Virus record (IMG/VR): IMGVR_UViG_3300001865_000266
Span: 1 to 43,168 of that record
Reading direction: 5' to 3' (one strand)
Origin: a virus
Length of the DNA: 43,168 nucleotides
In this document: piece by piece, positions 1 to 43,168 of the stretch
How positions within the stretch are numbered: the first letter of the stretch is position 1
Layout of the letters: each line of letters opens with the position of its first letter
The notes under the pieces: model-generated
Seen by the model: the letters and a program-made list of their open reading frames with translations, nothing else
Databases searched by the model: none
Told to the model about the DNA's origin: nothing
Made by a program: the position numbers and the translations under genes

Positions 1-456
1 TTAAAGTACGCCTTCGCCTTCTAAAACGTACTGTACTGTATAACTTCTTGCTGTTGATTGCGTTACGTTTGTGTTGTTGTAATATTTAATAAGTAAAGGA
101 TTAGCACTGTCAAAACGTAAATTCTTTAATACTGATGCTATTGCTGCATCTGTTGATGGGGAAGGTGTTCCTCTAACTACTCCTAGCCCTATTATTTGAA
201 TTAAATTATCAGATCCATAAGGAGCATTAACATATAAGAGTCTTGCACTGTCATCAGAACCTACAGATATGGTGACGGATTGGTATCCACTAGCCCCCCC
301 AATTTGAGGGATATATATTCCTAAATTGTTCAATCTACCAATCTGTCCTACTGGCGGAGTGATTATAATACTTTCATTTGTACCTGCTGCTTTAGATCCA
401 GTTTGATTATTTGTACTTCTCATCAATTTTTGATTAATATTAATTCCTGCTACCAT
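1..456 (-). CDS. Putative virion tail-tip/receptor-binding beta protein, paralog of 468..941
   Basis: Aligns with neighbour (INQK...ITPxVGQIGxLN...PLxIxYxN...RxYxxQY); distal tail-module position. Confidence 0.55.
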   Translation of the reverse strand: MVAGININQKLMRSTNNQTGSKAAGTNESIIITPPVGQIGRLNNLGIYIPQIGGASGYQSVTISVGSDDSARLLYVNAPYGSDNLIQIIGLGVVRGTPSPSTDAAIASVLKNLRFDSANPLLIKYYNNTNVTQSTARSYTVQYVLEGEGVL

Positions 457-467
457 ACTTTACCCTC

Positions 468-941
468 CTAAAATGATGTTTCAGCTTTTGAGATGTATTG
501 AATATTATATGTTCGTGGATTAGTTTGGATATCCTCAGACTGATTTGTATAAACAATTCCCAAAGGCATTGAATTGGTGAATTCAATCGATGATAAAAGT
601 TGAGCAAAGGCTGCTTCAGACATAGTGAACGTGGTTCCATCAGGCGCAATAAAATATGGATCGCCTATTGGTGAAAATCCTTGAACAGCTAATTTAGTTG
701 TGTTTGCTTCCTGACCAAATGCTAAAACTCGATCTGCTCCAATATATATGTCTATTTGATGACCCCCCCAACTTGAACCAAAGGGAGGACAATTAATTAA
801 TAATGAATTTAACTTTCCAATCTGTCCCACTGCAGGCGTTATCGCTATTGTTTCAGAAGCTCCAGTTGCTAATGCTACTGTTTTCTGAGTATTCGCATTT
901 ACAATTTTTTGATTTATATCAATATTTACAGTTATATCCAT
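468..941 (-). CDS. Putative virion tail-tip/receptor-binding beta protein, paralog of 1..456
   Basis: Paralogy seen by eye; GGAGG-type SD; tail-module context. Confidence 0.55.
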   Translation of the reverse strand: MDITVNIDINQKIVNANTQKTVALATGASETIAITPAVGQIGKLNSLLINCPPFGSSWGGHQIDIYIGADRVLAFGQEANTTKLAVQGFSPIGDPYFIAPDGTTFTMSEAAFAQLLSSIEFTNSMPLGIVYTNQSEDIQTNPRTYNIQYISKAETSF

Positions 942-942
942 A

Positions 943-1425
943 TTAAAATCCCGCCTGTACGTTTAATGTAATGTTTGCAAGTGTATCATAACTTGAAGAC
1001 AAATTAAAAATAAAATCAACATATTCTAATACAAGAGCATAGCCTGTTAAATCATTTGTAGCACTTGTGGCTACTGCTGTTTGTCCAAAATTCTTTTTAA
1101 TATCAAATGGAACATTATTTGAATTGGATATTGAAATCCATTTTTTGAATGGTTCAAAATTTGGATAAACTCTTAATGTAGCTGTAGCTGTTGTTTTACC
1201 TGTTGAAAGTTTTATCTGTGTATTATCAGTTGAAAGTTCACAATCAACCAAAATTAAATTAATCAAAAATGGCCCTACTTTCTGTTCTTCATCTCCATAA
1301 ACAGCAGTATTAAAATCAGCTGGTAATTTTAGAGTAATTATTGGATTCATTAGGAGAGTTAAAAGCATAGCCCCATTCCAACTTTCAGCTTTAAAATCCT
1401 CCCCTATTTTTACAAAGTTACCCAT
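943..1425 (-). CDS. Hypothetical protein, probably virion-associated
   Basis: 160-aa ORF tightly coupled to both neighbours. Confidence 0.6.
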   Translation of the reverse strand: MGNFVKIGEDFKAESWNGAMLLTLLMNPIITLKLPADFNTAVYGDEEQKVGPFLINLILVDCELSTDNTQIKLSTGKTTATATLRVYPNFEPFKKWISISNSNNVPFDIKKNFGQTAVATSATNDLTGYALVLEYVDFIFNLSSSYDTLANITLNVQAGF

Positions 1426-1648
1426 TTACATCTCCCCCTATCCCATTTATCTGTTCATATGTGTCTGCATCAAACCACATTATCCATTTACTGCTTTGAA
1501 CCTTAATTGTGCCTAAGTAAAATCCTTCTGTCACAATTTCTGCATTTCTGACAATTGTAGGTAAATCAAATTCAGGTAAATGTGCTTCATGGATAAATGC
1601 GCCTACAACGAGTTCTAAACGATCAAAATCAATAGTTATGTCTGTCAA
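1418..1648 (-). CDS. Hypothetical protein
   Basis: 76-aa ORF, TTG start after GGAGG SD, overlaps next gene. Confidence 0.55.
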   Translation of the reverse strand: MTDITIDFDRLELVVGAFIHEAHLPEFDLPTIVRNAEIVTEGFYLGTIKVQSSKWIMWFDADTYEQINGIGGDVNG

Positions 1649-1672
1649 AATAGAATACCTCCTTTAAAATAA

Positions 1673-3958
1673 TTATTCTGGAGCAATGTAACCATTATCA
1701 ATAGTTACTTGAACTCCAGGTAAAACAAGATTTTTAATTACACTTTGTAAAATAGAAATATCTGTTCCCGTAGGTACTGTTATGGTTATCTGCTTTTTTT
1801 GCATGGCAAAATAACCACCAAATTTAGAAGCAATTCCAGTATAATTATTTGCTTTGCATTTGGATCCTGCTTTGGCAATATTTGGAATTGAATTTGAAAT
1901 ATCTATTTCAGTTTCATCGATATTTAATATTGCAGATACTGCTGTTTTTACTCCTGCGATTGTGATATCTGCTGAGATTAAACTAATTATGTTGGCCCTG
2001 TATGTGTTATCATCCATACCATTTCTTTGGATGCCAAACCAATCCCCATATCTTTCTAAATTAATGCCAGTAGCAAAGGGTAAAAATCGGCCTCGACTAT
2101 TTTTAAAAATATCTACTTCCATTTGTGCAAAATATTTTCCTATACTTTTATCAATCAGGATTCTTCCAGGATTTTCAGGATCATTATTTATTATATGATC
2201 TTCTGGAAGTCTTTCTCTTATTTCAGTACCATAATCAACTTGAGCTGTTGTAATCTCTTTATCACAAATATAATACGTTATTCCTTCAATATCGTCTGTG
2301 GCAATTGCTGTGATATGGTCGGTTGGCAATATAAATTCATCTAAGGTTTGATATTCTCCAGTTCCAGTAATTACAACATAATCAGATGTATTTAGATAAA
2401 ATCCTAATGTTTTGTTTTTAGGGATCTTAATAATTGTTTCAGCTGCTACAAGAGAAGGAGTTAATTTGATTCCTTCCCCTGCAAATTTGCCTTGAGTTGT
2501 AATCCTTGTAGTTGTTGGATTTGTATAAGCACGGCCATCTGGAAGGTATAAATCTGCAGGACTATACCCAAATTCACATAGTGCATATCCTATGCAGGTA
2601 GGATGATCAAAAACAATATTTATATCTTGAATTATATCCTCGGTCGGATATTCTGGTTCATTTGGATTATATAGTGGATTGTTTTCATCCCTATAATAAT
2701 CATAAGTAATTATGGAAGGTAAAACATTATTTACACCTGCACGATTAAGATTATCTTCTAAAACTTCTTTAAACCATTTATGTTGCATTTGAAGTGAAAC
2801 TCCGGTTGGGGCCGTTCCCATACCACGATAAATTTCGGGCATTATATAATCGCAAATAGGTGCCAGATCTTCGATGTATGCATCATGACTGGTAACAGGT
2901 AAAATATTAATTGAGAATATTTTATTATATTGATGTGCTAGATCTCTTACAGCTGTAGCAAAATCAATTAGATCCTGTCTATTTTGTAATCTTGCATCTA
3001 TTGTGGAAGTATCCCAAAATGAATCCGGGTATAAATAATCATTTAAAGATACACCATCTATTCTAGGATAGGCTATTAATATTTCTTCTAATCTAGACAA
3101 AAACCAGGATCTATAAGTTAAATCTGAAGGATCTGCATAAGCTGTTCCTCCTTCAGCAACGAATGGTAAAACACAGAAATGGAACTTTAAATCTGAATCT
3201 TCAATTTCGGCCAGATTAGTTTCAAGTTGAGATTTACTTAATGTGTTGTTGGCTTGAAGTTGATGATCCAAATACCATAGATCTGTGCAGCCACTTTCTT
3301 TTATCAGCGGATACATTTCAGGATGTGCAGTGGCAACATTATCTTCAACCATACCCCCACGAATATAATTTGAAGGTGGAGCTTCAACTTCTGTTACAGT
3401 GACACTGTTATCTTGTATTGAGGTTTGACCGGGGATCCATTCATAAGGACTTGGGGGTGTTGAACCTGTTACCAACATACCTCCTCCATAGACAAATGTA
3501 GTGGCCTGTGGAGTGTAACCAGTTGCAATAATAACGCTTAATTTGGTTCCAACTGTTACAGTACGAGTTAATGGGATAAAATTTTCACTGTTATCATAAT
3601 TGTAATAACCTGATCTTTCAAATCCAATTACATTTCCATCTGAATCTTTTTCAACTAAAAAGGCTTCTAAAGTTGTATCAGATCCCCCACCCGTGCCTAA
3701 TAAAATTGAGTATATTTCATTTGATAATACATCAAATGATTGAATTTCTATTCCTTCATCCAACTGACTTCCCGGAGTAGATATTAAAACACTTGCATCT
3801 CCAAAGATTTTAACATCAGGATCTATTGAAATAGTTGCACCATTATATTCTACCATTCCATCCAAGTTACCATTTACTCCAGGATCTGCAACATTTACAG
3901 GCAATAGATTAGATAGTTTATTACTAACAGTGTTATTAAGAGATATTCCCATTACCAT
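1673..3958 (-). CDS. Baseplate wedge-like protein (C-terminal P2 gpI-like) fused to N-terminal CBM-like and glycoside-hydrolase-like TIM-barrel domains
   Basis: C-term FATGINLERYGDWFGIQRNGMDDNTYRANI wedge motif; middle ADPS...RIDGVSLNDYLYP...SINILP...DYIMPEIY pattern resembling GHL10/DUF4015-like barrels; follows baseplate J gene. Confidence 0.65.
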   Translation of the reverse strand: MVMGISLNNTVSNKLSNLLPVNVADPGVNGNLDGMVEYNGATISIDPDVKIFGDASVLISTPGSQLDEGIEIQSFDVLSNEIYSILLGTGGGSDTTLEAFLVEKDSDGNVIGFERSGYYNYDNSENFIPLTRTVTVGTKLSVIIATGYTPQATTFVYGGGMLVTGSTPPSPYEWIPGQTSIQDNSVTVTEVEAPPSNYIRGGMVEDNVATAHPEMYPLIKESGCTDLWYLDHQLQANNTLSKSQLETNLAEIEDSDLKFHFCVLPFVAEGGTAYADPSDLTYRSWFLSRLEEILIAYPRIDGVSLNDYLYPDSFWDTSTIDARLQNRQDLIDFATAVRDLAHQYNKIFSINILPVTSHDAYIEDLAPICDYIMPEIYRGMGTAPTGVSLQMQHKWFKEVLEDNLNRAGVNNVLPSIITYDYYRDENNPLYNPNEPEYPTEDIIQDINIVFDHPTCIGYALCEFGYSPADLYLPDGRAYTNPTTTRITTQGKFAGEGIKLTPSLVAAETIIKIPKNKTLGFYLNTSDYVVITGTGEYQTLDEFILPTDHITAIATDDIEGITYYICDKEITTAQVDYGTEIRERLPEDHIINNDPENPGRILIDKSIGKYFAQMEVDIFKNSRGRFLPFATGINLERYGDWFGIQRNGMDDNTYRANIISLISADITIAGVKTAVSAILNIDETEIDISNSIPNIAKAGSKCKANNYTGIASKFGGYFAMQKKQITITVPTGTDISILQSVIKNLVLPGVQVTIDNGYIAPE

Positions 3959-3968
3959 CTTATCACCT

Positions 3969-5102
3969 TTAAACAGCTTCAGACAATGTTATTGTTCCAA
4001 GTTGAACAGCTTCATCTTCATCTACTAATACATTGCCACTCGGAGCGCTAATTGTATAATCTAAAAAAGTAGTTCCAAGTGAATTAACAACTATTGTTTG
4101 TAAAACAGAGAATACAATTCCCTCTCCACCATTAAGGCCAACATATTCCTGTCCATAAGTAGTTGTACCACCATTAAAGTAGCATTTAATGTCTGATTCC
4201 AAAATTGGTTTTATGGCACTCCATGTTTGGCCTGATTTTAAAGTTACAGTTATAGTTACATCTTGAGTAACAAAAGTAGGTTTACTCACTTGAATTGTAA
4301 TTCCACCTATTTTATGATCTTCCTGTGCAAATAATTCTGTTACAGCTGTGATAACCCCATCAGGAGTAGGTTTTTCAGTTCCATTCACATATAATACCAT
4401 GTCATGAGTAGGGATTAAAGGAGTATCCACAACAACTGAATCATGAACTCCAATTATATTCCCTGATTCTTTTTTATACCAACTCACACTACCCGTAATT
4501 TTTCCTTTTCCAGACTCCAAAATCCTTTCTCTGAAAGGAGCGTCTAGTTCTTGATCCATACCTCCAATAAAAGCTGAGGGATTTGTTACTTCTAAATCAA
4601 AAAGAGGATTATTAATCGTATCTATTTTTCCTGCTAATACGTTCCCATTGGTCCCGCCAATACTAGCTATTCCTATAAGGTTTACATTAGTATCCCCTGC
4701 TTCAAGGGTAACTTCATTTTCAGTCTCAAAAAATAAACTTCCATCGGAACTGCAGGTCAGAGATGTACCAGAATCAATTACAATGTCCTCAACTTTAGCT
4801 GTTGCTGTACTAATAACTAAAGGCCCTGTTGCTTGTACTGCCTGTTTACGTCTACAATTAACTAGGATACCTATCATGTCCAAATGAGCACCACTGGCAG
4901 TGTGGACATATCCTTCATTAAATAAATAATCTATTAAAAATCTTTGTTGATATGCTGAAATTCCTACACTTTCAAGCACATTTCTAGCTTCAGCACCTTC
5001 ATTAAAATCTGTGATTTTAGATTGGGCTGTCTGGAAATAGTTGATTAATGTATTTGTAATTGAGGCCTGATCCTCTAACACATAAACAGAATTATCTGCC
5101 AT
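3969..5102 (-). CDS. Baseplate J-like wedge protein
   Basis: TASGAHLDMIG...RKQAVQATG...GTNGNV...GGMDQELDAPFRERI pattern typical of gpJ/Mu gp47. Confidence 0.9.
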   Translation of the reverse strand: MADNSVYVLEDQASITNTLINYFQTAQSKITDFNEGAEARNVLESVGISAYQQRFLIDYLFNEGYVHTASGAHLDMIGILVNCRRKQAVQATGPLVISTATAKVEDIVIDSGTSLTCSSDGSLFFETENEVTLEAGDTNVNLIGIASIGGTNGNVLAGKIDTINNPLFDLEVTNPSAFIGGMDQELDAPFRERILESGKGKITGSVSWYKKESGNIIGVHDSVVVDTPLIPTHDMVLYVNGTEKPTPDGVITAVTELFAQEDHKIGGITIQVSKPTFVTQDVTITVTLKSGQTWSAIKPILESDIKCYFNGGTTTYGQEYVGLNGGEGIVFSVLQTIVVNSLGTTFLDYTISAPSGNVLVDEDEAVQLGTITLSEAV

Positions 5103-5112
5103 AATTTTCCTC

Positions 5113-5499
5113 CTATAAAGTTGATTTTGAAAAAACTAAATTATCCGTGCTTGATTCTCCAATTAATTTAACATCCACATCTCCAGAAAATCCTTGATTT
5201 GTAACATTGATATTAACTATACCAATATCTTCAACTCTAGGTTCTTGTAAAAGACATTCTGTTGTATATAACTGTATTAACTGTTCAGCTGTTTCTAAAT
5301 CAGTTGTACCAATAACGTTTATTGATTGATTACCATATTTTGAATATCCAAAAACAATTAATTCATCATACTTTGTCAATAATCTAGTTTTAATAGCTTG
5401 AAGTGCATTGTCTTTACCAGAAATTAACTTAAAATCTCCTTGGGCGTTAGCAGTCCATTCAGAATCAATATCTGTGCCGAAGTCAACATCATTTGGCAT
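5113..5499 (-). CDS. Baseplate gp25/W-like protein
   Basis: GDFKLISGKDNALQAIKTRL...YG...ECLLQEPRV pattern; start moved to ATG 5499, just after the upstream stop. Confidence 0.8.
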   Translation of the reverse strand: MPNDVDFGTDIDSEWTANAQGDFKLISGKDNALQAIKTRLLTKYDELIVFGYSKYGNQSINVIGTTDLETAEQLIQLYTTECLLQEPRVEDIGIVNINVTNQGFSGDVDVKLIGESSTDNLVFSKSTL

Positions 5500-5500
5500 A

Positions 5501-6196
5501 TTAACACTCCCCATAAATTTCATCACGAACTAAAATAAATACTAATGACGCTGAAATTGGATCTATGAAGTGACCTAAAATAGTAGTATAAAATTTATAT
5601 TGAATTTTAGAAACCCATGCTTTTTTTTCTGGATTTCTATCCTTTTTTAAAGTTACACCAGGATATTTTGAATTTTTTGTACTTTTTTCACTCATTTTTA
5701 ATCTACTTTTTTTTAAATGGCCAATGCCTTTTATTGCACTATTTTTAGAAATTTTATCCCTTGTTTCTAGAGATACTGGATGCCCTGATTTCAATTTGGA
5801 CATATTTTTACTAAACTCACTGGAACGTTTTGAACCATAGTTTGGATTGTCTTTTCCAAAACGTCCCCATAATGGATGATTGGGTCCAGATTCAAATCCT
5901 TCTCCGCCATTAGTTAAATTATAACCAATTTCAGGATTATTTGATTCATATTTAGAAATATATAATCTTTCTAATTGAAATAATACTTTTTCATCAGGAT
6001 TAGAATCCAGGATGTCCCATTTAAAATTTTCAAAACCATATTTTCGTAATGCTCTATGAAAATAAAAATTGGATCCATTATTCATTTCATTTTTGTGACG
6101 GCGTTTCCTCTCTTTTAATCCTTCAGTGGTTTTTCCAATGTAATATTTGCCATTGAGTTGATTCGTTACTTTATAAATTATATATTTAGTAACCAT
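5501..6196 (-). CDS. GIY-YIG homing endonuclease with NUMOD3-like and AP2-like DNA-binding domains
   Basis: IIYKVTNQLNGKYYIGKT...RH...LERLYISKY...GYN; HPLWGR and HPVSLETRDKIS NUMOD3-like motifs; C-terminal AP2-like segment. Confidence 0.9.
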   Translation of the reverse strand: MVTKYIIYKVTNQLNGKYYIGKTTEGLKERKRRHKNEMNNGSNFYFHRALRKYGFENFKWDILDSNPDEKVLFQLERLYISKYESNNPEIGYNLTNGGEGFESGPNHPLWGRFGKDNPNYGSKRSSEFSKNMSKLKSGHPVSLETRDKISKNSAIKGIGHLKKSRLKMSEKSTKNSKYPGVTLKKDRNPEKKAWVSKIQYKFYTTILGHFIDPISASLVFILVRDEIYGEC

Positions 6197-6207
6197 AATA
6201 AAACTCC

Positions 6208-6498
6208 TTAAAATTTACCTATAATAACCGGATTTCCACTATGCCCTCCAATAAAAGCAATTAAAACAGAATCTCCAACACTTAAATTTAAAGTTGAATC
6301 TGCCCCTGAAAAACAAGATTGCAATATTGGAACCCCCTCATCATTATATGTTCCCGAAACAGTTCCAACACTTGCTAGATTTCCATTAATAGCTGTAACT
6401 ACGGCTTTTATTGGAGGTTCACTCCAATTAAAATATTCTTTACAAAGAGTGTGAATTTCTTGTGATATTAATCCAGGAATATGTTTTTCTTCAGCCAT
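6208..6498 (-). CDS. Baseplate spike (gpV/gp5 OB-fold-like), short
   Basis: AVVTAING...VPIL...LSVGDSVLIAFIGGHSGNPVIIG; start moved to ATG 6498 (GGTGG SD, overlaps hub stop). Confidence 0.75.
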   Translation of the reverse strand: MAEEKHIPGLISQEIHTLCKEYFNWSEPPIKAVVTAINGNLASVGTVSGTYNDEGVPILQSCFSGADSTLNLSVGDSVLIAFIGGHSGNPVIIGKF

Positions 6499-8458
6499 GT
6501 TTCCACCAACTTGCAGCATGACAGGTTGAATCCCATACTCTCCATACCCCATTATATTTAATTTTTAAGTGAGCATGGCCCCCACTCCAACCTCCACATA
6601 ACCTTGCAGGTATTGTTAAATATACTAATTTAACTTCAAATCCTAATTTTTCAATATATGACTGTGCTAATTGTGATTGATCAACACAATTTCCTAGTTT
6701 ACTACTTAAAACCTGTGAATTAGTTTTTTTACTGTTTACATAATATTGGTATTTTATTGTATTCCAAAACCAGTCATAAAGACTCTGAAGATCTGTTACG
6801 CCACTTGGTAATCCTGCAACTGATGTTGCACATGTGGAATTTCCAGTAGCATTATTCTTGACTTGGCCAACAGCTGCATTTGTTGGGGTTGGCCCTGAAA
6901 CACGTTTTAAATATAAATTGCTTCCATCAATTTTTTTCTTTCCAGTGACCGCACAGAAATCATTGTCATTTTCAGAAGTCCATTCTCCTTCAGGAACCCC
7001 TTTGGGATTCCATTTCAAAGTTTTTCCAGAGGATGGATCTTTATTTTCAAAACAAGTTAAATAATTACGGTAAGAATATTTAGAACGTACTGAAGGTTTA
7101 GCTACTGCACATACTGTATCACTATCAGAAGAAGTACAACTTGTGGAATCATCATCATTTGGGGGAACATAAATCCAATTTGAAGGAGGAGCCGGTTTTC
7201 CATCAAGAAACTGTATTTCGGTTGTTATGTTGTTTGGTTCTTGTGTAATTTTAACTTCTTGGGTGTAATATGCTTTTAATTTATGATAACTCCATTTAGG
7301 AGGAACAAAAATCATCCATTCTCCCTTATATATATCTAATATATCTGGAACAGTTAAATTGCCTGTGAATATAGGTTTTCCACTCTCTTTATATAATTTA
7401 TCTGCTGCTTCTTTTGCTTCAGCTTTAGTAGTTATATTACTATCGTCTATTATGTCTCGGATATTTCCATATTTAATAACTAATTTAGTGTTTTTATAAT
7501 CATAAAGCAATTCTCCGTCTTTACCATAGACTACAACCCCAGTTATGATATCTGATGCATTATATTCTAAGCCATATTCTGATGCAGATTCTTCAGTTAT
7601 GAATACATATCCTTTCGTAGAGTTAGGTATTTTCCTTAAAATAGGGATTCCATCAGAATTTACAAAGAATTCAAGATTAGCTTCGAGATTAGTGCATTGT
7701 TGAATTATATCAATAGTTTTATTTGTGTCAATTATGATTTTATCATGAATAGTTGTTGTATTCATTATTCCATTAGTAGGCATCCCTTGTTGTCGAAGCA
7801 ATTCCTTAATAATATCTGAAACTTTACATTTGTAATATTTAAGTCTTTTTTTTCCAAACAACAATCGTGTATAATCTAAACAACTGTAAGAATAACCTTG
7901 ATCAGAATGAGATTCTTTAGGATCTGTTATCTGACCACCAAAGGGATGATGTTTTCCTATCACATTTACTCTTGACATTTCAGCATAATAGTTAGGACTT
8001 TTAAAGTCCGCCGTGTCGGCACTAAATAAGGTGTAAGTTAAAACTAAACTATAAAAGGGGGAGGTTTTCCCAGTGTATCCTTGAGCTTTATCTGTAACTT
8101 TGGATCTAGATGAACTTACATATACCTCACTTGTACCCAATGGGTTGCTTTTAGTTGTAGTCTGTTTTGTAGTTTCTTTACCTATTTTTCCAGATCCTAA
8201 AATCGGTATCGTTTTGGATTTTTTATGTTTATTATACCAAACTAACATCAATGTGTATCGGGTCCAGGAAACATAATCAACACGACGGGATGTAATGTAA
8301 ACGATTTTCGGTTTCCTATTATAATCGTCAATAAATTTGTTAGTACGATTAATCATGTCAATAAAAAATGATTTGGGTACTAAAAGATTATCATTGCTTA
8401 CATCTTTTTCCGTCAATCTAATAACTCCTTTAACTATCTGTTGTCCATTTATCTCCAA
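6491..8458 (-). CDS. Baseplate hub/tail protein with N-terminal pseudomurein-binding-like repeat and C-terminal Pei/transglutaminase-like Cys protease domain
   Basis: FIDMINRTNKFIDDYNRKPKIVYI repeat; hub-like middle; GNCVD...GGHAH...VWD catalytic triad. Confidence 0.75.
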   Translation of the reverse strand: MEINGQQIVKGVIRLTEKDVSNDNLLVPKSFFIDMINRTNKFIDDYNRKPKIVYITSRRVDYVSWTRYTLMLVWYNKHKKSKTIPILGSGKIGKETTKQTTTKSNPLGTSEVYVSSSRSKVTDKAQGYTGKTSPFYSLVLTYTLFSADTADFKSPNYYAEMSRVNVIGKHHPFGGQITDPKESHSDQGYSYSCLDYTRLLFGKKRLKYYKCKVSDIIKELLRQQGMPTNGIMNTTTIHDKIIIDTNKTIDIIQQCTNLEANLEFFVNSDGIPILRKIPNSTKGYVFITEESASEYGLEYNASDIITGVVVYGKDGELLYDYKNTKLVIKYGNIRDIIDDSNITTKAEAKEAADKLYKESGKPIFTGNLTVPDILDIYKGEWMIFVPPKWSYHKLKAYYTQEVKITQEPNNITTEIQFLDGKPAPPSNWIYVPPNDDDSTSCTSSDSDTVCAVAKPSVRSKYSYRNYLTCFENKDPSSGKTLKWNPKGVPEGEWTSENDNDFCAVTGKKKIDGSNLYLKRVSGPTPTNAAVGQVKNNATGNSTCATSVAGLPSGVTDLQSLYDWFWNTIKYQYYVNSKKTNSQVLSSKLGNCVDQSQLAQSYIEKLGFEVKLVYLTIPARLCGGWSGGHAHLKIKYNGVWRVWDSTCHAASWWKHG

Positions 8459-8864
8459 CTTTCATCTGTACTTTTGAATCTTTGATTTTGATGTTGTAAT
8501 CTATGAAATTTTTCCTGGTAACATTAAATGTAAAATCTTCTTGAAGTTTAATAGTTATAGTAAATCTTCCTTTTTTGTATTCAACAGGTTTAAAATCAAT
8601 AATATGATAAAATCCATTGTATTTGGCTTTACTATTACTAATAAGAGGAACTCGTTTTCCTTTTTTCCACAATGTATCGATTTTAGGATATTGGGAATCA
8701 TTAGCAAATGCACTGATTTCAAGTAAGCGGCCACCGTTTCCCTGATAACTTGTATGACTTCCACTTGCTCCGACAATCTGTGAAACTGGCCGCATTAATT
8801 GGGGGTCTAAACTGATGTTCGTAACAGGAATTGTAATATTATCAATTGTAACATAACCAGACAT
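8430..8864 (-). CDS. Tail/baseplate protein following tape measure (tube-initiator-like)
   Basis: Position after TMP; GGAGG SD; beta-rich 144 aa. Confidence 0.55.
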   Translation of the reverse strand: MSGYVTIDNITIPVTNISLDPQLMRPVSQIVGASGSHTSYQGNGGRLLEISAFANDSQYPKIDTLWKKGKRVPLISNSKAKYNGFYHIIDFKPVEYKKGRFTITIKLQEDFTFNVTRKNFIDYNIKIKDSKVQMKVGDKWTTDS

Positions 8865-8922
8865 AACGAACCTCCACTATTCATAAAAATATAAATAAAA
8901 AGTAATGACAAAAATAATAATC

Positions 8923-9402
8923 ATGAGGATAAATGTGGTTGCAGTCGTTTTGCTGCTATTAGTGATTGTAGCATTTTCAGGAGTGGGTTTTGCTACAAGT
9001 GTAAGTGACAAGGGAAGTAAGATAACTACTCCGTTGAACTATAATGCTGATTGTGATAATGAAAGGCATGTTTATAGTTGGGAAACAGTTTATTACAACA
9101 CTAATCATATGCAACTCAAAATGTTCATGAGGGAACAAAAAGTAACATCTGTTCGAGTAAATGGGAAATATAAAGATAAATGGGTTAATTGGAATAATCA
9201 GAGACATACTTATACAGTTAGTTGCACTAGAATAAATTCTAATCATTTAAAAATTGTCACAAAGGTATATAATAATGGGAAATATATTGGTGGGGATGTT
9301 CAATCATTAAAAACTAAACATTCAGTGTATTATACCTACAAACGCAATGTTAAACACAATATTAACTATTTTATAAAATATGGAGATAGATATTGGATGT
9401 GA
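8923..9402 (+). CDS. Secreted/surface basic protein on the opposite strand (moron-like)
   Basis: Signal peptide MRINVVAVVLLLLVIVAFSGVGFA; K/Y/N-rich; ATG 8923 preferred over 8905. Confidence 0.75.
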   Translation: MRINVVAVVLLLLVIVAFSGVGFATSVSDKGSKITTPLNYNADCDNERHVYSWETVYYNTNHMQLKMFMREQKVTSVRVNGKYKDKWVNWNNQRHTYTVSCTRINSNHLKIVTKVYNNGKYIGGDVQSLKTKHSVYYTYKRNVKHNINYFIKYGDRYWM

Positions 9403-9407
9403 ATTTT

Positions 9408-9563
9408 ATGGAAGAAAAAAAAATAAATAATGGATTTAAATGGTGGGAAATTCTTCTTTTAATGGTTATAGCAATTTATTTAGGATATTTAATAGTTGGA
9501 GTTATTGGTTCGGTTATAGGGATAATTATCGTTTCGATTATTTCATGGCGTAAAACTAAATAA
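9408..9563 (+). CDS. 51-aa membrane protein (not in ORF track)
   Basis: Translated by hand: MEEKKINNGFKWWEILLLMVIAIYLGYLIVGVIGSVIGIIIVSIISWRKTK. Confidence 0.65.
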   Translation: MEEKKINNGFKWWEILLLMVIAIYLGYLIVGVIGSVIGIIIVSIISWRKTK

Positions 9564-9569
9564 AAAGAT

Positions 9570-12053
9570 CTAAGCAGATCTTCCATTTATTATATTTTCT
9601 TGATTTAGCTGTTTAACCCATCCCATTAAATGATCGGCTGTCTCTTTATCTGCTACTTTTCCAATAGTAATGTTATAATTGTGTTCGTGTTTACTTGCTG
9701 TATTTGTGATACTTTTTGTAATTCCTTTTGTTGTACTGTTTAACATATCTCCGCCTGAAGCATTTGCATTATCTCCTCCACGAGCTCCACCAGTCATCCT
9801 ATTCACAATCGCATCTAATATTTCACCTGGTGAAGGTATACTCCAATGCAACCAATCAATGAACTGTGCAACCCTATTCAAAACATCTGCAGCTCCTGGA
9901 ATGCTCCAAAGTAGTTGTGTTATATAATCTCCAATCTTCTGAATTATATTTGGTATTGAAGGGATCTTCCAGATCAGGTCATGAATAAATGTAGCAATTC
10001 TTTGGATTATCTGTTGAACTGTTGGGATCTTCCAATTTAGCATTGGAATTTTAGATTTGAGCATGTTTATGATGTCTGTAACAGTAGGAAACTTGAAACG
10101 TGACATATCGAGCATTCCATTCTTACCAAATATATCATTACCTATGCTCTTGTTTCCACCAGTTCCAGCAGCACTCGCAGGTTTAGGCAGTAAGCCCCCA
10201 AGAAGTCCCCCTAATCCTCCACCTTGTAAAAAGTCAGGGGTCTTAAATGCGTTTCCTGTTAACCAATCTCTTGCACCAGCTAAACTAGGAATTTTAAGCC
10301 CACTAAATCCTCCACTTATATCTCCCCAGTTACTTTGTAACCCTTTTATAACATTAAGAGGGGCCAACGCCCCAGATAATGGGGAATCTTTAAGTGCTGA
10401 TCCAAATCCACTTATTCCTCCACCAATCCAACTTAATCCACTTCCTAATTTTCCATAATTTGAAAATTCTGTTTTCTCCTGATCAACCCATGATCCCCCA
10501 CCAAATTTACCTGTTGAAATTGTAGACATCAATAAAGGTAGAGGTAATCCTTTTCCAAATGCTGAAACTCCTCCAGCAATTGAACGTCCCATGTCACCAG
10601 TTCTACCAAATAAATCTGAACCAAAATCCATTGCGTTATATGCATCAGCTACAGCATAAGCTCCAGGTATAGCTACTGCAGCCGCATCTTGTAATGAAAA
10701 TTTTTTTGTTGGATTCGTTGGAGATCCAGGAGTTCCAGTTGTTCCTCCACAAACTGTTTTACTTGTAGTAATACATTCTTTAGGTGCACAAGGGGTTTTG
10801 TTTAATATGTTAAGTGCATCTGTTATTCCTGAGATTCCATCCTTAGCATTTTTGAGAAGAATATAAACTCCACCAAAGGCCATTACAGCAGCCACGGCCA
10901 AAGGGGCTACCAATAGAATATCTTTTATTGGACCGGGCAATGCTTGGAATCCATGAAGAATTCCTGCTAAAATTGGGAATGCTGCAGTACCAAAATCTTT
11001 TAAGATTGGAATTATTTCATATCCTACACCTGTAATAAATTGAGACCATAAATTGCTTAACTGAGCCATTATTCCTTGATAAGAATGTTTATAGGCCTCA
11101 TTTGCAGCTGCACCATTTTGAAGTGCAACGGTTTGAGTTAATAAATTACTTCTCTGTTCAGTAGTTAAGTTAGCCCAGTCTTTCATTGTGAGATTGTTCT
11201 GCTTAAGGACATCATTGAACTTATTAGTATCCACACCAGCAGTGGCTAGAGTCTTAACAAGTAAAGTGGGCTTGTTAATCATGTTGGTCCATGCTTCTGA
11301 AACTGTGTTAAAACCTGCTGGATCTCCAGGATATTTAATCATTGCAAGGGCACTCATGGCCTCTACAGAACTTTGCTGGATCTGCTTGTTTACTACACCC
11401 ACTCTTGAAAGATTACCTATTGCACTTATGATGTCTCCACGAGTTCGGGCCGTGTCTGATTGAATAGAATCAATCATTGAAGAATATTCAGCTTTGACAG
11501 CTTCCATTTCAGTTCCAGATCTACCAAGTGCAACTGTAAGTCTACCCCAATTCTGTTCAGATTGTTCAGCAGATTTAACACCCATATAAGCAATGACGCC
11601 TTCAGCTGCAACAATGGCTCCAGCACCTACGAGTAATCCTTGGCCTACTTGGGTCATTGTTAATCCAAGTTTATTGACAGCACCTTCAACACGGCCAACT
11701 TGGGGAACTGCAGCTGCCATCTTAGCATTTGCAACTTCCATATCAACCCCCATCTGAGATAAACGGCTGATATCCATGCCTCGCATAGCTGGTGTTAACC
11801 CACCTACAACAGCAGATTCAGCAGCCACGGCTTCTAGTTGAAATTGGTTTAAAGCCAAATTTGCCTTTGCCATGTTTTGCTCAGCAAGTGTCATCCCCTT
11901 CGATGTGTTGTTACCCATACCTACCATTGTTGCAGCACTTTGGGCTTCCATGGCACTCATGGCAGCTTGGGATTCTACAAGTGAGGCGTTGAGAGATGTG
12001 AATCCTCCACCTTCGTAGATAGACCTTATGTTGATAAGGAGTTCTTCTAGCAT
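9570..12053 (-). CDS. Tape measure protein
   Basis: Ala/Gly-rich helical protein, hydrophobic segments, 21-aa WxIP repeats, follows tail chaperone. Confidence 0.9.
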   Translation of the reverse strand: MLEELLINIRSIYEGGGFTSLNASLVESQAAMSAMEAQSAATMVGMGNNTSKGMTLAEQNMAKANLALNQFQLEAVAAESAVVGGLTPAMRGMDISRLSQMGVDMEVANAKMAAAVPQVGRVEGAVNKLGLTMTQVGQGLLVGAGAIVAAEGVIAYMGVKSAEQSEQNWGRLTVALGRSGTEMEAVKAEYSSMIDSIQSDTARTRGDIISAIGNLSRVGVVNKQIQQSSVEAMSALAMIKYPGDPAGFNTVSEAWTNMINKPTLLVKTLATAGVDTNKFNDVLKQNNLTMKDWANLTTEQRSNLLTQTVALQNGAAANEAYKHSYQGIMAQLSNLWSQFITGVGYEIIPILKDFGTAAFPILAGILHGFQALPGPIKDILLVAPLAVAAVMAFGGVYILLKNAKDGISGITDALNILNKTPCAPKECITTSKTVCGGTTGTPGSPTNPTKKFSLQDAAAVAIPGAYAVADAYNAMDFGSDLFGRTGDMGRSIAGGVSAFGKGLPLPLLMSTISTGKFGGGSWVDQEKTEFSNYGKLGSGLSWIGGGISGFGSALKDSPLSGALAPLNVIKGLQSNWGDISGGFSGLKIPSLAGARDWLTGNAFKTPDFLQGGGLGGLLGGLLPKPASAAGTGGNKSIGNDIFGKNGMLDMSRFKFPTVTDIINMLKSKIPMLNWKIPTVQQIIQRIATFIHDLIWKIPSIPNIIQKIGDYITQLLWSIPGAADVLNRVAQFIDWLHWSIPSPGEILDAIVNRMTGGARGGDNANASGGDMLNSTTKGITKSITNTASKHEHNYNITIGKVADKETADHLMGWVKQLNQENIINGRSA

Positions 12054-12084
12054 TGATAATCAGTCCTGGTAAAAATAAAAAAAT

Positions 12085-12272
12085 TTAATTTGGATTTGGA
12101 TTTTCTCGGTCTAAAATATCTTTATAGACATTTTCCAAGATACTTAAAAAAATAATTTGAACATCGGTCAGATCACTGATTTTGTCTGTTAAATGGTATT
12201 TTTGACTTTTAATTAACATGATAAGCCATGCCCATTTACCATCCTCTTCAGGATCTAACCATTGCCGAAAAG
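12085..12272 (-). other. Putative -1 frameshift extension of tail assembly chaperone (G/GT-like)
   Basis: Open -1 frame (TFRQWLDPEEDGKWAWL...PNPN) begins just before the chaperone TAG; candidate slip CTT TTC at 12267..12272. Confidence 0.65.
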
Positions 12273-12758
12273 TTCTTTAATGGCCTTAGTTTCAAATCTA
12301 TCTTCAAACTCTCCACTTATAAATCTTATTTCTTCGGAAATTGCAGCTGTAGCTCCATCTGATACTTTCCTTATATCTTCAAGAGGGATCTTCACACCAT
12401 CAGTATTCTGAACCCATCCTGCTTCACATACCATTTCGATGAAGTTTCGCTGAGCTACTTTTTTCCCACGACCATTTGTGTTTTTCTTACTTATGGCCTT
12501 CTCAATACGGTTACGATCCATTCGAGATAAAGGTTTAATATACACAGGCATTTTCATTTTCTGCTGAGTTTTAAGGTCAAAGAAAACTATTTCACGTTTT
12601 AAGACAGAATCTTTTCCTTCGACAACCAACCTTTCAAAATCAAACTCATCGAGTTCTTCTAAGATTTCATCTTCATCGATATCTTCATCAAAATCGTTTT
12701 CATCGATATCATCAGAAGGTTCTTTGTACATTTTAGCTTCATCATAATCTTCAGGCAT
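12255..12758 (-). CDS. Tail assembly chaperone
   Basis: Between tube and TMP; acidic N-terminus; YIKPLSRMDRNRIE pattern. Confidence 0.8.
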   Translation of the reverse strand: MPEDYDEAKMYKEPSDDIDENDFDEDIDEDEILEELDEFDFERLVVEGKDSVLKREIVFFDLKTQQKMKMPVYIKPLSRMDRNRIEKAISKKNTNGRGKKVAQRNFIEMVCEAGWVQNTDGVKIPLEDIRKVSDGATAAISEEIRFISGEFEDRFETKAIKELFGNG

Positions 12759-12794
12759 CTCATATCAACTCCCATAAAATAAAAATTGGAGATT

Positions 12795-13175
12795 TTAACT
12801 CCATTTCCTAACACGTTTAAGTACAGTAAATCCAATTGTTTCACTGTCAAGTTTACCAGGACTAACATCACCAGAATATTTGGTCATGTAACCACCAGTA
12901 CAGGTGTCGGTGAATTGTTTACCATTCCTAGTTCCAGTTATAACAATAGGAATATTAGATTTGAGATTTGCTGCAAGATTCTTTTCAAAGTTAGGATCAT
13001 AGGTAACAGTTCTATCAAAGGATAGATCCCACTGTTCTGTTTCATCTTCAGCTATATCGATACCATCAAAGTGTTTGACGATATCGTTATCTTTTTTCAG
13101 GTCGTAGCTGTACTTTTTACATCGTGCAACCTTTATTCCATTCCAATGAATTGTCACATTTCTACTTGCTGCCAT
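12795..13175 (-). CDS. Tail tube protein
   Basis: 126 aa directly after sheath; beta-rich tube-like pattern. Confidence 0.8.
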   Translation of the reverse strand: MAASRNVTIHWNGIKVARCKKYSYDLKKDNDIVKHFDGIDIAEDETEQWDLSFDRTVTYDPNFEKNLAANLKSNIPIVITGTRNGKQFTDTCTGGYMTKYSGDVSPGKLDSETIGFTVLKRVRKWS

Positions 13176-13177
13176 TT

Positions 13178-14596
13178 TTAGGCCTCCATTGAAAGTTTTA
13201 TCCTGTAATTAATGGCCTTGAGAATGCCTGGAATTATAAACTCGAAATCAACATTAGCTATTTCGCTGTTCTGTGTATCTGGAGTGATAGCTACAGGGAT
13301 ATCCTTAACAATGTTTTGATTGATAAGGTCCTGTTTCCTGTTTTCCAGTTCTCCAAGGGCACTTTCTATGCTTGTACTAATTCCAACTCTACCTTTCCAA
13401 TCATCCAGGTTAAGATATTTAATACAGAAATTCCTGATTTTTGTAGCGTAAAGTTCACTTGTTGGAACTTTTTTACCCTGGTCATCAACATCCCTTATAG
13501 CGGTTACACTTGAAACAATACCATAATCATTGTTTTCATGAGTCATGAGTTTAAGAAGTGTAACTCCACCATTAACTAAAGCGTATCCATCGTCAGTAGC
13601 GCCAAATTTAAAAGTAGGTGTAATAGAAGTGACATCTAAAATTTTCTTATTTGTAGAACTTTCATTCACAGCTAACCCTGCTTCATATGCTACCATTCGG
13701 GCAACAAATTCAGATTCAGATAGTGAATCATTATCAACATTTCCTTTCTGGTAGAAATAGAACATGTTATCTGAGTCAGTTGTTCCAACGTTTGTGAGAG
13801 TAGTTGCAACATTGTTAGATTCTGCAAGAGCGAAAGCCCCTATAGCTGGTGTGGCCAGTGCAAATTTACTGTCAAGCCATGCCTTTAATGTTGGAAGGTA
13901 TGTTGGATCTACAGTGTCAGTTAAAATTAAGTAATCAAAACTTTCATTCAAAACAGTTGCTAAAGCATTTGTTATGTCTGTTGTGGTTGGTGAAGCTGTT
14001 TCAGTTCCTCCAGCTAAAGCTGTATCAGTAACTGTGGCTAATGTTCTGGCAAGTTCTGTTGATGTTCCACTAGCAACAAGATAATTATCACTAGCATTAA
14101 TCTTATTCATGATGTCAGTTGTATTTGCACAATTGTCTATCTGGTCAACAATTACATCATTTAATTTAATTGTGACTTTCTGTCCACTAATTGTTCCTGC
14201 ACCTATGGAAATCTTTAAACCTCCACTTGCACCATTTGCCCAAGGACCTCCACTAACTGCAGTTACATGAAGTCCAACAGCTGAACTTGCATCTAGTAAT
14301 GTTGCAGAAGCTTTGACTGTTGTTCCTGTTTTAACACAAATACAGTCAGTTGCACCGTAGTTTTCATTTTCAAGGTCCTGTTTAAAGGTATAAACAATTA
14401 TGTTTGTACCACTGTAACTGGCACTTGCACCCATACCTTGCAATGCATCTGAAGCACTTTTAAAGAAGTATGGTTTATTTGCATCTCCTCTTTCAAAGTT
14501 TCCTATAATGCATACACGGCCAGCTGTTCCGAAGGTTCTGGATACATCACCTTTTACAATCTGGGCACTTGATCCAGGTATAACAATATTTCCCAT
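13178..14596 (-). CDS. Contractile tail sheath protein
   Basis: IVIPG...GNFERGDANKP...LAGGT...LVNGGVT pattern; 472 aa. Confidence 0.9.
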   Translation of the reverse strand: MGNIVIPGSSAQIVKGDVSRTFGTAGRVCIIGNFERGDANKPYFFKSASDALQGMGASASYSGTNIIVYTFKQDLENENYGATDCICVKTGTTVKASATLLDASSAVGLHVTAVSGGPWANGASGGLKISIGAGTISGQKVTIKLNDVIVDQIDNCANTTDIMNKINASDNYLVASGTSTELARTLATVTDTALAGGTETASPTTTDITNALATVLNESFDYLILTDTVDPTYLPTLKAWLDSKFALATPAIGAFALAESNNVATTLTNVGTTDSDNMFYFYQKGNVDNDSLSESEFVARMVAYEAGLAVNESSTNKKILDVTSITPTFKFGATDDGYALVNGGVTLLKLMTHENNDYGIVSSVTAIRDVDDQGKKVPTSELYATKIRNFCIKYLNLDDWKGRVGISTSIESALGELENRKQDLINQNIVKDIPVAITPDTQNSEIANVDFEFIIPGILKAINYRIKLSMEA

Positions 14597-14599
14597 AAA

Positions 14600-14833
14600 T
14601 TAGTCCTCCTCATCAACGATAAACGCTGGTTTTTTTAAATATTTTTCATAAGATTTTTCTAATTCTTTTTCAGAACGTAAATCTTTTAATTCACATCCTA
14701 AATGTGCTTTAAACCCTGCTAAAGTCAATACATCAACGTTATTTTTTATAGCAAAGTTTTGAAGTGAAATTTTGCCCTTTGGAATTTTTTCTTCCTGGAT
14801 CTCTTCCACTTTTTCTTCATCCTTATTAGTCAT
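14600..14833 (-). CDS. Small pre-sheath protein
   Basis: Likely start ATG 14833 overlapping upstream stop; 77 aa, charged. Confidence 0.6.
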   Translation of the reverse strand: MTNKDEEKVEEIQEEKIPKGKISLQNFAIKNNVDVLTLAGFKAHLGCELKDLRSEKELEKSYEKYLKKPAFIVDEED

Positions 14834-15380
14834 CTTGAGTAACCTCCGATTCATTGAGTTTAAACTCATCAAATTCTTTTTCAGGCTGTTCGTAATCCTC
14901 AACCACTTCAAAAGTAATAGTCACAGTTTCAGTGAACATAATCACATGTTCCATGGTATCGTCTTCTGTTTGGTAATATGGTTCAATATCACCAATCACT
15001 GGCTCACTGCAGAAATCTTCTAAATTCTCAGAATTCATTATAGTTCTAATTAAAGCGTCTTCAATCTTGTTTATCAAATCAGTAGCTGTGACGTAATCCT
15101 TTGTTTCAAGTATTTGAATGTGAAAACCAAATGTTAATTTACGGTCTAAATAATCAAATCCTTCATCACCATTTGCCTGATTTTTGGCCCTGAAAATAAC
15201 AATCCGTTTCTCCTTGTAATTTTGCATGTTCGTATCGCCAACAAAGAATGTGGGGATATCTTTTAGGAGTACTGGATTCTTTATTATAGAATCATCTTCA
15301 GCAAGTTCTGCAGGGATGACAATTTCCTGGCTTGATGTGATGTCAGATTTGATTTGTTTATCTAAATCTGTGCTAACCAT
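14826..15380 (-). CDS. Tail terminator/completion-like protein
   Basis: Acidic 184 aa between neck genes and sheath. Confidence 0.6.
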   Translation of the reverse strand: MVSTDLDKQIKSDITSSQEIVIPAELAEDDSIIKNPVLLKDIPTFFVGDTNMQNYKEKRIVIFRAKNQANGDEGFDYLDRKLTFGFHIQILETKDYVTATDLINKIEDALIRTIMNSENLEDFCSEPVIGDIEPYYQTEDDTMEHVIMFTETVTITFEVVEDYEQPEKEFDEFKLNESEVTQDD

Positions 15381-15410
15381 TAATTCACCTCAAAAAAAAT
15401 AGTAAATAAA

Positions 15411-15923
15411 TTATAAACTTAATGCGGCTCTAACACGAGTCTGCATTATCCTTGGGAATAAAACTTTCATACTTGTACGTGTAGGTCTAACATAAGGTTG
15501 TGCCTTAGCAGGACCTACACATCTGGTAAATATCATCTTCCCTTTGTACTCAAATCTTAAAGCATGTGCAATATTAATCGCACCACTTGTTTTAGAAAAG
15601 AAATCTCCTTTATTTGGTGCACCTTCACGAAGTCCTTTAGCACAGAAACTTTTACGACCAAACTCGATAGCCATGGGTTGAGCACCTGTTTTAGTTGGTC
15701 CAAATATACGACCCCAATTTCCTTCAGGAAACCATTGAACCGACCCCATTAAACCTCCAGTTTTACTGTGAGGTGTGAGTAATGCTTTTTCTTGTTGAAC
15801 TCCCATCTTAGCTGCTTCGTCAAGCCCATCACCTATTGCAGGTTTTAATGCCTTTGATTTTATGTTCATGTTCCAGGCAAGGGCACTGATGTTAGAATCA
15901 ATAGTTGTTCTGACAGCTGCCAT
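15411..15923 (-). CDS. HK97 gp10-like neck/tail-completion protein
   Basis: TGGLMGSV...IEFGR...GPAKAQPYVRP pattern; start taken at ATG 15923 (track start 15938). Confidence 0.7.
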   Translation of the reverse strand: MAAVRTTIDSNISALAWNMNIKSKALKPAIGDGLDEAAKMGVQQEKALLTPHSKTGGLMGSVQWFPEGNWGRIFGPTKTGAQPMAIEFGRKSFCAKGLREGAPNKGDFFSKTSGAINIAHALRFEYKGKMIFTRCVGPAKAQPYVRPTRTSMKVLFPRIMQTRVRAALSL

Positions 15924-16395
15924 CTGGATCATCCTCAAGTAAACTACTGTCTATGTTAAAGATTCTAAATGGAAGATCATCAGTTGTATTTTCAGTGATT
16001 GGGCTACATTCTTCAAGGTCTTGTCTAATCTCTGGAGTTAATGGATTATTTGTCACTACTTTAACAGCATATTTATTTACGTTGATGATAGGGCCTTGAC
16101 GATTTAGTTTAGCTGTGTTTACCATGTTGATAGCGATTCGTTTGGCTGCACTTTCGATGCAAATAGGGATCTGTTCGATTTCATCGTCTTCAAGTTCCTT
16201 TGAAAAATCTTTATTACGATTACTGTCAACCATGGCTTTAGCATCAATGAGATATTTCTGTATTTTAGCTTCGAGTTTATCCTGTCCACTTGTAGGATCA
16301 GGACTAGATGGATCATTAAAACCTAAATCAACTGGTTTCACCCCGCAATCATCGAGTACATCCTGAACATTACTGTAAAACTGTAGATATGCCAT
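15898..16395 (-). CDS. Head-tail adaptor (connector) protein
   Basis: YSNVQDV...YLIDAKAMVD...IESAAKRIA pattern; position after capsid genes. Confidence 0.7.
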   Translation of the reverse strand: MAYLQFYSNVQDVLDDCGVKPVDLGFNDPSSPDPTSGQDKLEAKIQKYLIDAKAMVDSNRNKDFSKELEDDEIEQIPICIESAAKRIAINMVNTAKLNRQGPIINVNKYAVKVVTNNPLTPEIRQDLEECSPITENTTDDLPFRIFNIDSSLLEDDPDGSCQNNY

Positions 16396-16415
16396 GGGAT
16401 CACCTGAAAAAATAA

Positions 16416-16739
16416 TTATTTTTTAGTTTCTGCTTTGGTTTTAGGTCCAGGTTTTCCTTTTTCCTTTGGTTCAGATTCTTCTTCCGGAACTTTCTTTTTT
16501 GGAGTAGGTTTAACTTTTTCTTCGGCCTGTTTTGCCTTCTTTATTAGTTCTTCTTTGATTACTTCAGGTTCAATTATCTCATATTCTGGTTCTTTGAGAT
16601 TCCTTTTTTCATTGAGTTCTTTGATCCATTGAGCTTCCTCTTCGGTGACAAAGATTGAACCATCTTCAAAGTCCATATTTTTTCCTTTAACACTAAGACT
16701 GTGATTTGATTCTTTATTTTTAATTCTAACTTCTATCAT
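16416..16739 (-). CDS. Hypothetical protein with Lys/Glu/Pro-rich tail
   Basis: 107-aa ORF with SD in head-neck module. Confidence 0.6.
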   Translation of the reverse strand: MIEVRIKNKESNHSLSVKGKNMDFEDGSIFVTEEEAQWIKELNEKRNLKEPEYEIIEPEVIKEELIKKAKQAEEKVKPTPKKKVPEEESEPKEKGKPGPKTKAETKK

Positions 16740-16762
16740 TATATTTCCTCCAAAAAATAGAA

Positions 16763-17545
16763 TTAGGCAGGATCAATATATTCAACGAATACTTTGATTT
16801 TACCTGCTGTGATTTCTTCTGCACCTATCTGAAGTAGTAAAGCTCTGTCATCAGTAAGGATTAAGAAGTTACCTATTGCATTATCTTGAGCTCCGACTAC
16901 GGGGGCTGCTGCATCCCATGCATCACCTGCTGTTTTTATTGCAGTTGCTGTTTTTATATCATTAGCTGCATTAAGTGTCAGGGCCAATGTAGCATTATCT
17001 GTTGTGGGACTTGTGAATGTTGTATAAACCTTATAAAATGTTCTGGTTACAATTGCACCATTAGGTATTAGAACACCATTTCCAAGTAAGTTAAAATCAC
17101 CAAACACATTCTTTTTAACTGTATGTGCTGCAGTATCTGAACCCGCAGTTGCTGTGATATTTATTGCGGTTCCTGCCATTGCGTTAGCTCTTGAAGATGC
17201 AAGTTTAAAGGTAGATGGATCTACATAAATTGCATAATAAGCAGTAGCTGCACTCAAACCAGTTGGTAATGTTCCTGCTGTTGAAAGTAAAACTGTATCT
17301 CCTGTTTTAAGTCCATGGTTTGCTTTAGTTATTGTATCATTTGCAATACTTACTGCAGGATTTAAGAATGTGAATGTTGCAGCATTTGCTGAAAAATCAT
17401 AAGTCCCGATAGCTAACTTTTTATTTTGGTCCTGAATAGCTTTTAATTTGGTTCCAATTGCAGAATCAACAGCTCTAAATAACTTATTTATTTTTTTAGA
17501 TAATTTTAAAGTTATATTTCGTCCATGTATAACTGTTTTAGTCAT
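16763..17545 (-). CDS. Putative capsid decoration/cement protein with inserted beta-barrel
   Basis: Directly after MCP; IPNGAIV...TAGKIKVFVEY core; NHGLKTGDTV...YYAI...TFKLA insert. Confidence 0.55.
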   Translation of the reverse strand: MTKTVIHGRNITLKLSKKINKLFRAVDSAIGTKLKAIQDQNKKLAIGTYDFSANAATFTFLNPAVSIANDTITKANHGLKTGDTVLLSTAGTLPTGLSAATAYYAIYVDPSTFKLASSRANAMAGTAINITATAGSDTAAHTVKKNVFGDFNLLGNGVLIPNGAIVTRTFYKVYTTFTSPTTDNATLALTLNAANDIKTATAIKTAGDAWDAAAPVVGAQDNAIGNFLILTDDRALLLQIGAEEITAGKIKVFVEYIDPA

Positions 17546-17578
17546 ATCATTTCCTCCTAAAAAAATTAGGAACTAAAA

Positions 17579-18541
17579 TTATTCAGTTTTAGTTCCGATA
17601 CCGTACATTCTACCCTGGAATCTTTCGCCCCTAATCTGGAAGTAATCCATAGAAGCAATAACTTCACTGGTACCTAAGAATGCTGCAGGTACATCGAACC
17701 TTGTAGGTTCTAAAAGCTGTTTAAGTCTTAACTGTGGTTCAGTAAGGACATACAGTTCGTTAGCATCTGTGGTATGTGGAACTTTGTTATCAACGATAAT
17801 AGGGATGTTCCTTCCGTTAGGTGCATTGTATGATGTAACATTATATCCGAATCCCATGTCAACAGTAGGATTGACCTGAACATTAGGGTATAATATTTCT
17901 TCAAGTTGAGATTTCACATTAGCAGTTGTAAGTATTGCAGTAGGACTGCCTTTACTGTCCATAACTTTCTGACAAAGAGCATCTATCTGGAATTTACCTG
18001 TTAACTGATCTCCACCTAAATCTTTGGTGTTTGTAGTTACTGCATTCTTTAGACCAAGCATGGTATTTGAATTACCATCCCCAACAATCATGTCCTGGTT
18101 TAATGTGTAGTAATGGTCAAGAATTGCGTCTCTTAACTCATCTGCCCTAACATCTGTAACATCCTGTGCTCCAAGCTGTTCCATCATTGATATTTTAACA
18201 GGTGTAACATAGGTTGTCATTAGTCCTGCTAATTTATCGTATACTGAATCACTGCCTGTAGGAATATTATCAGTTTCACCTATAGCAGAGGTTGCAACAC
18301 CAGATGTTTTAACTCTTGTACTCACAAGTTTAGACCTATGGGTCTGAACCTGTCCAAGTCCCTGCAATCTTAGAAGGAACGGAGTATCGTTAATTGTATA
18401 ATTTACTATTTCTGGATCAAATACTTCAGGTATTAAATCTCCACCTGAACCATCTGCAGTGTTTAACATTTTACCTGCAAAGTATTCAGAAAGTGAATTC
18501 ATGCCTGCTTCATCTTTCATTAATTCTTCTATTGTGGTCAT
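17579..18541 (-). CDS. Major capsid protein (HK97 fold)
   Basis: GGDLIPEVFDPEI...AIGET...IVGDG...GLK pattern; TGAGGTGA SD before ATG 18541. Confidence 0.9.
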   Translation of the reverse strand: MTTIEELMKDEAGMNSLSEYFAGKMLNTADGSGGDLIPEVFDPEIVNYTINDTPFLLRLQGLGQVQTHRSKLVSTRVKTSGVATSAIGETDNIPTGSDSVYDKLAGLMTTYVTPVKISMMEQLGAQDVTDVRADELRDAILDHYYTLNQDMIVGDGNSNTMLGLKNAVTTNTKDLGGDQLTGKFQIDALCQKVMDSKGSPTAILTTANVKSQLEEILYPNVQVNPTVDMGFGYNVTSYNAPNGRNIPIIVDNKVPHTTDANELYVLTEPQLRLKQLLEPTRFDVPAAFLGTSEVIASMDYFQIRGERFQGRMYGIGTKTE

Positions 18542-18570
18542 AAGTTTCACCTCATTGATTATTTGTAAAT

Positions 18571-18993
18571 TTATTTCCTCTCAGCCATTTCTTTGATACT
18601 CTTCCTTTTGGTTGCGGTAGATTCTGGAGTTGATTCCGGACTGTTTAAAGACTGACTGTTTGGATCTATTCCAAGTTTTTCAACAATCAAATTCTGGGTA
18701 TTTAGTATTCCTTTGATTACTGGATCATCCTCAGTTTTAACAGATACTTCTGTTTCCTTTTCTTCCTCTCCAGGATGGGCTTTTCCACATGCTCCACAGA
18801 ATTTATCATCTTCATGTAATTCTTTACCACATGCACATTTTATTGAGGATTCCTCTGGTTCTTTTTTAAGAGCTTCAATTTCCTCTTTAAAAGTTGTGTT
18901 CTCAGTTTTCTGAGCTTCTAATTCATCTTTTAATGGTTGTGTAGCATCTTTAACAGATTTTTCAACAAAAGTTTTTAGTTCATCTTCATTCAT
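18571..18993 (-). CDS. Putative nested in-frame scaffold protein
   Basis: Internal AAGGAGG SD (19002..19006) before in-frame ATG 18993 (MNEDELKTF). Confidence 0.55.
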   Translation of the reverse strand: MNEDELKTFVEKSVKDATQPLKDELEAQKTENTTFKEEIEALKKEPEESSIKCACGKELHEDDKFCGACGKAHPGEEEKETEVSVKTEDDPVIKGILNTQNLIVEKLGIDPNSQSLNSPESTPESTATKRKSIKEMAERK

Positions 18994-20241
18994 GTCGTCA
19001 ACCTCCTTAATTGACTTTTCAGTAGTAGTTTTATCTCGCTCATTTTGAGCAGTAGTTATTAATTCTTTAAGGCCATCCAAAGCAGTCTGTGCCTTTTCAT
19101 GAGCTTTGTTAAGTGTGTCAAGAGTAGCATTGCTTATACTTCGGCCTGCTTTAAAAACGGAGTTACGTTTAATACTTGTAAAAATAGCATTTTGTACACA
19201 TGGTCTATCTACAAAAGAAACAGTTACAGGAACTGGGTTTTCAATGTCTTTGATTAAGGTACGTTTATTAGCATAAAGTTGAGCTAATACATCAGTTTCA
19301 CTTTTTGTTGCAGCTATAGATTCTAAAAGTTTTTCCGCATCTTTTTCTGAAATATAAGTCCCACTATATCCTTTATAGGTTCCATCCTGGATCTTATTCC
19401 ATGTTTCATCGTCAGTTACTTTAGATCCAATCATCCAAGTACTAACAGGATATGTAATTTCTTCACCCAAAATATTAGTCAAAGTTTCTTCTTGTTTAAG
19501 AGTGTAATTTTCTACAACATCTCCAGTTTGTATTCCATTTGCACCATAAGTGTGCATGTCATCATTGATTCTAAAAGTATTGAATTTATGGCAGAAATCT
19601 TCAACCTCGCTAGGTGTGAATACTTTTTCGCCGCGTTCAAAATCACAATCTGGACAACCAGGAATCATCACTGGACCATAAACAATGCGTTTAGCATCAT
19701 CTTTAGAAACAAATGTTCCCATTTTCATTGCTTCAAATGTTTTAACTTCTTGTACTGGTTCTGATGTTCCAAGTGTAACTTTGCCTTGATCATCAATGGA
19801 ATAAGGGATTTTGAATGTTTCTTCAGAATAGTCATAAGTGACAGGATCTTCTGTTCCAATATAAACAACAACATGATCATCATAAGTTGCATATATTCCA
19901 CAATATTGATTACGTGATAATCCATCTTGAATAGCTGAAATGATTAGATATTGTTTTTCTTCGTAACTTCCCTGTGCTCTTGCGTATTTCACTGCTTCAT
20001 AGTTAGTTACTGCTTGAACTTCTGTTGATTCGCCAAGGGTTATTTCTCCACTTTTCTCATCAACTGTGAACTCTGCCTTGTAAAATTTGTCATCGTCCCA
20101 ATTTGTTAGAATTGTTGAACCGGCCATGATTGGATCTGCAGGTTCGATATCTTGTGGCCATACTCTTGAATTAGAATCTTTGTTCTCGTTAGCTTTGGCT
20201 CTGATTTTATCTTGAAGCTCACTATACGTTTTTGGTATCAT
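18571..20241 (-). CDS. XkdF-like prohead protease fused to scaffold
   Basis: KRIVYGPVMIP...DDMH...WMIGSKV.DDETWNKIQDGTYKGYS; coiled-coil C-terminus. Confidence 0.85.
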   Translation of the reverse strand: MIPKTYSELQDKIRAKANENKDSNSRVWPQDIEPADPIMAGSTILTNWDDDKFYKAEFTVDEKSGEITLGESTEVQAVTNYEAVKYARAQGSYEEKQYLIISAIQDGLSRNQYCGIYATYDDHVVVYIGTEDPVTYDYSEETFKIPYSIDDQGKVTLGTSEPVQEVKTFEAMKMGTFVSKDDAKRIVYGPVMIPGCPDCDFERGEKVFTPSEVEDFCHKFNTFRINDDMHTYGANGIQTGDVVENYTLKQEETLTNILGEEITYPVSTWMIGSKVTDDETWNKIQDGTYKGYSGTYISEKDAEKLLESIAATKSETDVLAQLYANKRTLIKDIENPVPVTVSFVDRPCVQNAIFTSIKRNSVFKAGRSISNATLDTLNKAHEKAQTALDGLKELITTAQNERDKTTTEKSIKEVDDMNEDELKTFVEKSVKDATQPLKDELEAQKTENTTFKEEIEALKKEPEESSIKCACGKELHEDDKFCGACGKAHPGEEEKETEVSVKTEDDPVIKGILNTQNLIVEKLGIDPNSQSLNSPESTPESTATKRKSIKEMAERK

Positions 20242-20430
20242 ATTTACCTCCTTTAAATTAGTTTAGAAAAAATAATTATAAACTTCGTCATACCGTGGTT
20301 TAAAGAAGTTCATCCAAATTTTTATTTTAATAACTCTTTAAACTGAATTCCAAGCTTAAATCATCGTTATTTAAAATCAGTGAATTAAACAAAATAGTAA
20401 AAATAAAAAAATTAATGAAAAATGTTCAAA

Positions 20431-20580
20431 CTACTCTAATGAATCCAAAACTTCTTTGTGTCTATCTAAACATTTTTCAAGATCTTCAGGAGTAGTGGTT
20501 AATTTACATTCTGCCATAATCTCTGTGGCCTTCTTTAACTTCTTTTGATTTTTCATCTGTTTCTTTAAAAAGTTCTTCAT
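20431..20580 (-). CDS. 49-aa hypothetical protein (not in track)
   Basis: GGAGGTG SD; MKNFLKKQMKNQKKLKKATEIMAECKLTTTPEDLEKCLDRHKEVLDSLE. Confidence 0.55.
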   Translation of the reverse strand: MKNFLKKQMKNQKKLKKATEIMAECKLTTTPEDLEKCLDRHKEVLDSLE

Positions 20581-20591
20581 CTAAACACCTC

Positions 20592-21539
20592 CTAAATTGC
20601 ACTTAAAACAGCAGGATTAACATCAACCATTCCAACCATCTTGTCCCCTACTAATGTCATGTCGTAATATTGTGCTGGATCTTCAGCTTTGGTCTGTGGA
20701 TCTTCAGCTGCAACGATTATATCTTCGCAGTTTGTATGCCATGGAGGGAACCCTTCTGGTGGATTCTCTATTGGATAAGGACCATTTGCTGCTAACTCTT
20801 CACACTCAGGACATGCATTTGGACCATTTACAGCATCCCACATTGTGACTCCATATTGTCTGAAACTTACTTCTAATCCTTGATTTCTGGCTCTTGGTGC
20901 TTCAGTTTTAGCAATCATCTGAGCCCGTTCTACCATTGAATATGTGCGTTTACCACTCTGTAACGGTTTGATTCCAACTGTTTCTAGGTTCGCTGCAATC
21001 TTTTTGATTCCTAAATCATTGGCTACACCATTCCAAACTTCTGTTCTAATACTTTCTTTAACATCAGAAGATAACTGTCGGACCAATCCAAAGTTATATT
21101 GAGTTAATCGGAACAATGCATTGGTATCAACTTGACTTGTAAATGCTTTGACTTCCATATCTTTGAAGCCTGTTGTCTTGCCTAAGTCATAGAAACTTTT
21201 CACATAACCTCCAATAGTCTTGGCATTGGTGTATATGATTTTATCCATCTTTGGCTCAATGGCCATTAGAAAATCAGCTTTTTGGATGTCATTTGCTTCA
21301 GCTTCTTTTAAGTAATTAACACTAATCTCCACTTGTTGATTCATGAGGCCATTAATTAAATTGTAGAATTCCTCACTTTGAGGAAGTGGCCATCCTTCAC
21401 CTTCTTTAATAGCAAAGTGTTTAAGTTCCTCGTCAGTATAAGAGTCATAGGTCCAAGGAGTAGGTTGTGCTTTGAGTTGTAAAATAGCCTTATCTGTGGC
21501 TTTGATTGCAGAGTTAATCAGATTATGTGGAGTTTTCAT
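20592..21539 (-). CDS. Mu gpF/SPP1 gp7-like minor head protein
   Basis: RAQMIAKTEAPRARNQG...CPEC...PPWHTNC motif. Confidence 0.9.
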   Translation of the reverse strand: MKTPHNLINSAIKATDKAILQLKAQPTPWTYDSYTDEELKHFAIKEGEGWPLPQSEEFYNLINGLMNQQVEISVNYLKEAEANDIQKADFLMAIEPKMDKIIYTNAKTIGGYVKSFYDLGKTTGFKDMEVKAFTSQVDTNALFRLTQYNFGLVRQLSSDVKESIRTEVWNGVANDLGIKKIAANLETVGIKPLQSGKRTYSMVERAQMIAKTEAPRARNQGLEVSFRQYGVTMWDAVNGPNACPECEELAANGPYPIENPPEGFPPWHTNCEDIIVAAEDPQTKAEDPAQYYDMTLVGDKMVGMVDVNPAVLSAI

Positions 21540-23145
21540 AAGATTTCTTTGCCTCCTTTAAATCTTGTTTAAACTCTTCTAAAACTTTAGCCACTCCTGG
21601 AGGGATTAAAATATTCCCATCGTCTAATGTTATAGGTTGTCCATTGATATAATAAGCTTGTAATGCTGGATGTTCTAAAACTTTTTCTGGAACGTTGAAC
21701 CCACGTTTAGCAGCCCATTTATTTATGATGTCGATTGGTCTGGCCCCGGCCATGTTGAATAATATTTGATCTATATTTACTTCTTGTTGGAGATCATCAG
21801 TGTCTATTTCTTCAAGTTTGAGCTTCCAATCCTTGAATCCAAATCCTTTTTTTCCCCAGATGATATGTTTGTTGATAAGATCTTCCCATCTTCTCTGTCT
21901 AGGAGTTATGACACGATTCTTATAATTTTTATTAGATTGTCTTGCTGTATCCCCACCAAGTGCTCCTGTGTCACGAATTCCTATTTGGCTCGGATCTAAC
22001 CGATGTGCAGCCATGACTTCTTTACTATTGTCTAATCTGTAAAGTCTCCAACTACTATCTTTTATATCTACAGAAATCTTTTCGAACTTGACATCTACAG
22101 CAATATCTCCATTGTCATTAGGTATTAAAAGAACCATTCCACTTCCAGGATTACCTATATTCTCTTTAAGTCTGGCTTCTAAAGTCGCTTGCAATATCGA
22201 AGATCCTTCTATCTCTTTTCCATCTTCATCTTTGAGAGGTTTATCATCAAAATCTCCTGTAATGAACACAGCATAAGTAGGCATTCCAAAATTTTTAAAC
22301 CAAACTAAGTTATAGTCAACTGCTGCTTTGTCTCCAAGCATTGTTGTTCTTACTGGAATCCAATCTGGAGTACCATAATAACTAGTTTTAGAACTATAAT
22401 TATAATCATAAATTAAATCATTAGCAATTTCAAAAGCAGATAAATTATTAGGTCTCAAAATTACTTCGCCTGTGTTAACATTAACATCAAATTCTTGACC
22501 ATCCTGCTCTATGGTTACATCATTTTCTGGCGTATAATGAAGTACCTCATCTATATATTTGTACCACTTTCTTACAATTCCATCCCATGTTTGCATGAAA
22601 CGGTTCTTATCACGATGGATTCTTAAGGTGTGTCCATGGACATGGACTAACTTTAATGGTTTACCTGTAGATACCCCTCCAACCCTAATAAGTTCAAGAC
22701 CACCAAAACCAACCTGTTCCTCATCCTCAGCTGCCCTTGTAATTATCTCAGTTATTGAAGGAACACAATTATTAATGAATTCTTCAAGAACTTTCTTTTC
22801 AGCATCACTAGGATTATCAACTAAAGGTTCTAATCTACACCCCAAACCTGCAACATCAACAGCTTTGGTTTTAACACTGCTTGAATGGTAAGTGTTAACA
22901 TCTGAAAAGCCTATTAATATTTTTGGATTGAAAGGTGGTTTAACTAGTCCATAAACGTCATAATTACTTACTAATGATTCTGGAGCTTGTTTGCTGTTTT
23001 CTCCAAGGTTACTTTTTGTTGCTGCAATTCTTTCAGTGAATGGATCCTTATCTTGTTCAGGATTTGGTTTCATTGCATACTCATCGAGAGTGCGTTTAAG
23101 CACGACTTGACCTGTATCTGTACAAAATGCTACTGGTTGACTCAT
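21523..23145 (-). CDS. Portal protein
   Basis: YYGTPDW...WFKNFGMP...AAHRLDPSQIG...VITPRQ; follows TerL. Confidence 0.9.
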   Translation of the reverse strand: MSQPVAFCTDTGQVVLKRTLDEYAMKPNPEQDKDPFTERIAATKSNLGENSKQAPESLVSNYDVYGLVKPPFNPKILIGFSDVNTYHSSSVKTKAVDVAGLGCRLEPLVDNPSDAEKKVLEEFINNCVPSITEIITRAAEDEEQVGFGGLELIRVGGVSTGKPLKLVHVHGHTLRIHRDKNRFMQTWDGIVRKWYKYIDEVLHYTPENDVTIEQDGQEFDVNVNTGEVILRPNNLSAFEIANDLIYDYNYSSKTSYYGTPDWIPVRTTMLGDKAAVDYNLVWFKNFGMPTYAVFITGDFDDKPLKDEDGKEIEGSSILQATLEARLKENIGNPGSGMVLLIPNDNGDIAVDVKFEKISVDIKDSSWRLYRLDNSKEVMAAHRLDPSQIGIRDTGALGGDTARQSNKNYKNRVITPRQRRWEDLINKHIIWGKKGFGFKDWKLKLEEIDTDDLQQEVNIDQILFNMAGARPIDIINKWAAKRGFNVPEKVLEHPALQAYYINGQPITLDDGNILIPPGVAKVLEEFKQDLKEAKKSYENST

Positions 23146-23161
23146 CTTAACTCCTCAAATT

Positions 23162-24562
23162 CTATGCAATAATACTTGCTCCTTTCCTTCTAAGTTTAAT
23201 ATATCCATAAGCCACTGCATCTACAATATCATCATTTTTTCCTTCAGGGAATGCTTTAAATTCTGAATTAATTGCTTCAGTAAGTTTAAGATCGTTAATA
23301 GCAAAAAAGACTTTTTCATCTTGAATACCATATTTAAGAGGTGTTCCCCTGTCCGGTTTGCTTTTAATTGGAATAGATCGTCTGACACGATACCCTTTGA
23401 GTTGACGTTTCCATTCATCCCAGAGTAGATTTCCATCTCCAGTTTTAGCAAATTCTAAAAGAATAATTACATCTGGACCGTCGCGTTTGGCCGTGTTTAA
23501 GACCATATCTTTAGTGTTATTCTCACCAGTCTCCTCTTTCTCCCTACCAAACTGACCACGTATAAGTTCTAATACTCCAACACGGCCTTTATTAGTACGG
23601 CACATCAAGGCCCCGACCGTATAGTCGGCATGTAATGTTTCACCACTTGACAGATCCCAACTACGCATTCTTTTAATAATCTTCTCTCCAGGTTGAAGAG
23701 ATTCATATTTAAGTGCATCCACATCGAAGAAATCAGATGTTTCGTCTAAAGGTTTTTGTTGCCAAATAGCACTGAATAAACGTTCTCCAACAACGCCGAG
23801 TTTGGAGTTTAATTCTTTAAGGGAATACTGTTCAGGCCATAAAGTAGTTCCATCTTCTTTAATGGCTGAAAAGGTTATGAATTTAAATAAATCTGATAAT
23901 TTTTCTTTAAAGTACCCGATAAGATCATCACTATGCCATCGGGTGTGTAAAACTAATAATTTTGTATGTGGTTCTAATCTTTGGATAATAATTCTTTTGA
24001 ACCAATCTATTTTCTTCTTTAATGCTGTGGGGGTGAGTTCATCCTCTTCACCTTTATAAGGGTCATCTACAATTATGTAATCTGCATCTTGACCTGTGAT
24101 TGAACCTGAAGCACCTGTTAATCTAATACTTCCACGGTATAAGTTGCCGTCTTTATCACAGAACTTTAAATGGGTGCTGCTATGCTTAACATCACTAAGA
24201 TAAACATTAAATCTGGGGCCATGTTTCTTTATAAGTTCTCTAAGATCTATACCAAACTTCTCTGCAAGTGTATTTGTATTTGATACGATGAGAATATTTA
24301 AATTAGGATTATCAAAGATAAGCCATAATGGATAGGCTATTGTAACCATTGAAGATTTACTATGCCTTGGAGGCATTGAAATAGCTAAATGTTTTTTTAA
24401 TTTACCAAGAGTTAAAGCCATTAAATGTCTTGAAAGATCTTTGATATGTTTAGCAGGTTTTGCATCAGATCCAAAATGTTCTTGAGTTACAAATAATCTA
24501 TAAAAAAGGTATAAATCATTTATAAAGCGAGGATCCAAATCATTCTGCATCATACCCTTCAC
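23162..24562 (-). CDS. Terminase large subunit
   Basis: Walker A MPPRHSKS, Walker B IIVDDP, nuclease RSWDLS...DYTVG...DDIVDA. Confidence 0.95.
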   Translation of the reverse strand: MKGMMQNDLDPRFINDLYLFYRLFVTQEHFGSDAKPAKHIKDLSRHLMALTLGKLKKHLAISMPPRHSKSSMVTIAYPLWLIFDNPNLNILIVSNTNTLAEKFGIDLRELIKKHGPRFNVYLSDVKHSSTHLKFCDKDGNLYRGSIRLTGASGSITGQDADYIIVDDPYKGEEDELTPTALKKKIDWFKRIIIQRLEPHTKLLVLHTRWHSDDLIGYFKEKLSDLFKFITFSAIKEDGTTLWPEQYSLKELNSKLGVVGERLFSAIWQQKPLDETSDFFDVDALKYESLQPGEKIIKRMRSWDLSSGETLHADYTVGALMCRTNKGRVGVLELIRGQFGREKEETGENNTKDMVLNTAKRDGPDVIILLEFAKTGDGNLLWDEWKRQLKGYRVRRSIPIKSKPDRGTPLKYGIQDEKVFFAINDLKLTEAINSEFKAFPEGKNDDIVDAVAYGYIKLRRKGASIIA

Positions 24563-25109
24563 TTTCTAAAATGTTCTTCTGAGTTTCTTTATTAAATGAA
24601 GTAGATTCTGAAGTCGAATGTTCCTGCTTTATCTTACCTGTCTGCTCAACATGTTCAGTTGCAGCACCTCTAGCAAGTCTTTCATTTCTTACTCCAATCT
24701 CCCATGTTCGGGCAGCTGCATTTCTTCGACCTTCAGGTGATGCTTTATATTCTTCAGCTGAATACCCAACTTCTTTTAAATCATCTAAAGCTGCATCTTG
24801 AACTATTCTAGCATCTTTAGCCTGTCGTTCATTCATCTCTTCAATTGCCTTCCAATTCTTTTTGAGTCTCTCCTCATCCAAAAAATCATCATAGGCACTT
24901 GCACGTTTCACCCAATCATAGTTTCGAGAATACTTCTCGATCATCTGCGAAGATATTGTTTCATCCTTATCTTCTTGGTACTTTACCCTTACTTTTTCCA
25001 AAGATCTTGTTGGACCAAGGTCTCTATAAATAGTAAATAATAAAAATGCCTTATCACGTTCATACTCGGCACGTTTCCAAATTTGGGAATCTTCAGACAT
25101 TTGAATCAC
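24540..25109 (-). CDS. Terminase small subunit (putative)
   Basis: AFLLFTIYRDLGPTRSLEKV...YDWVKRASAYD HTH pattern; overlaps TerL. Confidence 0.8.
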   Translation of the reverse strand: MIQMSEDSQIWKRAEYERDKAFLLFTIYRDLGPTRSLEKVRVKYQEDKDETISSQMIEKYSRNYDWVKRASAYDDFLDEERLKKNWKAIEEMNERQAKDARIVQDAALDDLKEVGYSAEEYKASPEGRRNAAARTWEIGVRNERLARGAATEHVEQTGKIKQEHSTSESTSFNKETQKNILESEGYDAE

Positions 25110-25292
25110 TTTGAACTAAATTGATATAAATTGATTAAAAATAGGGTAAAAATTACTAGAAATGATATAAAAATTAACTTCTTTTGTATCGAGATTTAAG
25201 ATAATTTAATGCAATTCTATGATCTTCAGGTGTTGGTGGAGGTCCTTGATAATAAGAGAAATGTTTTATGTATGGATTATAAATGGTCTGAC

Positions 25293-25484
25293 TCATAGTT
25301 CTGCAACCTTTGACTCTTCAACTATCAACATATCCCCGCCACATGGACATGTATAAACAAATAATTTACCATTTTGAATAGTCCCATACTTCTTGATAAA
25401 TTCGAGAGCATCCTTACCGTAGATATTTGCTTCGTTTGACACCCCACATTTAGAACATCTTAAATTGAATTTCAAGGTTCTCAA
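25293..25484 (-). CDS. Small Zn-ribbon protein
   Basis: CSKC...CPCG. Confidence 0.6.
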   Translation of the reverse strand: MRTLKFNLRCSKCGVSNEANIYGKDALEFIKKYGTIQNGKLFVYTCPCGGDMLIVEESKVAEL

Positions 25485-25500
25485 GCCTTCTTTGTGATTA

Positions 25501-25776
25501 TTAATATAATTTGATTACAACGAGTAATCCACCTAAAAATGTGATTAACATTAAAATAAAAAATCCTAATATCCAATTCATTTTACTATTTAAATCTTTA
25601 AATCCGTCGTTCATTTCTTGTCTAAGAGTTTTATCTGCTTCTTTAAGAGTTCCATTTGCTTCTTCTTTGGCACCCATAAATTTGTTTACTATACTTTTGA
25701 ACCTAAATAGTTCTCTTAAATCTTTGTCGGTTCTCTCAAAATCCGATTCATGTTTACATTCATGATCTGGTGTCAT
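25501..25776 (-). CDS. Coiled-coil protein with C-terminal TM helix (holin/XhlA-like)
   Basis: KMNWILGFFILMLITFLGGLLVVIKLY terminal helix. Confidence 0.55.
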   Translation of the reverse strand: MTPDHECKHESDFERTDKDLRELFRFKSIVNKFMGAKEEANGTLKEADKTLRQEMNDGFKDLNSKMNWILGFFILMLITFLGGLLVVIKLY

Positions 25777-25815
25777 TTTAATCAGATTCCTAAAAAAATA
25801 AAAAGGATAAAAAAT

Positions 25816-26019
25816 TTATGGTTCTTCTATGATGTCGTCGGATGCTGATGTATCAGTGTTACTTGTTACCTGTGATATTCCCATGCCTGTTACAAATCCA
25901 CCAAGTATACCTAAAGCCACACTGGTAGGATTGGCCTGTCCTAAAAATAAGGCTATTACTCCTATAATTCCTACAAATGCAATTATTTCCATTATAACTT
26001 TTTCGCTAAGTACCATCAT
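25816..26019 (-). CDS. Small two-TM membrane protein (holin-like)
   Basis: Two hydrophobic helices, acidic tail; GGAGG SD before dual ATG ATG start. Confidence 0.55.
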   Translation of the reverse strand: MMVLSEKVIMEIIAFVGIIGVIALFLGQANPTSVALGILGGFVTGMGISQVTSNTDTSASDDIIEEP

Positions 26020-26020
26020 A

Positions 26021-26236
26021 TTAATCCTCCACAATTTTATCATTCGCAATATATCTCCAGTCATCTACATCTTCATCGTAGTAGACTTCCATTCCGTTTA
26101 TCAATGTTTTTCCGTGAATAATTTGTACCGCCTCCGATACAGACTAATCTTCAAATGGTTTTTGTGAATAAAATAAATTTAACATGTGAAATTCAATGTA
26201 TTCTTCTTCGCTGCAATAATCTTCCTTGTCGGTCAT
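26021..26236 (-). pseudogene. Acidic 71-codon frame split by in-frame TAG (26144..26146)
   Basis: Frame open on both sides of the TAG; ATGA-coupled start. Confidence 0.35.
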
Positions 26237-26385
26237 TTGCCCGCCTTCCAAGGTAGTCCTTCCATTGGACATTCTTTATTGAGGCATTCGTAATATTTCC
26301 CAAATGGGTTCCATTCAACCCTATGTCTACAATAACTACACACTGGGCCTTTAACTCCAATGGTTTTAGAACCTTTTGGCTTCAT
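26233..26385 (-). CDS. 50-aa Zn-finger protein (not in track)
   Basis: MKPKGSKTIGVKGPVCSYCRHRVEWNPFGKYYECLNKECPMEGLPWKAGK. Confidence 0.6.
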   Translation of the reverse strand: MKPKGSKTIGVKGPVCSYCRHRVEWNPFGKYYECLNKECPMEGLPWKAGK

Positions 26386-26464
26386 GGAAACACCAAAGTA
26401 ATACTAATTTATGGAATTTTTATAAAAATACGGTGATTTTTATTCAATTGTAATACTTTTATTA

Positions 26465-26690
26465 AAAAATAAAAGATTGTGGAGGTTGAAAGATTTACCA
26501 ATAAGATTAGGTAAACTCCACAATCCTGTAAAAATAAAGAGATTGAGGGAACATAAATCAGGTGGTTTTGGTGATTAAATGAAACAAAAAATGGTTTCCC
26601 TCAACTCTGAAATAAAAATTAAAGATGGTAGTTGGGGTTTTTTAAACCCCTACGAAATGAGTTCTGCATGAGGTAACTACCCTTTGAATG
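26465..26690 (-). terminator. Three tandem stem-loops each followed by a U-tract (terminators or small RNAs)
   Basis: Inverted repeats GATTGTGGAG/CTCCACAATC, GAGATTGAGGGAAC/GTTTCCCTCAACTC, GGTAGTT/AACTACC, each preceded on + by an A-rich tract. Confidence 0.6.
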
Positions 26691-27090
26691 AATCGTAACT
26701 AATCTTTTTATAACTGCTATAACTTGGGGGGCCATCTTTAACTAGACCACATTTGATACAAACTGTTTCGGCCCTTATTTCATCATAAATAAAATCTGTA
26801 CTTTCACAATCACTGCAACGATTAATATCATGATCAGTGGGAAGGGAAGCTGTTTCCGATATCACCCTTGAGAAAGACAGTGTTTCGGGGCTTCCCAATA
26901 AATAGAATCCACATCTACATGTTTTGAGGATTCTGCCTTTGAGAGTTAAAGCTTCATCACAGTAATAGCATTTACCCTCATTAATTGATTTAAGAAATTC
27001 AGTGTTCCAAAAATAATTAGGTTCAGGTTTCATAATCTTTTCAGAGTTATTGCTTTCTATATAATGCCTTACGCCATTAGAAACCATCAT
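26677..27090 (-). CDS. Double Zn-ribbon protein with TFB/TFIIB-type ribbon
   Basis: CSDCESTDFIYDEIRAETVCIKCGLV; also CYYC...CRCG. Confidence 0.75.
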   Translation of the reverse strand: MMVSNGVRHYIESNNSEKIMKPEPNYFWNTEFLKSINEGKCYYCDEALTLKGRILKTCRCGFYLLGSPETLSFSRVISETASLPTDHDINRCSDCESTDFIYDEIRAETVCIKCGLVKDGPPSYSSYKKISYDSFKG

Positions 27091-27464
27091 GTTGAATATC
27101 TCCTTAACCTCAAAGCTTTCAGTTGGTTTTCAACTAAAGTTTTTTCCTTGTCAAAATTTGGATTTCTATTTTTCCCAAGTCCAGTTCTCATTGAACCTAA
27201 TGCTAATTGATCGCTTCTTATAACTGTCCAGTTTCCATTATTATCATAATATTCCATGAATTGTGTACGTTGAATTTGTCTTTTCTTAAAATTATTCTGA
27301 TTATGCCTTCGGTCTTTATATTGTCTCCTACATTCATCTGAACAGTGAACTTGTCGATTATGTTTGACTAAAAAATATGAATCACAGTTTTTGCATTGTT
27401 TGATTACGCCTTCAATTTTTAAATTAAATAGCATACTGATAAGGATACCTTCATTATCTACCAA
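27087..27464 (-). CDS. Treble-clef-type Zn-finger protein
   Basis: KQCKNCDSYF...QVHCSDECRR. Confidence 0.65.
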   Translation of the reverse strand: MVDNEGILISMLFNLKIEGVIKQCKNCDSYFLVKHNRQVHCSDECRRQYKDRRHNQNNFKKRQIQRTQFMEYYDNNGNWTVIRSDQLALGSMRTGLGKNRNPNFDKEKTLVENQLKALRLRRYST

Positions 27465-27515
27465 AATAATGCCTCCAATTAAAATTAAAATAATTAAAAA
27501 ATTAAAAATATAAAA

Positions 27516-27974
27516 TTAGTTGAGTTGGTCTAATTCCTCTGAAACTATTTTGTAAATGATATGTCCTGATAAAAAATCAATGAAATAACCTAATGATTTC
27601 CTTTTTCCATTAATATAAATTCTAGAATGAAATTTTTTTGACTGGTTATGCCAATAAATTCCAACTGGCCAAAGTCCATGATTTTTTCTATGCTGATTAT
27701 TTTTTCGGTTAGTGACTATTTCCAGATTACATCTTCGATTATCAAGTGTGTCATGGTTTTTATGGTGGACTTGTAATCCTTTTGAAGGTTTTTTAATTAC
27801 TCTTGACATTAAAATAGTTCGTGTACGATTATTTTTTTGTATAGTTCGTTCTGCATAATAACTTGATGTATTTTTAAACCAATGTGCATGCCATTTGAAT
27901 TGATTCAAATATTCAAAATCTTCATCATCTACTAAAGCATATTGTTCTTGTGTCAATTTAATTTTTTTAACCAT
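27516..27974 (-). CDS. HNH homing endonuclease with AP2-like domain
   Basis: ALVDDEDFEYLNQFKW...VHHKNHDTLDNRRCNL...GIYWH...KRKSLGYF. Confidence 0.9.
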   Translation of the reverse strand: MVKKIKLTQEQYALVDDEDFEYLNQFKWHAHWFKNTSSYYAERTIQKNNRTRTILMSRVIKKPSKGLQVHHKNHDTLDNRRCNLEIVTNRKNNQHRKNHGLWPVGIYWHNQSKKFHSRIYINGKRKSLGYFIDFLSGHIIYKIVSEELDQLN

Positions 27975-28113
27975 ATTATCTCCTCAATAATAGGGTGCGA
28001 CCATTAGAACATTTAAATAGTTAAAATTTTACTTTAAAAATTTATTACAATCCATCAAAAAACCTCCTTGCAATAGCTAATACAGATTTAAAATGCAAAA
28101 ATAAGTTAAAAAT

Positions 28114-28341
28114 TTATCTAAGTCCTAAAATTCCATAAACAATAATCACTGTAATTATCCACGATATCGGGAATATGTGCCAATGTTTTATCAGTTCTCT
28201 TACTAAAACATCTGTTTTATAATTTAAAGTAAGATATGGTGTGATAATAGTCAAATATCTACTCCACAAAACTCCATTTTCTTCTTTGAAATATCTTAGA
28301 TTTGATGGACATATCCATACATTTTGTCTGTATTTACTCAA
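28114..28341 (-). CDS. Hypothetical membrane protein
   Basis: C-terminal hydrophobic helix; overlap-coupled. Confidence 0.5.
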   Translation of the reverse strand: MSKYRQNVWICPSNLRYFKEENGVLWSRYLTIITPYLTLNYKTDVLVRELIKHWHIFPISWIITVIIVYGILGLR

Positions 28342-28547
28342 TTTACTGGCTCCTTTTGAGTTTTAGATTTATCCATCCATTGGCATTTTCTTTCATGGCA
28401 TTTAATTAGTGGAAGTCCTGTGCTTAGCAATTCTATAACCATGTTTATTGTGTCTTTATTTCCTTGGAATGTGCATATTAAATGTGGTTGTTTGTGTAAT
28501 GTACCTGTAGCATTTGGATCTTCAAATTCTGCTCCAACTTCTGGCAT
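28338..28547 (-). CDS. Hypothetical protein
   Basis: Coupled ORF in early operon. Confidence 0.5.
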   Translation of the reverse strand: MPEVGAEFEDPNATGTLHKQPHLICTFQGNKDTINMVIELLSTGLPLIKCHERKCQWMDKSKTQKEPVN

Positions 28548-28548
28548 G

Positions 28549-29010
28549 TCATCTACCCCGTGTCATTTCCAAATATTTCCGTTGAGTTAAACTTTTATCT
28601 TTTCTGGTTTTAGGTTTTTGCTGATATTCCCTTTCAAATAATTTAGATGAACCATGAGAACTGATATCATACTTTGGAATTTGGAACCCAACTACTGGCA
28701 CCTCATGTCCACCCATCTGATAAGTTAAGCTCATGTTGTGTTTCAGTATGTCCATATTCACCTGCGACACATTATTTATAACAGGCATTATTTGATCCCA
28801 TACTTTCTGCCAAAGTTTATTTAATTTAATAGAAAGTTCTTCCGTTCTTCTGATCTGTTCCATTTCAATATCTGAAATTGTGTAACCCATCGAAGCCCAT
28901 GCACTTACACTAAAAACATAAGTTCCAAACTCAGTTGAAATCTTACCTTCCAACGCATATAAACCCTTTAAATCCTGTTCTATATGTTTATATTGGCACG
29001 TTTTAATCAC
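28549..29010 (-). CDS. Hypothetical protein
   Basis: GTG start after GGTGA SD; 153 aa. Confidence 0.6.
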   Translation of the reverse strand: MIKTCQYKHIEQDLKGLYALEGKISTEFGTYVFSVSAWASMGYTISDIEMEQIRRTEELSIKLNKLWQKVWDQIMPVINNVSQVNMDILKHNMSLTYQMGGHEVPVVGFQIPKYDISSHGSSKLFEREYQQKPKTRKDKSLTQRKYLEMTRGR

Positions 29011-29314
29011 CTTTTATTTTCATATATCCTATTAATTGGGGCTTTGGATCTGGAAATTCTGGTTTAATGTCTATTGTTGGTTTAAAATATTCACGGGCCT
29101 CTTCAATGTCTTCCATTGGATTTGCATTATTCCAACTAGTAGGCCCAGAACATGGTCCTATATGTGCAGTGGGTTGATTTAAGTTGTTAATATCAAATTC
29201 TAGTAATTGGTCATAAATTTCTTTTAATTCTGCTTCTTCATAACCAACATTGCCAAAAAATAATCTACCCATAGTCTCATTGGCGAACTCTTCAAATGAT
29301 TCTTTAACCTTCAT
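29003..29314 (-). CDS. Hypothetical protein
   Basis: GGTGA SD, TAAATG coupling. Confidence 0.65.
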   Translation of the reverse strand: MKVKESFEEFANETMGRLFFGNVGYEEAELKEIYDQLLEFDINNLNQPTAHIGPCSGPTSWNNANPMEDIEEAREYFKPTIDIKPEFPDPKPQLIGYMKIKGD

Positions 29315-29761
29315 TTAATCACCATTTATAACTTTAAGGGCTTCTCGATATTTATTAATCAGTCTATTCCTAGTTTTAGTGTCTAAATTTCTCATTCTTT
29401 TAGGTGATACGTTATGTCTTATATCCGCCTTCTTTACGACTTTGGCTATTGGATTCTGCTTTAAACGGTTCCAATATTCCAAATTTGTTTCATAAGGCCT
29501 ATGTGTCATTCCATCCACAGCCTCAACTATTTCAGTTGAAAACCCCCACTTAAATAAAAATTCTAAAGTTATATCTGAATCCTCTACAACATCATGTAAA
29601 ATTGCTACGGTTTTCTCTTCAATAGTTTCAACTAAATTCATAACAGCCAAAGGATGTAAAATATACGGCAATCCTGCTTTATCTTTTTGATTTGTATGTG
29701 CAATTATTGCAATTTCTAAAGCATTTTCTATTGGATTTATCATAACCTCTTGACATTTCAT
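29315..29761 (-). CDS. HD-domain hydrolase, Mesh1/SpoT-HD-like
   Basis: AHTNQKDKAGLPYILHP...AILHDVVED...VKKADIRHN. Confidence 0.85.
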   Translation of the reverse strand: MKCQEVMINPIENALEIAIIAHTNQKDKAGLPYILHPLAVMNLVETIEEKTVAILHDVVEDSDITLEFLFKWGFSTEIVEAVDGMTHRPYETNLEYWNRLKQNPIAKVVKKADIRHNVSPKRMRNLDTKTRNRLINKYREALKVINGD

Positions 29762-29919
29762 TCCAAAATCACCTTTCTATAAGTTTTTGCAGTATTATCG
29801 GTTGCATAATGTTCAGGATCCTCAAGACATCGGAACTGTTTTCTTTTCTTCGGCCCGAACTGTTTCATCCTACCTCCACATTGGGGACAGAATACGCCTT
29901 CAGATTCTAATTCAATCAT
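29758..29919 (-). CDS. 53-aa Zn-ribbon-like protein (not in track)
   Basis: GAGGAGG SD; CPQCGG...FRC...H; ATGA coupling. Confidence 0.6.
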   Translation of the reverse strand: MIELESEGVFCPQCGGRMKQFGPKKRKQFRCLEDPEHYATDNTAKTYRKVILE

Positions 29920-30154
29920 GATATCCTCCTCTTCTTTTATTACTCCATTGGATTATACCATAAGCACTAATTGCAAGGTATAAGAGAAATATAAAAGTTA
30001 CTGGGTAGTTTTGGGATAATAAACCATATAAAATAAAAAATATGTTACTTCCAATCCAGATATACAACCCTCGAATATTACACCTTGAATTGAGTACAGC
30101 CCCATAGATCCCTAATAAAGTGGCAGCACCATAAAAGATAATTGTTAAATCCAC
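29912..30154 (-). CDS. Three-helix membrane protein resembling half of a PnuC-type transporter
   Basis: LYIWIGSNIFFILYG...YLAISAYGIIQW pattern. Confidence 0.5.
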   Translation of the reverse strand: MDLTIIFYGAATLLGIYGAVLNSRCNIRGLYIWIGSNIFFILYGLLSQNYPVTFIFLLYLAISAYGIIQWSNKRRGGYHD

Positions 30155-30155
30155 T

Positions 30156-31508
30156 TTAATCCACTTCCTTTAATTTGATATGGATTTCATTAGTTGCAGG
30201 TTCTATTGTTATCTTCTCTGAATGTGGATATAATGTCGGTAAAAGTTCTTTGATACGATACTCTGGAGTTTTGATTGGATCATCTATTACTAAATATTTG
30301 ACTGGTTTTCTATTTTCTTCTGCTATTTCCCCTGCTAATTTGTCAACATCAACTTTAGATCTTGCAAGATCCCATGCCCTCCTCATTGCATCAACTGCAA
30401 GATCACCCGGTTTAACTTCATCTTCATTTTCAGGATCCAATATAACCTTTCCTTCCTGCATAGAATTAACAATTCCTTCATCCATTACTCTCTGTTTTAC
30501 TGCTAACTCTCTTTTATATGCTTCCTGTTTATTCTGTTCGTACTCTTCTGCTTCGTTTATCTTAAGTTTCGGTTTCACAACTTTTGAGTTGGGCAAGTCA
30601 GGTTTTACTTCTGGACTGTTTTTAGGGTTTGATTTAATCAATCCATTACCTTCTAATTTCTCAATAGCACTTTCGGACATTTTAATAGATTTGCATTCTT
30701 TTAATGGTAATGAATAATAATTAGTACGGCCCTTTTTATTGCAGTTTAATAGTCCTTCTTTTGTTAGAATATTGCTGTATGTACTTGTATTTGCAGTTGA
30801 TTTCTTCAAGAATTTTGCTAGACTTTTTGTTGACATCTTCTTATTTTTGGTAAGTACAGCTTCAATTTTAGGCCATAAATCCAACGCTCTTGTTTTATCC
30901 AGTTTATACTTTCTTTCAATAATGCAATTTTTACACATGTTGCCCTGATCTTTATAGAAATTCTTAGGATCTGATTCTCCACATTTACTGCAACATGTTT
31001 TATTTCCCTTTCGCTCATTTATTTTGGCTTCTCTATTCTTTTGAACCTCCACATCACAGGCCCTGCAAATATCTTTAAACCCTCCAGGTTTTCCTGCAAT
31101 TGGTACAAAACTCTTTAATGGTTTACGTTCTCCACAAATTACACATTCCTTAGTTTTAACCATATCGATATTAACCTCTGATTCTACCTTGCTTTTACTT
31201 TTAATAGTCTCATCCTCCTCTTCAAACTTTGAAAGTCCTTGAAGTAAACCAGGACTTTTACTTTTCCCGATAATTATTGCGGGTTGCTTTTGATTAACCT
31301 GTTTCATCTCACAGCTCGGACATATTGCCATAGGTCTTGCCGTAACTGGATCTAAACTAAACTCTTCAATAGGATAAATAACTCCACACTGGTTGCACAT
31401 CTTCTTTTGAATTATTTTTACCTCTTTCTCTTGAACCCTGTGAGGCCTATTATTAGTCCGTTCCTTATAACTCTCAAAAGATTCAAAACTGGGTAAATCT
31501 GAAGTCAA
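30156..31508 (-). CDS. Multi-Zn-finger plus winged-helix protein
   Basis: Three CxxC...CxxC fingers; STKSLAKFLKKSTANTSTYSNILTKEGLL...GRTNYYSL wHTH. Confidence 0.7.
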   Translation of the reverse strand: MTSDLPSFESFESYKERTNNRPHRVQEKEVKIIQKKMCNQCGVIYPIEEFSLDPVTARPMAICPSCEMKQVNQKQPAIIIGKSKSPGLLQGLSKFEEEDETIKSKSKVESEVNIDMVKTKECVICGERKPLKSFVPIAGKPGGFKDICRACDVEVQKNREAKINERKGNKTCCSKCGESDPKNFYKDQGNMCKNCIIERKYKLDKTRALDLWPKIEAVLTKNKKMSTKSLAKFLKKSTANTSTYSNILTKEGLLNCNKKGRTNYYSLPLKECKSIKMSESAIEKLEGNGLIKSNPKNSPEVKPDLPNSKVVKPKLKINEAEEYEQNKQEAYKRELAVKQRVMDEGIVNSMQEGKVILDPENEDEVKPGDLAVDAMRRAWDLARSKVDVDKLAGEIAEENRKPVKYLVIDDPIKTPEYRIKELLPTLYPHSEKITIEPATNEIHIKLKEVD

Positions 31509-31573
31509 AAAATCGCCTCCGATTAAATTAAAATAAGAATTACAAAATTAAGTTAAAAGTAAAAATAGAAATT

Positions 31574-31957
31574 TTAACTATTCCAAAAATCAACACCCCA
31601 ACTACAAGCAATGTGGGTCATCCAATAAATATCGCCACAATAATGATCGGCCCAATAATCAAGGTCTAAATCATAATCAAATATTGCCCATTCCATTTGC
31701 TCAGTTGAGATTAAACTATGTGTTTTTGCATATTCAACTCCATTTACAAATGCTAAATAATTTAGATGGTTTTCTCTGCATTCCTTTTTTAAATAAATTT
31801 TATCAAAGGTTACAACTTCCCACATACCTAACTCATATTTTATTATTGTGGGTTTATTGTGAAAATAGAGTTGAATATGAAAATCTCTTGTAGTATGTGT
31901 TGCAGGTTTATATTTATCATATAATGCATTGAAAAGATGTACTTCATGATTACTCAT
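31574..31957 (-). CDS. Hypothetical protein
   Basis: Start moved to ATG 31957 (GGAAGTGA SD). Confidence 0.55.
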   Translation of the reverse strand: MSNHEVHLFNALYDKYKPATHTTRDFHIQLYFHNKPTIIKYELGMWEVVTFDKIYLKKECRENHLNYLAFVNGVEYAKTHSLISTEQMEWAIFDYDLDLDYWADHYCGDIYWMTHIACSWGVDFWNS

Positions 31958-32035
31958 CAATATCACTTCCTTGATATGGTTCAGCTTCAAATGAATTCCA
32001 CTCAGGACCAAAACAGTTTACCCATGAACTCCACA

Positions 32036-32191
32036 TTATACCACAACCTCCACATGTTCCAATCCACAAAAATCACATCGTACCCATTCATGAATTTCAA
32101 GTGGTGGATCTTCACTTGGATTGAAAATCATTCCTTTACCAGTTCTTTCATTCCAGGGGAGCATGCAATATGGACAGGGTTGTTTTTTCAT
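32036..32191 (-). CDS. 51-aa Zn-finger protein (not in track)
   Basis: CPYC...CDFC. Confidence 0.55.
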   Translation of the reverse strand: MKKQPCPYCMLPWNERTGKGMIFNPSEDPPLEIHEWVRCDFCGLEHVEVVV

Positions 32192-32301
32192 TTTATCCCC
32201 TTGTTGAACGTTTTATAAAAACAGTACATAATCGATTTGTTAAGATGCTTTGGAGTCCAGTAGATATGTGTCAGTTTTTTAAAGTTGATGTGGGCTTTCA
32301 T

Positions 32302-32808
32302 TCAACCCAACTCCTGATGATCCATTTGAGTTTGTGTTAAGGATTCTTCTAAACTGGTTACTGGAAAAAACTGTAATTTATCATATTTAGTGTAAAAATA
32401 AAGAGTAGTGTTATGATTTTTCCCCATGATTAATTGAATAATTTCTGGACAATTTAATTCTCCACTAGCAAGTCTCATCATTTCATCGTCATCGATTATA
32501 CTTGGTTGAGGTGAATTGTTTGGGTGTGTATGGAATGCACCTACTACTCTCAATCCTAAGTCATGTTTTTCATCCCAAATTTGTTTATCCATCTTATCAA
32601 ATTCAAAATTAGTATAAGGTTTTTTATGTACATTAGGTAAAAATATAGCTTCTTCAATTATTGCTGTACTCATATCTGTGGAGTATGTTCCAAAAAGCCA
32701 ACCTCCTACTTCAATTAAATTTTTATCATATTTTTCTTGAATTTTATTTAAAATAGATTGATCAATTTCAACATACGTTTTTTGATTTTCTAATTTGAAT
32801 TTCATCAT
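32302..32808 (-). CDS. JAB/MPN+ (JAMM) metalloprotease
   Basis: EVGGWLFG and HTHPNNSPQPSIID (HxHx7SxxD); start ATG 32808. Confidence 0.85.
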   Translation of the reverse strand: MMKFKLENQKTYVEIDQSILNKIQEKYDKNLIEVGGWLFGTYSTDMSTAIIEEAIFLPNVHKKPYTNFEFDKMDKQIWDEKHDLGLRVVGAFHTHPNNSPQPSIIDDDEMMRLASGELNCPEIIQLIMGKNHNTTLYFYTKYDKLQFFPVTSLEESLTQTQMDHQELG

Positions 32809-32948
32809 CCCAACTCCTTCCCATCTAATATCCAATCTAAAACAGCTATCTGTCCTTTAAGTATTCTTAATTGTGTCCAATCCGATTCCTTGGGAACTTG
32901 TTTTCTGAGTTCTGTTCTCATCCGTTTGATTGTACGGATTTGTTTCAT
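32805..32948 (-). CDS. 47-aa hypothetical protein (not in track)
   Basis: GGAGG SD, overlap-coupled on both sides. Confidence 0.55.
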   Translation of the reverse strand: MKQIRTIKRMRTELRKQVPKESDWTQLRILKGQIAVLDWILDGKELG

Positions 32949-33709
32949 TTAGAAACCTCCATAAAACTATCCAATGTAACAACCTTCTCAACAGCCTTTT
33001 CAGTTGGTGGAACTGTTATTGGAACTTTATAAGTGTATAATTCTGATATCTGAGCTTTCCGAACGTGTGGTAATGGAATACCTTGATTTAAATATTCATT
33101 AACCTTCCAAGCTCCATAGATCTCTAATGATAAACTGTTCATCCAAATAACTTCACCAACAACACCATGCAAAATAAAATTAGCAATAGTCATTTTAACA
33201 CAGGTTTCATCTAAATCCATGGCTACATGATAGTTACCTGGGGCTTCAACATGTAAGGCTAATAAACATCTTCCAGATCCACAGGTAGGATCATTGAAAT
33301 GTTCTCCAGTGGGTCTTTTATCGGTTGGAAACTGTACCTTAGCCATGAAATCACAGATGTGCTTTGGAGTGAAAAACTGGCCTTGATACTTCCTACTCAT
33401 TTTAGACACGATAACGGCCTCGTAGTAAACACCAAACATATCGTACCAATCATTATCATTAACCAGTTGTTTATCCATTATTCGTATCCATTCTTGGTAT
33501 AACTCCCAGAACAGCTTAATCTCATCCTTTGAATACTTTTTAGACCATTTTAAACTATCATCTAAATTGTGGTACAATAAAATATACTCAAGAAAATCAT
33601 CAAAAATAACAGACCAATCATAAGAATAAGCTAATTTAGAAAAAATAGAATGAAAACCCTTCAATTCAGAAGGTACATTAACCTCCAAAATATCATGCCT
33701 CCTATTCAC
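32945..33709 (-). CDS. N6-DNA methylase-like protein lacking the NPPY/F catalytic motif
   Basis: GQFFTPKHI, DPTCGSGRCLL (motif I), DLDETCVKM...N; no NPP(Y/F). Confidence 0.75.
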   Translation of the reverse strand: MNRRHDILEVNVPSELKGFHSIFSKLAYSYDWSVIFDDFLEYILLYHNLDDSLKWSKKYSKDEIKLFWELYQEWIRIMDKQLVNDNDWYDMFGVYYEAVIVSKMSRKYQGQFFTPKHICDFMAKVQFPTDKRPTGEHFNDPTCGSGRCLLALHVEAPGNYHVAMDLDETCVKMTIANFILHGVVGEVIWMNSLSLEIYGAWKVNEYLNQGIPLPHVRKAQISELYTYKVPITVPPTEKAVEKVVTLDSFMEVSK

Positions 33710-34115
33710 AGCAAGGTTTAATAAACGTGTCTAAAGATGTCTGAGCTAAAAGTAAATCATTAATTTTTGTGGATTGTTTGGAGTTATAATAAATATCTTC
33801 AAGTAATCTAACACCATAGCTACTTTTACCATGTTCATCAGGGCCACATACTGGACATATCCAACCTTTATTTGAACCTAATACTCCAATATGTACAATG
33901 TCTTGTGTTTTACAATTATCACATTCCACTTTCTGATGTTGTGGAATTATATGATGTTCTATTTCTGTTATCATGATATTTCCATCACAAATCAGACAGG
34001 CCAGGTTAGTGTCTCCTAATTTGTATTGATTAAAATCGCTGAGAGTTTCTTGAGTATTCTCACAATCCTCACAAACTAAAGTAATTTCATCGTATTTATG
34101 AGAATAGTTAGGCAT
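33702..34115 (-). CDS. Multi-CxxC Zn-binding protein
   Basis: CEDC, CLIC, CDNC, CPVC. Confidence 0.65.
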   Translation of the reverse strand: MPNYSHKYDEITLVCEDCENTQETLSDFNQYKLGDTNLACLICDGNIMITEIEHHIIPQHQKVECDNCKTQDIVHIGVLGSNKGWICPVCGPDEHGKSSYGVRLLEDIYYNSKQSTKINDLLLAQTSLDTFIKPCCE

Positions 34116-34241
34116 TTAATCAGCTCGTTTATCATCAACACTTTCATGAACAAATCGATCATCCTGGCACTGTAAACACGGCCCTTTAAAACGATTCCTC
34201 CACTGGCAATAAGGTTGATCACAGGCTGAGTTTGTAGTCAT
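34116..34241 (-). CDS. 41-aa Cys-containing peptide (not in track)
   Basis: GGTGA SD; CDQPYC...CLQC; fills the gap between coupled genes. Confidence 0.5.
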   Translation of the reverse strand: MTTNSACDQPYCQWRNRFKGPCLQCQDDRFVHESVDDKRAD

Positions 34242-34538
34242 TTAATCACCTATAATTTTTTGACGATTGGTGATATGTCTCCATAATCCCCCAATTTTAT
34301 TGATACGTGTAACTTTTACCGTGTCCTGTTCTGTAATTTGTATTTCCTTGATTTTACGTACCTGTACCAACTTATAATAATAATCAAACCACAAATGAAC
34401 CATTAAATAAATTCTTTCTTCATTTTCAGACTTGTTGATATAATATTCTTTTCCATTATGACTTCCATGGCCGCGTCCATCTGGTGATGTATATCGTTGC
34501 CATCCTGGAACTGATAAAATCCAACTAAAACCTTTCAT
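34242..34538 (-). CDS. Hypothetical protein
   Basis: GGTGA SD, coupled ORF. Confidence 0.6.
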   Translation of the reverse strand: MKGFSWILSVPGWQRYTSPDGRGHGSHNGKEYYINKSENEERIYLMVHLWFDYYYKLVQVRKIKEIQITEQDTVKVTRINKIGGLWRHITNRQKIIGD

Positions 34539-34897
34539 CTAATCACCTTCAAAGTAGTGATTCCATCCATGTTTAAATCAAGATTTAAGAGGTCATTAAG
34601 ACGTTTTAGAATATAAAAAGAATGGTTAAATGTTTGTTGTGGAGTATCGTCACTAGTATGGTTTAAAACATGTAAATCATTATCAAGTCTTTTAACCTGC
34701 ATTCCACGTAAACTAAAAACCTTCCTAATCACATCTTCAATTTCCCTTCTAGAATTATCCTTAACATTATCAAATACATTCAAAATTTTACATTCATAAA
34801 ACACCATATCCCTAAAATCACTCTCAAAAGAACCTAGATATTCAATTAACAATAGATCCCCTCCAAAAAAAGAAAAATTAATCTGGCACATAACCAT
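34535..34897 (-). CDS. Hypothetical protein
   Basis: Coupled ORF; exact start uncertain. Confidence 0.5.
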   Translation of the reverse strand: MVMCQINFSFFGGDLLLIEYLGSFESDFRDMVFYECKILNVFDNVKDNSRREIEDVIRKVFSLRGMQVKRLDNDLHVLNHTSDDTPQQTFNHSFYILKRLNDLLNLDLNMDGITTLKVIR

Positions 34898-35255
34898 GCT
34901 TAGTTAAAACCAGATACTCATCGAACTTTTCAAGCTGTTTAACCGTTTTAACAAGTTTATAATTCTTGTAATACTTTGTAGTCAAGAAATAGTTATGCCT
35001 CAAAGTTAAATGCTTACCCCTGATAGATTTAACATAACCCTTATCATGCACACTGAAAATATACCCTTTCCCATTCTTTACTTCTGTTAAAACAGATGTC
35101 GATTCAAATGCTAACTTGTTTATATACAGATTTTTGTAGTGTGTCTCCTTCGAGTAGGTGTAACTATCACCATTTTTCACAGCACTTCCACTGCCCACAA
35201 CAGACAATGCAAAAACAAATACTAACAATACTGCAACTACACTTTTAACTCTCAT
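34878..35255 (-). CDS. Secreted/surface basic protein
   Basis: Signal peptide MRVKSVVAVLLVFVFALSVVGSGSA; K/Y-rich. Confidence 0.7.
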   Translation of the reverse strand: MRVKSVVAVLLVFVFALSVVGSGSAVKNGDSYTYSKETHYKNLYINKLAFESTSVLTEVKNGKGYIFSVHDKGYVKSIRGKHLTLRHNYFLTTKYYKNYKLVKTVKQLEKFDEYLVLTKHGYVPD

Positions 35256-35287
35256 ATAACCAACTCCTTTCTTGTATACTCAACGCT

Positions 35288-35455
35288 CTAAAATCCTATT
35301 GCTAAAGTTTCCATTGATTCCTGACAATTTCTACAGATATGTTTGGTATCTATTTGTTCACTTTCAGGGGTCTCTTGTTCGTAAATTGGAACTTCATAAA
35401 CTTCATCAGTATCATTAAAAGGTTTTAGACAAAGATCACACTGTTCTGGTTTCAA
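35288..35455 (-). CDS. 55-aa Zn-finger protein (not in track)
   Basis: TTG after GAGGGGG; CDLC...CRNC. Confidence 0.55.
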   Translation of the reverse strand: MKPEQCDLCLKPFNDTDEVYEVPIYEQETPESEQIDTKHICRNCQESMETLAIGF

Positions 35456-35456
35456 A

Positions 35457-35618
35457 TCAATTCCCCCTCAACTCTTCCATTTCACTTATCTGATCCTCAA
35501 GTATCTTCTTTTCCTGTCTCAATTTCGCATCATTAGGATACAACTTAAGACGTGTATTAACGTTTTTAAGTCTTTGACTCGCATCGATCCAAGTTGTGGT
35601 TGCTTCTAATTTGTTCAT
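35457..35618 (-). CDS. 53-aa coiled-coil peptide (not in track)
   Basis: ATGA coupling; MNKLEATTTWIDASQRL...EELRGN. Confidence 0.5.
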   Translation of the reverse strand: MNKLEATTTWIDASQRLKNVNTRLKLYPNDAKLRQEKKILEDQISEMEELRGN

Positions 35619-35932
35619 TTGCTCACCATGGCCTGTTTAGTATCTACTTTAAAGGTGGCTTGTGGACCTTTAACGTTCCTTAATTTTGCAATATAAAATA
35701 AAGCTGCATAACAATGTTTACAAAGAAAACTGCCATTTTTACTGTTTCCTTCACGTTGAAATCTGAATTCATAATCCTCACAAGTATTGCACCTGGCCAC
35801 CCCATCAACTATAGAAACAAGATAATCTGTAGGGCCACTTGTGACCTGGACCTGGATCTCTTCATCATCCTCAAAAATTAACGAACACTTACCTTGATGA
35901 TACAACCTATAACCTGCATCTAAACGCTTCAT
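35615..35932 (-). CDS. SWIM Zn-finger protein
   Basis: YLVSI...ARCNTCEDYEFR...LCKHCYAAL. Confidence 0.8.
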   Translation of the reverse strand: MKRLDAGYRLYHQGKCSLIFEDDEEIQVQVTSGPTDYLVSIVDGVARCNTCEDYEFRFQREGNSKNGSFLCKHCYAALFYIAKLRNVKGPQATFKVDTKQAMVSK

Positions 35933-36264
35933 GATTTGTTCTCCATGTCCACATGGATGTGGCTTTGTTTAACTAAAGATTCTTGATGTTTAATCTCCAA
36001 TACATTGATTAATCGACGTATCTCATCAGGACTCATTGCAGTATTTATAATTCGTTCAATTTGTTGTTCTAAATTTTCAAGTGCCTTTGTATATCCATAT
36101 ATCCCAATATCACACTCTTCATAAAGCTCATCAATCCAATGTGCTGCCTTATCATAATCTCCATTTCGATTAAAATTTTTCTCCCAAATATGTCTAAGAA
36201 CTGATTTAATTTGACCAAATTCTTCTTGATTTAAATCATTTATTCTGATAACTAAACATCTCAA
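35929..36264 (-). CDS. Hypothetical protein
   Basis: TTG 36264 after GGAGG SD. Confidence 0.55.
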   Translation of the reverse strand: MRCLVIRINDLNQEEFGQIKSVLRHIWEKNFNRNGDYDKAAHWIDELYEECDIGIYGYTKALENLEQQIERIINTAMSPDEIRRLINVLEIKHQESLVKQSHIHVDMENKS

Positions 36265-36295
36265 AACAAAACCTCCTAATTTAGACAATAAAAAA

Positions 36296-36387
36296 TGGAC
36301 GACCCTGGAATCGAACCAGGAATTAAATTTACGATTGAATAATTGTCGTTGTGTCTTTTGAGTTTACAAGATAACCCTGTGCCGTCC
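36296..36387 (-). ncRNA. tRNA-mimic RNA 1 (acceptor stem plus T-arm, non-tRNA interior)
   Basis: GGACGGC/GTCGTCC-A acceptor; CCTGG TTCGATT CCAGG T-arm. Confidence 0.65.
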
Positions 36388-36438
36388 TAAAAAAATAGTT
36401 GGGGGGTAGGGGACAGTTTGTGTCAGTCCCTGTGACGA

Positions 36439-36514
36439 AGGCCGTGGTCGGATTTGAACCGGCGATCTGCTGCTCACAAGGCAGCCGCATTAAACCAGAC
36501 TATGCTACACGACC
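36439..36514 (-). tRNA. tRNA-Thr(UGU), atypical (G37, C50:A64), no encoded CCA
   Basis: Cloverleaf GGTCGTG/CACGGCC, D GCAT/ATGC, anticodon arm GCTGC-CTTGTGA-GCAGC, T-loop TTCAAAT. Confidence 0.8.
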
Positions 36515-36594
36515 ACAAATGGATCCGAGGGATCCACCTGCTAACAAAATTTATACAGATTTTCCTGTACGAAGATAACTGCCGTTACAGGTTT

Positions 36595-36707
36595 GAGGGG
36601 ATTGTAGGAGAAAAGATATTTTTGGTAGACATCACCAAATCAAAAAGTTCCCTTATATTCATATAAAATTGGAGGTATTACATGCAAAACCTACAAATCC
36701 TTTCCTC
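36595..36707 (-). ncRNA. Stem-loop RNA with anti-Shine-Dalgarno loop
   Basis: GAGGGGATTGTAGG/CCTACAAATCCTTTCCTC inverted repeat; minus-strand loop contains AATACCTCCAATTTT. Confidence 0.5.
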
Positions 36708-36722
36708 AAAAAAAGTAAAATA

Positions 36723-37292
36723 TTAACCTCTACGATTTAGTTCTTTCTCAATCCTTGGCAGTATCTCAGCGGGTAAAGTTTCCTTATCATCTATATGATA
36801 CTTTTTAGCACGTTCTAAGATTGATTTTACAGTTGGATCTATATGTTCATCCATCAGATCATCAACAATCTGATCAATAAGTCCAGCTGCTTCAACGTCT
36901 GCCAGTGGAGTTGCAGGTTTACTTTCGGCCTTTAACTCTGCATACAGAGGATCATCTTTTGATAATAAAACATGTATTTTGAATTTTTTGAAAGGTTTTT
37001 TCCGAGTGTCTGCCATTTCCTTTACACCTGTGAAAATAATTTGTAAAGGTTTATTCAGCAATCTATCAGTTAACCGGCTGTTTAATCCTGTTGTACCATA
37101 GAATTGAATTTTTCCATTAACAGCTTCAGGATGTTCAGTTTCAAAACAATACTTCCAATTTGGCCTTCCTTTAAATGGTGCTTCCTCTTTTTTAAGATAT
37201 ACTCCTACTAACTCATCACCAATTGTTTCCGGCTCCCATAACCCTGATTTATCAGGAATTGGAACCCATTCTTTATCTTTTGTGTCTATCAT
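36723..37292 (-). CDS. Putative OB-fold ssDNA-binding protein
   Basis: WEPETIGDELVGVY...FYGTTGLNSRL...LQIIFTG pattern; start ATG 37292 after GGAGG. Confidence 0.55.
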   Translation of the reverse strand: MIDTKDKEWVPIPDKSGLWEPETIGDELVGVYLKKEEAPFKGRPNWKYCFETEHPEAVNGKIQFYGTTGLNSRLTDRLLNKPLQIIFTGVKEMADTRKKPFKKFKIHVLLSKDDPLYAELKAESKPATPLADVEAAGLIDQIVDDLMDEHIDPTVKSILERAKKYHIDDKETLPAEILPRIEKELNRRG

Positions 37293-37400
37293 TCCAAATA
37301 CCTCCAATTTTTAATCTTTTAATTTACAACTATTCACAAACCATAAAACAAGTAAAAAAGCAACGGCCCATAAAACAAGACCTAAAAATAATGACATATT

Positions 37401-37646
37401 CTACACCTGTACGGTGGCCATTACAGCCAAATATCCAATCCAAACCATAAATCCACCAATAACAATAGATATGGCCATGATGGCTAGTATGGCCTCTTTT
37501 TGCTGTTTAGAAAATTTAGATTGTTTATTTGGATACAAAGAATTATTCTTAGGTGCAATCTGACACTTACGATAGACAATACCACAAACACATTTAAAAT
37601 AAGTGTCAGTTTCCCTCATGGCCTTGTCACAACCTGGACAGTTCAT
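37401..37646 (-). CDS. Zn-ribbon protein with C-terminal TM helix
   Basis: CPGC...CVCG; hydrophobic tail. Confidence 0.6.
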   Translation of the reverse strand: MNCPGCDKAMRETDTYFKCVCGIVYRKCQIAPKNNSLYPNKQSKFSKQQKEAILAIMAISIVIGGFMVWIGYLAVMATVQV

Positions 37647-38026
37647 TTTGCATCACCTTCTAACTCTTCAACGATAGGGATCAGCTTTTCAGGAATTGGA
37701 ACATTTGGTTGTTGATACACCAACCTATGCCGAGTCATTATAAAGGATAAACCTCCAATAGGTCTTTCTAGTTTATCTGCTATTTCTTTCTTAGAGGAAC
37801 CCTTCTGTCTTAAAATCCATATATTCCAAAGATCTTCATCTGAATAAGGTTTAAAATCTTTCCGTAAATCCTGATTATAACCAAGTTCCCCTTTCTTTTT
37901 ACTAATAGTTGTATAATGTTTCTTAATTTTTCCTGACTCATAAATTTCCTTTAAAGTCATGCCTTTTTCAGCCATTTTAATCAAAGCATTTTCCTCATCT
38001 TCTGTCCAACTTGATAGTCTGCCCAT
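37643..38026 (-). CDS. Tandem HTH (Myb/GcrA-like) DNA-binding protein
   Basis: WTEDEENALIKMAEKGMTLKEI and YSDEDLWNIWILRQKGSSKKEIADKL repeats. Confidence 0.7.
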   Translation of the reverse strand: MGRLSSWTEDEENALIKMAEKGMTLKEIYESGKIKKHYTTISKKKGELGYNQDLRKDFKPYSDEDLWNIWILRQKGSSKKEIADKLERPIGGLSFIMTRHRLVYQQPNVPIPEKLIPIVEELEGDAK

Positions 38027-38030
38027 TACA

Positions 38031-38270
38031 TCACCTTCTTAAAACTTTAATTTGATAATAGCCGTCCTGATTTGCAATATAAACAGTTGTAGGATTGCTT
38101 AAGGATTTACATTCAAAAGTAGGATATGAAACTATGTCTGTTGGTACATCTTTCAAGTCAAGTTTAGTTAAAATTAAACATTGATTTTTATCCAGACAAG
38201 ATGCAACCATATTAATTGAATCCCCAACATAATGATTAGATGGTAATTGTCCTACCCATTTCTCTGTCAT
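38031..38270 (-). CDS. Hypothetical protein
   Basis: GGAGG SD; coupled. Confidence 0.55.
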   Translation of the reverse strand: MTEKWVGQLPSNHYVGDSINMVASCLDKNQCLILTKLDLKDVPTDIVSYPTFECKSLSNPTTVYIANQDGYYQIKVLRR

Positions 38271-38434
38271 TATATTGCCTCCTTTTGATAATTTGAATTA
38301 GCTTCGGCATTTAGATCCTCACAGTCGCCACAACCATCACAAATTGTGCAAGTTCCATAAGCTTTATAATCTGAACATTCAGCTTTACCCATGCATTCAT
38401 CACAAAATTGGTGTTTCAATTTATCACAAACCAT
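38270..38434 (-). CDS. 54-aa protein with 8 Cys (not in track)
   Basis: MVCDKLKHQFCDECMGKAECSDYKAYGTCTICDGCGDCEDL... Confidence 0.6.
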   Translation of the reverse strand: MVCDKLKHQFCDECMGKAECSDYKAYGTCTICDGCGDCEDLNAEANSNYQKEAI

Positions 38435-38568
38435 TCAAGCACCCCCTAACGTAGCCGTTAAATGACTTAACAACCCATAATTAACCCAGTAATCCTCATC
38501 TTCATAATCACTCATAGAATTTATTTGTTTAACAAAAACTTCCAAAATAAAACCCCCTAAAAAAGAAT

Positions 38569-39027
38569 TTAAAAAGGATACATCTCAATAATCTTATAAT
38601 GATTGGTGAGTTTATCCTGAACACTGACCGGTCCATTCCACTTACCATCAAGAGTATGAGGTAATCGAGACCATGGAACAATTCTGTCCACATGCAACTG
38701 ATAAGGATTATTTTTCCAATATGGTTTATAATCAATCACAGCATTGTAACGTTTACCATTCCGTTTCGATTCAACACGTAACAGAAAAACAGTATTCTCT
38801 TCAATAAAATGTTCAGAATCAAGATTCCTCTTGATGAATCGTTTTAATGCAATTCCGATTTTGGATCTGTTTCGGAATAATTGTTGAGTCTTTGGTAGAA
38901 TATTATTGATTCTTGCTTGGTTTTCAATTTCACGTTCAGCTTTTAACTGGGCCTGTTCCTCTTCATATTGTTTTTTCAATTTCAATTCCTCTTCCTTACT
39001 AATACGAATCTGTTCAACTCCAATCAA
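38569..39027 (-). CDS. Hypothetical protein
   Basis: TTG start overlapping upstream stop; 152 aa. Confidence 0.6.
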   Translation of the reverse strand: MIGVEQIRISKEEELKLKKQYEEEQAQLKAEREIENQARINNILPKTQQLFRNRSKIGIALKRFIKRNLDSEHFIEENTVFLLRVESKRNGKRYNAVIDYKPYWKNNPYQLHVDRIVPWSRLPHTLDGKWNGPVSVQDKLTNHYKIIEMYPF

Positions 39028-39155
39028 CCTAAAACCCCCTCACGCATTAATCTAGCAATCCTCATCTGTTTCTCAAGCTCTGCCTCCAACTGCTCATCAA
39101 CCCTCGCAGCCTTAGGCGTTTCCTTATACCTTCTAATAACTACATTTCCCTCCAT
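39024..39155 (-). CDS. 43-aa first gene of early transcript (not in track)
   Basis: GGTGA SD; MEGNVVIRRYKETPKAARVDEQLEAELEKQMRIARLMREGVLG. Confidence 0.55.
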   Translation of the reverse strand: MEGNVVIRRYKETPKAARVDEQLEAELEKQMRIARLMREGVLG

Positions 39156-39221
39156 CTAATCACCAACTATGTTTTTTTAAACTAAACAAAACTCAGAACA
39201 CGCGTCTGAGAAATAAAGAAT

Positions 39222-39357
39222 TGGACAGTCTGGGATTCGAACCCAGGTAACAATTTGGCGTAGGATAGGTTAGGATTAAATTACGGCTATTAATTTAATC
39301 CATGGTGTAAAAGATCAAAAAACAAGAAATAATTTAAGTTACCCACCAAGGACCGTC
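39222..39357 (-). ncRNA. tRNA-mimic RNA 2 (acceptor stem plus T-arm around a structured insert of about 100 nt)
   Basis: GGACGGT/ACTGTCC-A acceptor; CTGGG TTCGAAT CCCAG T-arm; GTAAC/GTTAC helix; GGATTAAATTA/TAATTTAATCC hairpin. Confidence 0.65.
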
Positions 39358-39567
39358 CAAAAGAAATAAAAATATAAATTTTGTGTTCACTATTTCACTC
39401 ATCGCCGGAAGCCTTTTTTTATGTGTAATTCCCGTGTCCATCACCTGTGGTTCATTTTGGATATTAGGTTTTCGCTTCAAACACACATCCTTAAGACACT
39501 TACAAATTCCGTCCAGGTCTATCCTGAACCCAAGTGCCTATGACTTTTAACTCTCTATATTATAGTT

Positions 39568-39613
39568 GTAACTCCGAGTATATAAATGTAACTCTTTTAC
39601 TCTTTAGAGTTAC
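39568..39613 (-). promoter_or_regulatory. Leftward promoter with GTAACTC operator half-sites
   Basis: TTTATATA box (39579..39586) flanked by GTAACTC copies and GTAACTC-N12-GAGTTAC palindrome. Confidence 0.7.
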
Positions 39614-39775
39614 TATATAATAATTAAAAATAATATAATAATAAAAATAAAATAAATAATAAATAAATAATAAAAAGACTAAATTAGAAAACATACGTGT
39701 AGTATACCCGTGTGTATACGTATGCTCACCCGTATGTTTTGAAAAGAAAAAATCACACGTACACCATACACGGTG
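39614..39775. repeat. AT-rich tract plus short CATACG/ACACG/CCCGT repeats (candidate origin)
   Basis: Almost pure A/T tract at 39614..39690 followed by direct and inverted short repeats. Confidence 0.35.
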
Positions 39776-39818
39776 GAAGTATGTTTGATGTGGGTACCCT
39801 TTTGGAGAAAAAATCATG

Positions 39819-40256
39819 TTAAAAATCCCTCAAAGGGTCTACCTCGCCACTATCTATTGGGGCCTTAACTTGTTCTTCGTAAACTGTTACCATTTCAGAT
39901 GCTTTTAAACCTAATTTAACTCTACGATTTTCAAGAACTTGTTGGCTTAACTCTCCATTTCGATAATAAGCTTTTTGGAGATCCCTTATTGTTTCATCCC
40001 ACATCTCTGTATCATTGGCCTGAAGATCCTCTCGAAGTTCATCCATCTGATTTTCAATTTTGGCAACTTTATTTAGAAGATCAGTTCTTCTTTTTTCTAA
40101 AACATTATAAGTGGCAGCATTACCCATCAATAATTCAAAACCTTTAACTAAAGCTTTAGATGGTTTAATTCCTTTTTTACGTCCTGCTGCAACAATTTCA
40201 CGATTGTTTTTATTCAAATAAATCGTGATTTTTTCAGGTTTTTCTTCAGTCATCAA
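39819..40256 (-). CDS. RHH-like plus coiled-coil protein (Cro-like regulator candidate)
   Basis: KITIYLNKNNREIV...KGIKPSKAL RHH-like pattern. Confidence 0.55.
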   Translation of the reverse strand: MMTEEKPEKITIYLNKNNREIVAAGRKKGIKPSKALVKGFELLMGNAATYNVLEKRRTDLLNKVAKIENQMDELREDLQANDTEMWDETIRDLQKAYYRNGELSQQVLENRRVKLGLKASEMVTVYEEQVKAPIDSGEVDPLRDF

Positions 40257-40257
40257 A

Positions 40258-40995
40258 TCACCTGAAATCTAAAAGATCTTTTTGATTAGGATCTATCGAA
40301 ACTAAATAGACCTGTCTATCGTCTCGATTAAAATGATCATACGCAAATTTGTAAACGGTTTCACAGATTTGAGGGTTTTGTTTTAGGTAATCTCGTCTAG
40401 ATAAATTTTGCATACCTGCTAAAGCCTGAATATCTATTCCTGTTTCGCATGTGAAAATATAAAAAAGTTCTTTGTAAAGATCCTTCATAGCTCCAAGGCC
40501 ATGTCTAGAACAATCCACCATAAGATTGGATAATTTTTTATTAGGTGTTTCGGCCTGTAAGATAGCAAGTTCCTCTCTACGAATACCTAATAACTGTTCT
40601 GTAATTGTTGTTAAATTCTCAATTAATCTATTCTGCTTATTCTCAACATACATCCCCGTTTTCCTGATCGATGGCAGTACATCATTCGTGATCCATTTAC
40701 GGAATTCTTTGGCTTCAGGTTTTCTTGAATTAAAAATTAGTTCATATACTCCGGATTCTTTAAGCCAGTATCTTTGAGAATTCTCAATAAATTTTAAATT
40801 TATTGAATCATTTCCAAGAATGGATTTTAAATCCGTGCGTTCTAACCCGTCCATTCTACTTATATATTGCGTAACACTTGATTCTTTTAAATCAAGACAT
40901 TTTCCTACATCATAAGGGTTGAATAAAACTTCATCATTTAAAGTAATAGTTTCAACACTTTGATGTCCAAACTCAAAAATTTTAAGTTCATTCAA
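40258..40995 (-). CDS. Bro-N domain antirepressor-like protein
   Basis: FNPYDVGKCL...ESGVYELIFNSRKPEAKEFRKWITNDVLPSIRKTG; TTG 40995 after GGAGG. Confidence 0.9.
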   Translation of the reverse strand: MNELKIFEFGHQSVETITLNDEVLFNPYDVGKCLDLKESSVTQYISRMDGLERTDLKSILGNDSINLKFIENSQRYWLKESGVYELIFNSRKPEAKEFRKWITNDVLPSIRKTGMYVENKQNRLIENLTTITEQLLGIRREELAILQAETPNKKLSNLMVDCSRHGLGAMKDLYKELFYIFTCETGIDIQALAGMQNLSRRDYLKQNPQICETVYKFAYDHFNRDDRQVYLVSIDPNQKDLLDFR

Positions 40996-41042
40996 ACATA
41001 TCCCTCCATTTTGAATTCTCAAAAATTTTCTGTAAGAATACT

Positions 41043-41107
41043 TTAACTCCAGAGTATATAAAAGTAACTCTTTTAAGGTATTGAGTAAAAGAGGAAAGAT
41101 TATATAT
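41043..41107. promoter_or_regulatory. Divergent promoter/operator region
   Basis: Near-copy of 39568..39600 (AACTCC-GAGTATATAAA-GTAACTCTTTTA) plus rightward GAAAG-A-TTATATAT box. Confidence 0.7.
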
Positions 41108-41195
41108 TAAGACCAAGATATATAAGAGCAGAAAAACAAAGAAGGAGTTGATTAAAATTACAGTTGATACTGTTGTAATAATTGAGGAACATAAT

Positions 41196-41426
41196 ATGGT
41201 TAAAGAAGGAAGTAAAAAGGTTACAATAGATGTGCCTATAGAAAAATATGAACTCCTGGAAGAAATTAAAAATGCAGGAGGAATCAACTCCATAAGGGCC
41301 GGTGTATCAGAAGGGGTAGATTTGGTTATATTAAACCATATAGAATTGTTAGAAGAGAATATAGTAACTAGGGTAGATAATTTAAGAGATAGTTTATCTA
41401 AGATTAAAAAAGAACACTCAGAGTAA
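41196..41426 (+). CDS. RHH-like repressor candidate
   Basis: KKVTIDVPIEKYELLEEIK...SIRAGVSEGV; GAGGA SD; divergent from Bro-N gene. Confidence 0.65.
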   Translation: MVKEGSKKVTIDVPIEKYELLEEIKNAGGINSIRAGVSEGVDLVILNHIELLEENIVTRVDNLRDSLSKIKKEHSE

Positions 41427-41511
41427 TTTTTTTTATATGCGAATGTGAGTTTACACTCACTCGACCTAATTCTATTAAAATCAGTACTTGCAAGGATTGA
41501 TCTCATTAAGA

Positions 41512-41715
41512 TCACCCCGGCACATAATTTGCTATTTTGTCGTAGAGATCCCAGAGCTTGTCATATAATCTGTGATAAGCATCACATGACGGATCGGCTT
41601 TATATTGCTCTATCTCTTTATACGTCCGTTTAAAATCAGTTTGAAGTTCTGCTAAGCTTGATTTATTTTCACTTCGATCAATATCTATATATCTATCTTC
41701 CGAGATACATTCCAT
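41512..41715 (-). CDS. Hypothetical protein
   Basis: GGAAGTGA SD; 67 aa. Confidence 0.5.
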   Translation of the reverse strand: MECISEDRYIDIDRSENKSSLAELQTDFKRTYKEIEQYKADPSCDAYHRLYDKLWDLYDKIANYVPG

Positions 41716-42007
41716 CGTTCATCACTTCCGGGTGTTGAGCACGGCATAGTGAGGGGGACGTCGGCAAAACAGACCCCTTACTTGCCTTTTCATACAAACA
41801 TTGCACAATATTATGAACAGTGCCTTTATAATGATGCCTCTCACATCTTATAAAGTAGCTTATGCTTTCATTAATTTTGATGATTTATATACGTTTGTGT
41901 GTCATAACCTCGCTCATGTTTTTCTAAATTTATATAACAATTGTTGAATGTTATATTAAAATCATTGAAAGAGAGCATGTGATATCTACTTAAAATTAGA
42001 AAAAAAA

Positions 42008-43168
42008 TTATTCTTTTGGAGGTAATTTTAATAATAATTCTAAATTACCTGTTTTAATTGCTTCTAACATTACTTCCATCTCAGAACGAAGCTTTTTATT
42101 ATCATTTTCAACATCAATTAAACGCTGTTTATCTTCAGTTGTTACATGATGTACTTGAGTATCTCGAAGACTTAACTCAGCAATGCATAGGGTGTACTGT
42201 TCTTTTAGGAAGTTGTCATCCTGTTTGATGTAAGCTTCTTGTATTTCATCAATTGTATGGCCTAAAAGTCGAGATATTGTTATTTGTTGTAAACCTTGAT
42301 TCATTAGTGTGGTTGCAAATATTTTCCGGAAACTATGACTATGTAGTTTGATATGGGATCCTACCATTCCAAAATCACATTTATTATTTAAGAATACAAA
42401 ATAGTTGAAAAATGCTCTTTTGCTGATTGGTTTGGTTTTAAACCGTCCACTTGGGAATAGTGGTGTTTCTAATGTTTTTGGAGGTTGGGTTTTTAAATAT
42501 TTTAGTATAGCATCTACACATTCAGGGGTACTAAATGTAGTAACTGGCGTGTCATTTTTTATTGTTGTTATTTTCCAAGTTGGGATTATTTCTTCATTAG
42601 TTTTAGACAGTATTTGGATAAGTTCATCTACACTAATCATAGTGTTATCTGTTACTTTGATGTATTGGTGTAAGGATTTAATAAAGTCGTGATAGGATAA
42701 TGCTCTTATATCACTACTTCTTAATCCTGTGGATAGGGCGGTTTTAATTATTGCTTCATATTTGACATTTGCAAAGGTTAAAGCTTCCCGAATTTCATCT
42801 TTAGTAGGTAAATCTGTTAAACTCTCCTTTTTAATATTTTTTTTACTATAATTAATTCTTGGAACCACTACATCAAACTGTTTATAAAATGATTTAATGG
42901 AACTTAATCTTACAATAATGGTTCGTGGACTGTAATTATTTTCTACAAGATAATCTTTATAATCCAACAAGTAATCATTAATGGTTCTTTGTGATAATCG
43001 TAATCCTTGGTCTTCTTCGTTTTCGGCTTCTGTTATAAATTCATCAGGTGTTTTGTTTAGAAATTCACTGTATTGTGTTATTTCTATTCTGTACCGTTCT
43101 AATGTTCCACTTCGAATTGTTCGGTTTTTTATGAACCTTTTAAAACGTCGATCCCCTGTAATGTCCAT
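42008..43168 (-). CDS. int: Tyrosine integrase
   Basis: STGLRSSDI (R), HSHSFRK (HxxR), LLGH, EAY catalytic residues. Confidence 0.95.
   Translation of the reverse strand: MDITGDRRFKRFIKNRTIRSGTLERYRIEITQYSEFLNKTPDEFITEAENEEDQGLRLSQRTINDYLLDYKDYLVENNYSPRTIIVRLSSIKSFYKQFDVVVPRINYSKKNIKKESLTDLPTKDEIREALTFANVKYEAIIKTALSTGLRSSDIRALSYHDFIKSLHQYIKVTDNTMISVDELIQILSKTNEEIIPTWKITTIKNDTPVTTFSTPECVDAILKYLKTQPPKTLETPLFPSGRFKTKPISKRAFFNYFVFLNNKCDFGMVGSHIKLHSHSFRKIFATTLMNQGLQQITISRLLGHTIDEIQEAYIKQDDNFLKEQYTLCIAELSLRDTQVHHVTTEDKQRLIDVENDNKKLRSEMEVMLEAIKTGNLELLLKLPPKE

Follow-up and report, generated by a model that had tools for sequence, protein, structure and literature searches.

A baseplate wedge protein from a methanogen provirus carries a divergent GHL10-like barrel and is a candidate wall glycan-cleaving enzyme

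Gene organization and domain architecture

The window, meaning the whole 43,168-nucleotide stretch of DNA analysed here, comes from a myovirus-type provirus in a methanogen (methane-producing archaeon). On the minus strand, positions 1673 to 3958 form a single open reading frame (ORF), termed P0001, that encodes 761 amino acids without interruption. Its ATG start codon is located at position 3958, with a ribosome-binding site (RBS; AGGTGA) 4 nucleotides ahead and the stop codon of the Baseplate_J gene 10 nucleotides ahead. This directly upstream gene (3969 to 5102, minus strand) encodes a gp6-like protein (Pfam E-value 2e-24, PHROG 6e-49), and is itself preceded by a sheath initiator gene (5113 to 5526). 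The same order of sheath initiator, Baseplate_J and wedge genes is found at two other loci, L001 and L002. A hub protein (6491 to 8458, minus strand) combines a PMBR repeat, a YQBQ-like hub domain and a Pei-like/transglutaminase peptidase, and it likely provides a partner activity on the baseplate of P0001. There is also a Methanobacteriota cluster in the Atlas that unites PMBR, a transglutaminase domain and DUF4015, which serves as a lead only.

From its N terminus, P0001 comprises a carbohydrate-binding module (CBM)-like domain, a GHL10-like barrel, a beta-sandwich and a wedge module. The initial annotation had described a CBM-like domain, a GHL10/DUF4015-like barrel and a gpI-like wedge within one ORF, and this architecture is fully supported. 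All of the motifs quoted there are present, namely YADP (residues 275-277), IDGVSLNDYLYP (300-311), FSINILP (348-354) and CDYIMPEIY (369-377).

Word-indexed homologue searches among proteins of similar length, using either the whole of P0001 or residues 500-761, returned P0001 alone, and tblastn against 50,697 phage records gave no match. Related-locus searches likewise recovered no relatives from viral contigs (queries P0001, Baseplate_J, A2 or A3), from genome contigs (P0004 or A2) or from metagenomes (P0037). A Pfam match to Pyocin_S (E-value 0.024, under the cut-off) was set aside as noise.

The wedge module and its fusion to the barrel

The C-terminal module of P0001 (1676 to 2245, minus strand; residues about 572-761) corresponds to the baseplate 'wedge 1' (gpI/gp7-like) proteins. 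The final ~190 amino acids match the baseplate family phrog_1160 (E-value 1e-8), and PHROG baseplate matches within the family reach 3.8e-14. Matches to PDB sequences include Wedge protein 1 (9ndy_J, 3.7e-8), TmpF (2.7e-6) and Phi92_gp146 (9.5e-6). Whereas the module lies at about residues 585-760 of 761 in P0001, it occupies residues ~20-137 in the PDB wedge chains. An AF2 model of residues 484-761 was unusable (pLDDT 50), and therefore this region was left out of fold searches. Judged from these sequence matches, the ORF is predicted to encode a real structural baseplate wedge protein. Immediately before the wedge module is a second beta-sandwich (2249 to 2491, minus strand; residues ~490-570) that is shared with P0037 and is collinear with P0004. 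In L001 and L002, this position is occupied by a CHB_HEX_C_1 domain.

Among wedge proteins, the nearest relatives are short and lack the barrel. They include P0038, P0039 and P0040 (206-222 amino acids) and P0037 (294 amino acids), which makes the barrel dispensable for baseplate assembly. Such short relatives, together with the L002 locus, where a gene of its own encodes the extra module, could be taken as a sign that errors in assembly or sequencing created the long ORF, with a lost stop codon or a frameshift uniting a separate glycosidase gene and a short wedge gene. This is extremely improbable, as the identical protein (759-761 amino acids) is present on two contigs of the public collection. 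Moreover, L001, from a related virus whose Baseplate_J is 60% identical, independently encodes a barrel, a CHB_HEX_C_1 sandwich and a wedge in one frame with no internal stops, and this gene is located right after Baseplate_J. The alignment of P0001 with P0037 is free of gaps across the sandwich-wedge junction, and no internal start codon or RBS was detected at this junction in P0001. The doubt raised in the initial annotation, that homologous wedges might never carry such a domain, is removed by L001, whose wedge bears the same kind of barrel. Thus, the fusion of barrel and wedge is real. The L001 barrel belongs to a different clade than that of P0001.

The N-terminal peptides of P0001 (MVMGISLNNTVS) and P0037 (MTLGIAINSVVS) are alike. 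This likeness, which spans a very short stretch, hints that a domain was deleted or inserted.

A CBM4_9-like domain and a divergent GHL10-like barrel

The N-terminal domain (3419 to 3919, minus strand; residues ~14-180) is a probable CBM4_9-like beta-sandwich. Its structure matches the CBM_4_9 clusters of the Atlas (TM 0.79), and phmmer aligns residues 16-110 with residues 641-737 of P0019 (iE 6e-8 in a 38-sequence set), a segment that overlaps a Pfam CBM_4_9 call. P0001 itself yields no Pfam hit, for CBM_4_9 (PF02018) or otherwise.

The barrel (2534 to 3376, minus strand; residues ~195-475) is indicated by AF2, Foldseek, VIA, profile and hhalign results. The AlphaFold check for a TIM barrel that had been recommended at the outset yields, with good confidence, an eight-stranded (beta/alpha)8 barrel (AF2 pLDDT 84, pTM 0.84). 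By both Foldseek (E-value 1.8e-10) and VIA (Z 23.6, rmsd 3.6, 264 amino acids), the best match is Cwp19, which also heads the sequence-profile matches (E-value 8.6e-8). When the barrel is compared by hhalign with bona fide GHL10 proteins, the probability is 98% (E-value 1.8e-13), and the segments GVSLNDYLYP and DYIMPEIY are paired with GITFDDYFYP and DYIIPQVY, respectively. Matches to GHL10 and to the barrel's own family (E-value 1.7e-87) are well beyond chance. Most structural neighbours found by Foldseek and VIA act on HexNAc polymers, such as GH153, GH18 and SleL.

P0001 does not match GHL10 (PF02638) or DUF4015 even at E ≤ 1 and misses the GHL10 gathering score, PF13200 (DUF4015) has no match in the window, and no PHROG covering the barrel was found. 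Only two of 27 barrel relatives reach Pfam GHL10, at an E-value of ~1e-4, whereas the scores of true GHL10 proteins run from 1e-52 to 1e-68. A metagenome scan with A3 recovered bacterial GHL10 proteins only (L003-L015), which served as the GHL10 reference and are not members of the P0001 barrel family. Assignment to GH18 is not indicated, as profile matches are at E-value 0.016 or weaker and the chitinase-like beta4 motif DxxDxDxE is absent, with the beta4 segment lacking D-x-E. By sequence and model comparisons, the barrel is related to GHL10 but divergent from it.

Methanobacterium proteins are the nearest relatives of the barrel, and one of them has a signal peptide. Since these relatives are P0004, P0014 and P0003, the last of a secreted type, the proposed link to methanogen surface proteins holds. 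Stand-alone barrels of ~270 amino acids are also found in this family.

Conserved residues of the putative active site

The residues N306-D307-Y308 (3035 to 3043, minus strand) are located at the C-terminal end of beta4. In this region, P0001 follows the GHL10 motif DG[IV]xFDDYFYP, and D307 falls in the column of Cwp19 D196 and also corresponds to PgaB D474. Cwp19 D196 is the proposed catalytic residue and has been equated with E. coli PgaB D466 (PMC5765458). In the Bordetella orthologue, PgaB D474 is the assigned catalytic acid, and both N and A substitutions abolish activity (PMC5933820). D307 is invariant in all 27 relatives, in an alignment whose mean column identity is 18%. The initial annotation had anticipated failure if there were neither a GH-like fold nor catalytic carboxylates; this fold is present, and so is an invariant carboxylate at the catalytic position.

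A second group of residues, E375-I376-Y377 (2828 to 2836, minus strand), is located at the end of beta6 and aligns with the GHL10 Q-x-Y residues (Cwp19 Q295/Y297). The segment DYIMPEIY matches the GHL10 beta6 motif D-Y-I-I-P-Q-V-Y column for column, with Glu in place of Gln. This residue varies among E, Q and M in the barrel family (19 E and 5 Q among the 27). The Trp127/Arg132 feature of GHL10 (H-A-W-x-N-P-Y-R, after beta3) is replaced in P0001 by KFHFCVLPFV, which has no equivalent Arg.

The barrel might instead be catalytically inert, and kept only as a lectin-like receptor-binding domain that, together with the CBM, adheres to wall glycan. Inactive TIM-barrel lectins exist, and GH18-like chitinase-like proteins are among the matches. 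Position 306 of P0001 holds N in place of D, some aromatic positions that are conserved elsewhere have changed in it (M203, C461), and beta7 offers no second carboxylate with clear conservation. However, P0003 and L001 share N306 with P0001, and this residue matches the Asn in the N-E motif of clan GH-A (PMC5765458). GHL10 and GH153 enzymes also lack the beta7 acid, yet they are active (PMC5765458, PMC5933820). With D307 retained throughout a family of great sequence divergence and the E-x-Y motif on beta6 intact, we regard an inert barrel as improbable.

Proposed function and its significance

Quite possibly, although at somewhat less than an even chance, the barrel is an active glycan-cleaving enzyme on the baseplate wedge that acts on host pseudomurein glycan at entry. 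The C-terminal wedge 1 module would anchor P0001 beside Baseplate_J, leaving the N-terminal 570 residues (the CBM4_9-like domain, barrel and beta-sandwich) displayed towards the host surface. D307 on beta4 would serve as the single catalytic acid, while E375 and Y377 on beta6 would shape the -1 site. The same mechanism has been proposed for Cwp19, and mutagenesis has shown it for PgaB (GH153). The substrate would most likely be the HexNAc-containing glycan strand of host pseudomurein, cut locally during adsorption and entry together with the action of the Pei-like peptidase on the hub. The designation 'pseudomurein glycan hydrolase' is plausible; we infer it, as we do presence in the virion, catalysis, substrate and timing.

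Hosts of the Methanobacterium type are not known to have an S-layer, and pseudomurein is their exposed wall polymer. A wall glycanase also fits with the PMBR and Pei-like domains on the hub of the same baseplate. Cwp19, the GHL10 member that cleaves peptidoglycan, does so as a lytic transglycosylase (PMC6016235), which strengthens the functional claim. Counting against this reading are the missed Pfam GHL10 threshold, the loss of Arg132 and NPYR, and the variable beta6 residue, as well as the unsettled mechanism of Cwp19 itself. The same is true of the barrel-free wedges P0037 to P0040 and of a wedge module located at the opposite terminus to that of solved wedges. In addition, pseudomurein is built with beta-1,3 links and contains talosaminuronic acid (PMC2989375), and therefore a muramidase-type site is not simply transferable to this polymer.

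The barrel might instead be an active depolymerase of another host surface glycan, such as a wall-associated heteropolysaccharide, capsule or extracellular polysaccharide (EPS), in the manner of receptor-destroying phage tailspikes. TIM-barrel glycosidases are common on phage tail proteins, including GH5, hexosaminidase-type and tail proteins in BFVD, and flanking CBM and beta-sandwich domains are typical of polysaccharide-active enzymes. Furthermore, the module is swapped among related viruses, as are host-range cassettes, and PgaB, which ranks second among the structural matches, hydrolyses an exopolysaccharide. We consider this alternative unlikely on the grounds that the pseudomurein-specific modules on the same baseplate, the exposure of pseudomurein in such hosts and the wall-directed action of the GHL10 enzyme for which cleavage of a cell-wall polymer has been demonstrated (PMC6016235) all point to the wall itself.

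The barrel is a candidate for the first enzyme known to cleave the sugar backbone of pseudomurein, and a defined candidate of this sort, with a clear putative catalytic residue, makes this gap directly testable. Lysozyme is ineffective on pseudomurein (PMC2989375, PMC12596118). As the initial annotation had supposed, such an activity is uncharacterised: no cutter of pseudomurein glycan strands is described in the literature searched, wherein only Pei endoisopeptidases are known to break this polymer (PMC2989375, PMC12596118). An active enzyme would provide a second tool to lyse Methanobacteriales, with uses in the preparation of protoplasts, DNA extraction and anti-methanogen agents, and would point to its cellular relatives as pseudomurein autolysins. 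Virion-borne wall glycanases are of a known kind, and this one is a candidate in an archaeal virus. Archaeal tailed viruses would then share with phages the strategy of placing a wall enzyme on the baseplate, exchanged as a cassette. A broader and more doubtful proposal is that the family including P0001, L001, P0003, P0004 and P0014 represents the long-missing cutters of pseudomurein glycan strands, which might function in cellular wall remodelling and might have been captured at least twice onto a viral baseplate wedge for entry.

Comparison with known systems

The closest counterpart is Cwp19 of Clostridioides difficile (GHL10, PF02638; PDB 5OQ2/5OQ3), which cuts murein-type wall glycan. 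Both proteins have a (beta/alpha)8 barrel with a beta3 Y-x-D/N-P motif, a beta4 DG[IV]xx[DN]DYxYP motif carrying the proposed catalytic Asp, and a beta6 D-Y-I-x-P-[QE]-x-Y motif, without a beta7 catalytic Glu. Both barrels are also fused to wall- or carbohydrate-binding modules. However, sequence identity is only about 14%, and P0001 differs in its Pfam score, its lost Arg and its beta6 Glu. Cwp19 is a cellular autolysin anchored in the S-layer, whereas P0001 is a predicted viral baseplate component for an archaeal host with a pseudomurein wall.

The domain at the C terminus of PgaB/BpsB (GH153; PDB 6AU1, 4P7Q) is the second-best fold match (Z 22.7). It likewise has one catalytic Asp ending beta4, at the D307 position, and acts on a HexNAc polymer. 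Unlike P0001, it functions in periplasmic exopolysaccharide processing (dPNAG, beta-1,6 links), has an H-D pair in place of N-D, and exhibits no detectable sequence similarity.

Wedge 1 proteins (P2 gpI/T4 gp7-like; PDB 9NDY_J, Wedge protein 1 gp024; 9EUF, TmpF; Phi92_gp146) share with P0001 the core motifs Y-G-x-W-F-G-I-x-R and T-Y-R-A-x-I, a gene position directly after Baseplate_J, and variable extensions with host-interaction domains. In wedge 1 proteins of solved structure, the N-terminal part is formed by the module and the C-terminal part by the extensions, whereas P0001 has a C-terminal module and a 570-amino-acid N-terminal extension.

Phage virion-associated peptidoglycan hydrolases and tail depolymerases, such as the T4 gp5 lysozyme and the GH5/hexosaminidase tail proteins in BFVD, follow the same logic, in that a domain for cutting wall or glycan sits at the tail tip or on the baseplate and digests locally as the virus enters. 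They belong to other enzyme families, whereas P0001 has an archaeal host and places its domain on a wedge rather than on a spike or fibre. Finally, PeiW and PeiP (Peptidase_C71) are also virus-encoded and target the pseudomurein wall, and a Pei-like domain is carried by the hub of the P0001 baseplate. As Cys-His-Asp peptidases, the Pei enzymes cleave the cross-link formed by peptide, whereas the P0001 domain is a glycosidase-type barrel that has no similarity to them.

The wedge gene and its baseplate neighbourhood

The 761-amino-acid product of the open reading frame at 1673-3958 (minus strand), here called P0001, is a wedge-anchored protein that displays a CBM-like domain, a GHL10-like barrel and a beta-sandwich. 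The record is a 43,168-bp IMG/VR provirus with a G+C content of about 33%, and the protein is encoded by a single open frame running from 3958 to 1673. A ribosome-binding site (AGGTGA) is located 4 nucleotides upstream of the ATG, which lies 10 nucleotides beyond the stop codon of the preceding gene. All the motifs quoted in the initial annotation (YADP, IDGVSLNDYLYP, FSINILP and CDYIMPEIY) are found in this protein, which the public protein collection lists in identical form from two contigs; one of these measures 393 kb.

The surrounding genes share its strand and make up a baseplate module for a contractile tail of the PBSX/XkdQ-T type. They include those for a hub protein that combines a PMBR repeat with YQBQ-like and Pei-like/transglutaminase domains (6491-8458), a sheath initiator (5113-5526) and Baseplate_J (3969-5102), which is followed directly by the P0001 ORF. 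Because this module encodes pseudomurein-specific domains, the host of the provirus is a pseudomurein methanogen, and the closest cellular relatives of P0001 are Methanobacterium proteins.

The operon is interrupted by a GIY-YIG homing endonuclease gene (5501-6196, minus strand; PHROG E = 1.6e-33, Pfam GIY-YIG), with the hub and XkdR-like genes on one side and the sheath initiator, whose ORF start is overlapped by the end of the endonuclease gene, on the other. No ORF as large is present at the equivalent position in L001 and L002, two related viral contigs recovered with the wedge alignment as query. Three small minus-strand ORFs after the wedge gene (1418-1648, 943-1425 and 468-941; 76, 160 and 157 amino acids) are without PHROG or Pfam matches, and are comparable in size and order to those of L001 (74, 182 and 161 amino acids) and L002 (79, 178 and 152 amino acids). 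There is no large tail-fibre gene between the wedge gene and the end of the window.

A divergent GHL10-like barrel

With P0001 alone as query, Pfam and PDB sequence searches give no match. When 1.8 billion representative proteins were searched exhaustively with phmmer, residues 180-500 had 33 relatives. The majority are stand-alone proteins of about 270-290 amino acids, and one, P0032, is a genuine member of GHL10 (Pfam E = 2.7e-52). From a 27-sequence barrel alignment (A1), AlphaFold2 predicts with confidence a (beta/alpha)8 barrel of eight strands (pLDDT 84, pTM 0.84), which is the fold anticipated by the initial annotation. Its top solved match by Foldseek is the GHL10 domain of Clostridioides difficile Cwp19 (E = 1.8e-10), which also ranks first when the solved structures are scanned exhaustively with VIA (Z 23.6, rmsd 3.6 Å over 264 residues), followed by BpsB/PgaB (GH153, Z 22.7) and then GH164, GH18 (including the cortex-lytic enzyme SleL), GH42 and GH5. 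The proposed GHL10/DUF4015-like character of this region is further supported by the A1 profile, which detects Cwp19 from sequence alone (E = 8.6e-8), by the profile-profile match of the barrel to five genuine GHL10 proteins (probability 98%, E = 1.8e-13, 223 columns), and independently by the ESM Atlas, which points to DUF4015, GHL10 and GH18. P0001 does not reach the Pfam GHL10 model, nor does it retain the GHL10 NPYR/Arg132 position in hhalign alignments, and therefore the barrel appears to belong to the GHL10 superfamily as a divergent sister family, outside PF02638.

The stand-alone barrels of about 270 amino acids in A1 (P0005-P0030) begin right at beta1 (M-x-I-R-G-L-Y), and end with a conserved basic tail (R...N-R); the Logan/ENA contigs that encode them reach 38 kb.

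In hhalign and HMM alignments, GVSLNDYLYP and DYIMPEIY of P0001 align on GHL10 G-I-T-F-D-D-Y-F-Y-P and D-Y-I-I-P-Q-V-Y, respectively. D307, the putative catalytic acid, is invariant (27 of 27 relatives in A1, where mean column identity is just 18%) and is positioned at the C-terminal end of beta4 in the model. Its counterpart in Cwp19 is D196, the proposed catalytic residue, which has been equated with PgaB D466 (PMC5765458). GH153 relies on the equivalent Asp, and in the Bordetella orthologue of PgaB both D474N and D474A abolish dPNAG hydrolysis (PMC5933820). N306 is equivalent to D195 of Cwp19, a buried residue, and to the Asn in the N-E pair of clan GH-A (PMC5765458), and E375 and Y377 correspond to Q295 and Y297 of Cwp19. 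A conserved beta7 acid is absent from this family, as it is from GHL10 and GH153. The putative catalytic D307 is intact and strongly conserved, and it is unlikely that the barrel is a non-catalytic binding domain.

The wedge module and its fusion to the barrel

Residues ~604-690 of P0001 hit a number of PHROGs annotated 'baseplate protein' in their N-terminal portion (E = 1e-8), and a search among shorter proteins yields relatives of 206-294 amino acids that share 51-69% identity with residues 585-761 (wedge alignment A4). All seven members of an extended wedge alignment (A5) match baseplate PHROGs (best E = 3.8e-14). Among solved chains, the A5 profile matches by sequence 'Wedge protein 1 (gp024)' (9ndy_J, E = 3.7e-8), TmpF (9euf_H, E = 2.7e-6), Phi92_gp146 (E = 9.5e-6) and two further 'Wedge 1' proteins. 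The gpI-like wedge assigned earlier to the C-terminus is therefore sound. For residues 484-761, AlphaFold2 gave only a low-confidence model (pLDDT 50), which was left out of the analysis.

Residues ~14-180 resemble CBM_4_9 (Atlas structure search, TM 0.79) and are linked by phmmer to a region of the related protein P0019 assigned to CBM_4_9 by Pfam. The beta-sandwich, at residues ~490-570, is common to the wedge relative P0037. Over residues 153-570, P0001 is collinear with P0004, which has an Ig-like domain and comes from a MAG of Methanobacterium paludis (33% identity, E = 3e-64).

The barrel-wedge fusion is real. Some wedge relatives in A4 consist of the wedge only (P0038-40) or of sandwich and wedge (P0037), and the 300-amino-acid L002 protein carries CHB_HEX_C_1 and wedge. 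L001, whose Baseplate_J is 60% identical to that of the window, encodes immediately afterwards a 567-amino-acid protein with barrel, CHB_HEX_C_1 and wedge in one frame, and an artefactual fusion is extremely improbable.

In an unrooted barrel tree built by maximum likelihood, in which P0032 and P0028 have long branches, the window barrel groups with the Methanobacterium proteins P0004 and P0003 (support 99/95) and the L001 barrel with another relative, P0024 (100/99). Both groups belong to a single clade (98/93), made up of proteins with several domains. Hence the barrels fused to the two wedges are not sisters, although the remainder of the two baseplates is closely related. This pattern fits cassette exchange or two separate captures. 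The closest relative of the window barrel, P0003 (41% identical, 283 amino acids), has an N-terminal signal-peptide-like segment, which suggests a secreted cellular enzyme.

The nearest wedge relative, P0037 (294 amino acids, 18-kb JGI contig), is 64% identical, ungapped, to P0001 residues 484-758, and has neither CBM nor barrel. Its first 12 residues (MTLGIAINSVVS) resemble the P0001 start (MVMGISLNNTVS), as would be expected after a clean deletion or insertion of residues ~18-483. In L002, a separate gene for a 782-amino-acid PKD/Ig-like protein (L002:7336-9684 (+)) lies between Baseplate_J and the wedge gene, and fills the same variable site in another way; a few genes downstream is a 758-amino-acid PMBR, Pei (C71) and Big_3_5 protein (L002:11812-14088 (+)). 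The L001 hub (L001:4794-7202 (+)) has a second, more divergent barrel-family piece at its N-terminus (residues ~110-213, LAPLCDYLMPMLY; hmm E = 8e-9, hhalign 93.5%) and a weak GH25 match where the window hub has a PMBR repeat. L001 may carry glycosidase-like domains on hub as well as wedge.

Proposed function and relation to known systems

Pseudomurein is a beta-1,3 glycan of GlcNAc and N-acetyl-talosaminuronic acid that is lysozyme-resistant, and Pei peptidases are the only lysins described for it (PMC2989375, PMC12596118). Cwp19, the peptidoglycan-cleaving member of GHL10, is a lytic transglycosylase that cuts the glycan of peptidoglycan (PMC6016235). Our tentative proposal, in line with the initial annotation, is that the P0001 barrel would make local cuts in the glycan strand of pseudomurein as the virus adsorbs or enters, perhaps acting jointly with the Pei-like peptidase of the hub. 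A depolymerase for another surface polysaccharide is a less likely reading. No pseudomurein glycanase is described in the literature searched, of which coverage is incomplete, such that this absence is no proof.

Phage tails are well known to carry domains that cut walls or glycans, and tail proteins in BFVD frequently contain TIM-barrel glycosidases. The barrel enzyme family of P0001 is new, as no PHROG covering it was found and it is beyond the reach of Pfam models. Also new is the host, an archaeon whose wall is pseudomurein, and the wedge-borne barrel is of real experimental interest. Solved wedge 1 proteins have their conserved module at residues ~20-137, whereas that of P0001 is at the C-terminus, and a glycosidase-type barrel on a wedge-1 protein, as an N-terminal extension, is likewise new.

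Follow-up and report, generated by a model that had tools for sequence, protein, structure and literature searches.

Two tRNA-like elements, E1 and E2, were found in the early operon of a virus, and we regard them as tRNA-derived, t-element-like processing signals, with the accompanying hairpins as a separate conserved feature. This reading has, in our estimate, about an even chance of being correct. The window, that is, the whole stretch of 43,168 nt that was analysed (IMGVR_UViG_3300001865_000266), is a temperate tailed virus whose host is a Methanobacteriaceae methanogen, and nearly all of its genes read leftward. Judged from compensatory sequence changes in a related provirus, both elements are under selection.

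The initial annotation had described two tRNA-like RNAs on the minus strand, each with an acceptor stem and a T-arm, and both were confirmed. E1 (36296..36387, minus strand) is an element of 91 nt, or 92 nt including the A discriminator, in which the acceptor stem and T-arm surround a non-tRNA interior. E2 (39222..39358, minus strand; 136 nt, or 137 nt including the A discriminator) consists of an acceptor stem, a small GG-containing D-like hairpin, an insert of about 100 nt that replaces the anticodon arm, and a T-arm. In each element a 7-bp G+C-rich acceptor stem closes directly on a 5-bp T-stem, the T-loop is TTCGAWT and the discriminator is A. A scan with a strict acceptor/T-arm signature gave 2 hits in the window, compared with 0 in 200 dinucleotide shuffles, and the folding z was about -3.2 for E1 and for E2. 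On its 3' side, E1 is followed by U6 and, 20 nt from the end of E1, by the SD of the gene that comes next (start 36264). E2 is located between a conserved leader and the next gene; a short hairpin and then a U-run, noted after it by direct reading (39192..39210, minus strand), were not conserved in the related provirus of a Methanobacteriaceae genome, G076.

Neither element behaved as a canonical tRNA. ARAGORN and Rfam found only tRNA-Thr(TGT) (36439..36514, minus strand), which is the one real tRNA that had been annotated, and E1 and E2 gave no tRNA hit in Rfam even at E ≤ 10. The G076 copies likewise received no tRNA call from ARAGORN or Rfam. When intron-containing archaeal tRNAs were sought with ARAGORN -i at default thresholds, none was found for E1 or E2. 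Furthermore, removal of every possible single insert yielded 0 tRNA calls in all four sequences, E1, E2 and their G076 copies, while the intron-containing tRNA-Tyr of another provirus, G072, used as the positive control, was recovered 92 times. E2 was called tRNA-Trp solely at the 80% ARAGORN threshold, in a model whose intron was misplaced and whose stem was weak. Both elements have what characterizes a t-element, an acceptor-type stem stacked on a T-arm without anticodon function.

A conserved leader hairpin (36541..36515) precedes the tRNA-Thr gene, and a trailer hairpin with U7 follows it. At the same position G076 carries tRNA-Trp(CCA), and the early operon of other relatives also contains tRNA-Ser or tRNA-Thr. 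When metagenomes were scanned with the conserved word of the tRNA trailer, the 10 matches were all unrelated and attributable to chance. The gene order and strand fit a co-directional transcript; since E1 and E2 occupy tRNA slots of this co-directional operon, RNase P, tRNase Z and the CCA enzyme could credibly act on them. U-runs, which are archaeal termination signals, lie directly before E1 and directly before hairpin 1 (described below); they may terminate transcription and could prevent co-transcription. Two other origins were considered and rejected. The integration site of the virus is the 3' end of an MFS transporter gene, with the junction upstream of the integrase, and E1 and E2 are therefore not att scars. 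As for a host tRNA origin of E2, the host tRNA-Ile matches the generic T-arm and not the acceptor stem.

Subsequently, the elements were compared with related proviruses. The G076 provirus has homologues of both E1 and E2 at syntenic positions, with flanks that are about 74-77% identical and interiors that are unalignable. Among the 24 stem pairs of the two elements, seven were changed on both sides in a compensatory manner, two were changed by wobble and two were broken; this covariation rests on two sequences per element, because G076 is the one close relative that has both. The initial annotation had called for covariation in homologues, and compensated stems were indeed found in E1 and E2, as well as in hairpin 1. 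Searches with exact and degenerate forms of the T-arm/acceptor words gave 0 exact matches in IMG/VR and 0 matches in 301 Methanobacteriaceae genomes, and a looser pattern retrieved just ordinary tRNAs and att fragments. No relatives were found via the 450-aa protein. The family of the 189-aa protein encoded near E1 comprises about 17 proviruses, and an E1-like element lies nearby in G076 only.

These comparisons bear on the view that E1 and E2 are decaying virus-borne pseudo-tRNAs without present function, and that the hairpins are no more than common terminators or intergenic structures. The elements occur in two viruses only. Behind the same conserved leader, the E2 slot holds the mimic in the window and G076, a true tRNA-Tyr in the more distant provirus G072 (C1-G72, with a 73-nt canonical intron) and nothing in the provirus G085, as might be expected of a decaying gene. 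The T-loops of the G076 copies are imperfect and non-canonical (an 8-nt loop; G at position 58), and each copy has one mismatched pair; this could be decay. However, at a flank divergence of about 25%, neutral decay would be expected to break about 10 of the 24 pairs, far from the two broken and seven doubly compensated pairs that were observed. In addition, the D and anticodon arms were lost in both elements, and the same two helices were kept in both lineages. We therefore consider the pseudo-tRNA explanation unlikely.

Upstream of E2, a putative promoter region was recognized by direct reading (39579..39613, minus strand). Within it, an 8-bp inverted repeat with arms at 39613..39606 and 39595..39588 may serve as an operator; a TTTATATA box (39586..39579) comes next, and the region is nearly unchanged in the G076 provirus. 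A second copy of the promoter-region motif was seen near 41000, 5' of a Bro-N gene. Comparison with G076 also delimited a conserved non-coding leader RNA (39359..39545, minus strand) with 75-79% identity and no ORF common to both viruses; it had no match in an Rfam search. Its 5' domain forms two nested helices with covarying pairs, and in a search of 37 genomes from two genera with the leader model (R1), this domain was also found in the G072 and G085 proviruses. It had also been noted earlier that a word in the E2 insert could pair with the leader; this was not conserved in G076.

From these features, the following course of events can be proposed for E1 and E2 as processing signals. Both retain only those parts of a tRNA that are read by enzymes, namely the acceptor stem, the T-arm, the discriminator and, in E2, the D-like hairpin. 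Once the early operon is transcribed, host RNase P would cut at the 5' end of E1 and E2 and tRNase Z would cut after the discriminator, as at a real tRNA. We infer this cleavage, as well as the transcription pattern and any regulatory effect. The cuts would split the long early RNA and define where the RNAs on either side begin or end, namely the conserved leader of about 190 nt upstream of E2 and the messages that start just downstream of E1 and E2. The presence of a true tRNA or a mimic in the E2 slot of different relatives, and of tRNA genes in the early operons of others, also speaks for this reading.

Alternatively, E1 and E2 might exert an effect via the tRNA elbow or the 3' end instead of being cleaved, either as decoys or sponges or as a tmRNA-like domain that works with a viral protein. 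The CCA enzyme, modification enzymes or a tRNA-targeting defence could be the tRNA-binding factors that such decoys titrate. The GG-containing D-like hairpin of E2, which adjoins the T-loop in both the window and G076, is consistent with an elbow. However, neither element offers an anticodon loop as the target of an anticodon nuclease, and tmRNA features were lacking: none was found in the tmRNA mode of ARAGORN, even with a relaxed threshold, and the Rfam tmRNA match was limited to 11 nt of the T-loop. The neighbouring 189-aa protein, a conceivable partner, has a beta-rich N-domain and a helical C-domain; its model (pLDDT 69) showed no clear fold match, the best rows for the N-domain were at Z 5-6, and an SmpB chain appeared as a weak Foldseek row only. 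This alternative seems very unlikely to us.

The gene for the 189-aa protein (36723..37292, minus strand; ATG at 37292) is followed by hairpin 1 (36592..36710, minus strand), a 17-bp interrupted stem around a multi-hairpin loop. Its antisense 15-mer (36679..36665) is an exact complement of the SD region of the same gene (37297..37311, minus strand). The initial annotation had placed the antisense segments in hairpin loops. This was correct for the anti-SD core of hairpin 1, which occupies an apical loop of 11 nt (36677..36667) above a 7-bp inner stem; the 15-nt segments as such are not wholly loop. Hairpin 1 was conserved in G076, where 7 of the 13 stem pairs differ in both partners. The hairpin 1 loop has a perfect complement inside or at the adjacent 189-aa gene, of 15 nt in the window and 14 nt in G076, and this local complementarity was matched by 0 of 2000 shuffled loops in either virus. 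The partner in G076 is not the main SD but the homologue of an internal SD-like site, which in the window lies in frame with an ATG within the 189-aa gene (37029..37014, minus strand). These results suggest that hairpin 1 probably pairs in cis with an SD-bearing site of the message of the 189-aa gene itself, by which translation would be dampened or the message protected. A small ORF on the plus strand (14 aa near 36684) was considered as the cause of the SD-like words and rejected, as it was not conserved in G076.

Two further hairpins, A and B, lie at 26.5 kb and would close the early module. Hairpin A (26538..26608, minus strand) has a 13-bp stem and an antisense 15-mer (26583..26569) that lies partly within the inner stem. 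The target of this segment (29310..29324, minus strand) comprises the SD and the stop/start overlap of the gene at 29003..29314, including ATG 29314, and 13-nt matches to two further starts were also present. Because a MAFFT alignment left the stems of hairpin A out of register, its conservation was judged from separate folds. The G076 analogue has a stem of unrelated sequence and a CCUCC-containing loop without a long complement, and the long anti-SD match of hairpin A is probably incidental. Hairpin B (26473..26527, minus strand), which encloses a nested inner hairpin and has a U-run behind it, was kept in G076 with covariation. Of the anti-RBS hairpins that had been claimed, hairpin 1 thus stood, being conserved with a long complement in two viruses, whereas the long match of hairpin A was absent from G076. 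A plus-strand ORF (32 aa from 26579), considered as the source of the SD-like words here, was discarded since it was not conserved in G076.

The inverted repeats and hairpins might also have a role at the DNA level, in replication origin, packaging or protein binding, or the perfect matches might have been made by template-switch mutation involving inverted sequences that lie close together. The perfect matches end abruptly, without G:U pairs or mismatches; hairpins A and B are situated at the border of the early and late modules, a common place for pac or cos sites; and hairpin A of G076, which has a U-run and an A-run at its borders, could form in both strands. Against this, the covariation includes G:U pairs, which are strand-specific, and the short plus-strand ORFs behind SD-like words were, as described above, not conserved. 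We regard a DNA-level role or a template-switch origin as very unlikely.

The matches themselves, 36665-36679 with 37297-37311 and 26569-26583 with 29310-29324, are exact 15-nt reverse complements on the same strand, as had been annotated, and both targets overlap the SD of real gene starts. The window contains 6 non-palindromic 15-nt inverted pairs, compared with 3.6 +/- 2.2 in shuffles, so that the count by itself is not unusual. Within 3 kb, 3 such pairs were found where 0.38 were expected, and 3 of 60 shuffles reached 3. Long loop matches were only modestly unusual genome-wide (per loop, p of about 0.003 to 0.04, uncorrected for multiple testing). In the comparison with shuffled controls that the initial annotation had named among its refuting conditions, duplexes between the loops and all start regions had no better energies than those of shuffled loops. 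In the interiors of E1 and E2, the best antisense match to viral transcripts was 11 nt, the same as in shuffles. The proposed excision of silencing RNAs by host enzymes therefore survives in part: the mimics are real and stand in tRNA slots, but they carry no antisense segments above chance.

On the strongest form of that proposal, the cuts by RNase P and tRNase Z at the tRNA, E1 and E2 would release the leader and an anti-SD hairpin, and the hairpin RNA would mask viral ribosome-binding sites in cis or in trans, as an archaeal counterpart of P1 C4 and P4 CI. The excised small RNAs would then be antisense repressors of viral starts. This is favoured by the perfect same-strand complements to SD regions, to which hairpin A adds its two shorter matches; by the anti-SD core in the apical loop of hairpin 1, which is conserved and lies immediately 5' of the RNase P site at the start of the tRNA; and by the CCUCC-type motif that recurs in loops of both viruses. 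It is weakened by the energies, by the mimic interiors, by the unconserved match of hairpin A, by the internal target of hairpin 1 in G076, and by the Rfam search, in which no family, C4 included, was matched. The analogous immunity function suggested at the outset likewise found no counterpart, as there was no link to immunity. Taken together, an antisense gene-silencing layer is weakly supported, and such repressors, like the scheme of their release, appear quite unlikely to us.

To our knowledge, almost nothing is known of post-transcriptional gene control in methanogen viruses. tRNA punctuation has been known from organelles and one haloarchaeal rRNA case; if RNase P and tRNase Z cut E1 and E2, archaeal viruses would also use tRNA punctuation of operons. 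A slot that holds a real tRNA, a mimic or nothing across related viruses provides a natural series for a tRNA gene becoming a processing signal. Furthermore, the leader RNA and a hairpin that complements the ribosome-binding region of its own gene are concrete, cheap targets for tests of RNA-based regulation in archaea.

Among known systems, P1 C4 and P4 CI resemble the window in that the loops of a same-strand RNA are complementary to ribosome-binding regions within the same transcription unit, with an RNase P site nearby. They differ in that the RNAs of the window had no sequence or structure match in Rfam (the whole window at threshold, and E ≤ 10 in 36000-39700), and in that the complementarity is conserved only in part and is not linked to immunity. 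The stable RNAs C and D of phage T4 are structured RNAs without a decoding role, which are encoded next to viral tRNA genes and depend on the tRNA-processing machinery for maturation; they belong to a bacterial phage and have no homology to E1 or E2. A further likeness is that to t-elements, which occur upstream of 5S rRNA in Haloferax volcanii and in plant mitochondrial transcripts and are recognized by both RNase P and tRNase Z (PMC4326828; PMC1920247), the archaeal enzymes included (PMC4326828). The initial statement that no archaeal equivalent had been described was consequently too strong. Like E1 and E2, t-elements consist of an acceptor-like stem and a T-arm without decoding function, and they are embedded in longer transcripts beside the ends of other RNAs, a placement that we propose for E1 and E2 as well. 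Unlike the known t-elements, E1 and E2 belong to an archaeal virus, where their cleavage is predicted; at 91 and 136 nt they are also much longer, a large, variable insert replaces the anticodon arm, and a real tRNA and a conserved leader accompany them.

In two minus-strand elements, E1 (36387..36296) and E2 (39358..39222), a 7-bp acceptor stem starting GGACGG was combined with a 5-bp T-stem bearing a TTCGAWT loop, and the discriminator was an A. Under a strict scan, the window contained 2 instances of this acceptor/T-arm arrangement, and 200 dinucleotide-shuffled versions contained none. The acceptor stem closed the folded molecule in E1 and E2 alike (z of about -3.2). The initial annotation had noted tRNA-like RNAs at these loci, and the signature scan, the folds, and the shuffles confirmed this observation.

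The single tRNA found by ARAGORN and Rfam was tRNA-Thr(TGT) (36439-36514, minus strand). The Rfam tRNA model matched neither E1 nor E2 even at E<=10, and ARAGORN with intron search yielded no tRNA from them at default thresholds. Only at the 80% threshold was E2 called a tRNA-Trp; the 69-nt intron of that call was misplaced and its anticodon stem poor. Rfam also missed an intron-containing control tRNA; hence, the Rfam negative alone is insufficient to exclude an intron in E1 or E2. When every possible single insert was deleted from E1, E2, and their homologues, no product was recognised as a tRNA, and the positive control, the intron-containing tRNA, was recovered 92 times.

Relatives of the virus reside in Methanobacteriaceae genomes; one of these genomes, G076, yielded a mosaic relative in a DNA search at genus level. 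It keeps both elements at equivalent positions, the E2 homologue directly after a conserved leader and the E1 homologue after the tRNA trailer. The flanks were about 74-77% identical between the two viruses and the element interiors were unalignable, with the helices retained. Of the acceptor and T-stem pairs, 24 in all, 7 had changed on both sides, 2 showed wobble changes, and 2 were broken; RNAalifold on the E1 region agreed. The G076 copies were less canonical (8-nt T-loop; G at position 58), leaving room for partial decay. The real tRNA between the elements is Trp(CCA) in G076 versus Thr in the window. Two hairpins immediately flanking this tRNA (36515-36541 and 36410-36430, minus strand) were kept in G076 with compensatory changes, though the tRNA differs; behind the trailer hairpin lie a C-rich word and U7-U8.

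In the more distant G072, a provirus tRNA-Tyr(GTA) (L192 (G072:C1), about 7479-7623, minus strand) filled the slot behind the shared leader. Default ARAGORN and Rfam missed it; it is genuine, carrying the archaeal C1-G72 pair and, at the canonical position, an intron of 73 nt. The slot was empty in G085, and other relatives had tRNA-Ser or tRNA-Thr within the early operon. Since tRNA and mimic occupy the same slots across relatives, they are interchangeable there. The mimics retain only the helices read by RNase P, tRNase Z, and the CCA enzyme, and these two features point to a t-element-like reading. Taken together, E1 and E2 are supported as selected, tRNA-derived elements, their stems being kept by paired changes, and their role is likely to be in processing; to this extent the proposal of tRNA mimics stands.

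In four Methanobacteriaceae proviruses, a TATA box preceded a non-coding leader RNA (window 39359-39545, L194 9734-9921, L192 7739-7789, and L193 7672-7723, all minus strand), after which came a mimic, a genuine tRNA, or nothing. The leader, of about 190 nt, lacked a shared reading frame and was conserved above its neighbouring genes. Its 5' domain consisted of two nested helices, which recur in G072 and G085 and whose pairs covary. The leader covariance model matched only these proviruses' genomes among the 37 searched, and no Rfam match was obtained. Upstream of E2, an 8-bp inverted repeat and, after it, a TTTATATA box (39613..39579, minus strand) were nearly invariant in G076. A second copy of this motif was located near 41000, ahead of the Bro-N gene. 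The copies flank Bro-N on either side and G076 lacks Bro-N, which suggests that Bro-N is a moron inserted by promoter duplication. What the two promoter/operator-like copies (39579-39613 and about 40990-41030, minus strand) have in common is half of the inverted repeat, TTTATATA, and a downstream word.

Nearly all genes of this 43,168-base IMG/VR provirus record are on the minus strand. The early block encodes, among others, Bro-N, a methylase, a JAB protease, and an HNH endonuclease, and it ends with a TFIIB-type zinc-ribbon gene (26677-27090). The sole opposite-strand gene of the early region (41196-41426, plus strand; 76 aa, no Pfam match) lies in a region 83% identical to G076; it faces the early promoters and is a candidate regulator of lysogeny. 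Several metagenome contigs held the same virus, identical in the regions of interest. On one, late genes, including a pseudomurein endoisopeptidase-type domain, were joined to the integrase (42008-43168); on two others, a truncated MFS transporter gene adjoined it. Accordingly, the virus excises and integrates into an MFS gene, not a tRNA. In L002 and L003 (3880-4130 in each), the sequences part about 75 nt before the integrase gene begins; one contig represents the excised state, its attP junction linking lysis genes to the integrase, and the integration site on the other contigs is the 3' end of the MFS transporter gene.

The initial annotation had also described hairpin loops as 15-nt antisense copies of viral SD regions. 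Both matches, in hairpin 1 (36592..36710, minus strand) and hairpin A (26538..26608, minus strand), were indeed exact and covered true SD regions. The window contained 6 inverted pairs of 15 nt versus 3.6 ± 2.2 in shuffles, and shuffled loops reached the observed length anywhere in the genome in 9/3000 cases for hairpin A and 31/3000 for hairpin 1. RNAduplex energies of the loops against all predicted start regions were no better than those of shuffled loops, an outcome that the initial annotation had itself named as counting against its proposal.

The antisense idea was suggestive for hairpin 1, which is conserved (7/13 stem pairs changed on both sides in G076) and holds its anti-SD core in an 11-nt apical loop. 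The G076 loop contained a different 14-nt perfect complement, targeting an SD-like site and ATG within the same upstream gene. When the search was limited to the adjacent gene, 0/2000 shuffled loops reached the observed length in either virus. Because both viruses exceed the shuffles in this way, there is moderate evidence that the region 3' of the 189-aa gene (36723-37292, minus strand) pairs in cis with an SD-bearing site of its own message. An in-frame internal SD-like site and ATG of this gene (37029..37014) are kept in G076. The N-terminal 107 or so residues of its protein had homologues of about 110 aa, apparently a host gene, in about 80 of 314 Methanobacteriaceae genomes, and showed no Pfam family or clear fold match.

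The case was weak for hairpin A, part of whose 15-mer is taken up by an inner stem. Its G076 analogue had an unrelated stem and a CCUCC-containing loop with no complement of at least 12 nt. U-runs follow hairpins A and B (26473..26527, minus strand), which close the early module and look like operon-end structures. Read on the other strand, the hairpin A 15-mer is the start sequence of a 32-codon ORF (26481-26581, plus strand) with a canonical SD and its start at 26579 within the hairpin; this ORF was not conserved in G076.

U-runs terminate archaeal transcription, and they occur immediately ahead of hairpin 1 and of E1; thus, several transcript architectures are possible. The mimics are separate from the antisense segments, and complementarity of the E1 and E2 interiors to viral transcripts was no greater than chance, findings that sit poorly with the proposed control layer; an integrated, immunity-like RNA layer is at most a hypothesis. 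Known t-elements include those of Haloferax volcanii (PMC4326828) and of plant mitochondria (PMC1920247), and our literature search turned up no comparable elements in archaeal viruses. In E1 and E2 the anticodon arm is replaced by a variable insert, which makes them unusually long beside known tRNA-like elements.

Follow-up and report, generated by a model that had tools for sequence, protein, structure and literature searches.

Within a virus of a methanogenic archaeon, the minus-strand RNA of a hairpin beyond the last gene of the early operon (hairpin 2, positions 26538–26608) carries a 15-nucleotide sequence (26569–26583) that is complementary, exactly in one case and closely in others, to the Shine-Dalgarno (SD) site and start codon of several genes of the same virus. 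Established here are the match itself and its rarity by statistics, together with the fold of the hairpin and its placement in a terminator zone. From these we infer, tentatively and at a little short of an even chance, that the RNA is made, that it pairs with those start regions and that it represses their translation, and hairpin 2 is put forward on its sequence as a candidate anti-ribosome-binding-site (anti-RBS) element.

The window, by which we mean the whole stretch of DNA analysed, corresponds to a provirus record in IMG/VR. It is 43,168 bases long and has approximately 34% G+C, and almost all of its long open reading frames (ORFs) are on the minus strand. Pfam matches are found for an integrase (42008–43168), an N6 methylase, an HNH endonuclease (27516–27974), a large terminase (23162–24562), a portal protein and a head protease. 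The terminase shares 72% identity with one on a Methanobacterium sp. MAG contig and 51% with its counterpart in Caudoviricetes sp. vir080 (host Methanobacteriales), and the window is therefore read as a tailed provirus of a Methanobacterium-type archaeon. We read the early genes as extending from about 41500 down to 26677 and the packaging and structural genes as lying below 26400, all in leftward orientation. The last early gene (26677–27090, minus strand) encodes a 137-aa protein with a TFIIB-type zinc ribbon (PF08271, E 3.7e-07), and its 3′ end adjoins the hairpin zone; the first gene past the zone is a 50-aa zinc-ribbon-like ORF (26233–26385, minus strand) with SD and start UUUGGUG..AUGAA.

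Between these two genes lies a zone of about 200 nt that holds several oligo-U tracts and three hairpins, with the 15-mer in the middle one. Read along the minus strand from the end of gene 26677–27090, the zone begins just past the stop codon with hairpin 3 (26631–26653, GGGGUUUAAAAAACCCC core) and a U5 tract (26614–26618), continues with hairpin 2, which has a U6 tract (26586–26591) in its interior immediately 5′ of the 15-mer, and a second U5 tract directly past it (26530–26534), and then reaches hairpin 1 (26473–26527, z = -5.7), whose 3′ arm has ACCUCC and which is followed by a U6 tract (26464–26469). After these come a palindromic TATA-like box, TTTTTATAAAAA (26417–26428), separated by some 25 nt from the leader of gene 26233–26385 downstream, and finally the SD and start of that gene at 26385. 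Runs of U5 or longer are thus present on the transcribed strand just past the last gene of the operon. Throughout the window, 39 of 121 minus-strand U-runs are located in intergenic DNA, which makes up about 8% of the sequence, while the plus-strand T-runs have no such concentration, and the hairpin zone is therefore taken to be transcribed leftward. Transcription by archaeal polymerases terminates at oligo-U, and several terminators in succession are the usual arrangement in archaea (PMC7237163), so the stretch is interpreted as a region in which early-operon transcription ends and beyond which the packaging-side operon has its promoter, a role inferred for the TATA-like box; the word TTTTTATAAAAA also precedes the gene start at 32191.

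The arrangement bears on when the RNA would be made. The first-pass annotation had proposed a late-made repressor, and this timing is not supported: the element is upstream of the TATA-like box and inside the zone that ends the early leftward operon, so that minus-strand RNA with the loop would form the 3′ terminus of early transcripts, except if it had its own promoter. A separate small-RNA promoter in the T/A-rich spacer at 26612–26625 was considered but is not proposed, as the spacer resembles the U-tract terminators that follow other genes. Since the first U5 tract and the interior U6 tract are both upstream of the 15-mer on the minus strand, many transcripts may stop short of it; the U6 tract is a possible early termination point of this kind, and the anti-SD sequence is present only in transcripts that pass both tracts. 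A scan for sigma-70 promoters and intrinsic terminators, the models of which are not applicable to archaea, returned no terminator. Two further features of the zone are recorded here. One is a 20-nt direct repeat, TAAAAA(A)TAAAxGATTGxGG (26463–26482 and 26529–26548, 66 nt apart), which is common to hairpins 1 and 2, spans an arm plus tail and suggests tandem duplication of one hairpin-plus-U-tract unit. Also, a 12-mer, ACTAATTTATGG, at 26403–26414 in the leader region of gene 26233–26385 equals the start context of gene 13178–14596, which is within chance expectation.

Hairpin 2 itself is well defined by folding. Its outer stem (26596–26608 with 26538–26551, one bulge) comprises 13+4 bp and encloses a large interior with weak inner helices; the fold reaches -17 kcal/mol with z = -3.1, and only one of 200 shuffled sequences was equally stable. 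The apical loop is 11 nt, CCAAAACCACC (26571–26561). The hairpin is real, but the 15-mer is only partly open: in the minimum free energy fold eight of its 15 nt are in the weak inner helices AAUCA/UGAUU and CAU/AUG and CCAAAACCACC alone is exposed apically.

The 15-mer reads TGGTGATTAAATGAA on the plus strand and UUCAUUUAAUCACCA on the minus strand, where it amounts to an anti-SD, an anti-stop and an anti-AUG in series. It is the exact reverse complement of 29310–29324 on the minus strand, a segment that covers the SD GGTGAT, the stop TAA of gene 29315–29761 and the ATG plus AA of gene 29003–29314, and the pairing there extends to 16 bp with one G:U. Three further minus-strand starts are complementary at lower stringency, and together the four SD/start regions give 13–17 bp of base complementarity. 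At the start of a 41-codon ORF, 34116–34241 (site 34237–34251), an exact 13-nt complement is found at 34238–34250; at the start of gene 34242–34538 (site 34534–34548) a 15-bp helix forms with one G:U; and at the start of a 43-codon ORF, 39024–39155 (site 39151–39165), a 17-bp helix forms with three G:U. A fifth site, the start at 35618 (35614–35628), has two true mismatches to the 15-mer; as plain sequence, each of the sites 34237–34251, 34534–34548, 39151–39165 and 35614–35628 differs from it at two positions. The SD and start at 26385 are complementary to the hairpin 2 loop at 14 of 17 positions. The complementarity to several gene starts that the first-pass annotation reported is real: its perfect 15-nt pairing with the SD and AUG of 29003–29314 and its 13-nt pairing with the 34241 start were both recovered, and the single G:U at the 34538 start holds over 14–15 nt, whereas the 39155 start, for which one G:U was also claimed, needs two within the 15 nt.

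The energies of these helices were calculated with and without the cost of opening the structures involved. Duplex energies for five starts range from -20 to -24 kcal/mol, and the best of them exceeds in strength those of just 97% of shuffled loops. With the cost of opening subtracted, net binding amounts to -5 to -9 kcal/mol (-6.7 kcal/mol at the 26385 start), values that shuffled loops match in 0–2 of 60 trials for four of the five targets; ranked in this way the named targets are within the top 12 of 75 starts, with none at the top. Net pairing of hairpin 2 RNA with its putative targets is thus predicted to be feasible. In a ranking of ungapped helices over all non-coding minus-strand RNA, with G:U pairs admitted, four of the top five belong to the hairpin 2 loop; they score 30–35, compared with peaks of 27–32 in 20 control sets of coding RNA. 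No other element in this non-coding RNA is as strong against gene starts.

Whether such a match could arise by chance depends on the category in which it is counted. Across the whole window there are eight exact inverted 15-mers against 5.4 +/- 2.9 in dinucleotide shuffles, 20% of which reach eight, and no exact inverted repeat is longer than 15–16 nt; 15-nt inverted repeats are common on this scale, and a bare perfect antisense match of this length therefore means little. A restricted test compared the plus strand of the 2.5 kb of non-coding DNA with the -20 to +8 contexts of 75–77 gene starts. Here two 15-mers were found (26569–26583, and 36665–36679 against 37297–37311) where 0.01–0.02 were expected, and two were reached in none of 500 shuffles in one series and one of 200 in another; the entire excess at 12 nt or more is due to these two sites. 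The statistics are in this way divided, with a match that is rare among intergenic sequences set against starts and ordinary window-wide. We regard the match as beyond chance in the non-coding-versus-start category, and since this category was picked after the data had been seen, its significance is taken as about P 0.01 or less and not as the nominal 1e-4.

These figures weigh directly on the reading that survives best beside the anti-RBS element, namely that the zone is a plain terminator whose hairpins and U-tracts only end early transcription, and that the loop has no function of its own and reads by coincidence as an SD-start word on the other strand. The window-wide count of inverted repeats agrees with it, as do the usual occurrence of consecutive terminators in archaea and the U-tracts that come after each hairpin, and it must be remembered that striking matches were sought across the whole window. 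Neither is there a general excess of anti-SD words in intergenic RNA: an enrichment that at first involved 5 of 13 hexamers was lost against composition-matched shuffles, which likewise gave no enrichment of 16S-tail words in sense intergenic RNA. Against coincidence, two of the seven or eight 15-mers link a non-coding hairpin loop to a gene SD; the antisense of coding DNA (37.5 kb, a set 16 times larger) has no match to gene starts of 14 nt or more, its longest being a single 13-mer; and the same start-context test on vir080 and six other loci found nothing. On balance we consider coincidence in an ordinary terminator rather unlikely.

The second of the two 15-mers deserves a description of its own. 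The exact inverted pair 36665–36679/37297–37311 involves AAAATTGGAGGTATT, which covers the SD of gene 36723–37292, and its complement is in the 11-nt apical loop, UACCUCCAAUU, of a long hairpin, so that the loop shows ACCUCC. This hairpin is positioned about 45 nt past the stop codon of the same gene and immediately before a tRNA-Thr gene, and the plus-strand frame headed by the element has 14 codons only. Judged by its sequence, the 36665 element looks like a 3′-UTR anti-SD acting on its own mRNA, a putative design that parallels that of hairpin 2.

What the 15-mer matches is a junction, consisting of SD, stop and ATG, that four minus-strand genes have in common. The junction GGTGATTARATG occurs five times in the window, where shuffles lead one to expect none: four copies are at the minus-strand starts 29314, 34241, 34538 and 39155, and the fifth is the plus-strand copy at 26569–26583. 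The genes that begin at those four starts are unrelated and yet have the identical 12-nt junction. GGTGAT is a regular SD site of the provirus, used at about ten starts that are mostly early; GGTGAT-only SDs are seen at about 10 of 45 starts in the early half and at about 2–4 of 32 in the late half, where GGAGG dominates. The 3′ tail of archaeal 16S rRNA, GAUCACCUCCU-3′, contains AUCACC, which fits GGTGAT. The hairpin 2 loop resembles this tail in having AUCACC and CCACCU, the words with which the ribosome recognizes GGUGAU-type SDs, but its match continues through the stop, the AUG and the second codon, where the rRNA tail does not pair. The junction word feeds two readings: it could be a real plus-strand start or the complement of an RNA selected to pair with the junction class. 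Since the word is made only of translation signals (SD, stop, ATG and a Lys codon), a plus-strand start would produce the same word. Among 72 real starts, on the other hand, the best mutual word is typically 8–9 nt and at most 13 nt, so that a 15-nt identity is long even for a true start, and a match of 15 nt is the length that selection for pairing would give.

The plus-strand reading takes the 15-mer as the genuine SD and start codon of a 30-codon gene, 26579–26671, and its likeness to the other starts as nothing but shared translation signals. Such an ORF does exist, as the first-pass annotation had noted when it offered this alternative: it starts at the ATG of the 15-mer, is preceded by a double SD (AGGTGG, then GGTGAT) three bases before ATG-AAA, with proper spacing and an open frame, and has the same SD-TAA-ATG junction as the four real genes. 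An open frame also ends at the junction TAA, as at a coupled junction, the palindromic TATA-like box at 26417–26428 could fire rightward, and a gene caller predicted the ORF in one of three assemblies. Several observations weaken it. It would stand by itself on the plus strand, with minus-strand genes around it, and it contains hairpin 3, whose loop on the plus strand is a T6 run (26638–26643), as well as the 3′ arm of hairpin 2 in codons 5–10. A HMMER search of 1.84 billion representative proteins returned no homologue, only the peptide itself (E 1.6e-12), although such a search has low power at 30 aa. The limit of 13 nt on what real starts share with each other also counts against it, and so does the sister element at 36665, which heads a frame of only 14 codons. 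We judge a translated plus-strand gene to be improbable. On the same strand, a 33-codon frame at 26477–26578, which starts with TTG and whose residues are very basic, has its end precisely at the junction TAA, and on paper the plus strand thereby mimics a coupled two-ORF junction; no SD is present before the TTG.

A role at the level of DNA or of protein binding would make the inverted 15-bp copies at 26569 and 29310 sites for a DNA- or RNA-binding protein of the virus, or the ends of a 2.7-kb cassette with the HNH endonuclease gene. The two copies do bracket genes 26677–29314, the HNH endonuclease included, and the pair 36665/37297 likewise brackets one gene, but the similarity is confined to 15 nt, no recombinase is nearby, and the idea gives no reason for both pairs landing exactly on an SD-start junction; we consider it very improbable. 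An inverted duplication of a gene start is rejected because the similarity ends at 15 nt.

For the anti-RBS reading, the following course of events can be envisaged. Early transcripts that pass the first U-tracts would bear the element at their 3′ ends; alternatively, it would be present on a short stable fragment derived from them. Pairing with the SD-stop-AUG junction GGUGAUUARAUG of the four early genes (starts 29314, 34241, 34538 and 39155) would be nucleated by the C-rich apical loop CCAAAACCACC together with the neighbouring AUCA/UUCAU bases. The start at 35618 may be paired less strongly, as may, in cis where transcripts read through, that of the first gene downstream (26385). A paired junction would be closed to the ribosome, so that translation of those genes would fall as early RNA accumulates.

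Searches beyond the window were made at the level of nucleotides, proteins and RNA families. Contigs of three other assemblies are base-for-base identical over 6.4 kb. No nucleotide similarity was found in the region among the relatives L002–L007 and L010 (49–72% terminase identity) and vir080 (51%), and a search of IMG/VR for loci through the neighbouring 137-aa and 50-aa proteins retrieved none; the 137-aa protein has itself as sole match in a set of 5.8 billion proteins. Scanning the arms of hairpin 2 across IMG/VR gave 17 hits, all unrelated, and Rfam covariance models, searched over positions 25000–28000, had no match at E up to 1. No sequencing run listed as containing the sequence is recorded as RNA; about one-tenth of its words occur in four wastewater runs that were taken, as a guess, for RNA. 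Two relatives have features of their own. In L005 (816–950; 68% terminase identity) the corresponding position, between genes for a zinc-ribbon protein and a small membrane protein, is occupied by a long-loop hairpin, GGGAGTAGAGA...TCTCTACTTCC. Directly after it come AUCCCUCCUUA, a close approximation of the 16S tail, and then a U-tract; the opposite strand has no usable start there. In the more distant and very A+T-rich L007 (3060–4260), more than 1 kb of non-coding sequence before a TFIIB-ribbon gene contains three copies of TTCCAC(C)TT(T)ATATATTGRAG, probably repeated promoters.

The candidate can be compared with three known kinds of element. In Methanosarcina mazei, loop sequences of sRNA41 and sRNA154 mask ribosome-binding sites (PMC5867862). 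Shared with the proposal made here are the methanogen host, a stem-loop that displays an anti-RBS sequence, repression at the level of translation, and several RBSs within polycistronic mRNAs as proposed targets. The Methanosarcina RNAs are chromosomal, separately transcribed, experimentally shown and conserved in the genus, with a short imperfect seed, whereas the candidate hairpin 2 element is viral, is situated in a terminator zone and would pair perfectly over 15 nt. Consecutive oligo-U terminators that give alternative 3′ UTRs have been described in archaea (Dar et al., 2016, as summarised in PMC7237163), and in that summary they resemble the present zone in their U-tracts, placed in a row after the last gene of an operon, some with preceding hairpins. 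Unlike the 15-mer studied here, a perfect 15-nt complement of a gene start region is not expected in an ordinary archaeal terminator. The c4 antisense RNA of phages P1 and P7 is cut from the operon of its target, pairs with the downstream RBS region and shuts off translation. Pairing of an RBS region by a virus-encoded RNA from the operon of the target is what c4 and the candidate would have in common; c4 is bacterial, is upstream of its target and serves one target operon, while the candidate is downstream of four of its putative targets and would serve several genes. If real, the element would be a viral, terminator-embedded form of a known kind of regulator, without placement in a family by Rfam or by relatives.

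Taken together, the two hairpins raise the possibility, which we regard as conceivable but doubtful, that a tailed virus of Methanobacterium has a post-transcriptional control layer in which hairpins show perfect 15-nt anti-ribosome-site sequences. One part of such a layer would be the hairpin that closes the early operon and addresses four or five early genes sharing GGUGAUUARAUG, and the other a hairpin in the 3′ UTR of a single gene that addresses the SD of that gene (36665 against 37297). If true, the layer would account for the retention of one and the same 12-nt start junction by several unrelated genes, and the target set would be a small one defined by that one shared junction. If not, the case is a warning that SD-stop-ATG words are so constrained that a stray start-like sequence can have antisense matches of 13–15 nt to several genes. 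To our knowledge hardly any work exists on how viruses of methanogens regulate their genes, and we know of no viral regulatory RNA there, so that the element, if true, would be the first to be reported from a methanogen virus. Should the hairpin mask ribosome-binding sites, archaeal viruses would time the translation of their early genes by RNA, in the manner of c4 of P1 and of sRNA41 of Methanosarcina.

What the first reader, a model, noticed from the sequence alone, without database searches (positions are those of the whole stretch)
36296..36387. tRNA-mimic RNA 1
A 92-nt element with a 7-bp acceptor stem, A discriminator and canonical T-arm, but no U8, D-arm or proper anticodon arm. It is flanked by U-tracts and lies just 5' of a gene's SD. 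It shares the GGACGG...GTCC-A stem with mimic 2 while the interior differs.
Basis: partly seen in the sequence, partly recalled or inferred. Interest (0 to 1): 0.7.

Follow-up and report, generated by a model that had tools for sequence, protein, structure and literature searches.

The report
Anticodon-less tRNA-like RNA, methanogen virus
A virus integrated in a methane-producing archaeon carries a 92-base gene that keeps only the part of a tRNA that tRNA-processing enzymes grip, with no anticodon; it belongs to a conserved family of such look-alikes in methanogen viruses that I found described in no paper, so it is probably a working non-coding RNA and not a broken tRNA.

Summary
Window 36387-36296 has a 7-bp acceptor stem with one G-U pair, a 5-bp T-stem, a UUCGAUU T-loop and discriminator A. 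A U7 tract lies before it and a U6 tract after it, and AGGAGG lies 19 nt downstream. A 137-nt sibling sits at 39358-39222.

ARAGORN and Rfam do not call either one a tRNA. No bulge-helix-bulge intron and no single deletion turns either into a cloverleaf.

The window is a provirus of Methanobacteriaceae. Distantly related proviruses of that family (terminase 23% identical) carry singletons and tandem rows of up to five units with the same build. Each has a 7-bp acceptor stem, an A-N-A-G-G motif, a variable insert of 25-395 nt, a T-arm and A73.

A covariance model built only from those other viruses finds the flagged element at exactly its coordinates (32.6 bits, E about 1e-4). It does not hit the real tRNA-Thr next door.

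Among orthologous rows the tRNA-like frame is 96-100% identical, while the inserts drift like spacers. Selection therefore acts on the frame.

Best reading: a non-decoding tRNA-like RNA cut out by RNase P and tRNase Z and CCA-tailed. Its downstream role is open. No expression data were found.

This scan noted similar rows earlier on other DNA. My paper searches found no description.

The parts
36296..36387 (-). e1: the flagged 92-nt tRNA-like element (acceptor stem, ACAGG motif, 60-nt interior, T-arm, A73)
   Evidence: Sequence. Fold. Covariance model R1, built from other viruses, hits 36296-36387(-) at 32.6 bits, E 1.2e-4. Not called a tRNA.
36381..36387 (-). e1 acceptor 5' strand, GGACGGC
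   Evidence: Pairs 7/7 with 36297-36303; one pair is G-U, which pairs only on this strand.
36376..36380 (-). ACAGG: the A-N-A-G-G motif that follows the acceptor strand in most family members seen
   Evidence: The GG may stand in for D-loop G18 G19; this is inference.
36304..36320 (-). e1 T-arm: CCTGG, TTCGATT, CCAGG
   Evidence: The same 17-mer occurs in a unit of provirus G281:C25.
36296..36303 (-). e1 acceptor 3' strand GTCGTCC plus discriminator A; no encoded CCA
36389..36395 (-). T7 tract 1 nt upstream of e1
   Evidence: Oligo-T is an archaeal termination signal (established knowledge). T-runs also precede singleton units in other viruses.
36290..36295 (-). T6 tract directly after the discriminator
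36439..36514 (-). Genuine tRNA-Thr(UGU), 51 nt upstream of e1 on the same strand
   Evidence: ARAGORN. Rfam tRNA 59.5 bits.
35929..36277 (-). Downstream gene: AGGAGG at 36277-36272, TTG start at 36264, 111 aa, no Pfam family
39222..39358 (-). e2: 137-nt sibling with the same GGACGG...GTCC-A frame, a 105-nt interior and an internal 11-bp hairpin (39301-39273)
   Evidence: R1 matches only its 3' part (14.9 bits). It lacks the A-N-A-G-G motif.
26626..26681 (-). Possible third, degenerate member: GGTAGTT ... GGGGT TTAAAAA ACCCC AACTACC A
   Evidence: R1 14.9 bits, E 0.9. Sequence. Weak and not counted as a member.

Best explanation
e1 is a gene for a non-decoding tRNA-like RNA. It keeps the acceptor/T-arm minihelix, A73 and a short GG motif after the acceptor strand. 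The D and anticodon arms are replaced by a 60-nt AT-rich insert.

It belongs to a family found so far only in (pro)viruses of Methanobacteriaceae. Members occur singly or in tandem rows. Selection holds the tRNA-like frame, and the insert is free to vary in sequence and in length (25-395 nt).

Inferred mechanism:
- The host's RNase P cuts at G1 (36387).
- tRNase Z cuts after A73 (36296).
- The CCA-adding enzyme tails the product, since no CCA is encoded. T-loop modification enzymes may act on it too.
- The result would be a stable tRNA-shaped RNA of about 95 nt that cannot read codons.
- The same cuts would sever the early transcript between tRNA-Thr and the next gene's ribosome-binding site.

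The purpose is not shown. Because the frame is conserved and the insert is not, I favour a role that needs only the frame. One option is RNA-end formation or stabilisation, as with plant mitochondrial t-elements and mascRNA. The other is mass supply of a minihelix that occupies a host tRNA-binding factor.

Shown here: the structure, family membership, covariation, the conservation pattern and the viral setting. Inferred: transcription, processing, CCA addition and function.
For: 1. Structure and statistics.
- e1 has 7/7 acceptor pairs and 5/5 T-stem pairs, a consensus T-loop and A73.
- Two such elements are in the window against 0.0067 expected.

2. Not a decoding tRNA.
- ARAGORN in all modes and Rfam are negative.
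- There is no BHB motif and no rescuing deletion.

3. Family.
- My scanner finds the same build in provirus G281:C25 (three units).
- It also finds it in nine IMG/VR contigs whose terminase is 80-90% identical to that provirus's, in tandem rows of up to five units plus singletons.
- Provirus G282:C1 has a row of four units 7.7 kb upstream of a terminase homologue.
- I counted twelve different acceptor-stem sequences, all fully paired.

4. Independent membership test.
- Model R1 was built without e1 or e2.
- It hits e1 end to end at exactly the flagged coordinates (32.6 bits, E 1.2e-4, the top hit in the window).
- It does not hit the real tRNA-Thr and gave no hit in three of the five host genomes searched whole, so it is not a general tRNA model.

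5. Covariation.
- Six of 12 pairs have changes on both sides, and 0 of 500 shuffles reach this.
- e1 and e2 differ by a compensatory C-G to U-A change at pair 7:66 and by swapped G-U positions.

6. Selection on the frame.
- In seven orthologous rows the frame is 96-100% identical.
- Inserts are 50-92% identical with indels, like the flanks (67-98%).
- Terminase DNA is 94% identical.

7. RNA-level reading.
- The G-U pairs pair only on the gene-sense strand.
- All units lie on the coding strand.

8. Viral and archaeal setting.
- The window has a Pei pseudomurein endoisopeptidase domain and tail, portal, terminase and integrase genes.
- Relatives occur in a Methanobacteriaceae MAG.
- No other genome among 150 Methanobacteriaceae sampled had a match.

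9. Known analogues.
- t-elements are cut by RNase P and Z, CCA-tailed and not aminoacylated (PMC1920247; bioRxiv 10.1101/2024.09.09.612099).
- Rfam's mascRNA and tmRNA models (tmRNA's ends only) give sub-threshold matches to units of the other virus group.
Against: - No RNA evidence exists for e1 or any family member, so transcription and processing are inference.
- A T7 tract, an archaeal termination signal, sits between tRNA-Thr and e1. I see no TATA-like box in the 51-nt spacer, so e1 may get only read-through transcription. The nearest TATA-like box, at 36660-36669, lies about 150 nt upstream of tRNA-Thr.
- e1 has no diverged orthologue. Six contigs from other assemblies carry it (five of them e2 as well), always identical, so selection on e1 itself is inferred from its paralogue e2 and from the other virus lineage.
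- The units used for covariation were picked by a scanner that demands full pairing, so the 100% paired figure is circular. Only the compensatory changes and the model test are independent.
- e2 lacks the A-N-A-G-G motif and fits the model poorly.
- Why neutral-looking inserts are kept at all is unexplained.
Confidence: 0.6

Rival explanations
1. A frame-only decoy. The virus makes many copies of the tRNA minihelix to occupy a host factor that binds the acceptor/T-arm of tRNAs, either a tRNA-directed defence nuclease or a maturation enzyme, and so protects real tRNAs or disturbs the host. This shares the processing steps of the best explanation and differs only in purpose.
For: Only the frame is conserved and the inserts drift. 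Rows of up to five tandem units suggest dosage. A real tRNA gene lies next to e1. The elements are confined to viruses.
Against: No candidate target is known in Methanobacteriaceae. The known tRNA-directed defence nucleases I am aware of mostly cut anticodon loops, which these RNAs lack (own knowledge). Nothing tested here bears on binding.
Confidence: 0.2
2. A decayed tRNA pseudogene with no present function: a former viral tRNA gene whose middle has been overwritten by AT-biased mutation.
For: The interior is AT-rich and lacks convincing structure. A T7 terminator lies just upstream and no promoter is evident. Relatives of this virus carry ordinary tRNA genes in the same early region (tRNA-Ser in L002/L004).
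Against: Decay would hit the acceptor and T stems as well. In the orthologous rows compared those stems are 96-100% identical while inserts and spacers vary. Twelve different acceptor stems are all fully paired with compensatory changes. e1 and e2 keep the frame while their interiors are unrelated.
Confidence: 0.1
3. A real decoding tRNA with an unusual intron or reduced arms, such as an archaeal BHB intron at a non-canonical site or an armless tRNA.
For: The host is an archaeon, where tRNA introns are common. ARAGORN at a very lax threshold (-ps80) reads e2 as tRNA-Trp with a 69-nt intron.
Against: e1 has no BHB motif and the other units have none that is convincing. No single deletion of 5-30 nt in e1, or 40-75 nt in e2, gives a tRNA at normal stringency; at lax thresholds the proposed anticodons are inconsistent. 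Mitochondrial armless mode is negative for 13 units. Family members have inserts from 25 to 395 nt with no shared anticodon-like loop.
Confidence: 0.05
4. A DNA-level site: an integrase attachment site copied from a tRNA gene's 3' end, a recombination site, or origin repeats.
For: Integrases often use tRNA 3' ends as attachment sites. The rows sit in long non-coding regions between gene modules.
Against: An att-type copy holds only the 3' part of a tRNA. Here the 5' acceptor strand is present and co-varies with the 3' strand. G-U pairs would be C-A mismatches on the other strand. Every unit is on the coding strand and keeps the tRNA T-loop consensus and A73.
Confidence: 0.05

Closest known systems
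t-elements of plant mitochondria (PMC1920247; bioRxiv 10.1101/2024.09.09.612099)
   Same: Both are tRNA-like sequences embedded in transcripts next to genes. t-elements are cut by RNase P and RNase Z, CCA-tailed and not aminoacylated, and they define mRNA ends. e1 likewise sits between a tRNA and the next gene's ribosome-binding site.
   Different: t-elements are recognisable homologues of whole tRNA genes with tRNA-like secondary structure. This family has no D or anticodon arm, accepts inserts of 25-395 nt, forms tandem rows and is viral and archaeal. Processing is shown for t-elements and not shown here.
mascRNA / MEN-beta tRNA-like RNAs of vertebrates (Rfam RF01684)
   Same: Both are a small tRNA-shaped RNA with an acceptor stem and T-arm and no decoding role. 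From my own knowledge, mascRNA is released by RNase P and RNase Z and CCA-tailed. A unit of the other virus group gives a sub-threshold match (22.4 bits against gathering score 42.5).
   Different: The match is below Rfam's threshold and e1 itself gave no match. mascRNA serves 3'-end formation of a long non-coding RNA in animal nuclei. There is no homology.
tRNA-like domain of tmRNA (Rfam RF00023)
   Same: Both have an acceptor stem plus T-arm, joined by a short purine-rich remnant of the D-loop, with a large insert in place of the anticodon region. Rfam's tmRNA model aligns only its two ends to units of the other virus group (25.9 bits against 47).
   Different: There is no G3-U70 alanine identity pair (e1 has A3-U70), no tag reading frame and no pseudoknots. 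Archaea lack tmRNA and SmpB (own knowledge). e1 matches only 11 nt of the T-loop (7.1 bits).
Murid gammaherpesvirus 68 tRNA-like/pre-miRNA genes and engineered tRNA scaffolds (own knowledge, not tested here)
   Same: A virus uses a non-aminoacylated tRNA-shaped module, so that host tRNA enzymes release and stabilise small RNAs from a row of units.
   Different: In those cases the cargo lies outside the tRNA (MHV68) or replaces only the anticodon arm (engineered scaffolds). The cargo there is the functional part, whereas here the insert evolves like spacer.
Intron-containing archaeal tRNA genes (bulge-helix-bulge introns)
   Same: Both have an archaeal host, a tRNA frame interrupted by extra sequence, and no encoded CCA.
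   Different: There is no BHB motif and no cloverleaf after any single excision.

Membership tests
Canonical tRNA (Rfam RF00005) | 7-bp acceptor stem, 5-bp T-stem with a 7-nt T-loop, and a discriminator base | tested here: met
   7/7 and 5/5 pairs, loop TTCGATT, A73.
Canonical tRNA (Rfam RF00005) | D-arm and anticodon arm with a 7-nt loop (U33, anticodon), plus U8 | tested here: not met
   No Rfam tRNA match even at E up to 10. ARAGORN negative in default, intron, pseudogene and mitochondrial modes. Position 8 is A.
Archaeal intron-containing tRNA | A bulge-helix-bulge motif (3-nt bulge, 4-bp helix, 3-nt bulge) at the exon-intron joints | tested here: not met
   My BHB search finds none in e1.
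Archaeal intron-containing tRNA | Removing the intron yields a cloverleaf tRNA | tested here: not met
   All 1157 single deletions of 5-30 nt gave no ARAGORN hit at default or -ps95. Two introns were not tested.
tRNA-like frame RNAs of Methanobacteriaceae viruses (defined here, model R1) | Fits a covariance model built from members in other viruses | tested here: met
   36296-36387(-), 32.6 bits, E 1.2e-4, model positions 1-81 of 81. E-values from this model are rough.
tRNA-like frame RNAs of Methanobacteriaceae viruses (defined here, model R1) | A-N-A-G-G directly after the 5' acceptor strand, T-loop TTCRAWT, and discriminator A | tested here: met
   e1 has ACAGG, TTCGATT and A. Family pattern. 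e2 lacks the first motif.
tRNA-like frame RNAs of Methanobacteriaceae viruses (defined here, model R1) | Lies in a (pro)virus of Methanobacteriaceae, on the coding strand, in an intergenic gap | tested here: met
   Pei domain, tail, portal, terminase and integrase genes in the window. A relative occurs in a Methanobacteriaceae MAG. All window genes are on the minus strand.
t-elements / mascRNA-type processing modules | Cleaved in vivo by RNase P at the 5' end and RNase Z at the 3' end, and CCA-tailed | not testable with these tools
   No RNA run holds the stretch. Needs RNA-end mapping or enzyme assays.
tmRNA | G3-U70 pair, a tag-peptide reading frame, and pseudoknots | tested here: not met
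   e1 has A3-U70. ARAGORN finds no tmRNA. Rfam tmRNA gives 7.1 bits over 11 nt only.
tRNA-derived attachment site (att) fragment | A copy of a tRNA gene's 3' part only, identical to a host tRNA | tested here: not met
   The 5' acceptor strand is present and co-varies. In 314 Methanobacteriaceae genomes the T-arm with its two preceding bases (19 nt, up to one mismatch) matched only another unit of this family and four coding-region chance hits.

The most novel reading that the evidence does not exclude
Methanogen viruses carry a modular class of non-coding RNA that I found described in no paper. A minimal tRNA frame (acceptor/T-arm minihelix plus a GG elbow motif) tolerates any insert and is multiplied in rows. 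Its job would be to exploit or jam the host's tRNA-handling machinery, for instance as a decoy against a tRNA-directed defence still unknown in archaea, or as a viral RNA-punctuation system.
Probability: 0.3. Interest if true: 0.8.

Novelty: new variant of a known kind. Interest (0 to 1): 0.65.

Why it matters
Non-decoding tRNA look-alikes are known from plant mitochondria, animal nuclei, a herpesvirus and bacterial tmRNA. My paper searches found none reported for archaeal viruses.

The family is found here in two distantly related lineages of Methanobacteriaceae proviruses. Its frame is strictly conserved and its inserts vary freely, which says the tRNA-processing handle itself is what these viruses need.

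If the RNAs are made and processed, they give a defined substrate set for archaeal RNase P, tRNase Z and the CCA-adding enzyme. They would also be a natural tRNA scaffold for expressing RNAs in methanogens, and a lead to a possible virus-host conflict fought over tRNAs in archaea.

Ordinary tRNA finders miss every member, so the family is probably under-counted in viral catalogues.

Tried and rejected
- **Intron-bearing tRNA.** I ran ARAGORN with -i, -ps and -mt, deletion scans and a BHB search. At lax thresholds only inconsistent calls appear, so I rejected this.
- **Antisense regulator of the virus's own genes.** The longest complementary runs of the e1 and e2 interiors to the window's sense strand (11 nt Watson-Crick, 13-16 nt with G-U) are no longer than for shuffled interiors. 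Rejected for targets within this virus; host targets were not tested.
- **Diverged orthologues of e1.**
  - Phage GenBank records: no match.
  - Exact 25-mer in IMG/VR: none.
  - Neighbouring proteins in IMG/VR: none.
  - Metagenome and genome scans gave only distant relatives that lack the element (L011, L045, L056; L002-L004 carry a tRNA-Ser instead).
  - The copies in L005-L009 are identical.
- **BLAST of e1 against 314 Methanobacteriaceae genomes.** This gave only short, weak hits. One of them led to the family in G281.
- **Expression.** No RNA holder is listed for the stretch. The runs labelled RNA-Seq are probably DNA. They cover only a conserved piece of tRNA-Thr, the T-arm region of e2 and scattered gene fragments. 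This says nothing about expression.
- **Sigma-70 promoter and terminator scan.** Not run, because the host is an archaeon. My reading of TATA-like boxes upstream of units was inconclusive.
- **Earlier notes by sequence.** No look-alike stretch is on record for the L048 row.

Full report
**What is there**

The element lies on the minus strand, which carries all the long ORFs of the window but one. Read 5' to 3' from 36387 to 36296 it has these parts:
- GGACGGC, the 5' acceptor strand
- ACAGG
- a 55-nt AT-rich stretch
- CCTGG-TTCGATT-CCAGG, the T-arm
- GTCGTCC, the 3' acceptor strand
- A, the discriminator

The two acceptor strands pair 7/7, including one G-U pair. A T7 tract ends one base before the element. 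A T6 tract starts right after the discriminator. AGGAGG follows 19 nt downstream, ahead of a 111-aa ORF.

A genuine tRNA-Thr(UGU) lies 51 nt upstream, and it is the only tRNA that ARAGORN and Rfam find in the window.

A sibling, e2, runs from 39358 to 39222. It has nearly the same acceptor stem (GGACGGT paired with ACTGTCC) and a T-arm of CTGGG-TTCGAAT-CCCAG. Its 105-nt interior is unrelated to that of e1.

Dinucleotide shuffles of the window give 0.0067 complete elements of this kind per window, against two observed.

**It is not a decoding tRNA**
- Rfam's tRNA model gives no match to e1 even at E up to 10.
- ARAGORN is negative in default, intron, pseudogene and mitochondrial modes.
- None of 1157 single deletions of 5-30 nt makes e1 a tRNA at normal stringency. 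At lax thresholds the calls for e1 and e2 have inconsistent anticodons.
- My search for bulge-helix-bulge motifs finds none in e1.

**Host and setting**

The window is an IMG/VR provirus record of 33% G+C. It encodes these proteins:
- baseplate J
- a portal
- a large terminase
- an integrase
- a tail-associated protein with a pseudomurein endoisopeptidase (Pei, PF12386) domain

Pseudomurein is the wall polymer of Methanobacteriales.

The gene just upstream of tRNA-Thr has a homologue in a Methanobacteriaceae MAG. Identical copies of the provirus occur in bioreactor and sludge assemblies. One lies in a 535-kb contig next to a host transporter gene.

**A family**

A weak BLAST hit of e1 in Methanobacteriaceae genome G281 carried the identical T-arm. 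That hit has its own, different 7-bp acceptor stem 122 nt upstream.

I then wrote a scanner that looks for three things: a GC-rich 5-bp stem with a T-loop-like loop, a 7-bp complement upstream, and any discriminator. It found:
- three units in that contig, which is a provirus with terminase, portal and Mu-F genes;
- three to six units per contig, including tandem rows of up to five, in nine IMG/VR contigs whose terminase is 80-90% identical to G281's.

Model R1 later found a row of four units in provirus G282:C1, 7.7 kb upstream of a terminase homologue.

Every unit seen has G1-C72. All but one copy have discriminator A. Nearly all have a TTCRAWT loop, and most have A-N-A-G-G straight after the acceptor strand. 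The insert ranges from 25 to 395 nt.

I counted twelve different acceptor-stem sequences, and all are fully paired. ARAGORN calls none of the units a tRNA. Neighbouring units in a row alternate between GGTTCTG and GGTTGTG, each with its matching 3' strand.

The terminase of my window is only 23% identical to that of this group. The family therefore spans two distant virus lineages.

**Membership of e1**

I built covariance model R1 from 13 units of the other lineage only, giving it just the acceptor and T stems. Searched over the whole window without filters, its best hit is 36296-36387(-), end to end, at 32.6 bits and E 1.2e-4.
- The real tRNA-Thr is not hit.
- Three of the five host genomes searched whole give no hit at E 0.01 or below, so R1 is not a generic tRNA model.
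- No other genome among 150 Methanobacteriaceae sampled matched at E 0.001 or below, under stricter filters.
- e2 matches only in part (14.9 bits) because of its long insert and missing motif.
- A weak third candidate lies at 26626-26681(-).

**Selection**

On the 13-unit alignment, six of 12 pairs show changes on both sides, and no shuffle of 500 reaches this. The 100% pairing figure is partly circular, because the scanner demanded pairing. The compensatory changes and the R1 test are not circular.

In seven orthologous rows:

| Part | Identity |
|---|---|
| Acceptor 5' strand + A-N-A-G-G, and T-arm + 3' strand + A | 96-100% |
| Inserts | 50-92%, with indels |
| Flanks | 67-98% |
| Terminase DNA | 94% |

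Selection therefore holds the tRNA-like frame, not the insert.

The e1 and e2 interiors have no complementarity to the virus's own transcripts beyond shuffled controls. This argues against a guide or antisense role for the insert within this virus.

**How it most likely works**

The conserved part is what RNase P, tRNase Z, the CCA-adding enzyme and the T-loop modification enzymes recognise in a tRNA (established knowledge). The GG after the acceptor strand could stand in for D-loop G18 G19, which dock on the T-loop; that is inference.

I therefore expect excision at G1 and after A73, followed by CCA addition, giving a stable RNA that cannot decode. Those cuts would also separate tRNA-Thr and the upstream RNA from the next gene's ribosome-binding site.

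Plant mitochondrial t-elements behave this way. They are cut by RNase P and Z, CCA-tailed, base-modified and not aminoacylated.

Rfam's mascRNA model, and the two ends of its tmRNA model, give sub-threshold matches to units of the other lineage. This fits the architecture, but it does not make them members of those families.

The purpose remains open. My ranking is:
1. end formation or stabilisation
2. a frame-only decoy

Tandem rows of up to five units favour a dosage-type role. Singletons between genes, such as e1, favour punctuation.

**Weak points**
- No RNA data exist.
- The T7 tract before e1 is an archaeal termination signal, and I see no TATA-like box in the spacer. Similar T-runs precede singleton units in the other lineage, so the tract may be part of the design. 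This is unexplained.
- e1 has no diverged orthologue.

**Novelty**

Earlier notes of this scan describe similar rows of anticodon-less tRNA look-alikes in other archaeal virus DNA (e1-5348992, e1-5855547). The scan has thus met this kind before, on other sequence; a look-up by sequence found no shared stretch.

My paper searches found no published description.

I class it as a new variant of a known kind, the known kind being non-decoding tRNA-like RNAs handled by tRNA enzymes.

Noticed in passing
window 26626-26681 (-): A 56-nt element with a 7-bp acceptor-like stem (GGTAGTT paired with AACTACC), then A, and a hairpin GGGGT-TTAAAAA-ACCCC. Its 5' end resembles the smallest units of the other virus group (GGTTGTT ACC...). 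Model R1 gives only 14.9 bits, E 0.9. It may be a degenerate third member.
   Followed up: partly
L048 6358-6763 and orthologues in L049-L054: The first unit of each row has a 366-395-nt insert between GGGATTG-AAAGG and its T-arm, so the frame can enclose a very long insert. I did not check it for ORFs or structure.
   Followed up: partly
L048 14967-15025; L050 10878-10934: The smallest units are 57-59 nt: acceptor stem, a short D-arm-like ACCA...TGGT hairpin, and a T-arm, with no insert to speak of. They lie in the structural gene module after the portal and Mu-F genes. This suggests the frame alone is functional.
   Followed up: partly
window 36389-36395; L046 about 11840-11857; L061 about 1588-1598 (-): Singleton units are directly preceded by runs of 7-10 T, which should terminate archaeal transcription just before the unit. 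No explanation so far accounts for this.
   Followed up: no
window 36660-36669 (-): A TATA-like box (ATTTTATATG) lies about 150 nt upstream of tRNA-Thr, after a T7 run that follows the upstream gene. It may be the promoter of a tRNA-Thr/e1 unit.
   Followed up: no
L002 5337-5422; L004 5593-5678: Distant relatives of this provirus (upstream DNA-binding-like protein 44-45% identical) carry a normal tRNA-Ser(GCU) in the early region instead of tRNA-Thr plus e1.
   Followed up: partly
window about 36281, seen in sludge run X5 (table 7): A contig of a related strain departs from the window at 36281. It continues with a different T-arm and acceptor 3' strand (on the minus strand...GGTTCAATTCCTCGGTCGCTCA). 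The slot may therefore hold another tRNA or tRNA-like gene in relatives. A second contig covers e1 with 12 differences, but the letters were not available.
   Followed up: no
L034 about 1508 (G282:C1 near 973 kb): An orphan copy of the CCTGG-TTCGATT-CCAGG T-arm with no matching 5' acceptor strand within 1.2 kb and no tRNA call. It may be a tRNA 3' fragment of the att type.
   Followed up: no
L044 2396-2647; L048 7402-7656; L058 about 1765 onward: In the other virus group the rows always lie just upstream of a small, conserved, hydrophobic protein gene that opens the operon leading to the terminase.
   Followed up: no
window 39184-39210 (-): e2 is followed 11 nt later by a hairpin (CTCAGA...TCTGAG) and TTTTGTTT, a terminator-like end. 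e2 may therefore close a transcription unit.
   Followed up: no

Follow-up and report, generated by a model that had tools for sequence, protein, structure and literature searches.

A covarying tRNA-like RNA in the early-operon leader of an archaeal provirus and its possible maturation by tRNA-processing enzymes

What may be the role of an RNA that carries the acceptor stem and the T-arm of a tRNA, has a structured insert of about 85 nt where the anticodon arm would be, and stands in the leader of the early operon of a provirus? The question is raised by a locus on the minus strand of an IMG/VR provirus record of 43,168 bases, which was analysed over its whole length (hereafter, the window) and has nearly all of its genes on that strand. 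The element, named RNA2 in the following, had been singled out in an original prediction as a tRNA mimic with a tmRNA-like layout, in a virus for which an archaeal host was guessed, and with a short segment that might pair with the leader in the manner of the C4 and CI RNAs.

The guess on the host was correct. The window encodes a structural set including tail sheath, baseplate J, portal, large terminase and an SU10-type capsid protein, a tail-associated protein in which pseudomurein-binding and Pei endoisopeptidase domains are found together and, at its right end, a tyrosine integrase; judging from this gene content, the virus is a temperate myovirus of a pseudomurein-walled methanogen of the order Methanobacteriales. 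The same virus is present, integrated, in a 393-kb host contig (L039) and in a 47.8-kb contig (L038), in which the tail and lysis genes run straight into the integrase, with the two ends joined. Comparison of these contigs places the host-virus junction (locus positions about 5783) within the 3′ end of an MFS transporter gene and not in a tRNA gene, the shared sequence beginning there with ATGGCCAACAG…. The small proteins encoded in the neighbourhood of RNA2 receive no function from Pfam and PHROGs.

RNA2 extends over positions 39222..39358 (minus strand, as are all features of the window given below), i.e. 137 nt read directly from G+1 to the discriminator A73. Its parts follow one another as GGACGGU, CCUUGGUGG, GUAAC, 36 nt, the hairpin GGAUUAAAUUA-AUAGCCG-UAAUUUAAUCC, 21 nt, GUUAC, CUGGG-UUCGAAU-CCCAG, ACUGUCC and A. 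The 5′ strand of the acceptor stem (GGACGGU, 39352..39358) forms seven out of seven pairs, one of them G.U, with positions 39223-39229 of the 3′ strand, which is read as ACUGUCC plus the discriminator A39222 (39222..39229). The T-arm (39230..39246) has a perfect stem and a canonical T-loop, and acceptor and T-arm together make up a 12-bp stack of the tRNA type, the anticodon arm being replaced by the insert. The T-stem is abutted directly, without a variable loop, by the 3′ strand (GUUAC, 39247..39251) of a further helix, helix II, whose 5′ strand (GUAAC, 39338..39342) follows the D-loop analogue CCUUGGUGG (39343..39351). U8 and the 4-bp D-stem are both missing from RNA2, and the GG of the D-loop analogue could form an elbow contact with the T-loop. 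Within helix II are found the single-stranded block UUUUACACCAU (39302..39312), the insert hairpin (39273..39301; 11 bp, with the 7-nt loop AUAGCCG at 39284-39290) and the block CCUAACCUAUCC-UACGC (39258..39274), which includes CUAUCCU. Both sides of RNA2, i.e. the 5′ flank and the 3′ trailer, are U-rich, and CCA is not encoded, as is also the case in the virus's own tRNA-Thr gene.

Every part listed in the original prediction (acceptor stem, GG-containing loop, GTAAC/GTTAC helix, 11-bp hairpin with 7-nt loop and T-arm) is found, and of its boundaries, 39222-39357, the 3′ end was kept, with the 5′ end moved one base further to G39358, which is needed for the seventh acceptor pair. The layout is beyond chance: when the whole window was scanned for strict matches (all 7 acceptor pairs formed, no more than one of them G.U, all 5 T-stem pairs and a T-loop of the form TTCRANY), RNA2 and a sibling element, RNA1 (36387-36297), were the only matches, with 0.06 matches on average in shuffled windows.

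Evidence on the nature of RNA2 comes from a related virus. The contig L037, of metagenomic origin (JGI), was reached via a conserved early protein of 152 aa, with 61% protein identity, and contains in the syntenic place (L037:1230-1362) a 133-nt RNA of the same architecture, to which a covariance model built on the window sequence alone (R1) assigns 53.5 bits (E about 1e-10), the window itself scoring 183 bits. In the alignment of the two RNAs, 98% of the pair cells are standard and 11/28 pairs are changed on both sides, counts that refer to two distinct sequences only and to an alignment fitted to the structure; sliding the partner strand by one column, as a control, leaves 50-52% paired and 1-2 pairs changed on both sides. 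The acceptor stem (GGGAUC/GGUCCC in L037) has four of its seven pairs changed on both sides, with A73, G1-C72 and G2-C71 kept and pairs 3-7 not conserved, and the T-stem (AAAGG/CCUUU) has three out of five. The equivalent of helix II is CAAUC/GAUUG, with two of the five pairs changed on both sides, one changed on one side and none broken, and the stem of the insert hairpin is cut down to GGGUG/CACCC, with two compensatory pairs. Identical in both viruses are the T-loop, the hairpin loop AAUAGCCG, all 11 positions of UUUUACACCAU, the block CCUAACCUAUCC(N)UACGC, in which a 1-nt insertion in L037 is the sole difference, and the motif UGGURGG of the D-loop analogue.

Overall, 47% of the paired columns and 75% of the unpaired ones are identical, which indicates that the stems drift with compensation and the loops are held. 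That the same shape is reached through compensating base changes in a related virus argues that RNA2 is real: on the signature of a functional fold left in this pair of sequences, it is a genuine, selectively maintained, virus-encoded tRNA-like RNA. The term tRNA mimic is thereby strengthened, and the structural conservation on which the original prediction had staked itself is present in all four helices.

RNA2 closes the long untranslated leader that precedes the early operon, with the Shine-Dalgarno (SD) sequence of the first early gene 58 nt further on (about 20 nt in L037, where the RNA ends 30 nt ahead of the start codon). In the window, it is followed by a terminator-like hairpin, CUCAGA-CGCGUGU-UCUGAG and then UUUUGUUUAGUUU (39178..39210), by the SD GGUGAU with the AUG of the first early ORF (39153..39164; 43 aa, ORF 39024-39155) and by the gene of the conserved 152-aa protein (38569-39027); directly after the L037 RNA come a 45-aa ORF and a 150-aa protein, homologues of the two. 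Upstream of RNA2, a conserved A/T-rich motif includes TTTATATT (39371..39378), which is either a TATA box or a U-tract, and its context is conserved in L037 as well as in six more distant relatives (L112, L114-L118), found via their SSB-like and 152-aa proteins. The order shared by the window and L037 is leader, A/T motif, RNA, SD, small ORF and 152-aa homologue. From the A/T motif to the first base of the element there are 13-20 nt in the window and 10-17 nt in L115, which is probably too close for the canonical archaeal TATA-to-start distance and suggests that RNA2 is transcribed as part of the long leader, in which case an endonuclease would be needed to generate its 5′ end.

In the six distant relatives, the arrangement starts with TATATA-type repeats, a leader of about 250 nt beginning with GGUACAAAAC and the A/T-rich motif (…ACAACAAAUAAU.AUAUUUUU), and it ends with a structured RNA slot, SD, small ORF and 152-aa homologue. 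The slot is occupied by other RNAs. In five relatives (L112:3261-3342; L115:1607-1694; L116:1733-1827; L117:2184-2272; L118:543-658) it holds an RNA, termed family B, which is closed by GUGGAAAUCUUAG…CUAAGACCAC, has no T-arm, and contains the interior motifs CUUAUCC and a C-rich one (ACCUCC/CCCCC); its closing helix covaries, being UCCUGG/CCAGGA in L116 and GUAG…CUAC and CCUUUG/CAAAGG in L118. L114 carries yet another element, closed by GGGG…CCCC and likewise devoid of a T-arm. Identity between RNA2 and family B is about 50% and confined to an A/U-rich stretch, and no Rfam family matches the leader and slot RNAs of the relatives. In the loci compared, the tRNA-like ends are a lineage-specific solution in a conserved leader slot, and the RNAs without T-arm in the slot of L112 and L115-L118 imply that tRNA-type processing is no general requirement of the leader. 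As to the leader itself (39380-39560 in the window, and its equivalents in L037, L112 and L114-L118), it follows TATATA- or GAGTTAC-type repeats that resemble operators and has blocks conserved within subgroups, such as GGAGCGUUUACCAGUAAAGGACUGCUAACCAUAAGCGGUGACGAUGGCUCAUAAAAAAAAGG in L112, L114 and L118; a further structured RNA may be present here.

Further members of the RNA2 family were sought in several ways. ARAGORN and Rfam at the gathering threshold do not call RNA2 in the window, where they only find tRNA-Thr(UGU) at 36439-36514, of the tRNA family RF00005. BLAST of RNA2 against 328 Methanobacteriales species genomes returned no copy, the only matches being T-arms of tRNA-Ile; indeed, 18 nt (C39247-G39230, the T-arm and the base preceding it) are identical in the tRNA-Ile(GAU) of the host order, the acceptor stem of which differs. 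When 151 genomes from across the Methanobacteriales were sampled with a second covariance model (R2), none yielded another member, and the family thus looks rare among the genomes searched. The exact 3′-end pattern of RNA2 had no match in viral contigs, two degenerate multi-block patterns, run on viral and metagenome contigs, brought up nothing other than chance matches, ordinary tRNAs and tmRNAs, and the RNA2 pattern with two mismatches allowed returned only noise from the genomes. With the neighbouring proteins as anchors, no homologous locus was found in viral contigs, and the integrase led to one distant locus in a Methanobacterium metagenome-assembled genome (MAG) and to nothing else. In the literature searched, no archaeal virus was found to carry, in its early leader, a conserved RNA of tRNA-like shape with a large structured insert.

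Two other RNAs of these viruses deserve a description of their own. RNA1 (36296-36387, minus strand) has the acceptor stem GGACGGC/GUCGUCC, A73 and the T-arm CCUGG-UUCGAUU-CCAGG, is devoid of an anticodon arm, and lies about 50 nt past tRNA-Thr(UGU), ending in U6 just ahead of an SD; its counterpart in L037 (5777-5876) has the same placement, a fully different yet paired acceptor stem (GGCGCAA/UUGCGCC) and a weaker T-stem. At the place corresponding to the tRNA-Thr of the window, L037 (5560-5730) bears a tRNA-Tyr(GUA) that has the pair C1-G72 and is interrupted by a 97-nt intron with a bulge-helix-bulge motif at its borders; ARAGORN recognizes this tRNA only after removal of the intron.

What RNA2 does can be approached from the features that it has retained. 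These are the ones that shape-recognising tRNA enzymes read, namely the 12-bp stack, the T-loop, a GG as elbow partner, A73, U-rich flanks and a 3′ end without encoded CCA. Since the sequence of the acceptor is not conserved and the geometry of the stack and A73 are, enzymes that read shape are suggested, and not a specific aminoacyl-tRNA synthetase; the conservation of the insert, in turn, implies a further ligand, be it protein or RNA. The reading that we prefer, at a probability of roughly one half, is that RNA2 is a module of the t-element type, processed by RNase P, tRNase Z and the CCA-adding enzyme, with a conserved insert for such a ligand. The host enzymes of tRNA end processing would treat RNA2 as a pre-tRNA: RNase P would cut at G39358 and tRNase Z after A39222, where CCA would next be attached by the CCA-adding enzyme. 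The RNA released in this way would be stable and about 140 nt long, and the leader would be separated from the early mRNA, whose 5′ end would be set, in t-element fashion, by the cut after A39222; the insert would contact an additional partner (protein or RNA) or serve as a switch. Among the points against this reading are the insert, since a plain processing signal would not need 85 conserved nucleotides, and the missing U8 and real D-stem.

An alternative emerges from the predicted folds. Both RNAalifold and the minimum free energy (MFE) structures of the two RNAs pair the GGURGG of the D-loop analogue with CCUAUC in place of forming helix II. Thermodynamics thus favours GGURGG:CCUAUC, whereas covariation favours helix II, the competing helix (6 bp) having a single one-sided change and no covariation support. 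The two helices have one base in common in the window and lie side by side in L037, and on these models they may form a pseudoknot or represent alternative states, i.e. the preference of RNAalifold suggests that the tRNA-like fold may be one of two. RNA2 might then be a cis-acting leader switch, similar to a riboswitch or an attenuator, in which the tRNA-like and the non-tRNA-like folds control read-through or translation of the early operon. The location of RNA2 between U-tracts in a regulatory leader, and the presence of other structured RNAs in the same slot of the relatives, would be in keeping with it. However, the two helices could coexist as a pseudoknot, no ligand or sensor has been identified, and the terminator-like hairpin that follows RNA2 is not conserved in L037, which together make a two-state leader a possible but unlikely explanation.

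A regulatory role in trans must also be considered. The RNAs of the type of P4 CI and of P1/P7 C4 resemble RNA2 in that they are small and are encoded, as P4 CI is, in an untranslated operon leader belonging to a temperate element. RNA2 could accordingly be an immunity or regulatory RNA cut from the leader of its own operon and base-pairing through its single-stranded blocks, which are conserved in sequence. C4 RNA is, moreover, matured by RNase P, of which it is a substrate (PMC11143913). P4 CI and C4 act, however, by clear and repeated complementarity to leader targets, and RNA2 has no such complementarity above chance. The complementarity between CUAUCCU and AGGAUAG of the leader (39519..39525, minus strand), proposed in the original prediction as a pairing of the C4/CI type, does exist, but as a target pairing it is not supported: it is only 7 nt long, shuffling of the leader gives complements to RNA2 of at least 8 nt in 74% of cases, and in L037 the motif CCUAUCC is retained without a complementary leader site. 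An antisense action against its own leader is therefore ruled out; CUAUCCU, on the other hand, belongs to the family-conserved block that is able to pair inside RNA2 with GGURGG.

The wider search for targets in trans gave no better result. On the viral sense strand, no complements to block C of the insert are found in either virus, and those to block A occur at chance frequency only; among 41 Methanobacteriales genomes, no 12-mer complement that is conserved is found beyond the level of the reversed-pattern control. A separate observation concerns the distant relative L116, in whose leader, about 246 nt upstream of the slot RNA, AAGGAUAAGA is a perfect 10-nt complement of UCUUAUCCUU in that RNA. 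L116 is the only relative with such a match, which would speak for an action in trans, but a match of this length is reached in 7.6% of shuffles. On balance, we regard an RNA of the CI or C4 kind as quite improbable.

The tmRNA-like layout put forward in the original prediction stands as a layout: the acceptor stem, the short stemless loop with GG, the helix closing around the remainder and the T-arm recall the tRNA-like domain of tmRNA, and all are kept in L037. tmRNA is a bacterial system, and its other hallmarks that were looked for are not found. At position 3:70 there is A3-U70 in the window and G3-C70 in L037, i.e. the alanine identity pair G3.U70 is present in neither. There is no conserved tag reading frame, AAUAGCCG and the insert blocks falling in different frames in the window and L037. 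ARAGORN calls neither a tmRNA nor a tag peptide for RNA2, and the Rfam tmRNA model (RF00023), at a permissive threshold, gives 14.1 bits against a gathering cut-off of 47 bits, with only the T-arm and the short loop aligned. A search for SmpB (PF01668) that detected it in 10 bacterial genomes used as control gave no match in the window or in the Methanobacteriales genomes G134 and G138. In the Methanobacterium MAG used as search centre (G001), a SmpB gene is found on contig C114 (70482-70901; E 7e-50), but the same contig also has a tRNA with an encoded CCA and is probably a bacterial contamination of the MAG. With its 137 nt, against about 350 nt, and without pseudoknot series, tag ORF and SmpB, RNA2 differs from tmRNA, and the 3:70 pair, the frames, the 14-bit score and the failure to find SmpB rule this reading out. 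More broadly, a functional mimic, either charged or acting as a binding partner of translation or defence factors (as an aminoacylated acceptor, a decoy for toxins that target the acceptor end, or a ribosome-rescue RNA), could draw on the intact stack of acceptor and T-arm, the canonical T-loop and the conserved A73, G1-C72 and G2-C71; set against the lack of G3.U70, the drift of acceptor pairs 3-7 and the insert without a conserved frame, it is very unlikely.

The last alternative, a decaying or intron-interrupted tRNA gene, or a relic of a tRNA-derived attachment site, with no function of its own, could appeal to the T-arm shared with tRNA-Ile(GAU) and to the intron-bearing tRNA-Tyr that ARAGORN misses in L037, but it has hardly any chance of being right: the compensatory changes show selection on the RNA fold; a bulge-helix-bulge search of both RNA2 copies gave no spliced product called a tRNA, although it recovered the tRNA-Tyr with its 97-nt intron as positive control, which rules out an intron-containing decoding tRNA; and the provirus junction, 3.8 kb away beside the integrase and inside the MFS transporter gene, rules out an att relic. 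In agreement with this, when single deletions are tried by brute force, none turns the L037 copy into a called tRNA and those made in the window give inconsistent anticodons; likewise, the bases flanking helix II are not conserved (UUAAAUU in the window vs AACACUG in L037).

A bolder proposal than the preferred reading of a processed module with an insert for a ligand, and one that we consider speculative and doubtful, is that RNA2 is the first regulatory RNA of an archaeal virus in tRNA disguise. It would be matured from the early leader by the host RNase P, tRNase Z and CCA-adding enzyme, its insert (UUUUACACCAU, the AAUAGCCG loop and CCUAACCUAUCC-UACGC) would bind a host or viral factor or toggle between the tRNA-like and the GGURGG:CCUAUC folds, and it would thereby set the lysis-lysogeny decision. 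If so, the lysis-lysogeny switch would be coupled to the state of the host machinery for tRNA processing or translation. Archaeal viruses have hardly been explored for non-coding RNAs, and accounts of gene regulation in methanogen viruses have to date dealt with proteins alone; the paper on MSTV1, for example, makes no mention of tRNA or non-coding RNA (PMC11375127). A covarying tRNA-shaped RNA at the start of an early operon offers a testable case of an archaeal virus borrowing the tRNA maturation enzymes of its host and, together with its sibling RNA1, may represent a device that is common among the viruses infecting methanogens of the gut and rumen.

Processing signals shaped like a tRNA have been described before, as have tRNA-like RNAs of viruses. 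A close parallel to RNA2 is found in the t-elements of Haloferax volcanii, upstream of 5S rRNA, and of plant mitochondria, which consist of the top half of a tRNA, acceptor and T-arm, with no decoding function. RNA2 has the same coaxial stack of 7+5 bp with a canonical T-loop and likewise borders directly on another functional RNA, for which it would set the 5′ end. The Haloferax t-elements are cut by tRNase Z and RNase P (PMC4326828), and the non-tRNA substrates of RNase P include phage C4 RNA and other tRNA-like RNAs (PMC11143913). Unlike t-elements, RNA2 is viral, is found in an early leader of the lysis/lysogeny type and has a conserved structured insert of about 85 nt, its cleavage being predicted only.

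As for viral RNAs, the ‘species 1 and 2’ RNAs of phage T4 are stable, non-decoding tRNA-like RNAs co-transcribed with the phage tRNAs. Like RNA2, they are encoded by a virus, shaped like a tRNA and non-decoding, and they are located beside true tRNA genes. A catalogue of tRNA-like molecules of the T-even phages exists, as cited in PMC11143913. The T4 host is, however, bacterial, there is no sequence relation, and RNA2 stands alone in a leader, outside a tRNA cluster; it is the sibling RNA1, rather than RNA2, that fits the comparison with the T4 species better.
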